Assembly: GCA_046075565.1 (NCBI GenBank)
Contig: JBJTQJ010000117.1
Span: 1-64,000 of the forward strand
Source: Verrucomicrobiales bacterium
Lineage (GTDB): Bacteria > Verrucomicrobiota > Verrucomicrobiia > Verrucomicrobiales > SLCJ01
Direction of reading: 5' to 3'
Length of the DNA stretch: 64,000 nucleotides
A program made the translations under genes and the position numbers. The notes below the pieces were generated by a model, which worked only from the letters and a program-made list of their open reading frames with translations, was not told where the DNA came from and did no database searches. Below are positions 1 through 64,000 of the stretch, one piece after another (position 1 is the first letter of the stretch; each line of letters starts with the position of its first letter).

Positions 1-16
1 TGGGGCATCCCTCGCC

Positions 17-40
17 CGGCACCGGAAGCGGTGCCGCTAC
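17..40 (-). repeat. REP-like palindrome (GTAG + hairpin)
   Basis: Minus strand reads GTAG-CGGCACCG-CTTC-CGGTGCCG: GTAG followed by a perfect 8-bp stem. Confidence 0.55.
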
Positions 41-230
41 GGGCATGGGTATCACCCAAAGATTGAAGAAATACCAAGGCGATTTTCCTTTGCGTTGATC
101 CTTAAATTGAGGCATATGCCTCGCCCGCTCGGACACACCCCATCGCTCGACAAGTTACGGACACGACCCTGCGGGATCTTGTCCCTCCGGTTGGCAGATG
201 GAGGCTGCAGCGCATGAACCGCCCATTGGC

Positions 231-256
231 AGCAACCACAGGATTGTGGTTGCTCC
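231..256 (-). repeat. REP-like palindrome (GGAG variant)
   Basis: Minus strand GG-AGCAACCACA-ATCC-TGTGGTTGCT, perfect 10-bp stem just downstream of the GH13 stop. Confidence 0.5.
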
Positions 257-283
257 GAACCAGAATCGTCCCCGCTGGTCACC

Positions 284-2146
284 TCATTTTCCGTCCACAT
301 CAAAAATCCAGGCGCTGGCGGGAGCTAAGTCTGGCATTGGCAGTCCTTCGCCGGAGAGAGCCGCAGACTCCGATCTGACTGAGGCTTCCGGATCGATCAG
401 GCATTTCCCGTTGATTCTCGCGTGACGGAGTCCGGCGCGTTCCTGAATTTCCGCCGGAATCTGGATCTTCACTCCGCGCAGAGTTTCGCTTGGGTGCAGG
501 TTCACGACGACGAGCACGGCGTGTCCGGTTTTCGGATTGGCCCGCAGATAGGCGTAAAGCCAGTAACCGCTGTCGGTTTCCCCATCGAGACGTCCGTAGG
601 CCGGGTTTTCGATATTCGCGCTGTTCAGCGGGAAAATCTCCCCGGCAAGGAAGGCCGGGTGTTGGATGGCCACGAGCAATTTGCCATACCAAGTGCGCAG
701 GGCGGCAGCATCCGGGACAAGTTTGGTCCCGTCGAATTTGCCGCCATTCCCCCACCCTTGCAGAGTTGGTAGCGACCAGTAGTCAAAAATGGTGGTCCGG
801 CCATCGTCGCCGGCGTAGCCCTCGGCGCCAGTGGCCGGTTCTCCGGTTTCCTGGCCGTGGTAGAGCATGACGGGGCCGCGTCCGAGTCCGAGCAGCAATG
901 CGGTTACGGGACGTCCGACTTTCGCGCCGTGTCCTCCCCATTGCCCGGGGTTGGCGAGCCTCACCTCGTCATGATTTTCGGCATAACGCAGCGAACGATG
1001 GAAAAGCGGTGCGGCATCCTGGCAGAGCGCTTCGATATCGTTGGCCCATTTTGGTCCGGTGAAGATCTCGTGCACGAGATCGTAAGTGGCGTCGTCATAA
1101 ACCGAGTCGAAGCCGTTTTCAAGCAGCGCTTCGAGCACATTGCCATCGGTGAGTTTGGCCGGGTCGTTATCGTAGGCTTCCGCGACAAAGAACACATCTT
1201 TCGAGCGACCGCGGGCTCGTTGGATGGACCAGGCCCAGAATTCCATCGGCACCATGTGGGCCATGTCCACTCGGAAACCATCGATGCCGAGGGCTTGCCA
1301 GTAGGCCAGAATCTGATCCATTTTCCGCCAGGTATCGGGCACGGTCTCCGGTGCGGCCTCGGGACCCGGCAAATGGGAAGTGTCGCGACCGCGGGTAAAG
1401 TCGTGTCCGTAGTTCAGTTTTACGGTTTCATACCAATCGCCATCGTTCGGTTGCCACGTGATGACGTTGTTGCCGGTTACCCGGCCGAAGTTTTTCTCCC
1501 CGTCGAAAAGCCCGTCGCAACCGGGGCGCCCGGCCGTTGGCAACCGCAGGGGTGGTCCTCCTCCAGGTTGTTCCGCACCGAGGTAGAAAAAGTTATTTCC
1601 CGAATCGAAGAAAACATCCTTCTTGTCATTGGCCCCGAAGCTCAGATCGGGTTTCACGTCCGACTGGTAGGCCCGCGAGACGTGGTTGGGCACGAAATCC
1701 ACCAGCACCTTGAGTCTGTAGCGGTGGGCGCGTTCGACGAGGGCCCGGAATTCCTTCAGCCGCTCGGTTGGATTGACCGCATAATCCGGGCAGACATCGA
1801 AGTAATCCTTGATGGCATAGGGGCTTCCAGCGAGGCCCTTGAGGATATCTGGATCGTCCCCCGGGCGTCCGGGATGTTCGGTCGCGCTGGCCTGTTCCAT
1901 CACACCGGTGAGCCAAACATGGGTAACACCGAACTTCTTCAATGAGGTTACTGCGGCGTCATTGATATCGTTGAACTTCCCGCAACCATTTTCCGCGATC
2001 GTGCCTCCCGGTTTGCGGGTATCGTTCGCATTGCCAAAGGTGCGCACCATCAATTGGTAGATGACGGGGCGGCTGGTTTCTCCGGCCGGGCAAAGTGATG
2101 ACATGGCCAGAAGGAGAACGGAGGTGGCGCAAAGAACCGGCTTCAT
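284..2146 (-). CDS. Secreted GH13 alpha-amylase family glycosidase
   Basis: Signal peptide; GH13 regions DFVPNH, GFRVDMAH (nucleophile), FVAEAY (acid/base), YAENHDE. Confidence 0.92.
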   Translation of the reverse strand: MKPVLCATSVLLLAMSSLCPAGETSRPVIYQLMVRTFGNANDTRKPGGTIAENGCGKFNDINDAAVTSLKKFGVTHVWLTGVMEQASATEHPGRPGDDPDILKGLAGSPYAIKDYFDVCPDYAVNPTERLKEFRALVERAHRYRLKVLVDFVPNHVSRAYQSDVKPDLSFGANDKKDVFFDSGNNFFYLGAEQPGGGPPLRLPTAGRPGCDGLFDGEKNFGRVTGNNVITWQPNDGDWYETVKLNYGHDFTRGRDTSHLPGPEAAPETVPDTWRKMDQILAYWQALGIDGFRVDMAHMVPMEFWAWSIQRARGRSKDVFFVAEAYDNDPAKLTDGNVLEALLENGFDSVYDDATYDLVHEIFTGPKWANDIEALCQDAAPLFHRSLRYAENHDEVRLANPGQWGGHGAKVGRPVTALLLGLGRGPVMLYHGQETGEPATGAEGYAGDDGRTTIFDYWSLPTLQGWGNGGKFDGTKLVPDAAALRTWYGKLLVAIQHPAFLAGEIFPLNSANIENPAYGRLDGETDSGYWLYAYLRANPKTGHAVLVVVNLHPSETLRGVKIQIPAEIQERAGLRHARINGKCLIDPEASVRSESAALSGEGLPMPDLAPASAWIFDVDGK

Positions 2147-3858
2147 ACCTCGGCGGAGCCTCCGCTCTCTGATTCTTCACCGACAATGAATACCGCGAGC
2201 GAGGCGATGGCCATGGAAATGCCGCCCGCGAGCACGGCCTTCATGGCGTCCCCACCGAGGAATTTGTCCACGAGTTTGCCCAAGGCGACGGAGGCGAGGA
2301 TCTGGGGCAGGACGATGAAGAAATTGAAGACTCCCATGTAGAAGCCCATTTTGTTACCCGGAATGACATTCGCGAGCATGGCATAGGGCATGGAGAGGAT
2401 GGAAGCCCAAGCCACGCCGACGCCAATCATGCCGATGAGGAGATGCGATGGTTTTCCGGCCAGCGAGGCAAAGATTAGTCCGGCAGCTCCGATACCCAAG
2501 CAGAGAATGTGGATTTTTTTCGCCGAGAGAAACTTCGTCAGGGAAAGCAAAATGAAGGCGAAGAAGAAGGCGACGAGATTGTAAGCGGAGAAGCAGACAC
2601 CACCCCAGGCACTGCCTTCCTGGTAACGACGGGCCGACGCGAGGATTTCGCGGAGCCGAGCGGCGGCAATTTCGATCCCGGGCGAATCGGGCGAATTGAC
2701 GGCATGGCTGGCCAGGGCGTGGGCGAAGGTCTTCACCATGGGACTATGAATTTCCTTTTCATCGGGCTTGGCAGTTGCTCCGCATGTCGAGCGGATCAAC
2801 TCGGCCAGCATGGCCGAATCGATGCTTTCTCCCGGATCGGGGTCCGCCCTCGCGAGGCCGAACATCTTGAGCACCGGCTCATACCATTGTCCCTTCGCGG
2901 ATTCCACCCGCGCCTTCGTAAGTTCCGCTTTTTTCGCTTCATAGGACCGGGCAAGCGCGACGGCCGGCGGAAGCGAGTCCTTGCTATCTTCGACCAATTT
3001 TTGTGCCACGGGGTCATGAAGGCCGAGGGGCGAACCGCCGTAAACCTTTTTGCCCACTCCGGGCACGAAATAGATCCACATGCAGAACAGCGCGAGCCAG
3101 GTAAAGAACTGCACCACCGACAATTCCTTCATGGCCCGGGGCATGGAGCCGATACCTTGGAAAATTTCGGCAAAGGCGTGCCCGACCCCGGATTTTTCCT
3201 TTTTCATCTTCTCGAAGGCCTCGAGGTCTTCCGGCGGATGTTCGCGCGTCGTGAGGATGGTGACCATGACCGCAGCGAAGAATACCACCGCGCCGATGTA
3301 GAATGCGAGTTTCACGGCCGGAGGAATCGGGCTTTCCACGGTGGCCTCTTTGCTCACTCCAAAGCCTTCGGTCAAGATGTACGGCAAAGCCGAAGAAAGC
3401 ACGGCACCGAGGCCGATGAGCAGGCTTTGCATGGCGAAACCGCTCTTTCTTTGCATGGGAGGCAATAGATCGCCGACGAAAGCGCGGAAAGGTTCCATAC
3501 TTACGTTCACGGAAGCATCGAGAATCCATAACAAACCGGCGGCCATCCACCAGACGCTTGAGTTCGGCATGGCAATGAGCGCGAGGCTGGCGAAAATCGC
3601 GCCTACGAGGAAATACGGACGACGTCGCCCGAGCCGGGTCCATGTTCGGTCGCTGTAGTATCCGATGATCGGCTGGACGATGAGACCGGTCAGGGGCGCG
3701 GCCAGCCAGAGAATGGCGATGTCTTTTTCCTCCACGCCGAGGAATTGGTAAATGGCCGACATGTTGGCCATCTGGAGGCCCCAGCCGAACTGGATGCCAA
3801 GGAAGCCGAAGGACATGTTCCAGATTTGCCAGAAAGAGAGTGGGCGCTGGTTATTCAT
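2143..3858 (-). CDS. MFS maltose/sucrose-type sugar transporter with a large loop insertion
   Basis: WNMSFGFLGIQFGWGLQ, SDRTWTRLGRRRPY, MGVFNFFIVLPQI motifs; 4-bp overlap with the GH13 gene. Confidence 0.92.
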   Translation of the reverse strand: MNNQRPLSFWQIWNMSFGFLGIQFGWGLQMANMSAIYQFLGVEEKDIAILWLAAPLTGLIVQPIIGYYSDRTWTRLGRRRPYFLVGAIFASLALIAMPNSSVWWMAAGLLWILDASVNVSMEPFRAFVGDLLPPMQRKSGFAMQSLLIGLGAVLSSALPYILTEGFGVSKEATVESPIPPAVKLAFYIGAVVFFAAVMVTILTTREHPPEDLEAFEKMKKEKSGVGHAFAEIFQGIGSMPRAMKELSVVQFFTWLALFCMWIYFVPGVGKKVYGGSPLGLHDPVAQKLVEDSKDSLPPAVALARSYEAKKAELTKARVESAKGQWYEPVLKMFGLARADPDPGESIDSAMLAELIRSTCGATAKPDEKEIHSPMVKTFAHALASHAVNSPDSPGIEIAAARLREILASARRYQEGSAWGGVCFSAYNLVAFFFAFILLSLTKFLSAKKIHILCLGIGAAGLIFASLAGKPSHLLIGMIGVGVAWASILSMPYAMLANVIPGNKMGFYMGVFNFFIVLPQILASVALGKLVDKFLGGDAMKAVLAGGISMAIASLAVFIVGEESESGGSAEV

Positions 3859-4053
3859 GGTTGATGGGAATGGGAAGTCCTGACCGTTAGTTTGGGGAAA
3901 TGGTGCGGAAAGGAAAGCTCAAAATGCGGGCATTTGGCGTGCATTCCAGTCAAATTCCACGAAATCAATCGAATCGAAAATTTTCCCAACCGCATGACGA
4001 TTCCCGACATGGATCTATGTGAACCCAATATTCAATCCGTTGTTGGGGCATAG

Positions 4054-4084
4054 AAAAACCCCGAACCGGCGGGCGGTTCGGGGT
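4054..4084 (-). terminator. Rho-independent terminator
   Basis: ACCCCGAACCG/CGGTTCGGGGT stem with an A-run on the + strand, downstream of the 4120-4527 gene. Confidence 0.8.
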
Positions 4085-4119
4085 GAATTGTGTCAAAGGT
4101 ATGTAGATGAACCAGTGAC

Positions 4120-4527
4120 TCAGCGGCGACCCTTGCGGGCTTTGCGGGGTTTGGAGATACCTTCGGATTTCTTGATGTTGTTGACCGTGGCCAGGGAGAT
4201 ACCGAACTCCTGCACGATTTGAGCACCGGTGGCGCCCTCTTTGCAGCGTTTGGTCACTTGCTTGCGTTGGGCAGCGGTCAGAACGATGCGGGTGCGTCCA
4301 CCGCGGGCGGAGCCATCACCTTGCAGCGCGGCCCACTGGGCGGGAGTCACGCTGAAACCTTTGCGCTCGAGTTTTTGCAGGAGTGCATCCAATGCTTGGG
4401 CGCTGGTGGCAGCGTCAACCACCGCTTGGGCCGCAACTTGAGCGCGGTTCAACGCTTCGGCGGGAAGGCTAATGCCCGGAAGAATCTTCACGGGGATCGT
4501 TATAGTATTGGTGTTCGGTTTGGACAT
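4120..4527 (-). CDS. Small basic helix-turn-helix DNA-binding protein
   Basis: C-terminal HTH-like GATGAQIVQEFGISLATVNNIKK and K/R-rich tail; ATG at 4527 chosen as start; own terminator. Confidence 0.7.
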   Translation of the reverse strand: MSKPNTNTITIPVKILPGISLPAEALNRAQVAAQAVVDAATSAQALDALLQKLERKGFSVTPAQWAALQGDGSARGGRTRIVLTAAQRKQVTKRCKEGATGAQIVQEFGISLATVNNIKKSEGISKPRKARKGRR

Positions 4528-4615
4528 GGGGGTGTAATCTGGATTCCAAACCCATTCCAAGCAACAAGTTTGTCACGCGATCACGCCAACGTTGTTTGGT
4601 GAAATCGAATGGATT

Positions 4616-5257
4616 CTACAGGGTCGAAATAAGAAAACGTTGTACGATCTGTCCGCCATGTTTCCATGGTTCGCGAGTGACTCTGCTACCGACAATCCCT
4701 TCAATCATTCGCTCCTCGGCCTTGAGAAGCACGGGATAGGCGCGCATGAGATCTTCCATTGGATGATGGTATTCCTCGATCCGAAGGCCCTGGGTATTGT
4801 CATAAGCGATCTGCGAAAGGTATCCTTCGTTCTCCCGAAGTTTTGCAAGAGCAGTGGCTCGTTCGACCACCGATTTGCCCTTTACCTTTGATCGATACCA
4901 TGCAGTCTTGTTCTGGAAGAAATTGTAAAGGAGCTTTTCCGGAGCGGCATTGCCGTAAATATCGCCGACGTTACGGAGCAGTTCGAGCACGACCTCGTTA
5001 CCCGCGGATGGAAAGAGATCTTGGGCGCGGGAGGTCAGGCGGTAAATCTTCTCCGGACGGCCGAACGGGCGCGGACGCCGGAACGTGTCCAAGATGCCCT
5101 TTTTGACCATGGCATCGCAGTGCTGTTTGATGCCCATGTAGCTGGTTCCCAGGTCGGCGGCGATTTCGCCCACGGCCTTCCCCTGCCCCCTTTTAATGGA
5201 AGCGAGGATGTCCATCCACTGCGGGCGGGCTATTTCCTTGAGTAGCTTAAAAACCAT
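4616..5257 (-). CDS. Winged-helix transcriptional regulator (SufR/ArsR-like)
   Basis: N-terminal wHTH (IAADLGTSYMGIKQH...GRPEKIYRLT..AQDLFP) and SufR-like C-terminal domain. Confidence 0.8.
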   Translation of the reverse strand: MVFKLLKEIARPQWMDILASIKRGQGKAVGEIAADLGTSYMGIKQHCDAMVKKGILDTFRRPRPFGRPEKIYRLTSRAQDLFPSAGNEVVLELLRNVGDIYGNAAPEKLLYNFFQNKTAWYRSKVKGKSVVERATALAKLRENEGYLSQIAYDNTQGLRIEEYHHPMEDLMRAYPVLLKAEERMIEGIVGSRVTREPWKHGGQIVQRFLISTL

Positions 5258-5382
5258 GGCCAAATCTCTGGTTTCCGGCGAGGTTCGCCGGACGAATTGT
5301 ACAGCCTAGCAGAGGGATTTGTTCCGGTCAAATCCCCCTGCTTGCAGCCCGGCCCGGACGAGGTAATGGTTCCCAGCCCCAC

Positions 5383-6555
5383 ATGATTCACTCCCAGGAA
5401 TCCGATTTGGACAAAAAGTTTGTTTCCCACGCGCCCGGCTACTGGCGCGCGGCCGGCATTTCCCAAGAGGACTGGAACGACCACCGTTGGCAATTGCGCA
5501 ACCGCATCACTACCCTGGTCGACTTGGAAAAGCATCTCGTGCTCAGCCGTGAGGAACGCGCCGGAATTCTGCTGACCGGCACAAAGCTGTCCACCGCCAT
5601 CACCCCCCATTTTTTCAATCTGATCGATCGGGAAGACCCCGACTGCCCCATCCGGCGTCAGGTAGTGCCCCGTATGGAGGAAAGTCTTGAAGACCCCGCG
5701 GAAATGAGCGACCCCTGTGGAGAAGACAGCCACATGCCCGTGCCGGGCCTGGTGCATCGCTATCCCGACCGGGTTCTCTTTCTCGTGACCGACCGTTGTG
5801 CGGCCTATTGCCGGTATTGCACCCGGTCGAGGGTCGTCTCGGGTGCCGGGGAGCAGCATCTGGAAACCGACTTCGACGATGCCTTTCGCTACCTTGAGCG
5901 TCATACCGAAGTGCGCGATGTGCTTCTTTCCGGCGGCGATCCCCTGCTCCTCTCCGACTCCCGTCTTGAAAGTATCCTCTCGCGGCTGCACGCCATCCCG
6001 CACATTGAATTCATACGCATTGGCACACGGATTCCGATTTTCCTGCCCCAGCGTATCACACCGGAGTTGTGCAGCATGCTCGGGAAATACCATCCACTCT
6101 GGATGTCGGTGCACACAAACCACCCCCGGGAATTGACCGTGGAAGTGCGCGATGCTCTGAGCCGCCTCGCGGGTGCAGGCATCCCGCTCGGCAACCAATC
6201 GGTGCTCCTGCGAGGCGTGAACGACTCGGTCGAAATCCAGAAATCTCTCGTGCACAAATTGCTCATGTGCCGGGTGCGCCCTTATTACCTCTACCAGTGC
6301 GATTTGATCAAAGGCTCGGCGCATCTGCGGTCATCGGTGGAAACCGGGCTCGCCATCATCGAAGGCTTGCGCGGACACACCACCGGCTATGCGGTGCCGC
6401 AGTTTGTCATCGATGCTCCCGGCGGCGGTGGAAAAGTGCCAATCAATCCCACGTATTTGCTAGAATCCTCGTCGGAAGGCACACGCATCCGCAATTACGA
6501 GGGCAACGTCTATCACTATCCTGCGTCGGAATCCGCAAGCATTCCCCATTTGTAA
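5383..6555 (+). CDS. kamA: KamA-family radical SAM lysine 2,3-aminomutase
   Basis: HRYPDRVL, CAAYCRYC, LLSGGDPL, NQSVLLRGVND, YQCD, DAPGGGGK (PLP lysine). Confidence 0.9.
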   Translation: MIHSQESDLDKKFVSHAPGYWRAAGISQEDWNDHRWQLRNRITTLVDLEKHLVLSREERAGILLTGTKLSTAITPHFFNLIDREDPDCPIRRQVVPRMEESLEDPAEMSDPCGEDSHMPVPGLVHRYPDRVLFLVTDRCAAYCRYCTRSRVVSGAGEQHLETDFDDAFRYLERHTEVRDVLLSGGDPLLLSDSRLESILSRLHAIPHIEFIRIGTRIPIFLPQRITPELCSMLGKYHPLWMSVHTNHPRELTVEVRDALSRLAGAGIPLGNQSVLLRGVNDSVEIQKSLVHKLLMCRVRPYYLYQCDLIKGSAHLRSSVETGLAIIEGLRGHTTGYAVPQFVIDAPGGGGKVPINPTYLLESSSEGTRIRNYEGNVYHYPASESASIPHL

Positions 6556-6559
6556 TCCC

Positions 6560-7408
6560 ATGCCCTGGGTCACGCGTTTTGCTCCCAGCCCGACCGGACG
6601 CCTTCATCTGGGCCATGTGTTCGCGGCAAGTTTGGCCAGTCAACGGGCCCGCGAACCCGGAGGAAAGTTCTTGCTCCGCCATGAGGACATCGACACGAGC
6701 CGGTGCCGGGACGAATGGCGGGACGCGGCGGAGCGCGATTTGCGCTGGCTTGGACTCGATTGGGATGGCGAGGCGGTCATTCAATCCCATCGGCAGTCGG
6801 CCCATCAGGATGCCTTGGAAAAGCTCCGCGCCCTTGGTGTGCTTTATCCCTGTTTCTGCACCCGGCGGGAAATTCTCGATGAAATCGCCCGCATGGGCGG
6901 GGCACCGCAAGGACCGGACGGTCCTCTATATCCGGGCACGTGCCGGTCGCTTGGCGAATCCGAGCGTGAGCGCCGACTTGCGGAAGGCCAGGAACCTGCG
7001 TGGCGCATCAATGTGGCCAAAGCCATGGAATTGACTGGTCCGCTTGAATGGCATGATCTGCGCCACGGTGCCCAGGTCGCCCAACCTGATTGCCTCGGCG
7101 ACGCCGTGCTCGCCCGCAAGGATGCGGGAACCAGTTACCACTTGGCGGTGGTCGTGGACGACGCCTGGCAAGGTATCAACCTCGTCACCCGGGGTGAGGA
7201 CTTGTTGCCCTCGACCCACCTGCACCGCCTTCTTCAAGCACTGCTGGGCTTGCCGGTTCCGGAATGGGAGCACCATCCGCTCGTCTGCGACGCCGATGGT
7301 CGCCGCCTTGCCAAACGCCATGACGACCTCGCTGTCGCGACACTCAGGGAAAGAGGATGGTTGCCGGATGACGTCCTAGCCGAGGCGCGTAAAATGGCAG
7401 GCACGTGA
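6560..7408 (+). CDS. gluQ: Glutamyl-Q tRNA(Asp) synthetase
   Basis: GluRS catalytic domain only (282 aa): RFAPSPTGRLHLGH, YPCFCTR..YPGTCR, YHLAVVVDD, RGEDL, RLAKR. Confidence 0.92.
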   Translation: MPWVTRFAPSPTGRLHLGHVFAASLASQRAREPGGKFLLRHEDIDTSRCRDEWRDAAERDLRWLGLDWDGEAVIQSHRQSAHQDALEKLRALGVLYPCFCTRREILDEIARMGGAPQGPDGPLYPGTCRSLGESERERRLAEGQEPAWRINVAKAMELTGPLEWHDLRHGAQVAQPDCLGDAVLARKDAGTSYHLAVVVDDAWQGINLVTRGEDLLPSTHLHRLLQALLGLPVPEWEHHPLVCDADGRRLAKRHDDLAVATLRERGWLPDDVLAEARKMAGT

Positions 7409-7468
7409 GACCGACGGGATGGGAATCGCTTGCCCGACAAGACAAAGCGGTCTTAATTTCCCAATTCC

Positions 7469-8869
7469 ATGGCTGATCCCGCCCCTTCTTCCCCCCATGT
7501 CGTCATCCTCGGTGCCGGACTCTGCGGACTCTATGCCGCCCGCACCCTCCGGGCCAAAGGGATTGCCGTGACGCTGGTGGAAAAAGAAAGCTGGCCCGGT
7601 GGTCTCGCCATGGGCCAGTGCCACAATGGAAACTGGTATGACCTCGGCGTGCACATGCTGCACGAACACGACAAAGGGGTCTTTGAAGATATGAAAACGA
7701 TCCTGGACGACGAGCGGATTGCCGTGCAACTCGACGCCAAGATCAAATGGATGGGTCATTACTACCGCTATCCCCTCCAATTCGGCGACATGGTCCGCCA
7801 CATGAATCCGTTCCGCCTCGGTCACTACGGAATGGCTTTGGTTCTCTCCCAAATCTATTACAAATGGTTCCCCAAGGAGCCGCGGGACGCCGAAGAAGCG
7901 CTGATTCAACTCTACGGGAAGCCGCTTTACGAATTCTTCTTCAAGGAATTCACCCACCGCTACTGGGGGATTCCGCCGAGCGGATTGTCCGCCGGCTTCA
8001 TCAAGTCGAAGATGCCACGTCTATCGGCCGTGGACCTAATCAAAAAAGCCCTTTCGAAGTTCGGCTTCAAGGAGAAGGAAGGTGCGGCCGTCGAGAGCGC
8101 CCTCCTTGATGAAACCCTGCATTATTCCCGCACCGGAGCGGAAACCCTGCCTCGCCGCCTCGCCAGTTTCGTCGAAGGCCTGGGCGCGAAGATCATTCTA
8201 GGGCATTCCGTCGCCGCCATCGAACGAGAGGGCGATCAAGTCGTCGCCGTGCGGGCCCGCGATGCCTCGGGCAACAAAATTCGTATCCCCTGTGACTGGT
8301 GCCTGAATACGATTCCCGTGCCACCGATGATGGCGGCCATCGAGCCCGCGCCCGAACCGGCAGTTGCGGAAGCAGCCAAAAAACTCCGCTACAAGGCTAT
8401 CGCCATCTACGGTGTGCTGGTGAAGAAGGATCGTTGTATCGACTCGAAGTATGTCTATTTCCGCCGCCGAATTTTCCACCGTGTCGGTGAACCGAAAAAT
8501 GGCGGACTGGTCGTGCGCCCGGATGGTCACACCGTGCTCATTGTCGAAATGACCTGCGATGTCGGGGACGGCAAGTGGACGAATGATCCGGAAACCTGGA
8601 AACAAATCGTCTCCGATTTGGAAACCGAAGGCGTTTGCAAACCGGATGAAATCGCCGAACACCACCTGCTCACCTGCGAGACCGGATATCCCATCTTCGA
8701 ATTCGGGTTTGAGGAACACCACGACAAGGTGAAATCATTCCTCGCGGGTATCCGCAACCTCTCGACCACCGGCCGCCAGGGGGGCTTCTGCTACCCGAAC
8801 ATGCACGGTGCCATGCGGATGGGAGCGAAAGCCGCCGAAGAGGCCATGGCCAAAATCGGGAAGGCGTAA
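7469..8869 (+). CDS. FAD-dependent oxidoreductase (HemY/UDP-galactopyranose mutase-like superfamily)
   Basis: GAGLCG Rossmann motif, GGLA, YDLGVH, C-terminal GRQGGFCYPNMH. Confidence 0.8.
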   Translation: MADPAPSSPHVVILGAGLCGLYAARTLRAKGIAVTLVEKESWPGGLAMGQCHNGNWYDLGVHMLHEHDKGVFEDMKTILDDERIAVQLDAKIKWMGHYYRYPLQFGDMVRHMNPFRLGHYGMALVLSQIYYKWFPKEPRDAEEALIQLYGKPLYEFFFKEFTHRYWGIPPSGLSAGFIKSKMPRLSAVDLIKKALSKFGFKEKEGAAVESALLDETLHYSRTGAETLPRRLASFVEGLGAKIILGHSVAAIEREGDQVVAVRARDASGNKIRIPCDWCLNTIPVPPMMAAIEPAPEPAVAEAAKKLRYKAIAIYGVLVKKDRCIDSKYVYFRRRIFHRVGEPKNGGLVVRPDGHTVLIVEMTCDVGDGKWTNDPETWKQIVSDLETEGVCKPDEIAEHHLLTCETGYPIFEFGFEEHHDKVKSFLAGIRNLSTTGRQGGFCYPNMHGAMRMGAKAAEEAMAKIGKA

Positions 8870-8920
8870 CCCACGGCGAGTTCGCCGGGTAGTGGGTGGC
8901 GCGAAGGGGTTATCACCAAG

Positions 8921-9019
8921 GCAAGACCGTGAAGGTCTTGCTACGACTCAGATAGAGGCACACAGGCACCTTTCTTTGGAGTTTCCACTTCAACGGTAGC
9001 AAGAGCGTCCCGCTCTTGC
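8921..9019. repeat. Pair of oppositely oriented GTAG REP-like palindromes
   Basis: 8921-8944 (- strand GTA-GCAAGACC-TTCAC-GGTCTTGC) and 8996-9019 (+ strand GTA-GCAAGAGCG-TCC-CGCTCTTGC) between convergent genes. Confidence 0.7.
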
Positions 9020-9076
9020 CCTGCAAAGAAGATCTGAAGGAGCAAGAGTGGCTTCGTCTGCCTCGCCTACCATCTG

Positions 9077-11962
9077 TTACGCGGCTTCTTTCTTCGCTGG
9101 TTCGGCGGCCTGTTTCTTGGCGTCTTCGGCTGGTTTTGCAGCTTCGGCAGGAGTGGTCACGAGAATCGTGCGGGCGCGATCGGCATGCAGATACTTCGCG
9201 GCTATGGCGGTGAGTTCCGCGGCTTTGATGGATGCGTAATCCGCCTGCATTTCTCTCGCCCAATCGAGGACTTCCGGTTTGCTCTGGCTGCGGCCGAGAA
9301 CGGTTTCGAGCCAGTAGCCATTGGAGCGCCTTTGCTGCTCGATTCCGGTCAACAAGGGTTTGAGAGCGCGACCGGTTTCCTCCTCCGTCGCTCCGTTGTT
9401 GGCGAGGTCATCGGCAATGGCGATGATCTTGGCGATCACCTCAGCGCTCTTCGCGGGATCGCCCGGTGAGATGGCCATGATGTTTCCGAAGTCTTTCCAA
9501 GTGTCGCTCGCTTGAGCGCCGGCATGAGGACTATAGGCATCGCCCATTTCCTCACGGATTTTCACACGCAGGCGGTCGCCGAGCACATCGCCGAGCAGGT
9601 TCAGGCGCCGGCTCAACTTGATGTCGCTTCGGTCGGCTGTTGGCCAAATGACCATATTCAAAGCCTTCGGGATCTTGCTCTGATACTCCAAGCGGTGGGC
9701 GCCGGCAGCCAACGCAGGCACAACCTTCGCGTCATCAAGAGCGGGCACCGCGCTTTCACGCACCGGCAGGGCACCGATGGTGGATAGGATAACCGGTTCC
9801 ACGGCAGCGGGGTCGAAATCACCCACGATGGAAACCTCCAGTGCTCCTTTGGCGAACGCCTCCGCAAGCCAGGATTTTACATCATCCGTCTTGTGTTTCG
9901 AGAGTTCTTCCACACCTTCGAGACCGAAACGGGTGTCTCCTCCCATGAGCAAACGTTGGCCACGGGTGCCGAAAACCCCTTGGTCGGTCGTGGACATCTG
10001 CATCCCGAGGATGGGGAGCATGTTGCGGAATTGGCGCTCGGCTTCCGGCCGATATCCTGGATGGAGCAAGGAGGCGCAGAAGAGTTTGAGTTGGAGTTCC
10101 AGATCTTCAGGCCGGGTGCTGCCGGACAGGGCGAACGCGTCGTCCTCGACCGAGAAGGCCACACCCACTTTTTTACCCGCGAAAACGCGTTCCAAATCAT
10201 CCACCGAATGCGCTTCGAGCCCTCCGCCATTCACGACCACGCCGGAGAACATGTCCAAACCGGGTTTGGCTTTGTCCATCGTCAATTTGCCCGCTCCAAA
10301 TCGTCCGAGCATGGAGATTTCGTTTTTCTTGAAGTCGGTGCGCTTGAGATTGACGCGCGTGTTGTTGGAGAGCACGAGTTGCGTGATCCCGAGATCTTCG
10401 ATGGTTTTCTTGGTGACCACGGTCCCGGGTTCGCCGATTGTTTCGTAGGCGAATTTCGCTTCCCCTTTGACTTCGATCGCATCGACTTTGACGGCGATGG
10501 ATTCGCGCCAGGCCGACTCCAGCAATTTCTCACCGTCCTTGATTTCATTCTTGGTGGTGATGGAGACGAAACGGTCGTCACCGGACCACACGTCGCGGAG
10601 CGCGGCGGCGCAAAGCTCGGGTGTGATACCGGGCAGAGCCGCCTTGAACACTGCGAGGTCGCTCTCGGGCGAACTGAACACGCTGTTGTCATTGACACTT
10701 CCGATGATGTCCATGGCGATGGAGTCGGCCTTCTGGGTGGCCTGGGTCTTCACTGCATCCTCGTAGGCCCGCGTGAGATTGGCCGTAGCCTGGGTCAATT
10801 CCGAAGGATTGAACCCGTGATCGAGAGCGCGGCGGAGTTCATGCTCACCGACGGCAAGGGCTTCCTGCCAGCGGTCTTTCGCCGCGGTAACACTCACGCC
10901 GCTGAAGCGCACGAAATCGAGGAAGTCGTTCGAGCTGGCAGTGGCGGTCACGATGGGCGAGCCTTCTTTCTTTGCCAACTCCTCGAAGCGACGGTTGAGC
11001 ATGGCATTGGCCAGTTGCAGGGTGAGCCTGCGGGCGCGCTGGGCGCTTGTATCGGGAACCGCCTGGTAGGACTTCAGGCAGGTGATGTCCACATCGGTGG
11101 ACTTGACCTCGTTATCTTGGAAAACCCTGAAAGTCAGCCCGGTGGGCGTGACTTTTCCAAGTTCCGGATCGGGCGAGCGTTTTTCCAATGGTTTGATGGA
11201 ACCGAAGACGGATTTCACCCTTTCCACCATGGCCGCCGCGTCGAAATCGCCGACCACGACGATGGTCTGACGATCAGGAGTGTAGTAGTGGGTATAGAAA
11301 TCGACGAACAGATCACGTTGTGCTCCCGAGATCACCTCTTCCGTGCCGATGGGGAAACGTTTGGTGATGAGCGACTGCGGCAGGATGGCATCGAATTGTT
11401 TCTCCATGAGCCGCATCTCCACGGAATCCCGCGATTTTTTCTCCGCGAGGATCACACCCCGCTCTTTTTCGATCTCCTCGGCGGGCAGGGTCATGCCAGC
11501 CGCCCAATCCCGCATCACTTTGAAGCATTTGTCGATGGTCTCGTTGTCGTTCTTCGGCAGATCGAGCATGTAAACCGTCTGGTCGAAGGAAGTGAAAGCA
11601 TTCAGGTCGGCGCCGAAGGCAATACCGAGATTCTGCAGAATGGCCACCAGTTCATCGGGTTTGAAGTTTTCCGACCCGTTGAAAGCCATGTGTTCGAGGA
11701 AGTGGGCGAGTCCCCTTTGCTCTTCACGTTCATTCAGCGAACCAGCGTGGACGTGCATGCGCAAACTGAGGCGACCCGGGGGTTCGGTGTGGCGCATGAC
11801 CGCGTAACGCAGCCCATTCTCCAGTTTTCCCCAAAGGACATCGGGATGCGCCGGAATATCGGATTTCTCATGGGCGAAAGGCGGTGCAGCCGGCGCTGCA
11901 GAGACGGAAAGAGGCAGCACGAGACCGGCCGCGAGGGTGGTGAAAAGTGGGAAAATTCGCAT
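9077..11962 (-). CDS. Periplasmic M16 zinc peptidase (PqqL-like)
   Basis: Signal peptide; inverted zincin [16 protein letters not shown]; four-domain length of 961 aa. Confidence 0.93.
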
Positions 11963-12082
11963 GTTGGTTGTAGAAGCGCCGACCGAGGCGCCGATTGTCG
12001 GGGATTCTCCGCCAGAAGTCGGACTCCGGCAAGCGGGCGTTCGTGGGCTTGCCCCAATTGGCGGACCGGGCTAGGTTTTAAT

Positions 12083-13186
12083 ATGGCAAAAATTCTGGTC
12101 GGCCTCTCTGGCGGCGTGGACAGCAGTGTGGCGGCGGCCCTGCTGGCCGAACAGGGGCATGAGGTGACCGGGGCCTACATGAAAAACTGGATCAACGAGG
12201 AGAATATCGCCGGTCATTGCCCGTGGATGGAGGATATCGAAGATGCACGTCGGGTCGCGGACAAACTCGGCATCGGCTTTGAAGTGGTCAATCTCATGCG
12301 CGATTACCGGGAGCGGGTCGTGCGATATTTGCTCGAAGGCTACGCTGAGGGAGTGACGCCCAATCCGGATGTGATGTGCAACCGCGAGATGAAGTTCGGA
12401 GTCTTTCTTGAGCACGCACTGGCGCATGGATACGAAGGCGTCGCCACCGGTCACTATGCCCGCATCGCCCGGGGCGAAGAAAGCCCTACCCGGCTTCTAC
12501 GGGGACGCGATCCGGGCAAGGACCAGAGTTACTTTCTCGCGCTCCTGCAAGCCCATCAGGTCGAGAAAGCGTGGTTTCCGGTCGGGGACTTGCTCAAGGC
12601 CGAAGTGCGGGACCTTGCCAAGAGATTCGATCTGCCCAACGCCACGAAAAAAGACAGTCAGGGGATCTGCTTCATTGGTGAGGTGAAAATGCGCGATTTC
12701 CTCCGCGCGTTTGTCGCGGATCAACCGGGGGAAATTGTAACCACCGATGGAAAGGTCGTCGGACAGCATGAAGGCCTGCACCTTTATACCCTTGGTCAGC
12801 GAAAAGGCCACGGCATCGCATCACCGATCCATCGCCTTGCCTACGTCGTGGTCGGCAAAGACGCCGCCCGCAACCGGCTGATCGTCGGATATGATTCCCA
12901 AGATACGCCGGGTCTCTATGCGACTTCCTGCCGGCTCTCCCACCTTTCCTGGGCCGGCCCCGTCCTTGCGCCCGGTTGCGCCCATCGGGTGAGCGCCCAA
13001 CCCCGATACCGGAATCCCGCGCCATCGGCCACGCTCTCCATTGATGAAGATGGCGAACAAGCCACGCTGGTTTACGACGAACCCCAGAGGGCCTTGACAC
13101 CCGGCCAGATCTGCGCCCTCTACGACTTGGAAACGAACGAAACCCTCCTCGGAGGCGCCGTCTTCGCCAGCATCGAAAACCAGTAA
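12083..13186 (+). CDS. mnmA: tRNA-specific 2-thiouridylase
   Basis: [40 protein letters not shown]; true start is ATG 12083. Confidence 0.97.
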
Positions 13187-13204
13187 ATCCCGCCGATTCC
13201 TCCC

Positions 13205-13684
13205 ATGCCACTGATTGCCATCGCAGCCTGCGACCCCGATCGGGTGATCGGACGCGATGGCCAATTGCCCTGGCACCTGCCGGAGGATCTGAAACTCTTC
13301 AAAAGGATCACCCTCGGGCACCCGGTGGCCATGGGCCGGCGCACTTGGGAATCCCTGCCCCGTCGTCCTCTGCCCGGCCGTGACAATATCGTTTTCAGCC
13401 GCAACCTGACCGACCCGGGGGCCATTGTTCTCAAGGATGCCGGGCAACTCGCCGCGATGATTGGTGACCGCGACGCTTACTTGATTGGCGGTGCGGCCTT
13501 ATACACCGCCCTCCTTCCTTTCTGCACGTCGCTCATTCTCACCCATGTCCACGAGCGCCATCCGGGTGACGTTTATTTCCCGGAATATGAGCGATCCTTT
13601 GTCGCGGAAGAAATCTTGCTTGAGACAAATGAGTTTCATACGATACGCTATCGGAACCTCGACCCACTCGCCCTTCCGGTCTGA
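13205..13684 (+). CDS. folA: Dihydrofolate reductase
   Basis: IGRDGQLPWHLPEDL, MGRRTWES, LPGRDNIV, IGGA, GDVYFP. Confidence 0.96.
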   Translation: MPLIAIAACDPDRVIGRDGQLPWHLPEDLKLFKRITLGHPVAMGRRTWESLPRRPLPGRDNIVFSRNLTDPGAIVLKDAGQLAAMIGDRDAYLIGGAALYTALLPFCTSLILTHVHERHPGDVYFPEYERSFVAEEILLETNEFHTIRYRNLDPLALPV

Positions 13685-13767
13685 ACCGCCATGGAATCCT
13701 CATCCAATTCCTTCCCCGGAAATCATAAACACATCCCGGCTTCGCTGCCGCCCCCGCCGCCACGCCC

Positions 13768-14031
13768 ATGCCAACGGCACCGGCGCCCGGTTCACCCAGG
13801 TTGCTTCGTTTCACCTGCCCGGCTTGTTTCGCCTACCTCGAATTGGACCCCGCGGCTCCCTATCACGGCCAGCCCGCGCCTTGTCCGATGTGCCAGACGG
13901 TCATCCTTCCGCCAATGGTGTTCCCCTTGGGAGCCCGCACCACGCCTCTGGAGGAACCCCAGCCCGTGCGCGTAGAACCAAAACGCGAAAACATGACCAT
14001 CGAATTCAAACGCCGCCGCCGCGACGGCTAA
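13768..14031 (+). CDS. Small zinc-ribbon protein
   Basis: Two CxxC knuckles (FTCPAC...PCPMCQ). Confidence 0.6.
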   Translation: MPTAPAPGSPRLLRFTCPACFAYLELDPAAPYHGQPAPCPMCQTVILPPMVFPLGARTTPLEEPQPVRVEPKRENMTIEFKRRRRDG

Positions 14032-14075
14032 CCGGAGAAAGATTCAAACGTTCACGTCCGTAATCACCCACCACC

Positions 14076-15086
14076 ATGAAAACCTGGCATTACCTAACTC
14101 CATCGCGCAGCAGCGCCACCGTGCAAGAAGAAGGCCTCGACGAACTCGTCGTTTCCGGCCAATTGACCCCGCAATCCATGGTCTGGACCGACGGCATGGC
14201 CGACTGGCAACCTGCCTCGGCCGTCCTCCCACAGATCTTCAACCGCAACGGAGCACCACCACCCATTCCGGCCGGCAATCCTCCCCCGACTCCCGGTCGC
14301 CGCTCCCATGAAGTGGACTTCGAAATCATCGGCGACGACCTCCAGATGATCGAAATCGAACTAGATCCCGGTGAAACGGTGATCGCCGAAGCCGGTGCCA
14401 TGAACTATATGGACGATGGCATCGCCTTCGAGACGAAGATGGGCGATGGCTCCACCCCCGACAGCGGCTTCATGGGCAAACTCATGCAAGTGGGCAAACG
14501 TATGATCACCGGCGAGTCCCTGTTCATGACCCATTTTACCAACCGCGGGCAGGGCAAACGCCGCGTCGCCTTCGCCGCCCCCTACCCCGGCAGCATCATT
14601 CCGGTCGATCTACCCTCGGTCGGCGGAACCTTGCTTTGCCAGAAGGACGCATTTCTCTGCGCCGCGATGGGCACACAGCTCGGCATCGCCTTCAACAAAC
14701 GCATCGGCGCGGGCTTTTTCGGAGGAGAAGGCTTCATCCTCCAGAAACTCCAGGGCGACGGCATGGCTTTCGTGCACGCCGGTGGAACCATCGTGCGCAA
14801 GGAACTGCAAGGTGAAAAGATCCTCGTCGATACCGGTTGTCTCGTCGCCTTCACCCAGGGCATCGACTATGACATCGAACGCGCGGGCAACCTCAAGAGT
14901 ATGATCTTCGGCGGCGAGGGATTGTTCCTCGCCACCCTGCAAGGACACGGCACGGTCTGGTTGCAAAGCCTGCCCCTCTCGCGTCTGGCCAACCGCATCA
15001 TCGGCTCGGCCAGCGCCCATGGCGGCAAGTCAACCGGCGAAGGTTCGGTGCTTGGCGGTCTCAGCACCCTTTTCGAGAATCGTTAA
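14076..15086 (+). CDS. TIGR00266/AIM24-family protein with N-terminal GYF_2-like domain
   Basis: [12 protein letters not shown] (GYF_2-like), Pro linker, [30 protein letters not shown]. Confidence 0.88.
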
Positions 15087-15259
15087 GCGGATGGGTTTCT
15101 CATGCTCCCCGACTCCGTGGCGATTGTCAGACGGCACACGGGGCGGGAAGCAAGCGTTCGGCCCATTGGCCCGCCGCCGAATTCGCGGGGTTTTTTGCAG
15201 GATATGCGGAGATTCAGGTCCGGATTTATGTAAAGTCTAGGCAACCAAACGGTCCCCCC

Positions 15260-16321
15260 ATGGTTGCCCCCGGTCCGGCCTTTGATTTCGACGCGCGCCC
15301 GTTCATTCTCTTCTGGGAAGTGACCCGCGCCTGCGCCCTCGCCTGTCGCCACTGCCGGGCGACCGCTGTTCCGCGTGCCGATCCGCAGGAATTGAACCAC
15401 TCCGAGTCGCTCGACCTGATTGATCAAGTCGCCGAACTCCGCCCGAACATGTTCGTGTTGACTGGCGGGGATCCCATGCTGCGGAAAGATTTACCCGCGG
15501 TCATTGAACACGCGGCCGGGCATCACGGGCTTCATGTTTCCCTGAGTCCATCCGCAACGCCCTTGCTCCTGCGCGCGGACTTCGCGGCCCTCAAGGCATC
15601 CGGAATCCAGCGCATGTCGCTCAGCCTTGATGGCGCGACAAAGGAAACGCACGATGGATTCCGCGGCCTGACCGGCATCTTCGAACGCACCCTGCGGGCC
15701 GTCGAGATGGCCCATGCCGCGGACTTGCCGCTGCAGATCAACACGACCATCCACAAGCGCAACTTGCACGAGTTCGAAGCCTTCGCCGATCTGATGCGCG
15801 AGCTGCGCCCGGCCATATGGAGTGTCTTTCTCATTGTTCCCACAGGGCGCGCAGGCCTCGAGGACCTGCCCACGGCGGAAGAGATCGAGCAAGTCTTCGA
15901 GAAGCTTCATCGTGTGGCCATGGATGCTCACTTCGAGGTCAAGACAACCGAAGGCCACCATTACCGGCGCATCGTCGTGCAGAAGGAATGTTCAGCCGGG
16001 CGCATGACCAAACGTGCGCCTCTCGGAATCCGCGATGGTCGCGGCGTGGCCTTCATTTCCCATACCGGTGCGATCAGTCCGAGCGGATTCCTGCCCATCG
16101 AAGCGGCCAATACCCGCACCGATTCACTGGTCGATGTCTATCGTTATCATCCCCTCCTCCGCAACCTGCGCGACCATGACCGTCTGCAAGGCAAATGCGG
16201 GGTCTGCGAGTTCCGTTCGATCTGCGGCGGCTCACGCGCCCGTGCCCTCTCGGTTTATGGCAGCGTCTTCGCGGAGGAACCCCTTTGTTCCTACCAACCC
16301 CGAGCCCTCACCCCCGCATGA
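15260..16321 (+). CDS. Radical SAM/SPASM protein, AhbD/NirJ2-like
   Basis: WEVTRACALACRHCRA, TGGDP, SPASM GKCGVCEFRSICGGSRARA..EEPLC. Confidence 0.85.
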   Translation: MVAPGPAFDFDARPFILFWEVTRACALACRHCRATAVPRADPQELNHSESLDLIDQVAELRPNMFVLTGGDPMLRKDLPAVIEHAAGHHGLHVSLSPSATPLLLRADFAALKASGIQRMSLSLDGATKETHDGFRGLTGIFERTLRAVEMAHAADLPLQINTTIHKRNLHEFEAFADLMRELRPAIWSVFLIVPTGRAGLEDLPTAEEIEQVFEKLHRVAMDAHFEVKTTEGHHYRRIVVQKECSAGRMTKRAPLGIRDGRGVAFISHTGAISPSGFLPIEAANTRTDSLVDVYRYHPLLRNLRDHDRLQGKCGVCEFRSICGGSRARALSVYGSVFAEEPLCSYQPRALTPA

Positions 16322-17526
16322 TCAACCTAACCCGCCTGCTCACCGGCCACGTCCAACCCGCCGACAATCTCCGCTACGGACACGGCCAGGGAGCACCCGC
16401 GTCCGCGCGCACCCGCCGTCCGATTGTCGTCTGGAATATCACCCGCACCTGCAATCTTCGCTGCATCCATTGTTACAGCGATTCCGAAGCGAAAGCCTAC
16501 ACAGGCGAACTCGATTGGGACCAGATGAAAGCGGTGGTTGAGGCTCTCGCGGCCTATGAAGTACCGGGTCTGCTGCTTTCCGGAGGCGAACCGACCGTGC
16601 ATCCGCGTTTCGCCGATTTGTTGGAAATGGCGACCGGCTCCGGGCTCAAGATCACCATCTCGACCAATGGCACGCGCATCGACGCACCCATGGCCGAGAA
16701 CTTCAAAAAGCTTGGCGTCGCCTACGTGGGCATATCACTCGACGGTATCGGGGAAACCCACGACCATTTCCGCGGCAAACAAGGCGCTTTCGACACCGCC
16801 GTGCGAGGATTCCGCCACTGTCATGCCGCCGGGCAAAAAACCGGACTGCGGCTCACCCTGACCCGCCATAATGTGGAGAACCTTGAGCGGATTCTTGATT
16901 TCATCGAGGAGGAGGATATCCAGCGTTCCTCTTTCTACCATCTTGTCCCGGCCGGACGCGGCAGCGGTTTGCAAGTGCTTGATTCCACCACTTCCCGCAA
17001 AGCGCTTGATACCCTCATTGCTCGGGTCGAAGCCTGGCATCGTGCCGGCATCCACCGCGAATTGCTCACCGTGACCCAACCCACCGACGGCCCCTATCTG
17101 CTTTTGCGCATGGAGCGCGACAACCACCCGGCCATCGAAGATGCACGTCGTCTGTTAGGCTGGAATGGTGGGGGCGCCCACTCGTCCGGCACCGGCATCG
17201 CCAATAATGATCCGAATGGCGATGTGCATCCCGATCAGTTTTGGCACAACATCCTCCTCGGCAATGTGAAGCGGACGCCATTCAGTAGCATCTGGGACGG
17301 CCGGGCCGAAGGAGCCGAATACCTCGAACAGATCCGCAGCTTGGGCAAACTCGACGATTCCGGCCGCCGCGCTCTCATGCACGGGTGGTGTTCCGATTGC
17401 CGGTTCTTTCCCATTTGCGGCGGCGGTTTCCGCACCCGCGCGGCTTTCGCGACCGGCGATCTCTGGGGCTCCGATCCCGGATGTTACCTGCTCGACGATG
17501 AAATCGCTCCCGCCAATGCCGTCTGA
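16318..17526 (+). CDS. Radical SAM/SPASM protein, AhbC/NirJ1-like
   Basis: PIVVWNITRTCNLRCIHCY, SGGEP, FYHLV, VHPDQFW, CGGGFRTRA..DPGCYL; ATG 16318 overlaps the upstream stop (ATGA). Confidence 0.85.
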   Translation: MINLTRLLTGHVQPADNLRYGHGQGAPASARTRRPIVVWNITRTCNLRCIHCYSDSEAKAYTGELDWDQMKAVVEALAAYEVPGLLLSGGEPTVHPRFADLLEMATGSGLKITISTNGTRIDAPMAENFKKLGVAYVGISLDGIGETHDHFRGKQGAFDTAVRGFRHCHAAGQKTGLRLTLTRHNVENLERILDFIEEEDIQRSSFYHLVPAGRGSGLQVLDSTTSRKALDTLIARVEAWHRAGIHRELLTVTQPTDGPYLLLRMERDNHPAIEDARRLLGWNGGGAHSSGTGIANNDPNGDVHPDQFWHNILLGNVKRTPFSSIWDGRAEGAEYLEQIRSLGKLDDSGRRALMHGWCSDCRFFPICGGGFRTRAAFATGDLWGSDPGCYLLDDEIAPANAV

Positions 17527-17592
17527 TATCGGGGCAAACCGGGACAGACCGTCGTGGTGGCGTTCCGCTTGCCCGCTCCTCGTGCAGTTTGC

Positions 17593-18441
17593 TTAATCGG
17601 GCGGGGAAGCAGAAAAGCGCTCGTCCAGCCAGCGGTTCACGTTTTCCAGGAAGCGGCCTTCGAGCACACCGCAGTGACCGATTCCATCGAGGATGACCAA
17701 TTCCACGGGTCCGGCGGCGGCGGCGCGGAGTTGAGTGCTCATCGAAGCTGGAATGAGTTTGTCTTCGCCGCCATGGACAAGCAGGACTGGAACTTGCAAT
17801 TGCCGGAGGGCCGAGAGGTTGTCGAACCGGTCGCGCACAAGAAACCCGGGAGCCAGCCGCCGCCGGGCCATCGCCTCAACGCTCGTGTAGGATGCGACCA
17901 GAATCACGCCCGCGAATTTCCCCTCCGTTGCCAAGGTGGTGGCCACTCCAGAGCCGAGGGAAACCCCCAAGCCGATAATTGGTCCTTTCGCCTCGTCCTT
18001 CACTGCCACCAAGGCTTCACGGGCTTGGGCCAACATTCCTTCGCGGTTGGGCGGTCCCGGCACTCCACCGTAGCCGGGATATTCGGTGAGCAGCACCCCG
18101 TAGCCCATTTCCTTCCACACCGTGGCCAATTCCCACCAGTCCTCGATCAATTCCCCATTGCCATGGTAAATCGCCAGAACAGGATCTCCTTCCTTACCGG
18201 CAAACCACCAGGCTTTTCCCCCGCCGGAGAGTTGGAGGACTCGACCGCCGGACATCTGCAATTCGGCCGCAGACACATCCGGAGCCGTCCGAAACTGTCC
18301 GGGGAAGACCACCGAGCGCTGGAAGACCAACAGGAGGATCAGATACAACAAATAAAGCCGCCCTAGCCTGAAAAACCAGAGCCGCCAGCGCGAACGCGGG
18401 CGGCTATTCTTTGTTTCGGACGATGCCGGGGAATCCATCAC
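17593..18441 (-). CDS. Membrane-anchored alpha/beta hydrolase
   Basis: N-terminal TM, HGNGE, EYPGYG, GVSLG nucleophile elbow, HGGED, GH. Confidence 0.88.
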   Translation of the reverse strand: MMDSPASSETKNSRPRSRWRLWFFRLGRLYLLYLILLLVFQRSVVFPGQFRTAPDVSAAELQMSGGRVLQLSGGGKAWWFAGKEGDPVLAIYHGNGELIEDWWELATVWKEMGYGVLLTEYPGYGGVPGPPNREGMLAQAREALVAVKDEAKGPIIGLGVSLGSGVATTLATEGKFAGVILVASYTSVEAMARRRLAPGFLVRDRFDNLSALRQLQVPVLLVHGGEDKLIPASMSTQLRAAAAGPVELVILDGIGHCGVLEGRFLENVNRWLDERFSASPPD

Positions 18442-19937
18442 TTCTCGCCGCCGGTGCCGGGCAGGAAGCGGTAGTAGGCTTCGAGACTGAGGGTATTCAA
18501 GCAGAGACGGTAAATATCGGCGTCGCGACCACCGGCAGATGTTGACTGCGCCCCTTTGCCGAAGTTGCCTTCCTGTTTGTAGGTTCCGTCTTCATTCTGA
18601 TTGGTCAGCAGTTGATCCCGCCATTTCTTGTTCCACCGGTCCCAACTGGAACCGCCCTTTTGGAAAAGGGACAGGGTGGTGTAATACCATGCGTAGAGAT
18701 TGCAGGTCGGGGAATTGTAAACCGGCTCCATTTCTTTCGTCATCCAGCGGATGGCCTCGCGAGCCGGGCGGCTGTTTTCTTTGCCCCACATTTGGAAACA
18801 AAGGGCGCCGACGCCGACCAGTCGCTGCCCCGTGCTGCCTTTGCCCGTGTAACCGAAGGTTCCATCCTCGGCTTGGATTTCTTCGAGACGTTTGAGCGCA
18901 CGATCCACGGCCTTCTCGATGTCTTTTTTCTCGAATCCCGCGTGGGACGCGGCCTTGAGCGCCTGCACTTGCCAGCCGAGCACAGAGGTGTCGCCGGGGC
19001 GGCTGCTGGCCTTGTTGTAGTCATAGTCCCACGAACCACTCGGGTGCTGTCCATTCAGAATCATCTGCACGGCCTGGTTGCAGACCTCCTGCAGATTCGG
19101 GAAATCCATCTTCAATTCCTTCACGAAGGTGAGAGCTTCACAGAGGGCATAGGTGCCGATCCCGTGCTCATAGACCCAGCTATGGCCTCCGGACAAGGAG
19201 ATCTTGCCTTTCTGACTATTGCCCGTGTTGACAAGGAACGTGATGGCCTTGGTGACAGTCTCGCCATACTCCTGCGACTTCGGGGTTTCGCAGTGGCCCA
19301 GGAATGCGAGCAGGGCAAGGCCGGTCATCGACGCCTTGTATTGGTTTCCCCAAGAGCCGTCGGAATTCTGGTTCGCCTTCAGCCAACGCAGCGAGCGCAC
19401 GACCGCGGCTTCACATTCCTCATTTCCTCCGCCCTCGCGCAAACGCTTGAGGCGTTCCTGCGGTGTGCAACGACCTTTCATCGAGCCGGGCAATCCACCG
19501 AGACCGCCTTGGCCATCGCCCAAGCCGGAGCCGCCGAAGCCCATGCCAAGGCTCGTGCCCATGCCGATGTCGGCAATGGTGCTCTCCACCGGCTGCGTGG
19601 GGGTGAAAACGGTCGCCGTGGCGGAGTGGGTGGTGATGAGTTTGGCGCTGGAAGACGGAGACGAAGGCTTCGATTTCACCGTTTGTTGGGTGACCACCGG
19701 GGTCTCGATCGTGCCTTCGGTCGGAGCGAGGCTTTTCGCCTGAATCTCGGGAACGTCCTGCTGCAGAGCGGGCAAAATGATCAGAGTTAGAATCAAAACG
19801 GCAATGACATGCACCACAATCGTGATGACGACGGCAGACAATTTCCCGGCTTTTTCGCGTTTGCGGCGGATGGCATCGGCCTGCGCTAGGTTGTAGTGGG
19901 CGACTTCTTCGGCGTTATGGTATTGTTCCTGGTCCAT
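18438..19937 (-). CDS. Membrane-anchored prenyltransferase/squalene oxidase repeat protein (paralog 1)
   Basis: TM helix, low-complexity linker, QW-like repeats (NQNSDGSW, QHPSGSW, NQNEDG), MTGLALLAFLG, YYRFLP; start may be 19964. Confidence 0.85.
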   Translation of the reverse strand: MDQEQYHNAEEVAHYNLAQADAIRRKREKAGKLSAVVITIVVHVIAVLILTLIILPALQQDVPEIQAKSLAPTEGTIETPVVTQQTVKSKPSSPSSSAKLITTHSATATVFTPTQPVESTIADIGMGTSLGMGFGGSGLGDGQGGLGGLPGSMKGRCTPQERLKRLREGGGNEECEAAVVRSLRWLKANQNSDGSWGNQYKASMTGLALLAFLGHCETPKSQEYGETVTKAITFLVNTGNSQKGKISLSGGHSWVYEHGIGTYALCEALTFVKELKMDFPNLQEVCNQAVQMILNGQHPSGSWDYDYNKASSRPGDTSVLGWQVQALKAASHAGFEKKDIEKAVDRALKRLEEIQAEDGTFGYTGKGSTGQRLVGVGALCFQMWGKENSRPAREAIRWMTKEMEPVYNSPTCNLYAWYYTTLSLFQKGGSSWDRWNKKWRDQLLTNQNEDGTYKQEGNFGKGAQSTSAGGRDADIYRLCLNTLSLEAYYRFLPGTGGEK

Positions 19938-20130
19938 GGGTCGGTGCAATGTAGGGATTATCACGGCCAGAACCGGGGTGTAAAGCCGAATTCTTCCGAT
20001 TCATTCACCTCTGGAACGATTTTCCAGGCCATTTTGTTGGCGGTTTTTGCTAAAAATCCCGACTTCTGACCATGCCAAGAAAGAAACAGTGTTTTATTTA
20101 ACTTGGAATGAACCGAACCGCGCGGGTCGA

Positions 20131-21636
20131 TCAATTGCTTTCTCCGCCGGTGCCGGGCAGGAAGCGGTAGTAGGCCTCGAGGCTGAGGGCGTTCAAGCAG
20201 AGGCGGTAGATGTCCGCATCACGCCCACCGGCTGAAGTCGAGGTCGCGCCTTTGCCGAAGTTGCCTTCTTGTTTCCAGATGCCGTCCTCGTTCTGGTTGT
20301 CGAGTAGTTGGTCCCGCCATTTTTTGTTCCAGCGGTCCCACGTGGAGCCGCCTTTCTGGAACAAGCACAAGGTCGTGTAATACCAGGCGTAAAGATTGCA
20401 ATCCGGCGAATGATAGACCGGGTCCATTTCCTTCGACATCCAGCGGATGGCCTCACGAGCCGGGCGGCTGTTCTCTTTCCCCCACATCTGGAAGCAGAGG
20501 GCCCCCACACCCGCGAGACGTTGGTCGTTCGGACTCCCCTTGCCCGTGTAACCGAAAGTCCCGCTTTCGTTCTGGACTTGCTCGAGACGCTTGAGCGCGC
20601 GATCCACCGCCTTTTCAATGTCCTTCTTCTCTAAGCCGGCGTGGGAAGCAGCCTTGAGCGCCTGCACGTGCCAGCCAAAAATGGAGGTATCTCCGGGTCG
20701 GCTGCTCGCCTTGCTGTAATTGTAATCCCACGAACCGCTCGGGTGCTGTCCGTCGAGGACGATTTGCACCGCCTTTTCACACGTCTCCTGTAGGCTCGGA
20801 AACGGCATCTTGAGTTCTTTGATGAAGATGAGGGCCTCGCAGAGGGCATAGGTGCCAATGGCGTGCTCATAGACCCAGCCATGGCCCCCGATCATGGAGA
20901 GTTTTCCATTCTGGCCGTTGCCCATATTGACAAGGAATGTGATCGCCATGGTGACGGTCTGCCCATACTCCCGCGAGCGCGGGGTTTCGCAGTGGCCGAG
21001 GAACGCGAGCAGGGCCAGTCCGGTCATCGACGCCTTGTATTGCGTTCCCCAGGAGCCATCGGAATTCTGATTCGCCTTCAACCAACGCAGCGAACGCACG
21101 ACCGCGGCTTCACATTCTTCATTTCCCCCGCCCTCACGCAAACGCTTGAGACGTTCCTGTGTTGTGCATCGACCTTGAATGTCGGGAGGCAAATTCTCAA
21201 TTTCGTTCTGGCCGTCTCCGATGCCGTCGGGACCACCGAAACCCATACCCATGGCGGCGCCAGAACCAATCTGGGAAAGATTGCTCTGGATGGTTGGCGG
21301 AGCGAAGACGGGAGAAGAAGTGTTCGGCGCGGTGATCACCTTCATGCCCGTGGAAGGCGCCGTTGGCTTCGCCTTCGCCACCCGCAGATTGGGTGTGGAG
21401 GTCACTTGCTCTGTTGGCTCGAGCCTGATTTTTTCATCTATGATTTCCATGGCATCCTCCTGCAAGGCGGGCAAGAGGATCAAAGTCAGGAAGAGGATGG
21501 CGACGAGATGCACGGCGACCGTCACGATTAATGCCGAATACTTGCCGGCCTTCTCGCGTTGGCGGTGGAGGGCCTGGGCCCTTTCGAAATTGAAATGGGC
21601 GATGGACTCAGCATTGGCGTAGGTTGGCGATTCCAT
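20131..21636 (-). CDS. Membrane-anchored prenyltransferase/squalene oxidase repeat protein (paralog 2)
   Basis: Same architecture; C-terminal domain very similar to 18438-19937. Confidence 0.85.
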   Translation of the reverse strand: MESPTYANAESIAHFNFERAQALHRQREKAGKYSALIVTVAVHLVAILFLTLILLPALQEDAMEIIDEKIRLEPTEQVTSTPNLRVAKAKPTAPSTGMKVITAPNTSSPVFAPPTIQSNLSQIGSGAAMGMGFGGPDGIGDGQNEIENLPPDIQGRCTTQERLKRLREGGGNEECEAAVVRSLRWLKANQNSDGSWGTQYKASMTGLALLAFLGHCETPRSREYGQTVTMAITFLVNMGNGQNGKLSMIGGHGWVYEHAIGTYALCEALIFIKELKMPFPSLQETCEKAVQIVLDGQHPSGSWDYNYSKASSRPGDTSIFGWHVQALKAASHAGLEKKDIEKAVDRALKRLEQVQNESGTFGYTGKGSPNDQRLAGVGALCFQMWGKENSRPAREAIRWMSKEMDPVYHSPDCNLYAWYYTTLCLFQKGGSTWDRWNKKWRDQLLDNQNEDGIWKQEGNFGKGATSTSAGGRDADIYRLCLNALSLEAYYRFLPGTGGESN

Positions 21637-21829
21637 GGATCGGCGGGTTGTTATGAATCTCGCGATCTGAATCCGCCGGGACCCAAGATATCGCTCGACT
21701 CAGCTAACCAAGGAACGGTTTGCCCGCGCGATTTGTTGGCGAAATTATTCGGGCAAAAGTTTCCGGAGCGATTCCTCCGGGAATCCGGCGCGCGGGGCAA
21801 GAGCCGAGAAGGCACGTAGTGAAGCAGGC

Positions 21830-21939
21830 ATTGATTGAATTCCCTAGCTTGCGGGTCGAGTTGGAAACGCCATTCACCGTCGATCATGAAAACGATTGGC
21901 GCACCTGAAGCCGATCAACAAACGATGAAGAGGCATCAT
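21830..21939 (-). pseudogene. Possible remnant of the 5' end of a GH2-type glycosidase gene
   Basis: IDGEWRFQLDP resembles the (L)xGxWxFxxD first strand of GH2 sugar-binding domains; upstream ATG overlaps the esterase stop but is out of frame. Confidence 0.35.
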
Positions 21940-22760
21940 GGCACCTCCGTGGATCTTTCCCCCGCCTCTTTGCAGAGGAGTTCAATCAATGGAGCCGGAT
22001 CCAGCAAGCCGTGAGGGTGGTGGTTGCCTCCTTCTTTTGCGAACGTCTTCAACCGGCCTCCGGATTTTTCCCACAGTTCGATCATGGGCTTCGCGTTATC
22101 GACATAGGGAACCGTCTGGTCGGCCGTTCCATGAACCGAGATCAAAAAGACTCCATTCTTGATGGCGGGAGCCAGACCGTCGGTCGGCCGGATGGATTTT
22201 TCTATGGCTTCCTCATCGGAAGTGAACTTGAACTCGGTTTTGTAGAGCTCCCAGTCACGCTTGCTTCCCCCTCCCTTCTCCACAAGCTGGAGTCCACCGG
22301 GCCAGGAACGAATGTCACAGACCCCATTGTCCAGATAGAGCACACTCACGCGATCCGGATGCAGGCGGGTCCAGGCATTCACATAGAGCCCGCCGCGCGA
22401 GATCCCGAGCAGGGCGGGACGCGCGGCCAGTCCCCGTTTCCCGTGCAAGTGCTCATAGGTCTTTTCCCATGCAGCCATGGCACGTGGGGAACCGAACTGG
22501 TTGCTCACATTCACATACGCGACATGCCAGCCCTTGGCGAGCAGTCCACTTTCCAGGGTTTTCAAATGGCCGGCGAACTCCCCCACCCACAGCCACGGTT
22601 TGCCCGGAGCCGCTTCTGCGGGAACTTTCAATTGCAACGCCGTGCCGCCGATGTCAATTTTTTCAATCGTAAATGCCGGCGGGAGCGCCGGTTCATCCTT
22701 AGCGGGATAGGCAGGCAGGAGAAGAAGCGATGTCAACAAGCCGAGTAGATGGGTTTTCAT
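21936..22760 (-). CDS. Secreted alpha/beta hydrolase (putative carbohydrate esterase)
   Basis: Signal peptide, GISRGG nucleophile, HGTAD, NHHPHG. Confidence 0.82.
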   Translation of the reverse strand: MKTHLLGLLTSLLLLPAYPAKDEPALPPAFTIEKIDIGGTALQLKVPAEAAPGKPWLWVGEFAGHLKTLESGLLAKGWHVAYVNVSNQFGSPRAMAAWEKTYEHLHGKRGLAARPALLGISRGGLYVNAWTRLHPDRVSVLYLDNGVCDIRSWPGGLQLVEKGGGSKRDWELYKTEFKFTSDEEAIEKSIRPTDGLAPAIKNGVFLISVHGTADQTVPYVDNAKPMIELWEKSGGRLKTFAKEGGNHHPHGLLDPAPLIELLCKEAGERSTEVP

Positions 22761-22813
22761 ATGAATCGGGTCAGGATTAACGAGCAGGCGAGTTCAAATA
22801 TGGCTGTGCCCTT

Positions 22814-24415
22814 TCATTTCGTTAGATCAAGCATGGCTTTACCCATCGCCTCGCCGATGAGCAGGAAAGACTCGGCGTTCTCATAAAAATCCCACTCTCT
22901 GCCGCCGGGAGACTCTTTCTTCGGAAAAAAGAATGGGATGGCTTCAATGGTGGCCACGCCTGGAATCGATTTTCCGGCTGCGAGTTGGGCATCGTAAACC
23001 TGGCGCTGGTCTGCGTTCATCTTTTCGCCATGCTGGCCGAGGGCCGCCACGACAAAGGGGAGGTTTGGATTCGAGAATTCTTTGCGAAGATCGGAGATCA
23101 AAGCGGAAAGGTTATTCTGGTAGGCGGCGGCAAATGCCGGCGATTGGGCGTCGGCGATACCTTGGAACCAGACAAAGCCGGCCAGCTCGGGCCGATGGCC
23201 GGAGAATGGAGGACAGTATCGGTCGACGTCCGCGAGCGCCGTCTTGATGGAATCCACGAGTTCCAGATACTCCTGGCCATTGAGCAGGTATTGTTTGAAG
23301 TCCACCCAGCTATCAACCATTCGTGCGCCCGTGCCCGAGTGTTCCCCATTGCCGGGATTCTTGGCCACGAATGCCTTGCCATCGAGTTTCTTCTTCACCT
23401 TTTCCCAATACGAGCCGGTGATGGAATCGCCGATGAACAAGACCCGTGGCAACGGGCGCGACGGGTTCTGGCGGTTCTTCAAAGCCTCAAGGACGAATTC
23501 CGTGACCTTGGGCGAAAGATCCCCGACGTCGTGAACATCAAGGGCTTTCGGTTTTCCCATGCGGCGGCATTCCGCATTGAGATCAACAATGATGACCCCA
23601 TTCTCGTTCATGATCTTGGCGGCAACCTCGTTGTATTTGTCAACCATGGCTCCGCCGGCATATCCCGGCGGGGTGTCTTCAAGAATCGGCGTGGTGCTGG
23701 CCCAGATGAGCGAGGCCTTGGTTTGCTTTAAACGGGCGACAATGGTGCGGAGATTTTTCTCGTATTCTTCAATCGGGATGCGGATGCTCCCCTGCCCGTT
23801 GTTAAATCGTTTTCCGGTCTTGTAGTCGATCGTCTGCTGGTCCCACACGCCGTGGTTGAAATGGATGACATCCCATCCGCCATCAAGATCGAGTCCGCCG
23901 CCACCGGTCGGGGATAGGAAGTCATAACCGAGCGAACGCGAGCCACGTCGGAACCAGATTTCGTGTTTCGTGGCGAAACGGATCAGCAGGACCGGCGCTT
24001 CGGTGGCTTCGCCAACCGTCTCGCCGAACATCAATTCGGCTCCGACACCAAAACCGCGCGGATCCGCCGAATCCACTGGCACACCGAGCAAGCGGGCCGG
24101 GTCGCGTGTGTTGTTCGAAAGCTGATGCGCATCGTAGAGAGCGACATCCGAGCGGGTCCTCCATTGGCCATCGTCATTCTTCAGGAAGGAAAAGCGCGGA
24201 TTCTCCTTCATCACATTGAGAAGGATGCCTGGCTTGGCGGCTGCTGCAGCCTGATCGATTTTTTTCTCGCCCGGACCGCGCGCCATCCCATCGATCGAAC
24301 CGGTGCGGAGAAAATTCTCATCCCCGGCGAGGACGAAGACCTTGAGTGGTTTATCGGCGGCGCTCGCGAAAGACGCTAAGCAACCGAAAGCGATGAGAGA
24401 GTGGAAGAAACGCAT
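22814..24415 (-). CDS. Secreted sialate-O-acetylesterase-like (SASA) protein containing a nested, circularly permuted SGNH hydrolase
   Basis: Host motifs VFVLAG, GAELMFG, PVLLIRFA, FVWFQG; insert WDVIHFNHG...DVH precedes LPRVLFIGDS. Confidence 0.8.
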   Translation of the reverse strand: MRFFHSLIAFGCLASFASAADKPLKVFVLAGDENFLRTGSIDGMARGPGEKKIDQAAAAAKPGILLNVMKENPRFSFLKNDDGQWRTRSDVALYDAHQLSNNTRDPARLLGVPVDSADPRGFGVGAELMFGETVGEATEAPVLLIRFATKHEIWFRRGSRSLGYDFLSPTGGGGLDLDGGWDVIHFNHGVWDQQTIDYKTGKRFNNGQGSIRIPIEEYEKNLRTIVARLKQTKASLIWASTTPILEDTPPGYAGGAMVDKYNEVAAKIMNENGVIIVDLNAECRRMGKPKALDVHDVGDLSPKVTEFVLEALKNRQNPSRPLPRVLFIGDSITGSYWEKVKKKLDGKAFVAKNPGNGEHSGTGARMVDSWVDFKQYLLNGQEYLELVDSIKTALADVDRYCPPFSGHRPELAGFVWFQGIADAQSPAFAAAYQNNLSALISDLRKEFSNPNLPFVVAALGQHGEKMNADQRQVYDAQLAAGKSIPGVATIEAIPFFFPKKESPGGREWDFYENAESFLLIGEAMGKAMLDLTK

Positions 24416-24446
24416 GAGATACTGTCGGTTCTTGCGGCTGGACCGC

Positions 24447-27260
24447 TCAGAGTTTTTCGCTACGGATGGTTTTGCTCTCCCCGTTGACCATGACTTTCAC
24501 ATCAGCGGGCTGAGGCGAACGGATTTTGAAATTCACCACTTTCCCCTTTTTCCATTCGAAATCGACTTGATGTCCGCCACGGGCGCGGAAGCCGGTCACT
24601 TTGCCCTCCGGCCAGACATCCGGCAGGGCGGGAAGCAGATGGATGATGCCCCCGTGGGTTTGCAGCAGCATTTCCGCGACGGCGGCGGTGCCACCGAAGT
24701 TTCCGTCAATCTGGAATGGCGGGTGCAGGCAGAAGAGATTCTGCCCTCCCTTCGCGATGAGCATGTTGAGCAGTTTGTGGGCGTGGTTGCCGTCGTGCAG
24801 GCGGGCCCAGAAATTCGATTTCCATGCCATCGACCATCCGGTGCTGGCATCGCCCCGGCGCTCCAGACTGATACGCGCGGCCTTGGCAAGCTCAGGTGTG
24901 GCCAACGGGGTAATCTCGTCGTGGGGATGCAATCCATAAAGATGCGAAACATGGCGGTGGTTGATCTCCGGCTCTTCGTAGTCTTCGAGCCATTCCATGA
25001 TCTGTCCGTGTTTCCCGATTCGGTTCGGAGGTAGTTTGGCAATGGTTTCGACGAGTTGTTTTCGGAATGCATCGTCGACTCCCAGGATTTCCGCGGCCTT
25101 GATGCAATTGCCGAACAGTTCGCGCAGAATCTGATTGTCCATGGTGGGCCCCATGCAGATCCGGGCCGTCTGCCCATCGGCGGTTTTGAATGAGTTCTCC
25201 GGAGAATTCGAGGGCGCGGTGACCAGATAGCCGGATTTCGGATCGGTGATGAGCATGTCGAGGAAAAACTCCGCCGAGCCCTTCATGATTGGGTAGGCGT
25301 ATTCGAGGAATTTCTTGTCGCGGTTATAGTCATAATGTTCCCACAAATGATCGCACAACCAAGGCGAACCGGTGGCCGTTGCCCCCCACCCCGCTTGTTC
25401 GCCCGGCGCGGTGAAACCCCAGACATTGGTGATCACGTGGGCCACCCATCCCTTCGCATTGTAGTATTCCTTCGCCGTGATGGCACCGGGTTCCTGCAGC
25501 GACTCGATGAGTTTGAACAAAGGCGTGTGGCAATCGCCAAGACCGGTGACTTCGGCCGGCCAGTAGTTCATCTGCACGTTGATGTCGATATGGTAGTCGC
25601 CATTCCATGGAGTTTGGATGCCTTCGGCCCAGATGCCCTGCAGGTTGGCGGGCATGGTGCCCGGACGCGAGCTGCCGATGAGCAAATAACGACCGCAGTT
25701 GAAATAAAGCGCTGCCAGCGAAGGGTCGGTGCCGCCCTTGGCGAGCGCGGCATGGCGCTGATCGGTCGGCAAGGCCGCGGTATTCGCGCTCTCGGACTTC
25801 CCATCATCCAGCCGAAGGCTCACCCGGTCAAAATAGGAGCGGTGTTCGGCGACGTGCGCGGCGCGGAGTTGCCCATACGATTTCTTTTCCGCTTTCTGGA
25901 TATCCTCCTTTGTGGCTTGCAACGGGTCGGCGGTATTGCGTCCCGCGAAGCCCTGGTAGTTGGTGCCGGCCGCCACCAGAATGACAACCTCATTGGCGGA
26001 GTCCACGATCACGTTGTTCCCTTCGGTCTTGACCGTGCCGCCGGATGGGATGGCGCGGAGGCGGGCGACAAACTTCATGCCTTCCACATCGGGGCTTCCG
26101 CTCAATGTGTTGCCGGTCATCAACAGCCCGGAGTCACCATCGGCGGCGGTTTCAAAGTTCTGCAAGCGGCTCAGCGTCGCCGTGAAGGATATCTTCCCGG
26201 GCTGGTCGGCGGAAAAACGGAAGGCCATCACCTGATCGACGGCGGTGGAAAAAGCCTCGCGCGTGTAAGTGACACCATTCTTCCGGTACGACACGGAAGC
26301 CACGGCATCACGCAAGTCGAGCGCCCGCCGGTAATTATCGACGCTCTCCGCCGGCTCCAGGGAAATGGAGACGGGCAACTGGCCTCGACCCCGGTAATTC
26401 GAACATTGGATGGCAATGAGATTGTCGCCTGTTTTGAGGAAACGGTTGATGTCGACGTTGAACAATTCGTGCCCGCTGGCCTGCCAGCCGGGAAGTTGCC
26501 CGACCATTTCGCCATTCACGAAGACTTGTCCCTGGCGTGCGGCGGAGTCGATGCGCAAGACACCGAGTTCGGACCGTCTGGCCTCCGACAAATTGAGGTG
26601 ATGGCGCAGAACGACACGGTTATCTTTCTCCAGTGTGCGCCCGCCAATCGTGGCCTTGCCATCGGCAATCTGATACTCGACCCAGCCGTTCTCATCGACC
26701 CCGGGCTTTACCAACCCGTCCATGACGCGGCCCACCTCGGCTCGTTGATCGCGGATATCGCCGGTAGCCGGTTCGATGAGCTTGTATCTCCAGTTGGGCA
26801 GCGGCTGCGAGGCTACATCCGATTTCCAGACCACATTGAGGTTTCCGAGTTCCTGGAAACATCCCCAGGGACCATTCGCTCCGCCTCTGGAGCCTCCGCC
26901 AGTGCAAGTGAACGTTTGATTGACCATCGCCTCTGCCTCCTCGTTTTTGCCGGCGAGGAGCAGCTCGCGGATTTTGGGCAGATTCTTCGAGGCATCCTTG
27001 CGGTTCCAATCCACGCGCGTGCCGGACCAGACAGATTCCTCGTTGAGGGCGATACGTTCACGGCCGATACCGCCGAAAATCATCGCGCCGAGGCGACCAT
27101 TGCCAATCGGCAGTGCCTCCATTTGCCAACTGGCGGCCGGTTTTTGATACCAAAGTGTTGTCGATGGATCAAAGCCGGTCTTCTCCTCGCCGCGGCAAAT
27201 GGTTACCGAGAGAAGGATGGCGGCGGCAATGAACGGAGATGAAGAAAAGCGCGCTTTCAT
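24447..27260 (-). CDS. GH95 alpha-L-fucosidase
   Basis: [60 protein letters not shown]. Confidence 0.94.
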
Positions 27261-30200
27261 GGATTCGTGGTTGGAAGTATAGCGGATTCGATGGATGCGG
27301 GTCCGAGCAGACCATTCTTTTGAGACAGATTGTCTTTGCCGGGAGAATACGGGATGGATGCGTGACTGAGACGCTTTCCGGGTGGCAAGGCGGCGTCTGC
27401 GGCCAATCTATTGTGCCACGAGTTGGTGACGCGGATACCAAGCGTGTTCTGCCCTTCGGCGACGAAGTCGGTGATATCGAGACGCCATGGCTTGGTCCAA
27501 ACGGTCCCGGCTGTCTTCCCATTCACCGTAACCGTGGCAATCACTCCCACGTCTCCCAGCGAAAGCATGGTTCGTTCGCCTTTCCCCGGTTTCGCGAGGG
27601 TGAATTTGGTTTCGTAGTCAGCCTGCCCCGAATAATGGCGAATGGACTCATTCTCATGCCGGGTCCAATCGAGCAAGGTGGTGAAATCGGTTTCCCCGGG
27701 GGCGCCTTGGCCATGGAAACGCACCTTCCAATCGCCATCGAGTGCGGCGATCGTCCGCATCGTCGGGCTATTCGTGGCGGCCGGGCCGACCACCTCCGGC
27801 CCGATGGCACGGCCGAAGACCACAAAGATGCTTTCGGAGGCATCGAGTTTGAGTGGAACGAGCGTGCGCCCGTCGCGTTGGCTGAATGCTGCCGCTGCGG
27901 ATATGGCACCGGAATCTGCATTCCACAATTCGGGTTGGCGTCCGATCACCCGCATGGATGCGGTGAACTCGACCGGAGTATCGGTGGTATTCGATAGGAA
28001 ATAGATTTCGTGCTCGGGCGATGTGCGGTGATGGAAAACGATGCCACCCTTTTTACCGATACCGATTTTTCCCGCTCCCGCTGCGGCGCAAAGCAGTGGC
28101 TGGTCGGCGAGAACCGTCACGTCAGGCTCAACCTTGAGATCGGCGAGCAGCGTTCCGAGATCGATGCCATCATGCACCTTGCCGCTGCCGAAGGCGTGGG
28201 TCTTTGGCGAACCGCCTTCGAATGCTCCCCAGACTTCACCGGCGATTTTTGCCAAATCCTGATCACTTGCGGGAAACCCTGCGAGCGATGGACTGGAAAC
28301 CGGTTTCGGTCCGAGCACGGTGGCGCCGTCACGAACGAGCCGCCGGATCGTATCGGCCACCTGCGGACGCATGATGGTTTGTTTGGGGAGGACAAGAACG
28401 GCATAGGAAGGGCCGTCGGGCACCGTGATCCGACCGTTCTTGACGGTGGCACGATTGATGAGCACATCGGAATTGATGTAATCGAAGTCATATCCGGCCG
28501 GCAGTTCCGGATCCCGAGGGCCTTGCATCGATGGGGCATTCTCTCCGATGTAGTAAGCGACATCGATGACGGGCACGCCTTGTTTGAGCAGCACCGAACA
28601 ACGGCGCGTGTAATCGATGAACGCCTTCGATTGCTCAAACCAGGTGTTGTGCCGGTTGAAAGGCGTGCCGAACCAGGCGGTGATACCTGGTTTGCGCTCG
28701 TCCGGTTGATGGATATACACGTGAAGGATCTGATGATTGACGCCGGCTCCATAGGCCCAATCGCACCATTGTTTCATCGAAGCCGGTGACTGCGTGAAAC
28801 TGCGGTTGGACGTGAAGGCTTCGGAGTAAACATCATTGCGTCCGTAAACATGGGAACAGCTCGAGGCGGCGCGGCATTCGATGTTATGGAGTGGCTCATT
28901 GTTTTCCCAGAACTCGGCCCCAACTTGATCGCTCTTCGAGCCATAAAACAAGAATTCCGAAGCAAACCCCCAGTGACCGTAATTTTCATGCCAGAGCGTG
29001 AGCTGGTTTTCGTTGGCCACTTCGCGTAATCCACCGACATATTCGGTGGCGATGGATTCCGAAATGAGATGCCGCCAGTCCCAGAGAAAACGTGTGGATA
29101 CTTCCGGACTATCCACGACCCTTCCGGTCAGACACGGCAAAAATCGGACGGGAGAGTATCCGTAACGTTTCTCGAACTTCTCCACCAGCCCGTCGGTCCA
29201 ATTCTGCGGCCCGGTTTCGTAGCTGTCGGCAATGACATACTTCAGCGCCTTCCGATCTTGCGGCGGCGTGCGGCGAAGAAATTCTCCCATCATACCGTCG
29301 AAAAGCGCGCGCACATGTTCGCGGCTCATTTTGTCCACTTCTAATCCCCTGCTCTCCGGGCTCGCGGGAGCGCACTGGGTCCCGATGGGAATCATGCCCG
29401 CGCGCATGACCACCCAACGTCCGGGAGGCGCGTCCCAGACCAACCGGCCTTTGGCGTCCATTTTGCCGGTGAGATTGATGACATTCGATGAACCTACCGC
29501 GCTTCCGGCGGCGACTTTTCCCTGCTCATTCCAAACATAGGAATCCCAGGGTGGCAATACCGAAGGACTCGTCTCGCCAAGCTGCTTGCGCACATATCCC
29601 GCGATGACGGCGCGGCGACTCAAGGCCAGCTTGGAAAAGGTGACCGGCTTGGTCGAAGTCAGGTTCACCCGCAGGTATCTCGCTTTCGTTTCCGGGAATG
29701 ACACGAGAAGCGGATCTGTATTGCGTGGTCCTTGGTGTCCGCGTTGCTCCACGTGGCGGGCATGCTCGCGGAAATTCCGACCATCATCGGAAATGGATAC
29801 CACGCAGGTCAGCGTATGGCCGAAGTCGCGCGTTTCCAATTTCAGGCTTTGCACCGCGCCCACTGCATCCTTCCGATCCAAGTCGATCTGCAGCGTTTTG
29901 GGCCCAACCTTAAATGGCCCCTTCGCTACGGGCGCTGGGCTGGAAATCTTGACCGAGCTCATGTCGATATCCGCCGACTCCTTCTCCGGTTGCTGGAAAG
30001 CGATCACCCGGACATCCTGGTAGTCTTTTTCCGTGAATTTCTCGCCGGTCGCGACGGGCTTGGAGCCATTGACCACCGGAAAGGTTTTGATCTCCGGCAC
30101 CGGAAGCGCGAGATCGACGCGTTTTCCACCTTCAACGACCGTCTCGCTGGCGGCGAGATAACGCATGGACTGTGAGGATTTCACCCACGGACCACCCGAC

Positions 30201-30556
30201 TGGGACCAACCGGGTGAGTTGAAAAAGCCGATCTCAACCCCGCAGCGATCCGCTTCTTTCACGGCCCATTGAAGAGCTTCCCACCAGGCATCGCTCATGA
30301 ATGGCACCTTGCCTACCGGCGTTTCCCAACGCGCGCCCTCCCCGAAGATATGGCCGATGTAGGCACGCCCGATCCCGACCTTGGCCATGGCTTCCAGGTC
30401 CCGCGTGATGCCTTCTTTGGTGACATTGTCATTGATCCAATACCAGTAACATCCCGGACGTGTGTCCGGCGCGGGATTCCGGAATGATGCATCCAAAGTT
30501 GGGGACGCGGATACTGTTGCAGCGGCGACCGCAGAAAAAATGAAAGTGCGGATCAT
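27257..30556 (-). CDS. GH106 alpha-L-rhamnosidase-like glycoside hydrolase
   Basis: [48 protein letters not shown]; start MIRTF gives a signal peptide. Confidence 0.88.
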
Positions 30557-30818
30557 GGCGAGGACCTCGGGTTGCGACGCGCTGGAACGGTGAACGGATG
30601 GTAAATCCACTTCGGATGGATACGCAGATCCGGCGGGACTCTTTCCACTGAAACCAATGCAATGGTGACTATCAATCTACCGGTTTGGCCAAAATTTCCA
30701 GCAGGTGGCGCATCTCATCGTCGAGGTCAGGATTGGGCAGGTTGGGATTGGATTCTGTGTTCACAACCGGTTTCTGAATGATTTCCTCGGGCTGGTTCCA
30801 CTATTTCCGAAAATTTTT

Positions 30819-31325
30819 TCAAAGCTGGACGGGTCCACCCTTCAAAAGCGCCAATTCTTTCTCGCAGGCGGCGAGTTTGGCCGTGCATTCGGCGAGTCGT
30901 TCGCCGAGCAGACGGGCGACAAACCGGTAAAGAGCGGCAAAAAACAAACTGCGCTGGTCGGGCGAAAGTCGGTCGAGGAATCCGCTTTCCACCCGCAGAC
31001 AGAACCCGTGGGTGAGGCCTTCGACGGTGGCGCTTCGTGCCTCGCCGTTCAGCAAAGCCAACTCGCCGATGAGCGCGCCGGTCTCATCGATGCGTGCGAC
31101 TTCTTCCACCCCTTTCACCACCCGCGCCGCCCCCTTGAGCAGGATACAGAAGTCTTCTGATTGGTCCCCTTCCTTCAGAATGATGTCGCCGGGCAAGAAT
31201 TCCAGCACACTCGAACGGGCGAGCAGTCCATCGAGGGTTTTGCCTTCAAGTTGCGCCAAAAAAGGAATCTTCGCCAGGGTCGGCGGCAGGCGGCCGGGTT
31301 CGTGATTGAAAGGAATGATGCGCAT
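30819..31325 (-). CDS. Stand-alone cyclic nucleotide-binding domain protein
   Basis: ILKEGD, GELALLNGEARSATV phosphate-binding cassette; no HTH. Confidence 0.85.
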   Translation of the reverse strand: MRIIPFNHEPGRLPPTLAKIPFLAQLEGKTLDGLLARSSVLEFLPGDIILKEGDQSEDFCILLKGAARVVKGVEEVARIDETGALIGELALLNGEARSATVEGLTHGFCLRVESGFLDRLSPDQRSLFFAALYRFVARLLGERLAECTAKLAACEKELALLKGGPVQL

Positions 31326-31451
31326 GCAGGGATGCTGCCATCAACCGCGGGCGTTGTCGATGGGTTTGTGTGGGAACAAAATGGGGAGATCGGGCGTCCT
31401 GCCCGTGGTTAGTAAAAAAGGTTCGGGCGGAGATGCCCGCTCCCTTTATGC

Positions 31452-33314
31452 TCAAGCGGAACCGAGCACTTTGGCCATGAGCGCGTTCATGCGATCCACG
31501 GTCGGTTTCGTATCCTCCAGCAAACCGGCGGCAAGCAGGGCATTGTCGAGGAGTTGTCCGGCGACGAGAGCGGCGGTTTCGGGATCCTTTTCCCTCGCGG
31601 TCGCGAGTGACCGTAGGATAGGGTGACGTGGATTGTATTCAATTTCCACTTTCGCCTCATCATTGAAGTTCTCGTCCATGGCCTTCATCATGCGACGCAT
31701 CTGCGTGCTCATCGCATCCTCCGGAACGAGAGCAACGACCGGGCTGTCGATGAGGCGGCGTCCGGCACCAACCTTAACCACCCGATCACCGAACGTCGCG
31801 CCGAGGAATTCCTCGAGTCCAATCTTCGCTTCGGCGGAAAGCTCTTCACCTTCGGTTGGAAGATCATCGAGTTCGAGTCCGGCCCGGTCGATGGACACGA
31901 GTTTTTTCCCTTCGAATTCACGCAGGGCATCTATCACGTATTGATCCACGCCATCGGTGAGCAGTAGAACCTCAAGTCCGCGGGCTTTGAAGGCCTCGAG
32001 GTAGGGGCTCGCCTCAAGGGCGGCGCGGGTGGGGCCTATGAGGAAATAGACTTGGTCTTGCGATTCTTTGGCCCGCTGGCGGTAAGCGGAGAAGGTGGTC
32101 AATTCTCCCGCCGGCAGAAGCGAGGATTCGAACCGGAGCAATCGTGCGAGCGCGTCCTTGTTGGTATGGTCGGTTGCGACACCTTCTTTGAAGAAACGCT
32201 CGAACTTGCGGTAGAAAGCGATGAAGGCCGCTTCATCCGCGGTGGCTTCGGACTCGAGCATTTTGATCACGCGTTTCGAGATGACATCACCGAGCTTTCG
32301 CACGAGCGCGCTGTCTTGCATGGACTCGCGGGAGATATTCAATGGTAGATCCTGGCTGTCGATCACACCTTTAAGGAACCGCATCCACTCGGGCAGCAGG
32401 CCTTTCGGAGTTGGATCAATGAGAACCTTGCGGCAGTAAAGCGCGACGCCCGGTTCGACTTGCCCCATTTGCCAGCGTTCCGGATTTTCAGATGGAACAA
32501 ACACCAGCGCGTGGATATCGAGGGGTGCATCGGCGGCGAAGTGCAGACGGTAGGCCGGTTTGTCGAAGGCATGCGAAGTGAATTTGTAAAAGGCCTCGTA
32601 TTGTTCCTCCGTGACCTCGCTTTTGTTTTTCAGCCACAATGCTTCGACCTCATTGACCCGCTGGCCATTGAGGAAAATCGGAAAGCCAACAAAGTTGCTG
32701 TAGCGCTCGAGGATGGAACGCACGCGGGATTCCTTGGCGAACTCTTTGGCGTCCGCCTTGAGTTGGAGCGTGATTTTGGTGCCCCGCTCAGGCACCTCAG
32801 CCGCCCCTATGGTGTAGGCACCGTCGCCATCACTCTTCCAGAGAAGTCCTTCGCCATCCGGTTGCCATGAACGGGTGTGGACATTCACCTCGGAGGCAAC
32901 CATGAAGGCGGAATAGAATCCGACACCGAACTGACCGATGAGACCATCGGCAGAGCCGCCTTTTTCCTTGAACGACTGCAGCCATGCTTTAGTGCCGGAA
33001 TGGGCGATGGTTCCCAGGTGACGGGCCAAATCCTCACGGTTCATTCCGATACCGCGATCGTTAATCGAAAGTGTCCCGGTTTCCTCGTCGGTCGTGATAT
33101 GGATTTCCAGCGCAACTCCAGCGTCGTGCATCTCCTTCTCGACTCCTTCAAGATGGCGCAGCTTGCCAAGGGCATCGGAGGCGTTGGATACCAATTCGCG
33201 GATGAAGATCTCGCGGTCGGTGTAAAGCGAGTGCACGACGATATCGAGCAACTGCCGGATCTCGGCCTGAAAGGTATGGGTTCCGTCGGTGGTCGTGGTG
33301 GTGGCTGTCGTCAT
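31452..33314 (-). CDS. htpG: Molecular chaperone HtpG (Hsp90)
   Basis: FIRELVSNASDA, DRGIGM, GTIAHSG, IGQFGVGFYS, LPLNISRE. Confidence 0.97.
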   Translation of the reverse strand: MTTATTTTTDGTHTFQAEIRQLLDIVVHSLYTDREIFIRELVSNASDALGKLRHLEGVEKEMHDAGVALEIHITTDEETGTLSINDRGIGMNREDLARHLGTIAHSGTKAWLQSFKEKGGSADGLIGQFGVGFYSAFMVASEVNVHTRSWQPDGEGLLWKSDGDGAYTIGAAEVPERGTKITLQLKADAKEFAKESRVRSILERYSNFVGFPIFLNGQRVNEVEALWLKNKSEVTEEQYEAFYKFTSHAFDKPAYRLHFAADAPLDIHALVFVPSENPERWQMGQVEPGVALYCRKVLIDPTPKGLLPEWMRFLKGVIDSQDLPLNISRESMQDSALVRKLGDVISKRVIKMLESEATADEAAFIAFYRKFERFFKEGVATDHTNKDALARLLRFESSLLPAGELTTFSAYRQRAKESQDQVYFLIGPTRAALEASPYLEAFKARGLEVLLLTDGVDQYVIDALREFEGKKLVSIDRAGLELDDLPTEGEELSAEAKIGLEEFLGATFGDRVVKVGAGRRLIDSPVVALVPEDAMSTQMRRMMKAMDENFNDEAKVEIEYNPRHPILRSLATAREKDPETAALVAGQLLDNALLAAGLLEDTKPTVDRMNALMAKVLGSA

Positions 33315-33382
33315 GGTTCGTTGGAATTTGCGGGCCGTGGATCATATCCACCTATCAGCTCTTGGCAAGTGATGGCGGCCTT

Positions 33383-33886
33383 TTAGCCCGCCTTGGCGAG
33401 CAGCGTTTTGATGGCGGCAGTTTTGAGCCCGCCCAGCTGGCAAACGCGGCGGAAGTGAGCGGCCTCGACAGGCGTGATGGAGAGGCGGTTGCCACGGCGG
33501 AGGATGAGCATTTCCGCGAGAGCGGGATCGGCGCGGAGTTTGGGCAGACCGACGAAGGCGGGTAGATCGGCGGCCCATTCCACATCGACGAGCAGCCAGC
33601 GCGGGTTCTCGGGCGTGCTTTTCGGGTCCTCGTATTCGCCACCGCGCTCGAACTGGGTGGGATCGGGTTTCGCGACCGAGCAGAGGCGGAGCAGTCCGGC
33701 AACACCGGGTTCATCGCAACTCGAATGGTAAAACAGACCGTGGTCGCCGGGGTTCATTTCATCCCGCATGTAGTTGCGCACCTGGTAGTTCCTTACGCCA
33801 TTCCATGGTTCGCGGCGTCGCCGCCGCGCCTTGAGATCGGCGAAGGAAAAAACATCGGGTTCGGATTTGAAGAGCCAGAGTCGCAT
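33383..33886 (-). CDS. EVE domain protein
   Basis: WLFKSEP, WNGVRNYQ, FYHSSC, RLSITPV. Confidence 0.92.
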   Translation of the reverse strand: MRLWLFKSEPDVFSFADLKARRRRREPWNGVRNYQVRNYMRDEMNPGDHGLFYHSSCDEPGVAGLLRLCSVAKPDPTQFERGGEYEDPKSTPENPRWLLVDVEWAADLPAFVGLPKLRADPALAEMLILRRGNRLSITPVEAAHFRRVCQLGGLKTAAIKTLLAKAG

Positions 33887-33899
33887 GGGATGAGGGAAT

Positions 33900-35123
33900 T
33901 CAGGTCGCGCCGCGATCCAAGGTCATCACACATTCGAGATGTTTGGTTTGCGGAAAGAGATCAAAGGGCGTCACGCGCCGGAGTTGGTAACCGGCGGCGA
34001 GGAAAAACTTCAAGTCGCGCATCTGGGTGGCCGGATTGCACGAGATATAGACAACCCGGGATGGTCCATGGGCAAATAGCTGATTGAGGAAGGCCTCGTC
34101 GGTGCCGGCCCGTGGAGGATCGATGATGACCGACGTTTTCTCGGCTGGGAAATCGATGCCCGAGAAGATGGTTGCGGCATGGCCGGCGATGAACCGCGTG
34201 TTGGTGATGCCATTTTGTTCCGCGTTGGCCGTGGCCTGGCGGGCGGCGGATTCACTGACTTCGACACCGGCCACTTTCCCGAAGGCACTTGCGGCTGTTA
34301 AGGCGAACAATCCGCTTCCGCAATACGCATCGATAAGGAATCGATTGCCCGTCGCGGACGCTTCCTCGCGTGCATGACGGGTAAACTCCGGCAAAATGAA
34401 GGGATTGTTCTGGAAGAAGTCGCCAGCGAGGAAAGTGAAGGAAAGCCCTTCCACGACCTCGGTGGCGGGCGCGCGGGGATCCCGAACCACTCCCGATGGC
34501 GTCGCCCGCAATAACAAGGTCGCGCCTTTTTTCCTGGCCACCGGTGCGTTCAAGACCTCGGACCGCGCGGCCGGCAAGGCCTCGTTGATCGACTCCATGG
34601 CAATCGGACAAGCCGCGATGTCCACCAGGTCGAATCTCCGACCAGCGCGCAGGAAGCCGATGGGTCCGGTCTCCCCTCCCCTTGCTCCGTTGAAGTGCGG
34701 GGTGATTTTCGAGCGGTAGTGGTAGGGACGTGGCGAAGGCACGACATCATCCACGGGAAAATCGACCCCAGCCATGTGGCGGAGAAGTCCGGCCACTTGA
34801 TCGCGTTTCTCGGCCAGTTGCGCGGGATAGGATAAATTCTGGTATTGGCATCCTCCACATTCTCCGAAAAGCGGGCACATCGGCTTCACGCGGTCCGGAG
34901 ATGGTTCTAGCACTTCCACGAGATCCGCTTCCGAATACGATTTCTGATTACGGAAAATCCGCGCGCGCACCATTTCGCCGGGCAAAGCATAGGCAACAAA
35001 AATCACCCATCCATCGACACGGGCGATACCCTGGCCCAAATTGCCGAGCCGCTCGATCTTCAGTTCGATCTCCTGATGATATTCGAAGGGTCCCGGATGG
35101 AATCGAGCGGGCGGACGCGGCAT
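33900..35123 (-). CDS. rlmD: TRAM-domain RNA (uracil-5)-methyltransferase, RlmD/TrmA family
   Basis: TRAM domain, C..CGGC Fe-S motif, FFQNN, DAYCGSG, DPPRAG, YISCNP, DLFPQTKHLE. Confidence 0.88.
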   Translation of the reverse strand: MPRPPARFHPGPFEYHQEIELKIERLGNLGQGIARVDGWVIFVAYALPGEMVRARIFRNQKSYSEADLVEVLEPSPDRVKPMCPLFGECGGCQYQNLSYPAQLAEKRDQVAGLLRHMAGVDFPVDDVVPSPRPYHYRSKITPHFNGARGGETGPIGFLRAGRRFDLVDIAACPIAMESINEALPAARSEVLNAPVARKKGATLLLRATPSGVVRDPRAPATEVVEGLSFTFLAGDFFQNNPFILPEFTRHAREEASATGNRFLIDAYCGSGLFALTAASAFGKVAGVEVSESAARQATANAEQNGITNTRFIAGHAATIFSGIDFPAEKTSVIIDPPRAGTDEAFLNQLFAHGPSRVVYISCNPATQMRDLKFFLAAGYQLRRVTPFDLFPQTKHLECVMTLDRGAT

Positions 35124-35148
35124 GGGAAACTCGGGAAAATTCGCGCGC

Positions 35149-36000
35149 TCAGGGTTTGGCCGGTTTGCTGATGGCCTCGACCATGGTGGTGGCGATTTTG
35201 CTCCAGGCCGCGAGTTCTTCCGCCTTGATTTCCCGCTCTTCGGGGACGTCCATTTTCTCCGCCAGTTCGGCGAGACTTTTCCTCAGCGTCACTACTTGGG
35301 GTCGTTCCTGAAGATTCGGATGCAGACCTTCGAGCTGCGATTGGTAATAACGCACGATGTCCAGCCTCGCGATCAGCCTCGCGTGTTCACTGGTGAATGC
35401 AGCACCCACACTCTGGCAACCGACTTCAAAAGCACGCGACCATCCACCGAGCGAAACGAGATGGGCGATATCCACATCACGAAGGTCCGCCATTTCACGT
35501 TCGATGTCGCGTTGTGTCTTCGCCAGATCCTCTTTTAGTTCGTCGCCTTGTTGCAGCGAGGCATGCTCGAGCAGGGACTTGGAATGTGGTTTGATATGAC
35601 GTCCAGTGCCTAACAACTCCGCGTGATCGAGAACGGCCTTGCCGAGACCTTCCATTTCCCCATACCGTTCGCATTGCACGGCGAGGAATCCATCGGCGAT
35701 GATCGTTCCGAGGTTCAAGGCGACGCCGAGCCGATCCGTGCCAGGCACTGCAGGAACCTCACGTTTCACCTTTTCATAGGGGATGGCGCCCATGTCGGCG
35801 AGTTGGGTGAAAATCTTCCGAATCGAGGGCGCGGTGAACGCATTGATTCCGACCTCCTGGCGGAAAACCTCGTCTTCCAGCAAATCTTCCGGCACCGGTG
35901 CCAAGTCCTGCGCGGACAGCGCGCCAGCCGCCGCAAAAACGAGAAAGCCACCCGCCGCCAGAGGACGGAGCCGATTGGAAAAGTGAGTGGGGAGAGTCAC
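35149..36000 (-). CDS. Exported hypothetical helical protein
   Basis: Signal-peptide-like segment; ALNLG..IADG motif; overlapping ORFs in other frames look non-coding; start uncertain (36000 GTG or 36060). Confidence 0.6.
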   Translation of the reverse strand: MTLPTHFSNRLRPLAAGGFLVFAAAGALSAQDLAPVPEDLLEDEVFRQEVGINAFTAPSIRKIFTQLADMGAIPYEKVKREVPAVPGTDRLGVALNLGTIIADGFLAVQCERYGEMEGLGKAVLDHAELLGTGRHIKPHSKSLLEHASLQQGDELKEDLAKTQRDIEREMADLRDVDIAHLVSLGGWSRAFEVGCQSVGAAFTSEHARLIARLDIVRYYQSQLEGLHPNLQERPQVVTLRKSLAELAEKMDVPEEREIKAEELAAWSKIATTMVEAISKPAKP

Positions 36001-36178
36001 AAAGGTGAGCCTAGCGGATCCTGGAGGCGGATTCCAGCAGAAATCCGGGTCTGTCGGCAATCTCCCGCCGGCGGGATTTCTCTAACCAATCCGTAAAGTC
36101 TCGACTTGACGAAATGCCGTTTGAGACGACCTTTGGTGACGGAGCGGCTCAACCCGGAAAGCTCCGCTCAACCCCACC

Positions 36179-37696
36179 ATGGACTGGACTCAAACCGACT
36201 GGAGAACCGCCATCTGGCTCACCTGCTACTTCTTCGTGCTGGTCGGGCTTTCCGCCTATGGATTCCATCGTTACTGCATCCTCTTTCTCTACCTGAAAAA
36301 CTCGCGGAAAAAGCCGCAGCTGAAGGCGACGTTCAAGGATCTCCCACTGGTCACCGTTCAGCTCCCCGTTTTCAACGAAATGTATGTGGTGCGCCGGCTG
36401 CTCGACTCGGTGGCCGCGCTCGATTACCCGAAGGAAAAGCTGCAAATCCAGATTCTCGACGACTCAACCGACGACACCACCCGCATCTGCGAGGAAGAAG
36501 CCGCCCGCTTGCGGTCCCAGGGATTTGATGTCGAGGTGCTCCACCGGACCGACCGCACCGGCTACAAGGCCGGGGCCCTTGAAGCCGCCACGGCCACTGC
36601 CAAGGGAGAATATCTCTACATTCTGGATGCTGACTTCGTTCCGCCGACCGACGTGCTGCAGCGAATGATTCATTTCTTCACGGACGAAAAGGTTGCCCTC
36701 ATTCAGAGCCGCTGGGGCCACCTGAATCGCTCCTACTCCCTGCTGACCCGGATGCAGTCCATTTTCCTCGATGGCCACCTGCTGCTTGAGCAAACCGCCC
36801 GCAACCGCAGCGGTCGTTTCTTCACCTTCAATGGCACGGCCGGCATCTGGCGCAAGTCGGCCATCACGGACGCCGGAGGCTGGGAGCACGATACCCTCAC
36901 CGAGGACATGGACCTGAGCTACCGGGCCCAACTCAAGGGTTGGAAATTCGTTTTCCTCAATGATGTCGAGACCCCCGCCGAATTGCCGGTGGACATGGAT
37001 GGCTTCAAATCCCAGCAGCACCGCTGGACCAAAGGTTCCATCCAGTGTTGCAAAAAAATGCTCGGCCCCATCTGGCGCAGCAATGTGCCTTTGCTGGTGA
37101 AACTGGAGGCCACCGCCCACCTGACGGCCAATTTCGCCTACTTGCTCCTGATTTTCCTCTGCGTTTACACCCTGCCCTTCAAAATTCCCGGCCTCGGCCC
37201 GACCGCCAGCTTCTGGCTCGGGCTCCCTGTTTTCCTCATCGCCACGGTCTCGCTGCTGCTTTTCTATATTGTCGCCCTGCGCGGATTGCATCCCAAGACG
37301 TGGGTAAAAGACCTCATCTACCTCCCCATGCTGCTCGCCCTCGGCATCGGGATGTCGATCAACAATGGCAAGGCTGTGCTTGAGGCCGTCTTCAACCATG
37401 AAACCGGATTCGTCCGCACTCCGAAATACGGTGTGGAAAAAGCCGGCGAGGACTGGACCCGTCGCCACTACCGGGCCTTGAAGAGCGCCCCCGCCATGAT
37501 CGAGGTGGTATTCGGCTTCTGGTTCGCCGCTCTGGTCATTATTGCCGCCGTGATGCAGGCTTGGGTGAGTGTGCCGTTCCTCCTGCTTTTCACCGTCGGT
37601 TTCTTCTACTGCGCCACCGGTTCCCTCTTTTCCTCCTGGTTCACCCCCAAATCCAAAGACGAAAAAAATATTGAAAATTCACAACTGAATGCTTGA
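36179..37696 (+). CDS. Processive GT2 glycosyltransferase, cellulose-synthase-like (CslA-type)
   Basis: QLPVFNE, DDS, GYKAGAL, DAD, TED, QQHRW; several C-terminal TM helices. Confidence 0.92.
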   Translation: MDWTQTDWRTAIWLTCYFFVLVGLSAYGFHRYCILFLYLKNSRKKPQLKATFKDLPLVTVQLPVFNEMYVVRRLLDSVAALDYPKEKLQIQILDDSTDDTTRICEEEAARLRSQGFDVEVLHRTDRTGYKAGALEAATATAKGEYLYILDADFVPPTDVLQRMIHFFTDEKVALIQSRWGHLNRSYSLLTRMQSIFLDGHLLLEQTARNRSGRFFTFNGTAGIWRKSAITDAGGWEHDTLTEDMDLSYRAQLKGWKFVFLNDVETPAELPVDMDGFKSQQHRWTKGSIQCCKKMLGPIWRSNVPLLVKLEATAHLTANFAYLLLIFLCVYTLPFKIPGLGPTASFWLGLPVFLIATVSLLLFYIVALRGLHPKTWVKDLIYLPMLLALGIGMSINNGKAVLEAVFNHETGFVRTPKYGVEKAGEDWTRRHYRALKSAPAMIEVVFGFWFAALVIIAAVMQAWVSVPFLLLFTVGFFYCATGSLFSSWFTPKSKDEKNIENSQLNA

Positions 37697-37729
37697 CATT
37701 CATTGAATTTCTGGTTTTCCTAAAGACAA

Positions 37730-38512
37730 ATGACCACGCACTCGGAAAACCACAACTTTCGCAGCACCAAAAGGGCTTTTCTTCTGGGAATTCTCGGTGT
37801 GTGCGGTCTGGTGAGCTGCCAGCAGGTTGATACGAAACACCATGCCGTGGTCAGCGCTGCCGAACAGCGTATGGTTTTGTTGGAACACGGTAAGGTCGTG
37901 GGCACTTACCCTGTCTCCACTTCGAAGTTCGGCCTCGGCGACCAGAAGAACAGTTACCGGACTCCCATTGGTAAAATGGTCGTGGCCAAAAAGGTCGGCG
38001 GAAACTTGCCCAGCGGTGCCGTCCTGAAAAGCCGGCAATGGACTGGAGAGGTGCTCCCCCCCAACGCCCCCGGCCGCGACCCCATCCTGTCGCGTATTCT
38101 TTGGCTGAAGGGGCGCGAGTCACAGAACCGCCATGCCTTCGGGCGTCTCATCTACATCCACGGCACTACCGAGGAAAACCGCATCGGTTACCCGGTCAGT
38201 TTCGGCTGCGTCCGTATGAAGTCCGCGGATGTTATCGACCTTTACAACAAAGTCCGTGTCGGCACCCCGGTGACCGTTCTTCCCGGACGCATGCCCATGG
38301 CCGTGCAAACCGCCGAGATGCGTTCAGGTCTCCGCAAATGGACCGGCAGGGACAGTGGACTGGCCAAGAATGCCAAGGAGAAGAAACCTATCGCGCCTGA
38401 CGACATCAAAGCCGAGGCCGATGTTTTGCCCCTCACGGTGCGCGAAAGTGATAGCCAAACTGGGACTCCCACCGCTTCCACCCCGGTGTCCTTCCGCAAG
38501 GACCCGGTTTGA
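37730..38512 (+). CDS. L,D-transpeptidase (YkuD family) lipoprotein
   Basis: Lipobox LVSC; YPVSTSKFG, IYIHGT, SFGCVRM. Confidence 0.9.
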   Translation: MTTHSENHNFRSTKRAFLLGILGVCGLVSCQQVDTKHHAVVSAAEQRMVLLEHGKVVGTYPVSTSKFGLGDQKNSYRTPIGKMVVAKKVGGNLPSGAVLKSRQWTGEVLPPNAPGRDPILSRILWLKGRESQNRHAFGRLIYIHGTTEENRIGYPVSFGCVRMKSADVIDLYNKVRVGTPVTVLPGRMPMAVQTAEMRSGLRKWTGRDSGLAKNAKEKKPIAPDDIKAEADVLPLTVRESDSQTGTPTASTPVSFRKDPV

Positions 38513-38590
38513 ATTGCAGGCTATCCGGACGGCGAGGGCTATGCCGATTCTGTGGAGTTAGCAGAACTCCGTGATCTTTGACCAGCCCGG

Positions 38591-39634
38591 CTACTTCGCC
38601 ACCAACTCGTTGAATCTGGCGTGCAGTTTGTCGATGCCATCGCCCTGATTGGCGGAGATGGGGAAGATCTCGATTTTAGGGAAGGCGCGTTCGAGAGCGG
38701 CGAGGTTTTCGTCAGCGCCTTCGACATCCATTTTATTCGCGGCGATGATCCACTGGCGTTTGGCCAGGTCTTCGTCGTAAAGGCTGGTCTCGGTGCGGAG
38801 CTTACGAATGTCGTCGACAGGGTCGCGCAACTCCGTGCCGGGAGTGTCCACCACAAACAGGAGGAGGCGGCAGCGCGTGATGTGACGGAGGAACTCATGG
38901 CCGAGACCGATGTTTTCATGGGCGCCCTCAATGAGGCCGGGGATGTCGGCGATGGTGGCGCGACGGTAGCCGGGGAATTCCATGACACCGACCATCGGCT
39001 CGAGGGTGGTGAAGGGATAGTTGGCGATCTTCGGCTTCGCCTTGGACAGTTTGGAAACGAGGGTCGACTTGCCGGCATTGGGGAAACCTACGAGACCCAC
39101 ATCGGCGATCATGCGCAATTCAAAATAGAAAATCCCCTCTTCTCCCGGCACGCCATCCTCGGCTTCATCGGGAGCCTGGTTGGTGGCCGACTTGAAATGC
39201 GTGTTGCCGCGTCCACCCTTACCGCCTTTGCAGAGAACAAACCGGGCACCCACTTCCGTGAGATCGGTCACGAACTCCATGCCGAGCGATTCGGGGTCGT
39301 CGCGCCGGAGTTGAGCGGCTTCGGCAAGAATGGTCGCGTCGGTTTTCCAGACGACCGTGCCAGGAGGAACGGGTATCACTTTATCGCTCCCCGATCCTCC
39401 GGTTTTGTTCTGCCTCATGCCGGACTGCCCATGTTCAGCGAAGAGTTTGGGGTCGTAGAAAAGGGTGCGGAAGTGATCGGTGTTGTTGCTCACCTCGAGG
39501 ATGACGTCTCCACCGCGGCCGCCATCGCCACCATCGGGACCGCCTTTTGGTTTGAAGGCGAGACGGGCGAGGTGCGGGCTGCCATTGCCACCATTGCCGG
39601 CGCGGGCATGAACAAGAATACGGTCAACAAACAT
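38591..39634 (-). CDS. obgE: GTPase ObgE/CgtA
   Basis: Gly-rich Obg fold GGPDGGDGGRGG; GFPNAGKS, YPFTT, DIPG, NKMD. Confidence 0.97.
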   Translation of the reverse strand: MFVDRILVHARAGNGGNGSPHLARLAFKPKGGPDGGDGGRGGDVILEVSNNTDHFRTLFYDPKLFAEHGQSGMRQNKTGGSGSDKVIPVPPGTVVWKTDATILAEAAQLRRDDPESLGMEFVTDLTEVGARFVLCKGGKGGRGNTHFKSATNQAPDEAEDGVPGEEGIFYFELRMIADVGLVGFPNAGKSTLVSKLSKAKPKIANYPFTTLEPMVGVMEFPGYRRATIADIPGLIEGAHENIGLGHEFLRHITRCRLLLFVVDTPGTELRDPVDDIRKLRTETSLYDEDLAKRQWIIAANKMDVEGADENLAALERAFPKIEIFPISANQGDGIDKLHARFNELVAK

Positions 39635-39656
39635 GGAATCAGAAGAAAAAGCGGGA

Positions 39657-40118
39657 TCAGTCGTGGGCCAAGGTCGCGGCCAAAGGCGCGTCTGCCGGCG
39701 AACTAGCTTGGCAAGTCAGGCGGATACCGCCCCGCGAGCCGAAGGTCCCGCGCACGACCATTTGTCTCGGAGCGCAGGCGGCCACGAGGTCGTTCAGGAT
39801 GTGGTTCACGACGTCCTCGTTGAAGGCGGCGTGATTGCGGTAAGCGGCGAGGTAGAATTTCAGCGACTTCGTCTCGATGCAGCTTTCGCCGGGGATGTAG
39901 CGGATTTGGATGCGCGCCGTGTCCGGCTGCCCGGTGACCGGACAAAGGGAGGAAAACTCCGGGCAGTCGAGATGAATCCAGTAATCGCGGGAGGCGGACC
40001 GATTCGGGAATGTCTCGATCACGGCCTCTTCGGGGGAGGCGGGCAGGCGGTTCTCGCTGCGTCCGAGCAGGCTTAATTCCCGCGAAGCGGGCTTCAATGG
40101 AGAGGCGTCATCCTTCAT
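39657..40118 (-). CDS. queF: NADPH-dependent preQ0 reductase (type I QueF)
   Basis: EFSSLCPVTGQPD, ETKSLKFYL, RGGI; ATG 40118 overlaps the OsmC gene end. Confidence 0.93.
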   Translation of the reverse strand: MKDDASPLKPASRELSLLGRSENRLPASPEEAVIETFPNRSASRDYWIHLDCPEFSSLCPVTGQPDTARIQIRYIPGESCIETKSLKFYLAAYRNHAAFNEDVVNHILNDLVAACAPRQMVVRGTFGSRGGIRLTCQASSPADAPLAATLAHD

Positions 40119-40518
40119 AGTGAAAAACCACGGGCGAATCAATGTCCGGATGAAGGCTGTGGTGAACCGGGCAACTGAGTGCGCCGCGCTCGAGCGTGGA
40201 CCGTTCCGCGTGATCGGGCGGCAAAGGCAAGTGGATATGAACTTTCAACTTGGAAATCCTCCGCGGCGCGGTCGTGGACATGGTCTTCTCCACCCCGATG
40301 CGCATTCCTTCGAGGGCGATGCCTTTCCGGCGGGCGAGAATGCCCATGATGGTGGCCATGCAGGTTCCGAGAGCCGCCCCCACCAGATCCGTCGGTGAAA
40401 AGCGTTCCCCTTTGCCTTCGTTGTCCACGGGAGCGTCGGTCTCGATGAGTGAGCCGGAGGGCAGATGGGTGGCCGTGCAGCGCAGGTCGCCCAGGTATTT
40501 GATTTCGAATTTCGGCAT
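40108..40518 (-). CDS. OsmC/Ohr family protein
   Basis: TDAPVDNEGKGERFSPTDL..ALGTC...CPVHHSL. Confidence 0.9.
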   Translation of the reverse strand: MPKFEIKYLGDLRCTATHLPSGSLIETDAPVDNEGKGERFSPTDLVGAALGTCMATIMGILARRKGIALEGMRIGVEKTMSTTAPRRISKLKVHIHLPLPPDHAERSTLERGALSCPVHHSLHPDIDSPVVFHYEG

Positions 40519-41003
40519 GGGACGGTAAAGATACCCTTGACCGGGAAAAAGGAAACCCCCGATTCATGGCCGAAAATGGGGGTCGAAACGGCCCGGGCCC
40601 GGAAAGATTCCACCCCTGGTTTTCCGGGGGCCCGAGGATGGGAATTGCTTCCCCTGAGCCCGCCCGCGATGCGGTCTCGCAAGGATGAGATGGAGACCGC
40701 CCAAATTGAGGGAAAAGTGATGAGCAGGAGAAGAATTTTCTTGGCAAAAACCGGCCCGCCAGATAGTCTGCAGTGGAGTATAGTCCAAAACCTCCCAGTC
40801 ACTGTTTTGGTGTACCATTTTCCCCGACCAGAGATTTCGACTTTTATGCCCTGCCCCTCTCGGCTTTTTCTGACCTATCGGTTGTCCTCCGTGCGGTTTC
40901 CCAAAGCTTCGGACTAGGGTCAATTCCGCTATGAGCAACGGGCTTAGTTCCACGTCAGCTTTCCCGTTCCCATTCCCATCCCACACCCCGAAAACCACAA
41001 TCC

Positions 41004-44000
41004 ATGTATCCACGTCATCTCTTCGTCTGCCTGAGCCTATCCCTGCTCACAGCCCTCCCGACATTCGCCCAGGGAAAAGGAAAGAAGCTTTTCGGTGAAG
41101 GACACCCGTTTGCCGCCGAAGAACTGCCCGAAGGCGTGCTGAAGCAACAACTCCAGAAGCGCAATCCACGGGCGCGTGGCGAGGCCATGAAACGACTGCA
41201 CTCCTTTTCCTTCCCGGAGAAGGATGCCGCCAAATACCTCCGGGTCGATGATGATGGCGGGGTCTTTATTGTCTGCCCGATCAATGGATGTGAGTGTGAC
41301 GACCCGGCCCATAACCACGGGGATACCGCTCCCGCTCCGGAGAGTGCGGTTGGCCCATCGCCGGAGGCCGCGAATCCTTCCACCGAGAACATGCCCATCG
41401 GTGATGGCAGCAACGACCCCTTCAACCCCACGTCGTCCGTTCCCATCAGTTCACCTCCGGCATTCAATTCCAAACCCGGCGCTCCCTTCCACATTTACAT
41501 GGACTTCAACGGAGCCTATGTGACCGGCAAGGCATGGACTTACAGCGATGGCACCACGACGTGGAGCACATGGGATTGTGACGCATGGAGTAATGACACG
41601 GATCGCACCACCTTCACCACTTCGGAGCAACAGGATATCCGCCGCATGTGGGAACGCGTGGCGGAAGATTACGCTCCCTTCAATGTGAACGTGACCACCG
41701 ATGTTGCCTATGACCCGGTCAACTACACGGGCGACAAAAACAAGGTCGGCTGGCTTCTGACCACTCCGACGACCGACAAGAACGGCGTGCGCTGCCCCCA
41801 CTACGGCTACGGTGGTGTCGCCTACGTCGGCGTCTTCGGGAATTCGAACTACTTCTCCACCTACCAGCCCGCATGGGTGACGCCCATGGGTGTCGCCAAC
41901 ACGTCCGAGGCTGCCTCCCACGAAATGGGACACAACCTTGGTCTCAGCCACGATGGCCTCAACAGCGGAGCCGCGTATTACGGTGGCCACGCCGCTACCT
42001 CCAGCGCTCCTTCCTGGGGTCCCATCATGGGCACGGGCTACAATCGCAACGTGTCGCAATGGTCAAAAGCCAGCGAATATTACGGCGGCAACCAGACCCA
42101 GGACGACCTCACCCTCATTGCCAATCGCCTCACCTACCGTGCGGCAGACCACGGCTCGACCTTCGCCTCCGCCACACCATGGGTCCAACACCCCGTCAAC
42201 CAGCTCGGAGTGATTGAGAGAACCGGGCTGCAGGATGTTTTCACCTTTAACACAGGTGCCGGAACGGTCACTTTCAATGCCAGTGCCTATCGCTGCGATA
42301 ACCAGACATGGGGAGCAAATCTCGATATCACTCTAGAACTCTACAACTCCTCCCAAACCCTTGTAGCCTCCAGCAATCCGCTCGCGGATACCAATGCCTC
42401 CATCTCCACCTCTGTTCCTGCCGGCGTCTACTACGTAGTTGTCAAACCTACCGCTGCAGGCACTCCCCTCTCCACCACACCCTCCGGCTACAGCCTCTAT
42501 GGCTCGCTGGGCTTCTACTCCATCTCGGGCAGCTTCAGCCCGGTCAACAGCATCTTCCTCACTTCGCCCAATGGTGGAGAGACTTTAATCAAGTCCACGA
42601 CCAGCAACATTACCTGGACATCCGGCATGGGCGGAAATGTCCAGATCGAGTTGCTAAAAGGCGGTGTCCTCAACTCCACGATTACCTCCAGCACCGCCAA
42701 CAGCGGCTCTTTCGCTTGGAGCATTCCCTCCGGCTTGGCCAATGGCAACAATTACAAGATCAGAATCACCAGCATTGAAAGCCCGACTATTTCAGCCCAG
42801 AGTGCGGGCGATTTCAGCATCGCTACGGATCTCTTAGCCGATGCTCTTGACATCCAAGGCTATGCATGGAGCACCTCCGGCAACTTGCCCTGGTTCTCAC
42901 AAACCGCCGTCACCAATGACGGCGTCGATGCCGCGCAGAGTGGTGCCATCGATCACAACCAGACCAGTTCACTTCAAACCACCATCGTCGGCCCCGGCAC
43001 CATGACATTCAGGTGGCGCGTCTCATCAGAAAGCGGCTACGATTTCCTCCGCTTCTACATCAAAGATGTGGAGCAAACCGGTTCGCTCGCCCGCATTTCC
43101 GGCACGGTGAACTGGGTGCAAAAAACCGTCACCCTGCCCACCGGCACCAATACCGTGCGCTGGAGCTATACCAAGGACGGCAGTGTGGTCAGCGGCTCGG
43201 ATGCCGCATGGGTGGACCAGGTGACATTCACGCCGCAAACCGTGCCGGGAAGCCTCGCCGTTACCCCTGCTCCCGGTTTCTCGCCCTCAGGGAATTTCGG
43301 CGGGCCCTTCACTCCCTCGTCACAAGCCTACACCCTCAGCAATACGGGAGGCACATCCATCAACTGGACAGCCGCAAAGACCGCTGGCTGGATCGATCTC
43401 AGCGCCACCAGCGGCACTCTCGCTCCCGGAGCCAATACGAGCGTCTCTGTCACTCTCAACAGTGCCGCGAATACGCTCAACATCGGGAACTACAATGACA
43501 CCGTCACCTTCGCCAACACCACAAACGGAATCGGCGACACCAGTCGCGCTGTTTCGCTTACCGTCAACGCTGTTCCCGCCACCGTCACCCTTGGCAACTT
43601 GAATCAAACCTACGACGGCTTCTCGAAACCTGTTTCCGTCACCACCACTCCCGCTGGATTGGCCCACACCGTAACCTACAACGGATCTTCCACCGTGCCC
43701 ATCAACGCGGGCAGCTACGCCGTCGTCGCCACCATCACCGAGCCGAATTACACGGGAAGCGCCAGCGGCACGCTTGTCATTTCCTACAATGTCTCCTACC
43801 AAGGAAACGGCAACACCAGTGGCACAGCCCCGGCAAACCAATCCAAACTCCAGAATGTCAACCTTGCCCTGGCCACCAACACCGGAAGCCTTGTGAAATC
43901 AGGTTTCACACTCGTCGGCTGGAACACCGCTCCCGATGGCTCGGGCACCTCATATGCCCTCGGTTCCACCTACTCCGGCAACGCCAATCTTACCCTATAC

Positions 44001-47000
44001 GCCAACTGGATCTTGGGCACCTTTCTTACCTGGGATGCCAACGGCACCGCCTCAGGGCAGACCAATGGCGCGGGCGCATGGCTCGGAAGCAACCAGTGGT
44101 GGGACGGCAGCACCAACCAGACATGGATAGCCGGCGCCGAGGCGACCTTCGGCGGGCCGAATACCGCCGGTGGCGCGGTCACCCTCGCCAGCCCGACGAG
44201 TGTGAATACCATCACCTTCAATGCGTTTACCGGCACTTACACACTGGGCACGGCGGGCCAGACGCTCACGATCAATGGAGGTATCACGAAGAGCGCCAGT
44301 TCCGGTGCCGTGATCATGAGCAGCCCGATTCTCCTCGGTGCCGGGCAGGTATGGGCGAACAATTCCACCGGCGCTCTCACCCTGAGTGCAGCTGTGGACA
44401 ATGGTGGTCAGGGGCTGACTTTCGATGGCATTGGCACAACGATCTTTGGAAGCACGGCTAGCGTCATCTCCGGGACTGGCGGGATTACCATGAACGCAAC
44501 CGGCCGGCTCCAACTCGGAGGTGGACAGGTTCCCGTGCACACCTACAGCGGTACCACCACCCTCAATGCCGGTGTGACAATGATTTCCAACAATAATCTG
44601 GGAACCGGCAATCTCACCCTGAACGGAGGCGTGATCGAATCATATTGGAACACCAATCTCACCCGACCACTTGGTTCGGGGCCTGGTCAGGTCCAAATCA
44701 CCGGCGGGGCCAGTGGATTCGGTATGAATGGCAACGCGTCGCTGAGTGTCATCTTCGGCGACAACGCCGCCAATGAAGCGGTCTGGGGCAGCCCCCACTT
44801 CAATCCATCGACTTTGGTTTTGCAAAGCCAGTATTCCCAGGGCACATCTTCCCTCACCCTGGCGAACAACATGGATCTCAATGGAGCCACGCGCACGATC
44901 CAAGTTTCCGGTGGGGTTTCCGGCACCGCATCAGCAACCCTCTCGGGTATCATCCGCAGCACCAGCGGCACGGCCGGCATCGTCAAGACCGGGAACGGCA
45001 ACTTGATCCTTTCCGCCGCCAACACCTTCAGTGGTGACATCACGATCAGCGGCGGCTCGTTGCAGATCGGCAACAACACGGCAGGCACCCTCACCGGCGG
45101 GACCTACAATGGCGCCATTTCCGTAACCAGCGGCTCGACCTTCCGGGTGTTCAGTTCGGCCAACCAAACCATCAACGGCGTGATCAGCGGCGGCGGCGGC
45201 TTGACCAAGGCCTACGCGGGCACACTCACACTGTCCAACGCGAATACCTACACCGGCAAGACATCGTTGTCTCCGCAAACCACTGCGGGTGCCGGCACGG
45301 TGGTTGTCTCTTCCTTGAACAGCGTGGTGGGCGGCACGGCGAGCAGTTCGTTGGGCGCGCCAACCACCGTGGCGAATGGCACCATCGATTTCGGCAACAC
45401 CTCCATCCAGGGGGCTGCAACCCTCCGCTACATCGGCTCCGGTGAGACCACCGACCGTGTCATCAATTTCCTCCTCAACGGAACCGGTGCCACCAAAACA
45501 CTCGATGCCTCTGGATCCGGATTGCTGAAGTTCACCAGCACCTTCACTGGAAGTGGCAGCACCTCCAACGACATCATACTGACAGGTTCCAGCAACGGCG
45601 AGATCGCCGGAGGGCTTCCCTTCACGTTTCGCAATCTCACGAAGTCCGGTAACAATACCTGGACCCTTGGCGGAACGGTTGGCAGCAATGGCACCATCAC
45701 GATATCGACCGGGAAACTGGCCCTCGGAGCCAATGGAGTCCTGCCCAATACCACACCGGTCTCTATCGCCGCCGCCACCCTCGATGTCGTGACCTATTCC
45801 GATGTGCTTGGAACATTGGATGTCACCGCCGCCGCCACCGTCCAACTCGGCACGGGCGCTTCCCTCGCATTCGCCGACAGCAGCCTCGTTGACTGGACAG
45901 GTGGAACGCTCGCCATCACGGGCACTTTCGTTCCCGGTTCCTCCATCCGCTTCGGCACCAGCGCCACGGCGCTGACTTCCGTCCAACTGGCCAAGATCTC
46001 CGCAGCCGGATTCGGGACGCTGAAACTTGATCCCAACGGCTATCTTACCAACGACACGACACCACCAGCGCTCTTGAGCATCACCGATGACCGGGCCGGT
46101 AGCCCCGCTCCTCTCGGCACCTCCGTGGTCTACACCGTCGTTTTCAGCGAGGATATGGATGCGAACACGGTTTCCGCCGCCGACTTTGGCAACGCGGGCA
46201 CTGCGGCGATCGGCATCGGCGTCGTCGCGGAAACCTCTCCCGGGGTCTTCTCCGTGCCGGTCAGCACAACATCCACCGGAACCCTTCAACTCAAGGTCAA
46301 CGCGGCGTCGGTCTTGCAGGATCTGGCGGGCAATTCGCTCAACACCAGCACGGACATCACCGATGACACCGTCATCACGGTCGTCCCGCCGAACACCGCT
46401 CCGGTGGCCAATTCCCAGGCCGTCTCCACCGACGAGGATACTTCCACCTCCATCACTCTCACCGCCACAGACGCGGAAAACGACCCGCTGACCTTCGCTG
46501 TTGTTTCTCCACCAACGAAGGGCATGCTCAGCGGCACCGCACCGAACCTGACCTACACTCCGAATGCCAACGCAAATGGAGCGGACAGCTTCACCTTCAA
46601 GGTGAATGATGGCAAGGTGGATTCCGCTGTGGCGACCGTTTCCGTCGATATCACGCCGGTGAACGACACGCCCGTGGCGAACGCCCAGAGTTTAACCACC
46701 GATGAAGATGCCGCTTCCGCGATCACACTGGCCGGAACCGACGTCGATGGCGATACACTGGCCTACGCGGTCGTATCTCAACCAACGAAGGGCATCCTGT
46801 CTGGCACCGCACCGCACCTGACCTACACGCCGAATGCCAACGCCAATGGCCCGGACAGTTTCACCTTCACGGTAAACGACGGCACGGTGGATTCCTCTGT
46901 GGCGACTGTTTCCATCGACATCACGCCGGTGAACGACGTCCCGGTGGCCAACGCCCAGGTCGTGACCACCGATGAAGACACCGCTTCCGCGATCACGCTC

Positions 47001-49118
47001 ACCGGCAGTGATGTGGAAGGAAGCGCCCTGACCTACGCGGTAGTTGCTCAACCAACCAAGGGCACTCTCTCCGGCACTGCGCCGAATTTCACCTATACTC
47101 CGAATGCCAACGCGAATGGCGCGGACAGCTTCACCTTTACCGTGAATGACGGCACGGTGGATTCCGCGGTGGCGACCGTTTCCATCGACATCACGCCGTT
47201 GAATGACACGCCCGTGGCGAACGCCCAGAGTTTAACCACCGATGAAGACACCGCTTCCGCCATCACCCTGACCGGAACCGACGTCGATGGCGATACCTTG
47301 TCCTACGCGGTCGTTTCTCAACCAACGAAGGGCACGCTCAGCGGCACCGCTCCGAACCTGACCTACACGCCGAATGCCAACGCGAATGGCGCGGACAGCT
47401 TCACCTTCACGGTGAATGACGGCGCCGTGGATTCCGCGGTGGCCACTGTTTCCATCGACATCACCCCGGTGAACGACGTCCCGGTGGCCAACGCCCAGGG
47501 TGCGACTACCGATGAAGACACCGCCACGGCGATTACCCTCACCGGCAGCGATGTCGAAGGAAGCGCACTGACCTACGCGGTCGTATCTCAACCAACGAAA
47601 GGCACGCTCAGCGGCACCGCGCCGAACTTGACCTACACGCCGAATGCCAACGCGAATGGAGCGGACAGCTTCACCTTCACCGTGAATGACGGCACCGTGG
47701 ATTCCGCGGTGGCCACTGTTTCCATCGACATCACCCCGGTCAACGACATCCCCGTGGCCAACGCCCAGAGTGTAACCACCGATGAAGACACCGCTTCCGC
47801 CATCACTCTGGCCGGAACCGACGTCGATGGCGATACCCTGGCCTACGGGGTCGTATCTCAACCAACGAAAGGCACGCTCAGCGGCACCGCACCGAATTTG
47901 ACCTATACGCCGAACGCCAACGCGAATGGCGCGGACAGCTTCACCTTCAGGGTGAACGACGGCACGGTGGATTCCGCGGCGGCGACCGTTTCCATCCACA
48001 TCACCCCGGTCAACGACATCCCCGTGGCCAACGCCCAGGGTGTGACCACCAATGAAGACACCGCCTCGGCGATCACCCTCACCGGCAGCGATGTGGAAGG
48101 AAGCACCCTGACCTACGCGGTCGTCTCCCAACCCGCGAAAGGCACGCTCTCCGGCACTGCGCCAAACCTGACCTACACACCGAACGCCAACGCGAACGGC
48201 GCGGACAGCTTCACCTTCACGGTCAATGACGGCACGGCGGACTCAGCCGCCGCGACGGTTGCGATCACTGTGAGTCCGATCAATGATGCCCCGGTCTTCA
48301 TCGTGGATCCCATCGTCGCGGTCGCGGCCGACGAAGGCGTGGCTTATACCGGGGTGACCTTGGCAGGTTCCGCCTCCGATGCCGACAGCGGAGACACCAT
48401 TACCTATTCAAAGGTCAGTGGTCCCGCTTGGCTTACCGTGGCAGCCGATGGTGCGCTTTCCGGAACGCCGCCGTCGGGCAGCGCCGGGCTCAACTCCTTC
48501 GTCGTGCGCGCCACTGACGGCGCTTCGGCCACGGACGATGCCACTCTCAAAATCACCGTCGCCGGCCTGCCCTTGCCTTGGGTGGCCACCGACATCGGCA
48601 CCGGGATGTTGGCCGGTTCCACCACCCACAACGCGGGCACCTTCACCCAAGCCGGTTCGGGCGTGATTGGAGGAACCAGCGACGGGTTGCGTTACACCTA
48701 CCAGACGCTCACCGGCGACGGCGAGATCACCGCGAGGATCAGCAACCTGCAAAACACCGGAACATCGTCGCGGGTCGGCGTCATGATCCGCGAAACCCTG
48801 GCCACCAACTCGAAGCAAATCTTCATGGGCATGACCAGCAGCGGTTCCTACCGCTGGACACGCCGGACCACCACCGGCGGAAACACCAGCACTACGAACA
48901 GCAGCACCGGGACGGTGCCCAACACATGGGTGCGCCTGGTCCGCAGCGGAACCACCATCACCGCCTTCAAGAGCACCAACGGCACGACGTGGACGACGGT
49001 GGGAAGCACCACCAACACGACCTTTGCCTCCACCTGCTACATTGGCCTGGCCGTGGGCAGCGGCAGCAACACCACCCTCAACACCTCCCGGTTCATCAAC
49101 GTCAGCGTGACCCCATGA
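41004..49118 (+). CDS. Giant secreted metzincin protease/adhesin (2704 aa)
   Basis: Signal peptide; HEMGHNLGLSH plus GPIMG Met-turn; PPC-, BACON-, MBG- and InlB-B-like domains; passenger-associated beta-strand repeats; seven 90-aa Ig/cadherin-like repeats; C-terminal beta-sandwich. Confidence 0.9.
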   Translation: MYPRHLFVCLSLSLLTALPTFAQGKGKKLFGEGHPFAAEELPEGVLKQQLQKRNPRARGEAMKRLHSFSFPEKDAAKYLRVDDDGGVFIVCPINGCECDDPAHNHGDTAPAPESAVGPSPEAANPSTENMPIGDGSNDPFNPTSSVPISSPPAFNSKPGAPFHIYMDFNGAYVTGKAWTYSDGTTTWSTWDCDAWSNDTDRTTFTTSEQQDIRRMWERVAEDYAPFNVNVTTDVAYDPVNYTGDKNKVGWLLTTPTTDKNGVRCPHYGYGGVAYVGVFGNSNYFSTYQPAWVTPMGVANTSEAASHEMGHNLGLSHDGLNSGAAYYGGHAATSSAPSWGPIMGTGYNRNVSQWSKASEYYGGNQTQDDLTLIANRLTYRAADHGSTFASATPWVQHPVNQLGVIERTGLQDVFTFNTGAGTVTFNASAYRCDNQTWGANLDITLELYNSSQTLVASSNPLADTNASISTSVPAGVYYVVVKPTAAGTPLSTTPSGYSLYGSLGFYSISGSFSPVNSIFLTSPNGGETLIKSTTSNITWTSGMGGNVQIELLKGGVLNSTITSSTANSGSFAWSIPSGLANGNNYKIRITSIESPTISAQSAGDFSIATDLLADALDIQGYAWSTSGNLPWFSQTAVTNDGVDAAQSGAIDHNQTSSLQTTIVGPGTMTFRWRVSSESGYDFLRFYIKDVEQTGSLARISGTVNWVQKTVTLPTGTNTVRWSYTKDGSVVSGSDAAWVDQVTFTPQTVPGSLAVTPAPGFSPSGNFGGPFTPSSQAYTLSNTGGTSINWTAAKTAGWIDLSATSGTLAPGANTSVSVTLNSAANTLNIGNYNDTVTFANTTNGIGDTSRAVSLTVNAVPATVTLGNLNQTYDGFSKPVSVTTTPAGLAHTVTYNGSSTVPINAGSYAVVATITEPNYTGSASGTLVISYNVSYQGNGNTSGTAPANQSKLQNVNLALATNTGSLVKSGFTLVGWNTAPDGSGTSYALGSTYSGNANLTLYANWILGTFLTWDANGTASGQTNGAGAWLGSNQWWDGSTNQTWIAGAEATFGGPNTAGGAVTLASPTSVNTITFNAFTGTYTLGTAGQTLTINGGITKSASSGAVIMSSPILLGAGQVWANNSTGALTLSAAVDNGGQGLTFDGIGTTIFGSTASVISGTGGITMNATGRLQLGGGQVPVHTYSGTTTLNAGVTMISNNNLGTGNLTLNGGVIESYWNTNLTRPLGSGPGQVQITGGASGFGMNGNASLSVIFGDNAANEAVWGSPHFNPSTLVLQSQYSQGTSSLTLANNMDLNGATRTIQVSGGVSGTASATLSGIIRSTSGTAGIVKTGNGNLILSAANTFSGDITISGGSLQIGNNTAGTLTGGTYNGAISVTSGSTFRVFSSANQTINGVISGGGGLTKAYAGTLTLSNANTYTGKTSLSPQTTAGAGTVVVSSLNSVVGGTASSSLGAPTTVANGTIDFGNTSIQGAATLRYIGSGETTDRVINFLLNGTGATKTLDASGSGLLKFTSTFTGSGSTSNDIILTGSSNGEIAGGLPFTFRNLTKSGNNTWTLGGTVGSNGTITISTGKLALGANGVLPNTTPVSIAAATLDVVTYSDVLGTLDVTAAATVQLGTGASLAFADSSLVDWTGGTLAITGTFVPGSSIRFGTSATALTSVQLAKISAAGFGTLKLDPNGYLTNDTTPPALLSITDDRAGSPAPLGTSVVYTVVFSEDMDANTVSAADFGNAGTAAIGIGVVAETSPGVFSVPVSTTSTGTLQLKVNAASVLQDLAGNSLNTSTDITDDTVITVVPPNTAPVANSQAVSTDEDTSTSITLTATDAENDPLTFAVVSPPTKGMLSGTAPNLTYTPNANANGADSFTFKVNDGKVDSAVATVSVDITPVNDTPVANAQSLTTDEDAASAITLAGTDVDGDTLAYAVVSQPTKGILSGTAPHLTYTPNANANGPDSFTFTVNDGTVDSSVATVSIDITPVNDVPVANAQVVTTDEDTASAITLTGSDVEGSALTYAVVAQPTKGTLSGTAPNFTYTPNANANGADSFTFTVNDGTVDSAVATVSIDITPLNDTPVANAQSLTTDEDTASAITLTGTDVDGDTLSYAVVSQPTKGTLSGTAPNLTYTPNANANGADSFTFTVNDGAVDSAVATVSIDITPVNDVPVANAQGATTDEDTATAITLTGSDVEGSALTYAVVSQPTKGTLSGTAPNLTYTPNANANGADSFTFTVNDGTVDSAVATVSIDITPVNDIPVANAQSVTTDEDTASAITLAGTDVDGDTLAYGVVSQPTKGTLSGTAPNLTYTPNANANGADSFTFRVNDGTVDSAAATVSIHITPVNDIPVANAQGVTTNEDTASAITLTGSDVEGSTLTYAVVSQPAKGTLSGTAPNLTYTPNANANGADSFTFTVNDGTADSAAATVAITVSPINDAPVFIVDPIVAVAADEGVAYTGVTLAGSASDADSGDTITYSKVSGPAWLTVAADGALSGTPPSGSAGLNSFVVRATDGASATDDATLKITVAGLPLPWVATDIGTGMLAGSTTHNAGTFTQAGSGVIGGTSDGLRYTYQTLTGDGEITARISNLQNTGTSSRVGVMIRETLATNSKQIFMGMTSSGSYRWTRRTTTGGNTSTTNSSTGTVPNTWVRLVRSGTTITAFKSTNGTTWTTVGSTTNTTFASTCYIGLAVGSGSNTTLNTSRFINVSVTP
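46392..48281 (+). repeat. Seven tandem 270-bp repeats encoding Ig/cadherin-like domains
   Basis: Units start at 46392, 46662, 46932, 47202, 47472, 47742, 48012 (N-x-x-PVAN...DSFTF.VNDG). Confidence 0.95.
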
Positions 49119-49330
49119 ATCGCTCGCCTGCCCTGACGCCTTCTCCTACCTAGAGTTGAGGACTTCTTCTGCCCCCCCAGCCTCTCTTTCCTGAAAAGAT
49201 GGGACGGGAGGGCAGATATTTGTCCCTTTATGCGTTTTTTCTTGACGAGAAATCCTCCGATGTATACATCGGCAATACATGAAGGATTGTGGGTGCCCTG
49301 CAATCCCCCATGACACTCCTCCTCCGCCCA

Positions 49331-52300
49331 ATGAAAACCATCAAACCGATTTCGGCCCCTTCCGCCGGTTTCGCGTTGGTCGCCACTCTGAGTGTTTCGG
49401 CCTTGGTTACTCTTCTGATCATGGCCTTGCTAGGTCTATCCCTAAGCACCACCCGGCTTGAAATCCAAAATCGCAGCCAAGCCGAGGCCCAGGCCAATGC
49501 CCGATTGAGCCTCAAACTCGCCATCGGCGCTTTGCAAAAGCAACTCGGTCCCGATCAACGGGTCTCCGCCAACGCCAATATCCTCTCTGACCCAGCCAGT
49601 CCAAACTCGACGGTGGCAAGTCGCCACTGGACCGGTGTCTGGAGTTCCTGGAAAGCCGGAATTAGGCAAAACAGTCAGCACAGCACCATTGGCAGAGGCG
49701 GGGAAATGGCTCCGAAGTATCAGAGCAACCGTCGCGACTACTTCCAAGGCTGGCTCCTCTCCCTAAATACCGACGAGGCCCGGAACGTTGATACTCCGAA
49801 AACCCTGGCGCTGAGCGGGAGTTTACTTCCACAACAGGCCGAAACGGCAGTCACCTTGGTCGGCCCCAACACGCTTGGCTCGACGGCACCCGCCACGGAT
49901 CAAATCAACGCCCGTTTGCTCGCTCCACCCGTAAGTGGGAGCGGGAAGCGAAACCGCTTCGCCTACTGGATTGGCGACGAAAGCCAGAAAGCCCGCTTGA
50001 TGTCCGATACCTACACCGGAACATCCGCGCTCACCTTGGCGCAGCGGTTGGCCCGCACCCAGGCCCCTGCCGCTCCGGGAACCAAAACCATCAGCGAACT
50101 GGAAGGCATTACCCCGGAGCAAGATGCCCGCCTCCAAGCCCTTCCTAACCTGAGCAGTCTCGACCTGTTAATGAATACTCCCGGCAAGTCGCCCGCCAGG
50201 ACCAACTTTCACTCCGCGACTCCCTATTCCCGGGGCGTTCTCGCCGACGTCCGTGAAGGTGGTATGAAGCGGGATCTCCAAACCATTCTGGAGAAACCGA
50301 TCAACCCCGGCGACGTTTATAATCTTGAAGTCGCCAGAGATGCGAGAGGCGGCAGCTTGGAATTTCAATGGGCGACTTCTCTGAAGCCGAATGGAAACGA
50401 GTATCTGCTCTACAGCTTTGATGATATGGTCATCAGCCCGGTTGGGATGCCCGTGGGTCAAGCGACGGTTCCGATTCAGGACCTTTCCGCCTACTACCAG
50501 ATGTATGACAGCACGCGCCCGGGCTGGAGAGGCGGCATTCAGTTCACTTCAAGCACTTCATCCCCTTCAAACAACCTTCTCCGCGGTGGAGTCATGGTCA
50601 GTAACCCGGATTACGGCGTGAGCACCAGCGACTACGTGAACTATCTTCGCCAGTCCTCCGCGCTTTATCGCAACGTCTATCCGATCAAGATTGAATACGT
50701 CCTCAGTTATCTAACGGAACAGCGCCCACAGGCTGACATTGACAGGGATCGCGCGAACGGCAATCCCAGCCCTGATACACATTGGATTAAGATCGGCATC
50801 ACACCTTCCATGACCTGGTGGAACCCCAACAACGTCCCGGTCGTCATGAATTTCGGCGATCCCGATTTGGCCTCGATCATGATTCGTGAGAACGCGGTCC
50901 CATTGCAGATTGACTTGCGCAAGCATGAGACCTTCGGTGGCCCCATCACCGCCAACAGGGTTTTGCAACTCACCAATGTGACCAACACGCAACAAGGTGA
51001 ACTCTACACGCTTTTCATCTCCGGCAGAACCCCCTTGGTATTCCAGCCCGGAGAGTGCAAGGTCCTCGCCCTGCAGTATTCCTCGCAGTCATCCGCCAGC
51101 GCGGGTCTGGAGAGTTTGGACTTCTATCTACGGGGAACCGGATCGAGATTTGCCGAACCATTTGTGCCGAGTCTCGAACTTGTTCCCGGCTGGAACCCGG
51201 GAAAATTCATCCGTCCCACCGGTCGGAATGGGGTTTCAACGGTTGGACTCTTGACATTCAAAGCGACTGATTTCATTTCCGCGAATATCTCCACCGGCAC
51301 GGGGAAAGGCTATACCGTGGACTTCACCCAGAAGTCGCGGCACGGTCGGAACGCACCCGGTGTGATGTGGCATTTCCGCAGCTATGGAATCTACTTGCGC
51401 AGGTTGACCGGTGGTGACATTTCCACCTTCGGGCCATTCCGCACGGCCTTCAATTCCGCCGGGTTCAATCCGAGTGGAGGAGGGATCGCCGATACAAATT
51501 CAGCCGGTATACTCCTGCCGGGGCGGAGTGCAGGAACACTCATCAACTCCATGCAGGACCCCGGCAACTTGCTCGATGATATCCCTCAAGCATTCTTTTA
51601 CTACGGGATGAAGGCGGCTACCGAGACCCACGAATCCGCCAACGCCTTCCCTGCCTCCGGCTTCGGAGCGGCCCGCCGCTTCCCTTCGCGGCCTTTCACT
51701 CACTCGACGGCAATGATGCCCCAATACATCGATACCATCGCCGGTCCGAATCTCTACAACATCGGCTGGAATTGGTTCTTCATGCCATTGAACAACAGTC
51801 TGGACGCCCCCGTTTCCATTTCACGAGACAGCTACGGGTATTATGGAGGAGGGTATACAGCGGAGAATGGCACCACCCATGTCGTCCAGCAGCATCTTCC
51901 CGTCTCCCCTCCCATTTCGATCGCTTCACTCAGCAGTGCCCAACTCAGCGGCTACAGTCTCTCGGAAGAGGCCGCCACCTTGGGATTCAATGGTTTGCCA
52001 GGCCGGGATCCGGACCCGACCAAGAACGAACCATTCCTTCGCACCACCGCGATTGGCTTCGGCGGCCTTGAACCCCGCACGCTCCAAGCGATTGGCAACT
52101 CCTACGCCCATCCCTACATTCCAAAAGCCGAAGCAATCACCACTCTGGGACGGGTTTACGTTCAAAATACCGCGAATCCAAACCCCACCCAGGAGCCCTA
52201 TGCGGATCATTCCTATCTCGCGAACAAAGCCCTTTGGGATGAGTTTTTCTTCTCTTCCATCTACCCCACCCCCGGGTCGAATCCGGTTTTTAATTCACCA

Positions 52301-53284
52301 GTCAAATCGGTCGCCGATGTCGTGACCGGCTTCTACCTCAGAAATGAACCATTGCCGAACCGACGTCTCATCCCCTATCTGAACCACCCGAAATACTTCA
52401 ACTTGACGGAGATTCTGTCGCAGTATTGGGATTACCGGAATGGCTTCGCGGACAAGATCGGCGCCTACATGATGGTCGAGGGCCCGTTCAACGTGAACAC
52501 CACTTCGGAGGCGGCATGGAAAACCCTCTTCACCAGCCTCCGTGGCAAACCTGTTTCCCATCTTGACCTTGCCGATTCCACGAGTGGGAGCCTCAAGGTC
52601 ACGGAGTCCACGCCTGCAGGAGTGCCCGTGGCCTCCGGCACCCTGCCCAATGGAAAGCCCTATACCGGAAGCACTTCCGACCCAAGTTCTCCCGAGCAGT
52701 GGACCGGTTGGCGTGAACTGACCGACAAGGAAATCGACGAATTGGCCAAGGCCATGGTCAAGCAAGTCAAGAAACGCGGCCCATTCCTTTCCATGTCGGA
52801 ATTCGTCAACCGCCGGCTCGATGCCAACAGCACCGAACTGTCCCTCATGGGAGCGCTGCAAGCCGCCATCGACGACCCGCAATGTTCCATCAACCAGGGA
52901 TTCCGTAACGGAATCCGCCGCTTCAATTCTCGCGAACGATCATGGGCAGGCGCGGCCTTCCCCGAGGCTTTGGACGGACCGGTAGCCTATGGCAGCTCGG
53001 CTTATCTCGACCAAGCTGATATCCTGCGGAATTTCGCCGAGCAGTTGACGCCGCGTGGCGACACCTTTGTCGTCCGGGCCTATGCCGACTCGGTTGATGC
53101 ATCCGGGAAAGTCGCTGCCCGCGCGTGGTGCGAAGCCGTCGTGCAACGTCTGCCCAATTACAGCGATACCTCCAACGCCCCGCAACTCAAAGCCGCCGAC
53201 CCTACCTTATCTCTTCAAAACAAACTGTTTGGTCGCCGCATGCAGGTGATCAACTTCCGTTGGCTCGACCCATCAGAGATCTGA
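49331..53284 (+). CDS. Giant pilin-like protein (PilX/GspK-type N-terminus; Verru_Chthon cassette protein A-like)
   Basis: G|FALVATLSVSALVTLLIMALL prepilin-like site, AQANAR..AIGALQKQLGPDQRVSA, C-terminal RGDTFVVRAY..CEAVVQR..FGRR..FRWL; start 49289-49331. Confidence 0.75.
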   Translation: MKTIKPISAPSAGFALVATLSVSALVTLLIMALLGLSLSTTRLEIQNRSQAEAQANARLSLKLAIGALQKQLGPDQRVSANANILSDPASPNSTVASRHWTGVWSSWKAGIRQNSQHSTIGRGGEMAPKYQSNRRDYFQGWLLSLNTDEARNVDTPKTLALSGSLLPQQAETAVTLVGPNTLGSTAPATDQINARLLAPPVSGSGKRNRFAYWIGDESQKARLMSDTYTGTSALTLAQRLARTQAPAAPGTKTISELEGITPEQDARLQALPNLSSLDLLMNTPGKSPARTNFHSATPYSRGVLADVREGGMKRDLQTILEKPINPGDVYNLEVARDARGGSLEFQWATSLKPNGNEYLLYSFDDMVISPVGMPVGQATVPIQDLSAYYQMYDSTRPGWRGGIQFTSSTSSPSNNLLRGGVMVSNPDYGVSTSDYVNYLRQSSALYRNVYPIKIEYVLSYLTEQRPQADIDRDRANGNPSPDTHWIKIGITPSMTWWNPNNVPVVMNFGDPDLASIMIRENAVPLQIDLRKHETFGGPITANRVLQLTNVTNTQQGELYTLFISGRTPLVFQPGECKVLALQYSSQSSASAGLESLDFYLRGTGSRFAEPFVPSLELVPGWNPGKFIRPTGRNGVSTVGLLTFKATDFISANISTGTGKGYTVDFTQKSRHGRNAPGVMWHFRSYGIYLRRLTGGDISTFGPFRTAFNSAGFNPSGGGIADTNSAGILLPGRSAGTLINSMQDPGNLLDDIPQAFFYYGMKAATETHESANAFPASGFGAARRFPSRPFTHSTAMMPQYIDTIAGPNLYNIGWNWFFMPLNNSLDAPVSISRDSYGYYGGGYTAENGTTHVVQQHLPVSPPISIASLSSAQLSGYSLSEEAATLGFNGLPGRDPDPTKNEPFLRTTAIGFGGLEPRTLQAIGNSYAHPYIPKAEAITTLGRVYVQNTANPNPTQEPYADHSYLANKALWDEFFFSSIYPTPGSNPVFNSPVKSVADVVTGFYLRNEPLPNRRLIPYLNHPKYFNLTEILSQYWDYRNGFADKIGAYMMVEGPFNVNTTSEAAWKTLFTSLRGKPVSHLDLADSTSGSLKVTESTPAGVPVASGTLPNGKPYTGSTSDPSSPEQWTGWRELTDKEIDELAKAMVKQVKKRGPFLSMSEFVNRRLDANSTELSLMGALQAAIDDPQCSINQGFRNGIRRFNSRERSWAGAAFPEALDGPVAYGSSAYLDQADILRNFAEQLTPRGDTFVVRAYADSVDASGKVAARAWCEAVVQRLPNYSDTSNAPQLKAADPTLSLQNKLFGRRMQVINFRWLDPSEI

Positions 53285-53314
53285 TCTTCTCCGCCTACCA
53301 TTTCCTCTCCCTTC

Positions 53315-54031
53315 ATGCTCTTGCGTCTCTTTCCGCACCGACTGCTCGCCTCATTCGCCCTTCTGCTCACCGGTTTCTGCTCCGCGCAGGACGCCACGGT
53401 AAGCATGCGTTTCCTGGCCTTTCCCGCGAAAGCGGAACCCGAACCGGTCGAACTCGTTGTTGGCGAGGGAAAAACCATCAAAGTCGACACTCCCGGAAAC
53501 GAACTTTCCCAACCCTACAAGGTCGCCAATCCGGCCGTAATCGCCGTTGGCCAGACGGGTGTGGGTAGCGATGGCAAGCCGGCCTTCAACACCTATGGAA
53601 AAGCCACCGGGATTTCCGCGAAAGAACAAATCGTGCTATTGCTCCGCAAGGGAGAAGCCAACTCCGACGGGTTCGTTGTCCTGCCCCTCAGTGCGGATCT
53701 TGATTCCTTCGGTGGAGCGCACTTTCTCTTCATCAATGCTTCCAACCTCGAAGTCGGCGGACGCATCGGTGATAAGACCATTCAATTGAAACCCGGGCAG
53801 CGCACCATGCTCAAACCAACTCCCGACTTCACCGATGACATTTGCCAGGTTTCCCTGGCCTACATGCGCGATAACAAGTGGAAGATGTTCTTCGACACGA
53901 GGTGGCCGGCCAATGACCAAAGCCGCGCCATTGTCTTCTTTTACCAGAACCCGCAAACCGGGAGATTGGGCATCGCACCCATCACGGATATTGTCGCCCG
54001 GCAGAAGGAAGAGAACGCTGCAAATCCATGA
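53315..54031 (+). CDS. Exported hypothetical protein, probable partner of the giant pilin-like protein
   Basis: Signal peptide; beta-rich; 30 bp after the upstream stop. Confidence 0.7.
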   Translation: MLLRLFPHRLLASFALLLTGFCSAQDATVSMRFLAFPAKAEPEPVELVVGEGKTIKVDTPGNELSQPYKVANPAVIAVGQTGVGSDGKPAFNTYGKATGISAKEQIVLLLRKGEANSDGFVVLPLSADLDSFGGAHFLFINASNLEVGGRIGDKTIQLKPGQRTMLKPTPDFTDDICQVSLAYMRDNKWKMFFDTRWPANDQSRAIVFFYQNPQTGRLGIAPITDIVARQKEENAANP

Positions 54032-54113
54032 AGCTGCCCAACAGCCGCCGAGCCTTCGTTGCCCACTGACGGTGCGCAGGCAAGTCGAACCGCTACGGAT
54101 GTCGGCGTGACAC

Positions 54114-54146
54114 AAAAAAAAGCGCCCGGGCCTTGGCCACGGGCGC
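54114..54146 (-). terminator. Rho-independent terminator of tRNA-fMet-rpmB
   Basis: GCGCCCG..CGGGCGC stem next to an A8 run on the + strand. Confidence 0.8.
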
Positions 54147-54172
54147 GGATTTGAAGCTCTGTGGACAGAGAC

Positions 54173-54436
54173 TCAGATAAGACCGGCTTCCTTCAGCACG
54201 GCATAGGCGCCATTTTTGCCGATGGTGCGGAGAGCGCGGGTGCTGAGCCGGACGGTGACATTGCGACCGAGTTCCGCAACCCAGATGCGCTTCTTCTGAA
54301 GATTCGGGTGGAAGACGCGGCCCACGACTTTGGTGACGTGGCGACCGACCCCGCCTTTTTTCTTGGCGAGACCACTGCGGTGGATACGGTTGCCGGTGGT
54401 GACGTGGGCTCCGGTGATGCTACAGGTGCGGGGCAT
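54173..54436 (-). CDS. rpmB: 50S ribosomal protein L28
   Basis: MPRTCSITG..GN...R.F.PNLQKKRIW...LSTRALRTI. Confidence 0.95.
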   Translation of the reverse strand: MPRTCSITGAHVTTGNRIHRSGLAKKKGGVGRHVTKVVGRVFHPNLQKKRIWVAELGRNVTVRLSTRALRTIGKNGAYAVLKEAGLI

Positions 54437-54466
54437 GGGACGTTGGGTGGGGCTGGATTGAAACTT

Positions 54467-54543
<77 letters not shown>

Positions 54544-54670
54544 ATTTTGTGGAGGGCAAAAGTATCCAGAAATATCATCGGCGCAAGAAGAATTGTGAAT
54601 AATTTTACACATCCGAAGTATCCCCGTGTCTTCCCTTGCCGAGCGGGCTGTCCCGGCGTATCAGGTTCCC

Positions 54671-55120
54671 ATGAGTGAACCCGCCTCCTCCCCGTCTTCC
54701 CCCCTCCCACCTGAGTCCGTGCTCTGGGAAGGCGCCCCGTCGTCCTGGCAGAATTTCTGGTGGTGGCTGTCCATCATCGGCATTCCCGTCGCCATCTGGA
54801 AACATATCGTGCTCAAAAACACGAAAATCGTCCTGACGTCCCAACGATTGAAAATCCACTCCGGGGTCTTCAATAAACAAATGGAGGAAATCGAACTATA
54901 CCGGGTAAAGGACTGGACCTTCCGCCAGCCGTTTCTCCAGCGGGTTCTCGGATTCGGAGAGGTCCTGCTGGTCTCGAGTGACCGCACCGCCCCCGAAGTA
55001 GCGTATTCATGGCTGAAAGATGCCGGCGTTTTTGCGGAAAAACTGCGGTCCGCGGTCGAAACCGTGCGGGATCGCAAGCGGGTGCGTTCGCTGGAAATGG
55101 ACGACGGGGACTCCCTGTGA
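54671..55120 (+). CDS. Bacterial PH-domain (bPH_2-like) membrane protein
   Basis: TM segment then LTSQRL...GVF...IELYRVKD....Q.FLQR.LG.G. Confidence 0.8.
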   Translation: MSEPASSPSSPLPPESVLWEGAPSSWQNFWWWLSIIGIPVAIWKHIVLKNTKIVLTSQRLKIHSGVFNKQMEEIELYRVKDWTFRQPFLQRVLGFGEVLLVSSDRTAPEVAYSWLKDAGVFAEKLRSAVETVRDRKRVRSLEMDDGDSL

Positions 55121-55186
55121 ATCGCCCCCCCCGATTCCGCTTGATGATCCATGGTAGAGTGATATATTTAGGCGCTTTCGAGCATG

Positions 55187-55541
55187 GGGGGCGTCACGGT
55201 TTCGACTGGTCGTTCAACGTGCGGATGGCATGCCGGGGCTGACAGGATCCCCCGTTAAAAAGCCTGTCAAAACAAGAACAGCAGATTCCCATCAGGAACT
55301 CGCCCTGGCGGCTTAATGTCCGTCACATCCCACGTTTGACGCCTGCTAGGCCGTGAGATGTCATTCAGCAGGCTGGCTCCAAAGCCGGGCATCCGGGCCG
55401 AGGAGTGAGACCTTACAGGATGATCGGGGAACCGCAGCGGCCACGCGGCAGGGTTCTCTCAAAACCCACGGGTGGCTAAGCATGTAGAAGTTCGTGCCAA
55501 GAGCCATCAGGACAGGGGTTCAACTCCCCTCGCCTCCACCA
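55187..55541 (+). ncRNA. ssrA: tmRNA; tag peptide (A)ADSHQELALAA
   Basis: 5' GGGGGCG pairs with 3' CGCCTCC-ACCA; GGTTTCGAC near the 5' end; T-arm GGGGTTCAACTCCCC; tag ORF 55281-55316 ends LALAA-stop. Confidence 0.95.
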
Positions 55542-55606
55542 GCCTTCGCCGAGGCTTCGGCTGGCAAGCCATCGGGCTTCGTCAGACGGAGCCTCGGCGA
55601 AGGCTG
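55540..55606. repeat. Long palindromic element abutting the tmRNA 3' end
   Basis: 20-nt arms CAGCCTTCGCCGAGGCTTCG / CGGAGCCTCGGCGAAGGCTG (one G-U pair) plus an inner stem. Confidence 0.7.
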
Positions 55607-55736
55607 CCCGCCATAGCCCCGCCCCAGCGGGGCGACGGTAGAGTCAAGAAAAAAGATTTCCTCCGATGCGGATTTTTCTTTCATCGGATGCAGAAAATTG
55701 TCGCGTTTCCGCAAATACGTGCTAAACTTCCGTTCT

Positions 55737-56045
55737 ATGTCCACGGCAAAACGAACGAGATTTACCCGTCGGGTCCCTGATCATGTAACGGACGAACTAG
55801 TAGCTGTCCTCCAGGACTACCAAACCTACCACTTCAACGATCTCTTCGAGAAAGTTTATCAAAACCTGAAGAAGCGAAATGCGGTGAGTGGTGGTGAAGA
55901 AATGCTCCGCCTGCGGGCCTACGAGAAACTCCAGAATCTCGTGGCCGGCAGCAAGGTGCATAAGGAAGGAAAAACCTATCGCGGCCTGCCCGGTATTGAA
56001 ACCGTCGCGCCTTCGGTGCCCACCCGGGCCCAAGCTGCTTCCTGA
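55737..56045 (+). CDS. Small hypothetical protein (possible winged helix)
   Basis: 102 aa, helical with a C-terminal beta-hairpin-like KVHKEGKTYRG; own terminator. Confidence 0.7.
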   Translation: MSTAKRTRFTRRVPDHVTDELVAVLQDYQTYHFNDLFEKVYQNLKKRNAVSGGEEMLRLRAYEKLQNLVAGSKVHKEGKTYRGLPGIETVAPSVPTRAQAAS

Positions 56046-56086
56046 GGTTCCATAGGCAACTTTCCCAACCTTTTCGAAATTCCAAC

Positions 56087-56115
56087 AACCCGGAGGTCTC
56101 CCCTCCGGGTTTTTT
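56087..56115 (+). terminator. Rho-independent terminator
   Basis: AACCCGGAGG-TCTCC-CCTCCGGGTT followed by a T-run. Confidence 0.85.
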
Positions 56116-56155
56116 CGTGCTTCGACCCGATGTCACGACTGAGTCCGGAGAAAAC

Positions 56156-56232
56156 TGGCGCACCCGTGAGGACTCGAACCTCAAACCTTCTGATCCGTAG
56201 TCAGATGCTCTATCCAATTGAGCTACGGGTGC
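56156..56232 (-). tRNA. tRNA-Arg (ACG)
   Basis: 77-nt cloverleaf GCACCCG...CTACGGA...TTCGAGT...GCCA. Confidence 0.96.
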
Positions 56233-56344
56233 CCTGGGGAAGGGAAATCTATGCGGATGGGCGAAGCGCGCAAGGAAAAGTTGCAGAGCCGGAGCACAAA
56301 TTCCACCGGCTTGCGCGGCCAACGGGGACCATGCACGTTTGGCC

Positions 56345-57061
56345 ATGGAATCGATACTCATCACCGGAGGCAATGGCGGCATCGGCTTGGCTTGTGCCAG
56401 CGTTTTCCTCGAGCGCCGGCCGGACTGTAAGATTTTTTTAGGATGTCGGTCGGCCCGCGCGGGGGCGGAGACTTTGGCAGAGCAGTCCAATGGACGGGTG
56501 GAAATCCTTTCCCTCGAGGTCACGGACCCGGCGGCGTGGGAATCATCGGTGGCCACGATCGTGGAAAGATGCGGGAGCATCGACGTGCTGATCAACAACG
56601 CCGGACACCATCGTGATTCGCTGCTCGCGACCATGCCCCTCGAGGCATGGCATGAGGTCATCGCCTCCAATCTCACGGGCACCTTTCTCGGTTGCCGGGC
56701 CGTCACCCGCCCGATGATGGCTGCCCGCAGAGGGCATATCATCAACATCGCCTCGCTCAGCGCCTTGCTCGCTCCGGCCGGGCAAACGAACTACGCGGCG
56801 GCGAAGGCGGGGGTGGTGGCACTCACCCAATCCTTGGCCAAGGAAGTCGCACGCGCGGGCATCACGGTGAATGCCATTTGTCCCGGTTACATCGACACGG
56901 GTGCCTTCGACGCCGCGGCGACAAAAGAGATGGCCGCAAAAGTGCCGGCACGCCGACTCGGCCAAGCCCGTGAGGTCGCGGAGTTGTGCGAGTTTCTGGC
57001 CAGCGGACGCGCCCCCTATCTCACGGGAAGCGTGATCAAGATAGATGGGGGCATTTTCTGA
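56345..57061 (+). CDS. FabG-like 3-oxoacyl-ACP reductase (SDR)
   Basis: TGGNGGIG, NNAG, GQTNYAAAKAG, PGYIDT. Confidence 0.9.
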   Translation: MESILITGGNGGIGLACASVFLERRPDCKIFLGCRSARAGAETLAEQSNGRVEILSLEVTDPAAWESSVATIVERCGSIDVLINNAGHHRDSLLATMPLEAWHEVIASNLTGTFLGCRAVTRPMMAARRGHIINIASLSALLAPAGQTNYAAAKAGVVALTQSLAKEVARAGITVNAICPGYIDTGAFDAAATKEMAAKVPARRLGQAREVAELCEFLASGRAPYLTGSVIKIDGGIF

Positions 57062-57140
57062 TTCCCCGTTTGGTGCTTGCGCGAAAGCCACGCCCTACTT
57101 ATCCTGCAAGCTCTATCAAAAATACGGAAACCTCCCGCTC

Positions 57141-57392
57141 ATGAATGCCGAATTGCGTGCTCGAATCAAGGAAGTAATGGTCGAGGAGCTGATGCTCCAA
57201 ATCGAAGCCCCCGAGATTGGGGACGAAACACCTATCTTCGGCCCCGATGGCCTTGGTCTTGATTCCGTGGACGCGCTCCAACTTGTGGTCGCCTTGGAAA
57301 AACACTTTGGGCTCAAGATCACCGACGCGGAAGCTTCGCGGGGGGTGCTCAAGTCGGTGGCAACCATCGCGGGCGCGTTGGGAGAGCCCTAA
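57141..57392 (+). CDS. Acyl carrier protein
   Basis: 83 aa, acidic; GLGLDSVDALQL phosphopantetheine site. Confidence 0.92.
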   Translation: MNAELRARIKEVMVEELMLQIEAPEIGDETPIFGPDGLGLDSVDALQLVVALEKHFGLKITDAEASRGVLKSVATIAGALGEP

Positions 57393-57404
57393 CCGGCCAA
57401 TTGC

Positions 57405-58331
57405 ATGTCGGAATCAAAATGGCGCTGGTTGCCGCTGTTCGCGGTAAAGTTGCTGATCAGTGCCGCTCTCTTGGCCTGGTTGCTCATCCGACCCGGGATG
57501 GAGAACTTTCCCGCTTTGGTTGCCTCAGCCGATCTGCGTTGGCTCGCCCCCGCCATTCTATGTGGAGCGCTTAATGTTATCTTCTGCGCTTGGAGGTGGC
57601 ACGTCTGCCTGCGCGGGGTCGCAATCGCCTTGCCCTTCCATCAAACCGCGCGCATCAGTCTCGCCGCCAATGCCGCCGGATACTTTTCCATCGGCACGCT
57701 TGGCAACGATGCCACGAGGTTGCTGCTCGTCGCTCGTGCGACCACCGGGGGTTCCTTGCCCGCCGCCGCGTCCTTGGCCATGGATCATGCCGCCTCGATA
57801 CCGGCAATGCTCGTGTTGCTGGCGGCTGCTCTCGTTCCCCTCGGCCTCGCTCCCACCCTCAATCCCGGAACGACTCCCCTGCTCCTGCTTTCTTTTGCCG
57901 CGATCGTGGCGGCGATTGTGATTGTTCGACTCAAATGGAAGACGATGCACGCGCGTATCCTCGCGTTTCTCCGCGCCGGGGCGACCTGGCGGGTCATGGC
58001 CATCGCTGCCGCGCTCTCCTTTCCCGTCTGGTTCTGTTTTGCCGGGATCTTCTATTGCGCGGCCCGCGCGCTCGGTCATGACTTGCCGGCCTTGTCCTTC
58101 GCGGGGATCTGCGCCATCGCAGATGCCGTGGCATCCCTTCCCATTTCCATCGCTGGTCTGGGTGTGCGCGAAAAGGCTTTCCAGTCCCTGCTGGAGATGT
58201 CCCACGGAGTTCCCGCCGCCGGGGGAGTTGCAATTTCCCTCCTCGGGTTCGGCATTTTGCTGCTCTGGGCGGCCATCGGGGCGCTCTGTCTGCTTGCGCA
58301 ATGGCCGACCCGTGGCAAAACTATGGAGTGA
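57405..58331 (+). CDS. Lysylphosphatidylglycerol-synthase TM/flippase-like membrane protein
   Basis: Multi-TM; AWRW..L, G.D..R, LPISIAGLGVRE motif. Confidence 0.85.
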   Translation: MSESKWRWLPLFAVKLLISAALLAWLLIRPGMENFPALVASADLRWLAPAILCGALNVIFCAWRWHVCLRGVAIALPFHQTARISLAANAAGYFSIGTLGNDATRLLLVARATTGGSLPAAASLAMDHAASIPAMLVLLAAALVPLGLAPTLNPGTTPLLLLSFAAIVAAIVIVRLKWKTMHARILAFLRAGATWRVMAIAAALSFPVWFCFAGIFYCAARALGHDLPALSFAGICAIADAVASLPISIAGLGVREKAFQSLLEMSHGVPAAGGVAISLLGFGILLLWAAIGALCLLAQWPTRGKTME

Positions 58332-59629
58332 ATTCGCGAGAGCCCAGCATCGCCATCATCGGAGCGGGTCCGGCCGCATGCACCCTTGCGGCTTTTGCAG
58401 TCATGCGCAGATGGCGTCCGGTGGTCTTCGACAACGGACGCCGCCCGGAAATGCTCGTGGGCGAAAGTTTGATCCCGGCCGTGGTTCCGATTCTCCGTCG
58501 TATGTGCCTGGAAGACGAAGTGAAAAAAATCGCCCGCCACAAGCCGGGCGTCTCGTTCCTCCACGACGCCGCCGCCGCCATTCATTTCAACTTTGCGCCT
58601 ATCGCGCGCCACCTGCCGACCTACGCTTACAATGTTGAACGCAAGTCGTTCGACCAATTGCTCAAAGACCGCGCGCTCGCGCTCGGCGCGGACTTCGTGC
58701 CCGTAACCGCCCGGGTTGAGAAAGCCCCGCATGGCGCCGAGCGAGAACTCCAACTCGACAGCGCGAGCCTTGATGCCGCCCGATCACTTGGTGGACGTCA
58801 ACCCGATCTGATCATCGATGCCACCGGACGGAACCGCCAGATCTCCAAGATCCTCGGCATCGGCGCGGAACACGGTCCTCGCGATGACACCGCCATCTTC
58901 GCCCACTTCCGGGGATTTCCCGAATGCGGACCCGACGGTCAGGTTCTGATCTCCCGGATGAGCCACGGCTGGAGCTGGCGGATCCCCCTGCCCGATCAGG
59001 TGATGTCATTTGGCATCGTCGTGGACAAAGAAACCGCCGCAAGCTGGGGCACGACTCCGGAGGAACGACTCGAACGGGCGCTGCATGAGGAACCCATCCA
59101 CGCGCTTGCCGGCAAACAACGCCCTTCGCGGATTTCTCCCGTGGCGGTCTATAACAACTACCAACTGATCAGCGAGCGCGCATGGGGACCCGGATGGGCA
59201 CTGGCTGGCGATGCCCTGGGATTTGTCGATCCCATGCTCTCTTCCGGACTTTTTCTGGCCATGGAGTCATCATCCCGCCTTGATGAAGCCCTCGGTTCTT
59301 GGAAAGCGGTGCCCGGCGGCGGACCGGCTTTCGCCCGCGCCATGAACCGCTATGAACGGGACATGCGCCATGCTTATCAATCGTGGGCCACGCTCATCAA
59401 CAAGTTTTACGACGGCCGCATCTTCGCCCTCCATGAAGCCGGTTACCGCATGAAACAACTGCGCAGCAACCGCCTCCAGCACGCCATCGACCGCCGCATC
59501 ATGGCCCACATCGCCTGCATGGCTTCCGGGGCGACCACCACCGCGAGAGGAGCCAACACGTGGCTCACCGCCCTTTGCCGTTTTCTCACCGCCGGTATTC
59601 CCGCGTCAGATCTGGCGATTCAGGCATGA
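58328..59629 (+). CDS. FAD-dependent halogenase-family oxidoreductase
   Basis: GAGPAA, VGESL.P, KPG, DATGR, GWSWRIP, GDALGFVDPMLSSG; GTG start overlaps the upstream stop. Confidence 0.85.
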   Translation: MNSREPSIAIIGAGPAACTLAAFAVMRRWRPVVFDNGRRPEMLVGESLIPAVVPILRRMCLEDEVKKIARHKPGVSFLHDAAAAIHFNFAPIARHLPTYAYNVERKSFDQLLKDRALALGADFVPVTARVEKAPHGAERELQLDSASLDAARSLGGRQPDLIIDATGRNRQISKILGIGAEHGPRDDTAIFAHFRGFPECGPDGQVLISRMSHGWSWRIPLPDQVMSFGIVVDKETAASWGTTPEERLERALHEEPIHALAGKQRPSRISPVAVYNNYQLISERAWGPGWALAGDALGFVDPMLSSGLFLAMESSSRLDEALGSWKAVPGGGPAFARAMNRYERDMRHAYQSWATLINKFYDGRIFALHEAGYRMKQLRSNRLQHAIDRRIMAHIACMASGATTTARGANTWLTALCRFLTAGIPASDLAIQA

Positions 59630-59679
59630 TGCTTTCCGTTTGTTGCGCTATTCGAAAAACCTGCGCCTAACAAAGCCTA

Positions 59680-60321
59680 CTATGCCTTGATAATGTAGCC
59701 AAGGTTCGCGAGCCTTCCCCAGTAGGCGTGGGTGGTGAGGGCATCATCGGTAAGACCCCCGGCATCGTGCTTGTAGGTTCGGGAGAGGAAGTCCACGAAC
59801 GAGGCGTTCTTGTTCACATCGTGGGAAATGAGCACACCTCCTGAACGAATACGCGGCCAGAAAAACTCGAACTCCGCCATCTGGTGATCGTAACGGTGCA
59901 CGCTGTCGTGAAGAAAAACATCGATCTGCTGCGGCACATCCGGGCTATCTTTCACATCTTCGAATTTCCCGATCACCCTGCGGAAACGCGGGCGGAACTC
60001 ATCGGGAATGAGGCAACCCACCAGTTCATCTTCTCGTGGATCAATGCTCACCAGTGTGCCATCGAGAATGCCGTCGTCGGACATGGCCTTGAGGATAAGA
60101 CTGGCGGAGCCTCCCATGTAGGTCCCCGTTTCGACCACGGTTTTGGGTTTGGCCCAACGCACCAGCGAATAGAGCAGGCTGGAATCCATCCGGCCCATCA
60201 CACTCTTCACCCCTCGGGCCTCCGCCTTGGCTTTGAATTCCCGCATGAATGGACTCTCGTGCATCTCCACGACATCACGGGTGAGATCAAACCAATTGAG
60301 AGAGTGGCCGCGGACTTTCAT
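59680..60321 (-). CDS. Class I SAM methyltransferase (Methyltransf_24-like)
   Basis: VVETGTYMGGS, IDVFLHDSVH.Y, GGVLISHD; ATG 60321 chosen as start. Confidence 0.85.
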   Translation of the reverse strand: MKVRGHSLNWFDLTRDVVEMHESPFMREFKAKAEARGVKSVMGRMDSSLLYSLVRWAKPKTVVETGTYMGGSASLILKAMSDDGILDGTLVSIDPREDELVGCLIPDEFRPRFRRVIGKFEDVKDSPDVPQQIDVFLHDSVHRYDHQMAEFEFFWPRIRSGGVLISHDVNKNASFVDFLSRTYKHDAGGLTDDALTTHAYWGRLANLGYIIKA

Positions 60322-60414
60322 AGCGCGGACTCTAACACAGAGCAGGACGCGCGCAAGCGGGGGGAAGGGTTCCGCGCGCCCATGGCCATTTCCCACGCCA
60401 TCGAAACCCCGATT

Positions 60415-60442
60415 TTGACATCAGGCGAAACCGAACGATTCT
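60415..60442 (+). promoter_or_regulatory. Possible sigma-70 promoter for tRNA-Leu
   Basis: Perfect TTGACA, 16-nt spacer, weak -10 GATTCT, 36 nt upstream of the tRNA. Confidence 0.35.
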
Positions 60443-60478
60443 TTCACGGCGGCAGCACGAAATAGGACCGCGCCAGAA

Positions 60479-60561
60479 GCCGACGTGGCGAAATGGTAGA
60501 CGCAGCGGACTTAAAATCCGCAGCCCGCGAGGGTGTGGGGGTTCGAGTCCCCCCGTCGGCA
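60479..60561 (+). tRNA. tRNA-Leu (TAA), CCA not encoded
   Basis: GCCGACG/CGTCGGC acceptor stem, anticodon loop CTTAAAA, long variable arm, TTCGAGT. Confidence 0.95.
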
Positions 60562-60571
60562 CTTCTTGAAA

Positions 60572-61855
60572 TCAGGCAGGCAGCTCGTAGCCTTTGCGGC
60601 GCGGGCGGTCCTGCATGGCGGCGGCCTCCTTGTCGCCGACAATCTGTTCGGCTGCGGGATCCCATTTGATGGCGCGTCCGAGGCGCAAGGCAATTGCGGC
60701 GAGCTGGCAGATGGTCGCGGTGCGGTGACCGACGGTGGCCGGGCAGATGGTGGGTTTGCGGCTGCCGATACACTCGATGAAGTTCCGCCGGTGTTCCTTG
60801 GACTCATAGACCTGGATGTCGTTGGGTCCGAATTTGTGGCGATAGAGGTCCGTGGGGGTGGTTTCAATGCTCCCGCGGCTGGCGATGACCTCGCCTTTGG
60901 AGCCGATGAAGCGGATCATACCTTTCCCGGGATTACGATCGCGCCAGATGGTGATGCCGTCGGCGTAACGATAATGATCGTGGGGTGATCCCTCGAATCC
61001 TTTCGGGATGAATTCCACCGGGCCGGTGTTGTCGCGGTCGAGAGCCCACTGCACGATGTCGAAGTGGTGGGCACCCCAGTCGCCGAACTTGCGGCTGCCG
61101 TATTCCCAATAGCAACGCCAACCGGCACCGTAATTGCCCTTCACCCGGTTCTCCGAGTGTTCGAAGAATGGCGTGGGCCCGAGCCAGCGGTCGTAGTCGA
61201 AACCATCAGGCACGGGCACGACTTCTTCTTTCTCCGGCGGCTGGGGGAATTCGCCCAGAGCGCATTCGATGTCTTTGATTTCGCCAATCATGCCATTGCG
61301 CACGAGATTGGCGGCGACGCGGAAATAGCTCTCCGAACGCTGCTGGCTGCCAACTTGGAGGATGCGTCCATACTTTTCCTGAGCCGCGACGAGCAATTTA
61401 CCTTCCTCGATGGTCAGGGTCATGGGCTTTTCCACATAGACGTCCTTGCCGGCCTTCATGGCGGCCAAGGCGATCGGCGCGTGCCAGTGGTCGGGTGTGG
61501 TGATACAGACGGCGTCCACATCGGGATTTGCAATCACTTCCTCGTAGCGGGCCGTGCCTTTCACATCGTTGAAGCCCTTTTTCTTGAGCCCGTCGAGAGC
61601 ATTTTTCACCTGCCAATCCCTGACGTCACAGACAACAATGGGCTGGACTTCCTTCATGCCGGGGAAGGAACCGACGTGACCACCGGAAATCAGCCCCATC
61701 CCGATGAAGCCCATTCCGATGCGGGAATTGGCGGCGTCTTTGTCGGCATTACCCAGAGTCTGGGCGCGGACGATTTGTGGAGCAAGGACGGAGCCGGCAG
61801 CTCCGAACGAGGAAAGTAAAAAGCGACGGCGGTTGGAGGCGGATGAACGATTCAT
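60572..61855 (-). CDS. Tat-exported Gfo/Idh/MocA oxidoreductase
   Basis: NRRRFL Tat motif, IGMG, TPDHWH, YVEKP, QVGSQQRS, DWGAHHFD; true start 61855. Confidence 0.92.
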   Translation of the reverse strand: MNRSSASNRRRFLLSSFGAAGSVLAPQIVRAQTLGNADKDAANSRIGMGFIGMGLISGGHVGSFPGMKEVQPIVVCDVRDWQVKNALDGLKKKGFNDVKGTARYEEVIANPDVDAVCITTPDHWHAPIALAAMKAGKDVYVEKPMTLTIEEGKLLVAAQEKYGRILQVGSQQRSESYFRVAANLVRNGMIGEIKDIECALGEFPQPPEKEEVVPVPDGFDYDRWLGPTPFFEHSENRVKGNYGAGWRCYWEYGSRKFGDWGAHHFDIVQWALDRDNTGPVEFIPKGFEGSPHDHYRYADGITIWRDRNPGKGMIRFIGSKGEVIASRGSIETTPTDLYRHKFGPNDIQVYESKEHRRNFIECIGSRKPTICPATVGHRTATICQLAAIALRLGRAIKWDPAAEQIVGDKEAAAMQDRPRRKGYELPA

Positions 61856-62147
61856 GGGATTGGAGTGGGATGGTGGACGAAATGAAGGTGGGCTGCAGGA
61901 CCCGCAGAATGGGGAAGATACAACGTCACGACGGCAGAACTTACGGGAAAATGTGCGTTTTGCAGCTGGGTGGCGACTCGCGGATGGAATCCGCAAGGAA
62001 GTTGACTTCCTTCCCCCGGGAACGCGAAGGCGTTCCCGACATGTCCCCAACCGCGTCAAGGCTACGCCTTGAAGTGCTTGCTCGGAAGGATTGTGATGCG
62101 AAAATGAGGATGCTCTTGACCGTCGATTTTCCCGTCGAACATCCACG

Positions 62148-63089
62148 ATGCCTGCCATCCTCCGGCTTTCTCCCGAATCGTCCGACCCGCCCGCTGATGC
62201 CGCGGGTGCGTTCGGCCGGGGTGCTGCCCTCTGGATCCAATGCGGGTCTGCCTCCGCTGGAATTTGGTGGGAGAATGTGCCTCCCCATCCCGAAGGCAAG
62301 GTAGCTACCATCGGGGCCTGGATGGCCGGAACAGAAGAGGAAAACCGCGATCTCCTCCGAGCAGCCATGGCGGAAATCCAATCCAGCGGCAGCACCATCG
62401 TGCTCGCGCCCATGGATGGCAACACTTGGCGGCGCTACCGCTGCGTGACCTGGTCGGATGGACGTCCCCCGTTTTTTCTCGAACCATTTTCCGAGCCCGA
62501 TTCCGCCGCACCTTTCCTCGCCGAAGGATTCGAGATCTTCGAACGTTATTCCTCAGGGGCGGTTGATCTAACACATTCCGGACCGGATCTATCCGCTTTC
62601 CGGACAAAACTGGAAAGCAAGGGCGTGCACTTCGCCCCCATGTCTGGCGATGAATTCCCCGCCGCCCTCCGGGAGATCTACACGCTCAGCCTGGCCTCCT
62701 TCGCCCGTAATGTGTATTACACTTCTTTGGACTGGGAGACCTTCGCCGCCATTTACACCCCGCTCCGGCCGTTGATCCGCGATGGGCTGGTTTGGACAGC
62801 ACGTGATGACGATGGGCTAGCCGCCTACCTGTTCACGATTCCGGATCGGCTCGACGCTTCGGGCCAGACCGTCATTCTGAAAACCCTCGCCTCGCGATCG
62901 GATCCCGCGCTGGCAGGGATCGGCAGCGTGCTCACCGGTCTCGCCCATGAGGCGGCAAAGATCATGGGATTCACGACCGCCATCCATGCCCTTGAGCACG
63001 AAAGCAATCAGAGCCAGCGCCTCAGCCGGCGCTTCGGGGCCGTGACCTTCCGTGAGTATGCCCTGCTGGGCCGGAGGCTGGAGAAATGA
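62148..63089 (+). CDS. GNAT-like acyltransferase
   Basis: APMDGNTWRRYR, FFLEP, ILKTLA..AGIGS, AIHAL. Confidence 0.7.
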   Translation: MPAILRLSPESSDPPADAAGAFGRGAALWIQCGSASAGIWWENVPPHPEGKVATIGAWMAGTEEENRDLLRAAMAEIQSSGSTIVLAPMDGNTWRRYRCVTWSDGRPPFFLEPFSEPDSAAPFLAEGFEIFERYSSGAVDLTHSGPDLSAFRTKLESKGVHFAPMSGDEFPAALREIYTLSLASFARNVYYTSLDWETFAAIYTPLRPLIRDGLVWTARDDDGLAAYLFTIPDRLDASGQTVILKTLASRSDPALAGIGSVLTGLAHEAAKIMGFTTAIHALEHESNQSQRLSRRFGAVTFREYALLGRRLEK

Positions 63090-64000
63090 ACCTTGTGCAA
63101 CTCCTCATCGACCGGGCGCGGACTCATCCGGAGAAGGTCGCGCTCGTTGATGGCATGCCGGGACGGGAGAGGGTGACGAGTTACCGTGATTTGGCCGCAC
63201 TTGTGACGGGTGCTTCGCGCCGACTGCGCGCGGAGGGATTGGTGCCGGGTGATGTCGTCTTGATCCTGCATCCGATTTCCCTCGAACTGTATGTCTTTTT
63301 GCTCGGGGCTTTTCATGCCGGACTGACAACAGCATTTGTCGATCCGTCAGCGGGCGGTAGCGTCGTTGCAACGGCTTGCCAGCGCTTGCGTCCCCGGGCG
63401 TTTTTCGGCAGCCGCAAGGCGCAGGCGTGGGCATGGACGCGCCCGGAAGTCCGCAGGCTCGCTCACCATTGGTGTCCGCGCAGCTTTCCATTTACGCGCT
63501 CGTTCCCGCTTGATCCGGCAGCACCGGAAAACGCCGTGGTGGTGCCCGACCGCCATCCCGCGTTGGTGACCTTCACCAGTGGCAGCACGGGACAACCGAA
63601 AGGAGCGGCCCGCACGCATGGATTCCTGCTCGCCCAACACGCCGCCCTCGAGCGTGCGCTCGGTCTACACGAGGGCGAGGTGGACCTGGTAACACTGCCG
63701 GTATTCACACTTGCAAATCTGGCCAGCGGGGTTGCGAGTCTTTTGCCCGGCACCGACATCACACGTCCGGCGGTGGTGAATGCGGAATTGTTAGCCCGTC
63801 AGTCGCGGACCCATGGCGTGACCCGCTGCGCCGCCTCTCCAGCGGTTTTCCGCGCGTTTCTGAAGGCCGGATGTCTGCCGGACTTCCGCGACATTCATAC
63901 CGGCGGGGCCCCGGTTTTTCCTTCCCTGCTCGATGAATTGGTGAAAACGAGTCCTAAGACCACGGTCCATGCCGTCTATGGATCCACGGAGGCCGAACCT
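63086..64000 (+). CDS. AMP-dependent ligase (OleC-like ANL family), truncated by the window end
   Basis: Own translation from ATG 63086 (ATGA overlap): LVTFTSGSTGQPKG, TGGAPV, VYGSTEAEP; absent from the ORF track because there is no stop in the window. Confidence 0.88.
   Translation, partial: MNLVQLLIDRARTHPEKVALVDGMPGRERVTSYRDLAALVTGASRRLRAEGLVPGDVVLILHPISLELYVFLLGAFHAGLTTAFVDPSAGGSVVATACQRLRPRAFFGSRKAQAWAWTRPEVRRLAHHWCPRSFPFTRSFPLDPAAPENAVVVPDRHPALVTFTSGSTGQPKGAARTHGFLLAQHAALERALGLHEGEVDLVTLPVFTLANLASGVASLLPGTDITRPAVVNAELLARQSRTHGVTRCAASPAVFRAFLKAGCLPDFRDIHTGGAPVFPSLLDELVKTSPKTTVHAVYGSTEAEP

Follow-up and report, generated by a model that had tools for sequence, protein, structure and literature searches.

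The gene at positions 22814 to 24415 (stop codon counted) of a 64,000-nucleotide stretch of Verrucomicrobiales DNA, hereafter the window (contig JBJTQJ010000117.1, positions 1 to 64,000), encodes a 533-residue protein, P0001, that is probably a secreted, nested, two-domain esterase of the SGNH superfamily, in which a circularly permuted insert is the presumed enzyme and the SASA domain that hosts it is dead. In this arrangement a complete SGNH domain of the BT3161 type (residues 174-378) sits in the loop that follows block II of a SASA domain (residues 22-173 and 379-533). This nested, permuted architecture is a rare way to build a protein; it is real and it is conserved. All features described below lie on the minus strand, and their coordinates are those of the window.

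A split SASA domain that has lost its catalytic residues

P0001 begins with a putative Sec-type signal peptide (residues 1-20, 24356..24415), read from the sequence as a hydrophobic core with ASA directly preceding ADKP; the region was modeled as a helix with low pLDDT, and its sequence is variable across the family. A search of NCBIfam with P0001 gave no match. Among the database matches listed, 119 other proteins repeat the full-length architecture at 47-83% identity, with the exception of about ten shorter ones that cover it only in part. A preliminary description of the gene had named mis-assembly as one way in which its reading might fail. Since the same architecture recurs on many independent contigs and in named MAGs, mis-assembly was excluded. 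The homologues with the same block order that the description had suggested looking for do exist as a nested family, of which we compared 124 members, and every motif it listed lies within one base of the position given.

As had been proposed, the protein starts and ends as a SASA-type domain. The C-terminal part (residues 379-533, 22817..23281; helix 2 and strands 3-5) is recognized by Pfam SASA (PF03629), with a match at residues 370-492 to profile positions 98-196 of 226 (E 1.4e-16). The score of P0001 was 61.3 bits, above the gathering cut-off of 24.8, and the C-terminal part alone scored 59 bits. The N-terminal part (residues 22-173, 23897..24352) holds strand 1 with block I and strand 2 with block II. 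In Pfam the N-terminal 175 residues alone gave only noise, with SASA undetected, and the SASA nature of this part was therefore established through paralogs and fold. A SASA paralog of the same genome, on contig C104, matches residues 63-172 and 382-531 on adjacent DNA, the two matches being about 11 codons apart, and the same pattern of adjacent matches was found on contigs C95, C78 and C108. Identity of the host to the paralogs on these four contigs is 29-40% overall, and that of its C-terminal part to the paralogs on C104 and C108 is 35-40%.

The fold agrees with the paralogs. The full-length AF2 model of P0001 (pLDDT 87.6, pTM 0.84) aligned by VIA-align to the SASA structure 2apj with a Z of 23.3, 232 of 244 residues aligned and an rmsd of 3.4 over model range 22..533, and to 1zmb with a Z of 22.5 over 218 aligned residues, so that the N- and C-terminal parts of the host form one SASA fold in the model. 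Foldseek with the full model gave only fragmentary matches with high rmsd, as expected for a discontinuous, permuted chain, and for this reason VIA-align was used instead.

The catalytic residues of this fold have gone. The degenerate host block I, LAGDENF (24311..24331), lies opposite the LAGQSNM of the paralogs, and in an alignment with six SASA paralogs of the genome GQSNM stands against GDENF, placing Asp32 opposite Gln and Glu33 opposite the nucleophile Ser. The claim that the usual GQSN motif had been replaced thus holds for the family as well: out of 118 members without a gap here, position 32 is Asp in 118 and position 33 is Glu in 112 and Asp in the other 6, with Ser in none. At the other end the degenerate block V, EWDFYENAES (22868..22897), was correctly noted to be without a His, and Asp509 (DF) stands where the six paralogs have their catalytic block V His (HY, within HYN.NAETY). 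At position 509, 71 of 124 members have Asp, 10 have Cys and 2 have His, and another 35 have a gap. Between these ends the block II remnant GSRSL (residues 158-162, 23930..23944) was placed by family conservation and paralog alignment, and is preceded by a family-specific insertion of 8 residues, KHEIWFRR, in which His151, Trp154 and Phe155 are conserved. Block III, WFQGIADA (23147..23170), lies opposite W(F/W)QG(H/E)KD of the paralogs. Its Gly419 and Asp422 are present in 124 of 124 members, and Gly158 and Arg160 of block II are likewise nearly or fully invariant. Because both the nucleophile (Ser to Glu33) and the base (His to Asp509) have been lost, the host is a pseudo-esterase: to judge from its residues, it is unable to act as a serine esterase. 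The automatic name "sialate O-acetylesterase" is based on this very domain.

An inserted SGNH domain in permuted order

Opposite residues 174-378 of P0001 the six aligned SASA paralogs have no more than 5-53 residues, and the insert was therefore sized at about 205 residues (23282..23896). The nesting itself was seen correctly in the preliminary description, which had made the insert somewhat too small (about 190 residues at 23300-23880). Profile, paralog and model evidence identify the insert as a circularly permuted BT3161-type SGNH domain with its blocks in the order III-V-I-II. Block III is WDVIHFNHGVWD (residues 181-192, 23840..23875, with WDVIHFNHG at 23849-23875), block V is D293-V294-H295 (DVH, 23531..23539), block I is LPRVLFIGDS (residues 322-331, 23423..23452) and block II is NPGNG (residues 353-357, 23345..23359), all four being placed by motif location and family conservation. 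The canonical SGNH order, I-II-III-V, is not that of the insert.

The permuted order had been read from motifs, and profile matches show it as well. Pfam Lipase_GDSL_2 matched P0001 in two stretches, the better one at residues 213-293 (profile 79-163 of 178), with a whole-protein E of 1.3e-10 and 42.5 bits versus a gathering cut-off of 32.9; the insert alone scored 32.9 bits, exactly at the cut-off. We then used an HMM built from 59 canonical relatives of the insert as a canonical-order profile. The native insert gave two swapped, abutting matches, one of its positions 5-115 to hmm 96-203 (132.3 bits) and one of 140-202 to hmm 36-98 (60.3 bits). When the insert was re-ordered, the HMMER comparison that had been suggested as a check yielded a single co-linear match to hmm 42-204 with 196.1 bits. 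The whole-sequence scores did not separate the two forms (194.6 bits native versus 196.3 bits re-ordered) because HMMER sums domains; native and re-ordered inserts were told apart by the single-domain score and the profile coordinates. The profile of the 59 canonical relatives also matched 4h08 co-linearly over its full length (E 1.6e-31), and the nested-family profile matched it in swapped order. Two canonical paralogs in the same genome show the unpermuted order directly, with a I-II segment (about residues 322-371, 44% identity) followed immediately by III-V (about residues 181-280, 40%).

The old termini of the domain meet at about residues 313-322 by profile coordinates; the hhalign match ends at residue 324, and residue 19 of 4h08 aligns with profile position 322. 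The abutting coordinates bear out the suggestion that KNRQNPSRP (residues 313-321, 23453..23479) joins the old C-terminus to the old N-terminus. The new termini would lie at the former loop between helix 2 and strand 3, with the old ones fused by this linker.

Modeled alone, the insert folds with a pLDDT of 90.0 and a pTM of 0.89, and pLDDT over its four blocks is about 85-98. In a sequential search SGNH structures aligned to model residues 7..145 only, by way of their own C-terminal two thirds, with Z values of about 8 that were tied with HAD-like Rossmann-type folds. These structural matches agree with a permutation in the model and fall short of proof. In Foldseek the insert model had 4h08 as its sole match at E <= 0.001.

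One could also deny permutation and insertion altogether and split the chain into a tandem pair of hybrid SGNH-like domains, each in normal order: residues 22-300, made of host strands 1-2 and insert strands 3-5, and residues 320-533, made of insert strands 1-2 and host strands 3-5. In the AF2 secondary structure each half does have five strands in canonical order, and residues 311-533 alone gave a weak co-linear match to Lipase_GDSL_2 (17-175 to profile 1-136, E 0.003). We consider this reading extremely improbable and rejected it on the single SASA fold, the paralog matches, the re-ordering and the fold of the insert alone. Two separate halves could not produce what the AF2 model shows, a single compact domain spanning 22..533 to which 2apj aligns with 232 residues; moreover, the insert alone folds as one domain, and each segment pair is 30-50% identical to intact single domains.

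Conservation, presumed catalysis and gene context

With permuted insertion as the reading that we prefer, conservation points to where catalysis would reside. The insert has the whole conserved SGNH set, namely the Ser of block I, the Gly of block II, the Asn of block III and the His of block V. Ser331 and Gly329 were found in 124 of 124 family members and Asp330 in 123; His295 and Val294 in 124; Asn187, His185, Gly189 and Asp192 of block III in 124; and in block II, Asn356 in 124 and Gly355 in 122. Columns conserved at 95% or more account for 36% of the insert, versus 15% in one host part and 19% in the other. From these positions Ser331 is the presumed nucleophile and His295 the presumed general base, and Asn187 with Gly355/Asn356 would form the oxyanion hole. 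An Asn or Asp at 293 would stand two residues before the His. The DVH of block V, as originally described, is upheld for its His and fails for the triad Asp: at position 293, 104 of the 124 members have Asn and 20 have Asp, and the position of the canonical DxxH Asp (292) is variable among the 124, so that a classical Ser-His-Asp triad is not expected.

The proposal that the insert supplies catalysis has indirect support, in that Ser331, His295, Asn187 and Asn356 are invariant and the insert is better conserved than its host; as the bearer of the only complete serine-esterase site in P0001, the insert would be the catalytic domain. The dead host may serve as a platform or as a substrate-binding module, and the invariant Asp32-Glu33 in its pocket argues that it is more than an inert scaffold.

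Could both pockets work? The remodeled host pocket (Asp32-Glu33, Arg160, Gln418, Asp422) might have taken on a new binding role, as a specific sugar- or cation-binding site that presents a polymer to the insert, or may have gained a second catalytic activity of a non-serine kind, which would make the protein bifunctional or processive. To us this seems possible but rather doubtful. The near-fixed acidic pair, the almost or fully invariant Gly158, Arg160, Gly419 and Asp422, and the 8-residue insertion adjoining block II would all fit such a role, and over the family the host parts are still on average 58-59% identical to those of P0001; in the model the insert also enters at the active-site side of the host sheet, just past the block II loop. 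Yet conservation is clearly lower in the host than in the insert, the former His position (509) is not conserved, and the acidic pair could merely stabilize the interface with the insert.

The neighborhood of the gene is one of glycan degradation. Upstream, 31 nt away, lies a gene for a GH95 glycoside hydrolase (24447..27260; Glyco_hydro_95_cat, E 3.3e-183), a fucosidase/galactosidase family, and next upstream, overlapping it by 4 nt, one of the GH106 alpha-L-rhamnosidase family (27257..30610; Glyco_hydro_106, E 1e-208). Downstream, 53 nt away, a gene encodes a secreted alpha/beta-hydrolase of 274 residues (21936..22760; weak Peptidase_S9, E 0.0028) that shares 27% identity over 239 residues (E 6e-20) with the C-terminal domain of a canonical SGNH fusion protein on contig C25. 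The four genes, from GH106 to the alpha/beta-hydrolase, thus share a strand, and the spacings between them are -4, 31 and 53 nt. A scan for promoters and terminators did no better than shuffles (6 versus 4.5 and 20 versus 16.5, respectively) and so carries no information on co-transcription. Related loci contain further SASA genes, GH95, GH29 and sulfatases. The context is variable: a neighboring GH95 gene was found at this locus and at locus L021 only, and in 3 of the 8 nested loci there were no glycan genes among the ORFs scanned. A literature search for DUF6288 found nothing.

The insert may strip O-acetyl groups off a glycan that contains rhamnose and fucose, whereupon the GH106 and GH95 exo-glycosidases could act. 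If so, P0001 would mark an uncharacterized deacetylation step in glycan-degradation loci of the PVC group, with their GH95, GH106, GH29 and sulfatases. The insert might instead be an enzyme of the lipase or lysophospholipase type or an acyltransferase, a reading that we think improbable. Names in the source such as "lysophospholipase L1-like esterase" and "acyl-CoA thioesterase-1" lean that way, but they are automatic; acyltransferases do exist among SGNH domains (PMC9487903), and the BT3161 family has no known substrate. Against it stand the position of the gene beside GH106 and GH95, the company its relatives keep with SASA esterases, GH29, GH95 and sulfatases, and the host and paralogs, which belong to a carbohydrate esterase family.

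Relatives, origin and comparison with known systems

Among the best 150 representatives, 118 have canonical order and 11 are tandem SGNH-SGNH proteins, and identity of the insert to canonical and tandem members is 40-53%. The best non-nested match is a tandem protein of 450 residues, P0124 (E 4.4e-66), and the insert runs co-linearly with the central part of the tandem proteins. The nested-family inserts group together as a single clade (support 0.94 and 0.998), with P0124 as its weakly supported sister (0.61). A tandem protein as the nearest non-permuted relative fits permutation by duplication and truncation: after a tandem SGNH-SGNH duplication, a middle piece made of III-V of the first copy and I-II of the second may have entered the SASA loop. 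P0236, an SGNH-SASA fusion, joins both families in the ordinary tandem way. Single-domain, tandem-duplicated and nested forms are all still extant, and a free-standing permuted form possibly so; its candidate, P0128, was kept as a lead only, since it is a single sequence from one contig of 1130 nt.

A larger claim would be that the nested family is a living record of domain permutation and of nesting in a distant homologue, and that the Asp32-Glu33 pocket now partners the inserted esterase, having been turned into a new site for catalysis or for binding a glycan or cation. We put this forward tentatively, as a reading with the odds against it. Were it true, one chain would hold a pseudoenzyme-enzyme pair, with the pocket directly beneath the insertion point. 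Since canonical, tandem and nested relatives can all be compared, the family could be a natural testing ground both for the duplication-and-truncation model of permutation and for domain-insertion design.

A permuted SGNH fold (AlgX, AlgJ, PatB1) and a SASA-type SGNH domain with another domain inserted into it (CE20) are both already known. What appears undescribed, no account of it having been found in the literature searched, is the combination of the N-H-S-G break point, nesting in a domain of the same superfamily, and a pseudo-enzyme host from which catalysis has presumably moved to the insert.

The sequence family of the insert is that of the BT3161-type SGNH proteins (4h08, from Bacteroides thetaiotaomicron, titled "putative hydrolase" in the PDB) and their single-domain Lipase_GDSL_2 relatives, with GDSI, NxGN, WDVIHFNxG and (D/N)VH in common. 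The canonical proteins run I-II-III-V and are free-standing or terminally fused, whereas the insert runs III-V-I-II and is nested; 4h08 has DxxH (GDGTH) where the insert subfamily has (D/N)VH. The host belongs by fold and sequence to the SASA esterases (PF03629; 2apj, 1zmb) and the paralogs of its own genome. P0001 departs from the paralogs, which retain both GQSNM and the His of block V, in its GDENF, its Asp509 and the 205-residue insert after block II. The P0124-type tandems and P0236 are built from the same two domain families, but all their domains are complete, in canonical order and not nested.

In the CE20 enzymes with an ancillary domain (9ega, 9h4u, 7kmm), as PMC12313940 describes them, an active SASA-like SGNH domain is flanked by N- and C-terminal beta-sandwiches, with another inserted over the active-site face, and a D/N-x-H motif forms a water-mediated triad. 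Like P0001, they have a SASA-like SGNH domain made discontinuous by an inserted domain, and the (N/D)-x-His spacing of our insert is that of their triad. The roles are reversed, however: in CE20, as presented there, catalysis belongs to the host and a non-catalytic beta-sandwich forms the insert, whereas in P0001 the presumed enzyme is the insert, lodged in a dead host. P0001 does not fit this CE20 type, as its host has neither Ser nor His, its insert is alpha/beta and no beta-sandwich was predicted in the models.

AlgX, AlgJ and PatB1 (DHHW), SGNH-like acetyltransferases, are natural circular permutants of order H-S-G-N (V-I-II-III), and in PMC9487903 the AlgX/DHHW-type family is defined by that order, a Tyr in block III and an acetyltransferase context. 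They resemble the insert in having a permuted SGNH fold and DxH rather than DxxH in block V. They differ in break point, the insert being N-H-S-G (III-V-I-II), and, in that same account, in not being nested in a homologue. With its order and with Asn187 in block III the insert falls outside the AlgX/DHHW type, and Pfam, searched with P0001 at E <= 10, did not report ALGX.

In the haemagglutinin-esterase(-fusion) glycoproteins, as PMC3779223 describes them, an SGNH esterase and a glycan-binding module likewise build up domains that are nested and discontinuous. Their active esterase has received a lectin domain; in P0001 it is a presumably active esterase that sits in a dead one.

A rotated SGNH domain within one reading frame

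The nested esterase, P0001, is encoded on the minus strand at 22814-24415 in a single open frame of 533 aa, and its N-terminus reads as a predicted Sec signal peptide, with a hydrophobic core and ASA before ADKP. The motifs named in the preliminary description were all present, at most one base from where it had placed them. The Pfam SASA match (E 1.4e-16) spans residues 370-492 and takes in only positions 98-196 of the 226 in the profile, and Lipase_GDSL_2 matched two stretches, the best being residues 213-293 (profile positions 79-163 of 178). There was no NCBIfam match to the protein.

We found the insert, residues 174-378, to be a complete SGNH domain with its blocks in the order III-V-I-II, as had been proposed from the motifs alone. 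A canonical SGNH paralog on another contig of the same genome, C25, has the I-II segment (equivalent to residues 322-371, 44% identity), nine codons, and then the segment from block III onward (equivalent to 181-280, 40% identity); a second paralog, on C38, is arranged in the same way. When the nested-family profile was compared with PDB structure 4h08 (BT3161 of Bacteroides thetaiotaomicron, named a "putative hydrolase"), the match was swapped, chain positions 19-50 corresponding to profile 322-353 and 74-162 to profile 183-283, while a profile of 59 canonical relatives aligned co-linearly over the whole length (E 1.6e-31).

An HMM of the 59 canonical proteins was then run against the insert in its native and re-ordered forms. 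The native insert gave two swapped matches (sequence 5-115 to hmm 96-203, 132.3 bits; sequence 140-202 to hmm 36-98, 60.3 bits), which abut with nothing lost or duplicated between them. Re-ordering, the check that the preliminary description had called for, merged these into one match of 196.1 bits (hmm 42-204), and rotation at other points split the match again. Summed whole-sequence HMMER scores were nearly equal (194.6 bits native versus 196.3 re-ordered); in this test, permutation is evident from co-linearity and from the score of the single domain. In a profile-profile alignment of the family with its canonical relatives the match ended at residue 324, which puts the junction of the old termini within the linker KNRQNPSRP (residues 313-321), as originally suggested.

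Modelled alone, the insert gave a pLDDT of 90.0 and a pTM of 0.89, and 4h08 was its sole Foldseek match at E ≤ 0.001. With sequential structure aligners, SGNH structures fitted only residues 7 to 145 of the model, and did so with the C-terminal two thirds of their own chains (for example 1vjg 73-205, 7ddy 81-221, 3rjt 74-212), at Z of about 8. This pattern in the model searches is consistent with a permuted domain but not decisive, as a Z of about 8 ties with generic Rossmann-like folds.

The host domain and the catalytic residues

The sequences flanking the insert belong together in relatives from the same genome. By tblastn, P0001 residues 63-172 and 382-531 matched neighbouring stretches of a C104 paralog, separated by about 11 codons, and the N and C parts likewise lay on adjacent DNA in paralogs on C95, C78 and C108. 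We aligned P0001 with six SASA paralogs of its own genome, which have just 5-53 residues opposite residues 174-378. GSRSL lay opposite G(N/G)(R/H/T)SL and WFQGIADA opposite W(F/W)QG(H/E)KD. LAGDENF lay opposite LAGQSNM, with Asp32 in place of Gln and Glu33 in place of the nucleophile Ser, and Asp509 opposite the block V His of HYN.NAETY. Among 124 family members, 118 were ungapped at positions 32 and 33; Asp32 was found in all 118, and position 33 was Glu in 112, Asp in 6 and Ser in none. At position 509, 71 members had Asp, 35 were gapped, 10 had Cys and 2 had His. The alignment and these counts bear out the description of the host as a SASA domain minus its catalytic Ser and His.

The AlphaFold model of the whole protein (pLDDT 87.6, pTM 0.84) superposed on SASA-type structure 2apj with Z 23.3 and rmsd 3.4 (232 of 244 residues), and on 1zmb with Z 22.5. 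Because the aligned ranges start at residue 22 or 23 and end at 532 or 533, the model indicates that the N and C parts of the host would form one compact domain. Host and insert are homologous five-stranded folds, so P0001 could in principle instead be a tandem of two conventional hybrid domains (22-300 and 320-533), and a weak co-linear GDSL_2 match (E 0.003) was obtained when residues 311-533 were searched alone. We regard this arrangement as very improbable, since its topology is incompatible with a 232-residue superposition across residues 22 to 533, the insert alone folds confidently in the model, and the segment pairs are each 30-50% identical to intact single domains. The observation of an SGNH insert nested in a SASA host was confirmed, and its structural interpretation is supported.

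Conservation was higher in the insert, where 36% of columns were at least 95% conserved, versus 15% and 19% in the host parts, and mean identity to P0001 was 0.71 versus 0.59 and 0.58. Ser331, His295, Asn187 and Asn356 were invariant in the 124 members, Asp330 was found in 123 and Gly355 in 122. It is therefore the insert that holds the only complete Ser/His/oxyanion set. The classical DxxH Asp is missing, because position 292 is variable. Two residues before the His, at position 293, 104 members have Asn and 20 have Asp; this (D/N)VH motif is common to canonical relatives, and 4h08 has GDGTH. Asp/Asn-x-His spacing is reported to be functional via a bridging water in CE20 esterases (PMC12313940), and E. 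coli NanS is reported to be active without the acid (PMC9063846). Given these precedents, a working dyad or water-mediated triad is plausible by analogy for the predicted insert site. The functional part of the original interpretation, in which the insert would supply catalysis, is a well-motivated proposal.

The genome (3.9 Mb) contained 27 SASA matches, many of them split by insertions of differing lengths (e.g. on C119, C15, C78 and C108). SASA esterases thus seem to have expanded and diversified markedly in it. In a nested-esterase subfamily of about 690-700 aa (P0094, P0113, P0114, P0122 and P0125), an extra insertion of about 150 aa, with no Pfam match, follows shortly after host block I, and uninterrupted SASA paralogs on C104 and C108 have one at this position too. 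It seems that inserts are readily accepted in the host lineage.

Distribution and origin

A search of 5.8 billion proteins with P0001 gave 464 matches at E ≤ 0.001. Among the 120 matches listed, which include P0001 itself, PF03629 and PF13472 were both found in 117 and PF03629 only in 3. The architecture recurs: the 119 besides P0001 are mostly relatives along the full length, at 47-83% identity, from many independent sources and contigs, and on these grounds an assembly artefact was rejected. Named metagenome-assembled genomes (MAGs) with the nested gene belonged to Planctomycetota, Lentisphaeria, Kiritimatiellia, Verrucomicrobiota (Luteolibacter, Akkermansiaceae) and the "PVC group". The gene was rare in its own phylum, being found at E ≤ 1e-40 in 2 of 301 sampled genomes, one of them its own.

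A further search, of 1.84 billion cluster representatives, used residues 156-405 as query and gave 1844 matches at E ≤ 0.001, of which we sorted the best 150 by the order of four P0001 pieces. The canonical order, I-II then III-V, accounted for 118 of these 150. Eleven were SGNH-SGNH tandems, 4 had the order I-II/III-V/III-V, 2 had III-V/I-II/III-V, 5 were full nested forms and 8 were fragments of nested forms. In one, P0236, a canonical SASA domain came after a canonical SGNH domain, and one, P0128 (250 aa), had the order III-V-I-II with a signal peptide and nothing else. The top non-nested match was a tandem protein, P0124 (E 4.4e-66, 53% identity), the middle of which is co-linear with the insert.

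FastTree trees were built for III-V (n=92) and I-II (n=93) segments from single (≤300 aa), tandem and nested proteins and P0128; other classes and segments below length thresholds were left out. Nested inserts formed one clade in both trees (support 0.94 and 0.998), with P0128 sister to that clade or inside it. In the III-V tree, repeat 1 of P0124 was the next sister, with weak support (0.61). These trees and orders fit a single origin of the permutation by duplication and truncation, but do not prove the order of events. P0128, in which the signal peptide directly precedes blocks III-V-I-II and SASA parts are absent, is possibly a free-standing circularly permuted SGNH domain; it is known from a single sequence on one 1130-nt metagenome contig and so could be a fragment or chimera.

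Gene neighbourhood and known systems

The esterase gene lies among minus-strand genes. A GH106 gene (27257-30610) overlaps a GH95 gene (24447-27260) by 4 nt, the latter is 31 nt from the esterase gene, and 53 nt beyond the esterase lies a gene for a 274-aa alpha/beta-hydrolase (21936-22760). Past this are two SQHop-cyclase-like proteins and another alpha/beta-hydrolase. Scanning for promoters and terminators did no better than on shuffled sequence (6 versus 4.5, and 20 versus 16.5) and does not bear on co-transcription. The cyclase-like pair are paralogs of about 500 aa (18438-19964 and 20131-21636, minus strand) with weak squalene-hopene-cyclase C-terminal matches of the alpha/alpha-toroid type, and one of them weakly matches GH88 as well; they may be glycan-active enzymes that have yet to be characterised. 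Elsewhere in the window, Big_9, cadherin-like and MBG repeats occur in a 2704-aa protein (41004-49118, plus strand), which is followed by a 1331-aa ORF (49289-53284, plus strand) with no Pfam match.

The 274-aa neighbour shares 27% identity over 239 aa (E 6e-20) with the C-terminal domain of the canonical SGNH-alpha/beta-hydrolase fusion on C25; the gene for that fusion (51039-52559) and a host-like SASA gene (47889-49094) are about 2 kb apart. At L024, a locus in an Anaerolineales MAG (7398-10381), a SASA gene is directly followed by an SGNH-S9 fusion. The SASA, SGNH and alpha/beta-hydrolase families thus recur together.

We examined nine related loci, scanning 62 of 79 called ORFs; the other 17 were mostly distal ORFs, together with small or overlapping ORFs closer to the gene of interest. 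Eight had the nested gene and L024 did not. In 5 of the 8, a very large DUF6288 protein (about 1000-1400 aa, matching PDZ and HEAT) was encoded within about 3.5 kb (L014 2021-5116, L015 9549-13085, L019 4367-7471, L020 906-4541, L021 11833-16074), directly adjacent in three. No DUF6288 protein was seen among the window ORFs scanned, and we found no mention of it in the literature searched. Further SASA genes occurred in 3 of the 8 nested loci, with five in L024, and one of the 8, L021, had GH95, GH29 and two sulfatases; in 3 of the 8, nothing glycan-related was seen among the ORFs scanned. Gene context was not conserved at L013 (357-1963), from a Planctomycetota MAG that is the closest named relative, where the nested gene adjoins a PT-HINT/AHH nuclease toxin fragment and an Imm11 immunity gene. 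We infer that P0001 is a carbohydrate O-acetylesterase, predicted to unmask rhamnose- and fucose-containing glycans for exo-glycosidases.

The literature searched, which covers few subscription journals, yielded no account of N-H-S-G permutants, of SGNH domains lying within a homologous domain of the SGNH superfamily, or of the P0001 family. These uncharacterised, environmentally widespread esterases of the PVC group offer a clean natural case of permutation combined with nesting, in which the host has lost its catalytic residues (pseudo-enzyme formation) and the presumed intermediates still exist. Nested esterase arrangements are described for haemagglutinin-esterase (PMC3779223) and for a CE4 domain inside a CBM (PMC11713874), and in CE20 a SASA-like domain is split by an inserted non-catalytic beta-sandwich (PMC12313940). 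AlgX, AlgJ and PatB1 are described as circularly permuted SGNH-like proteins (PMC9487903), but their order is H-S-G-N, whereas that of the P0001 insert is N-H-S-G.
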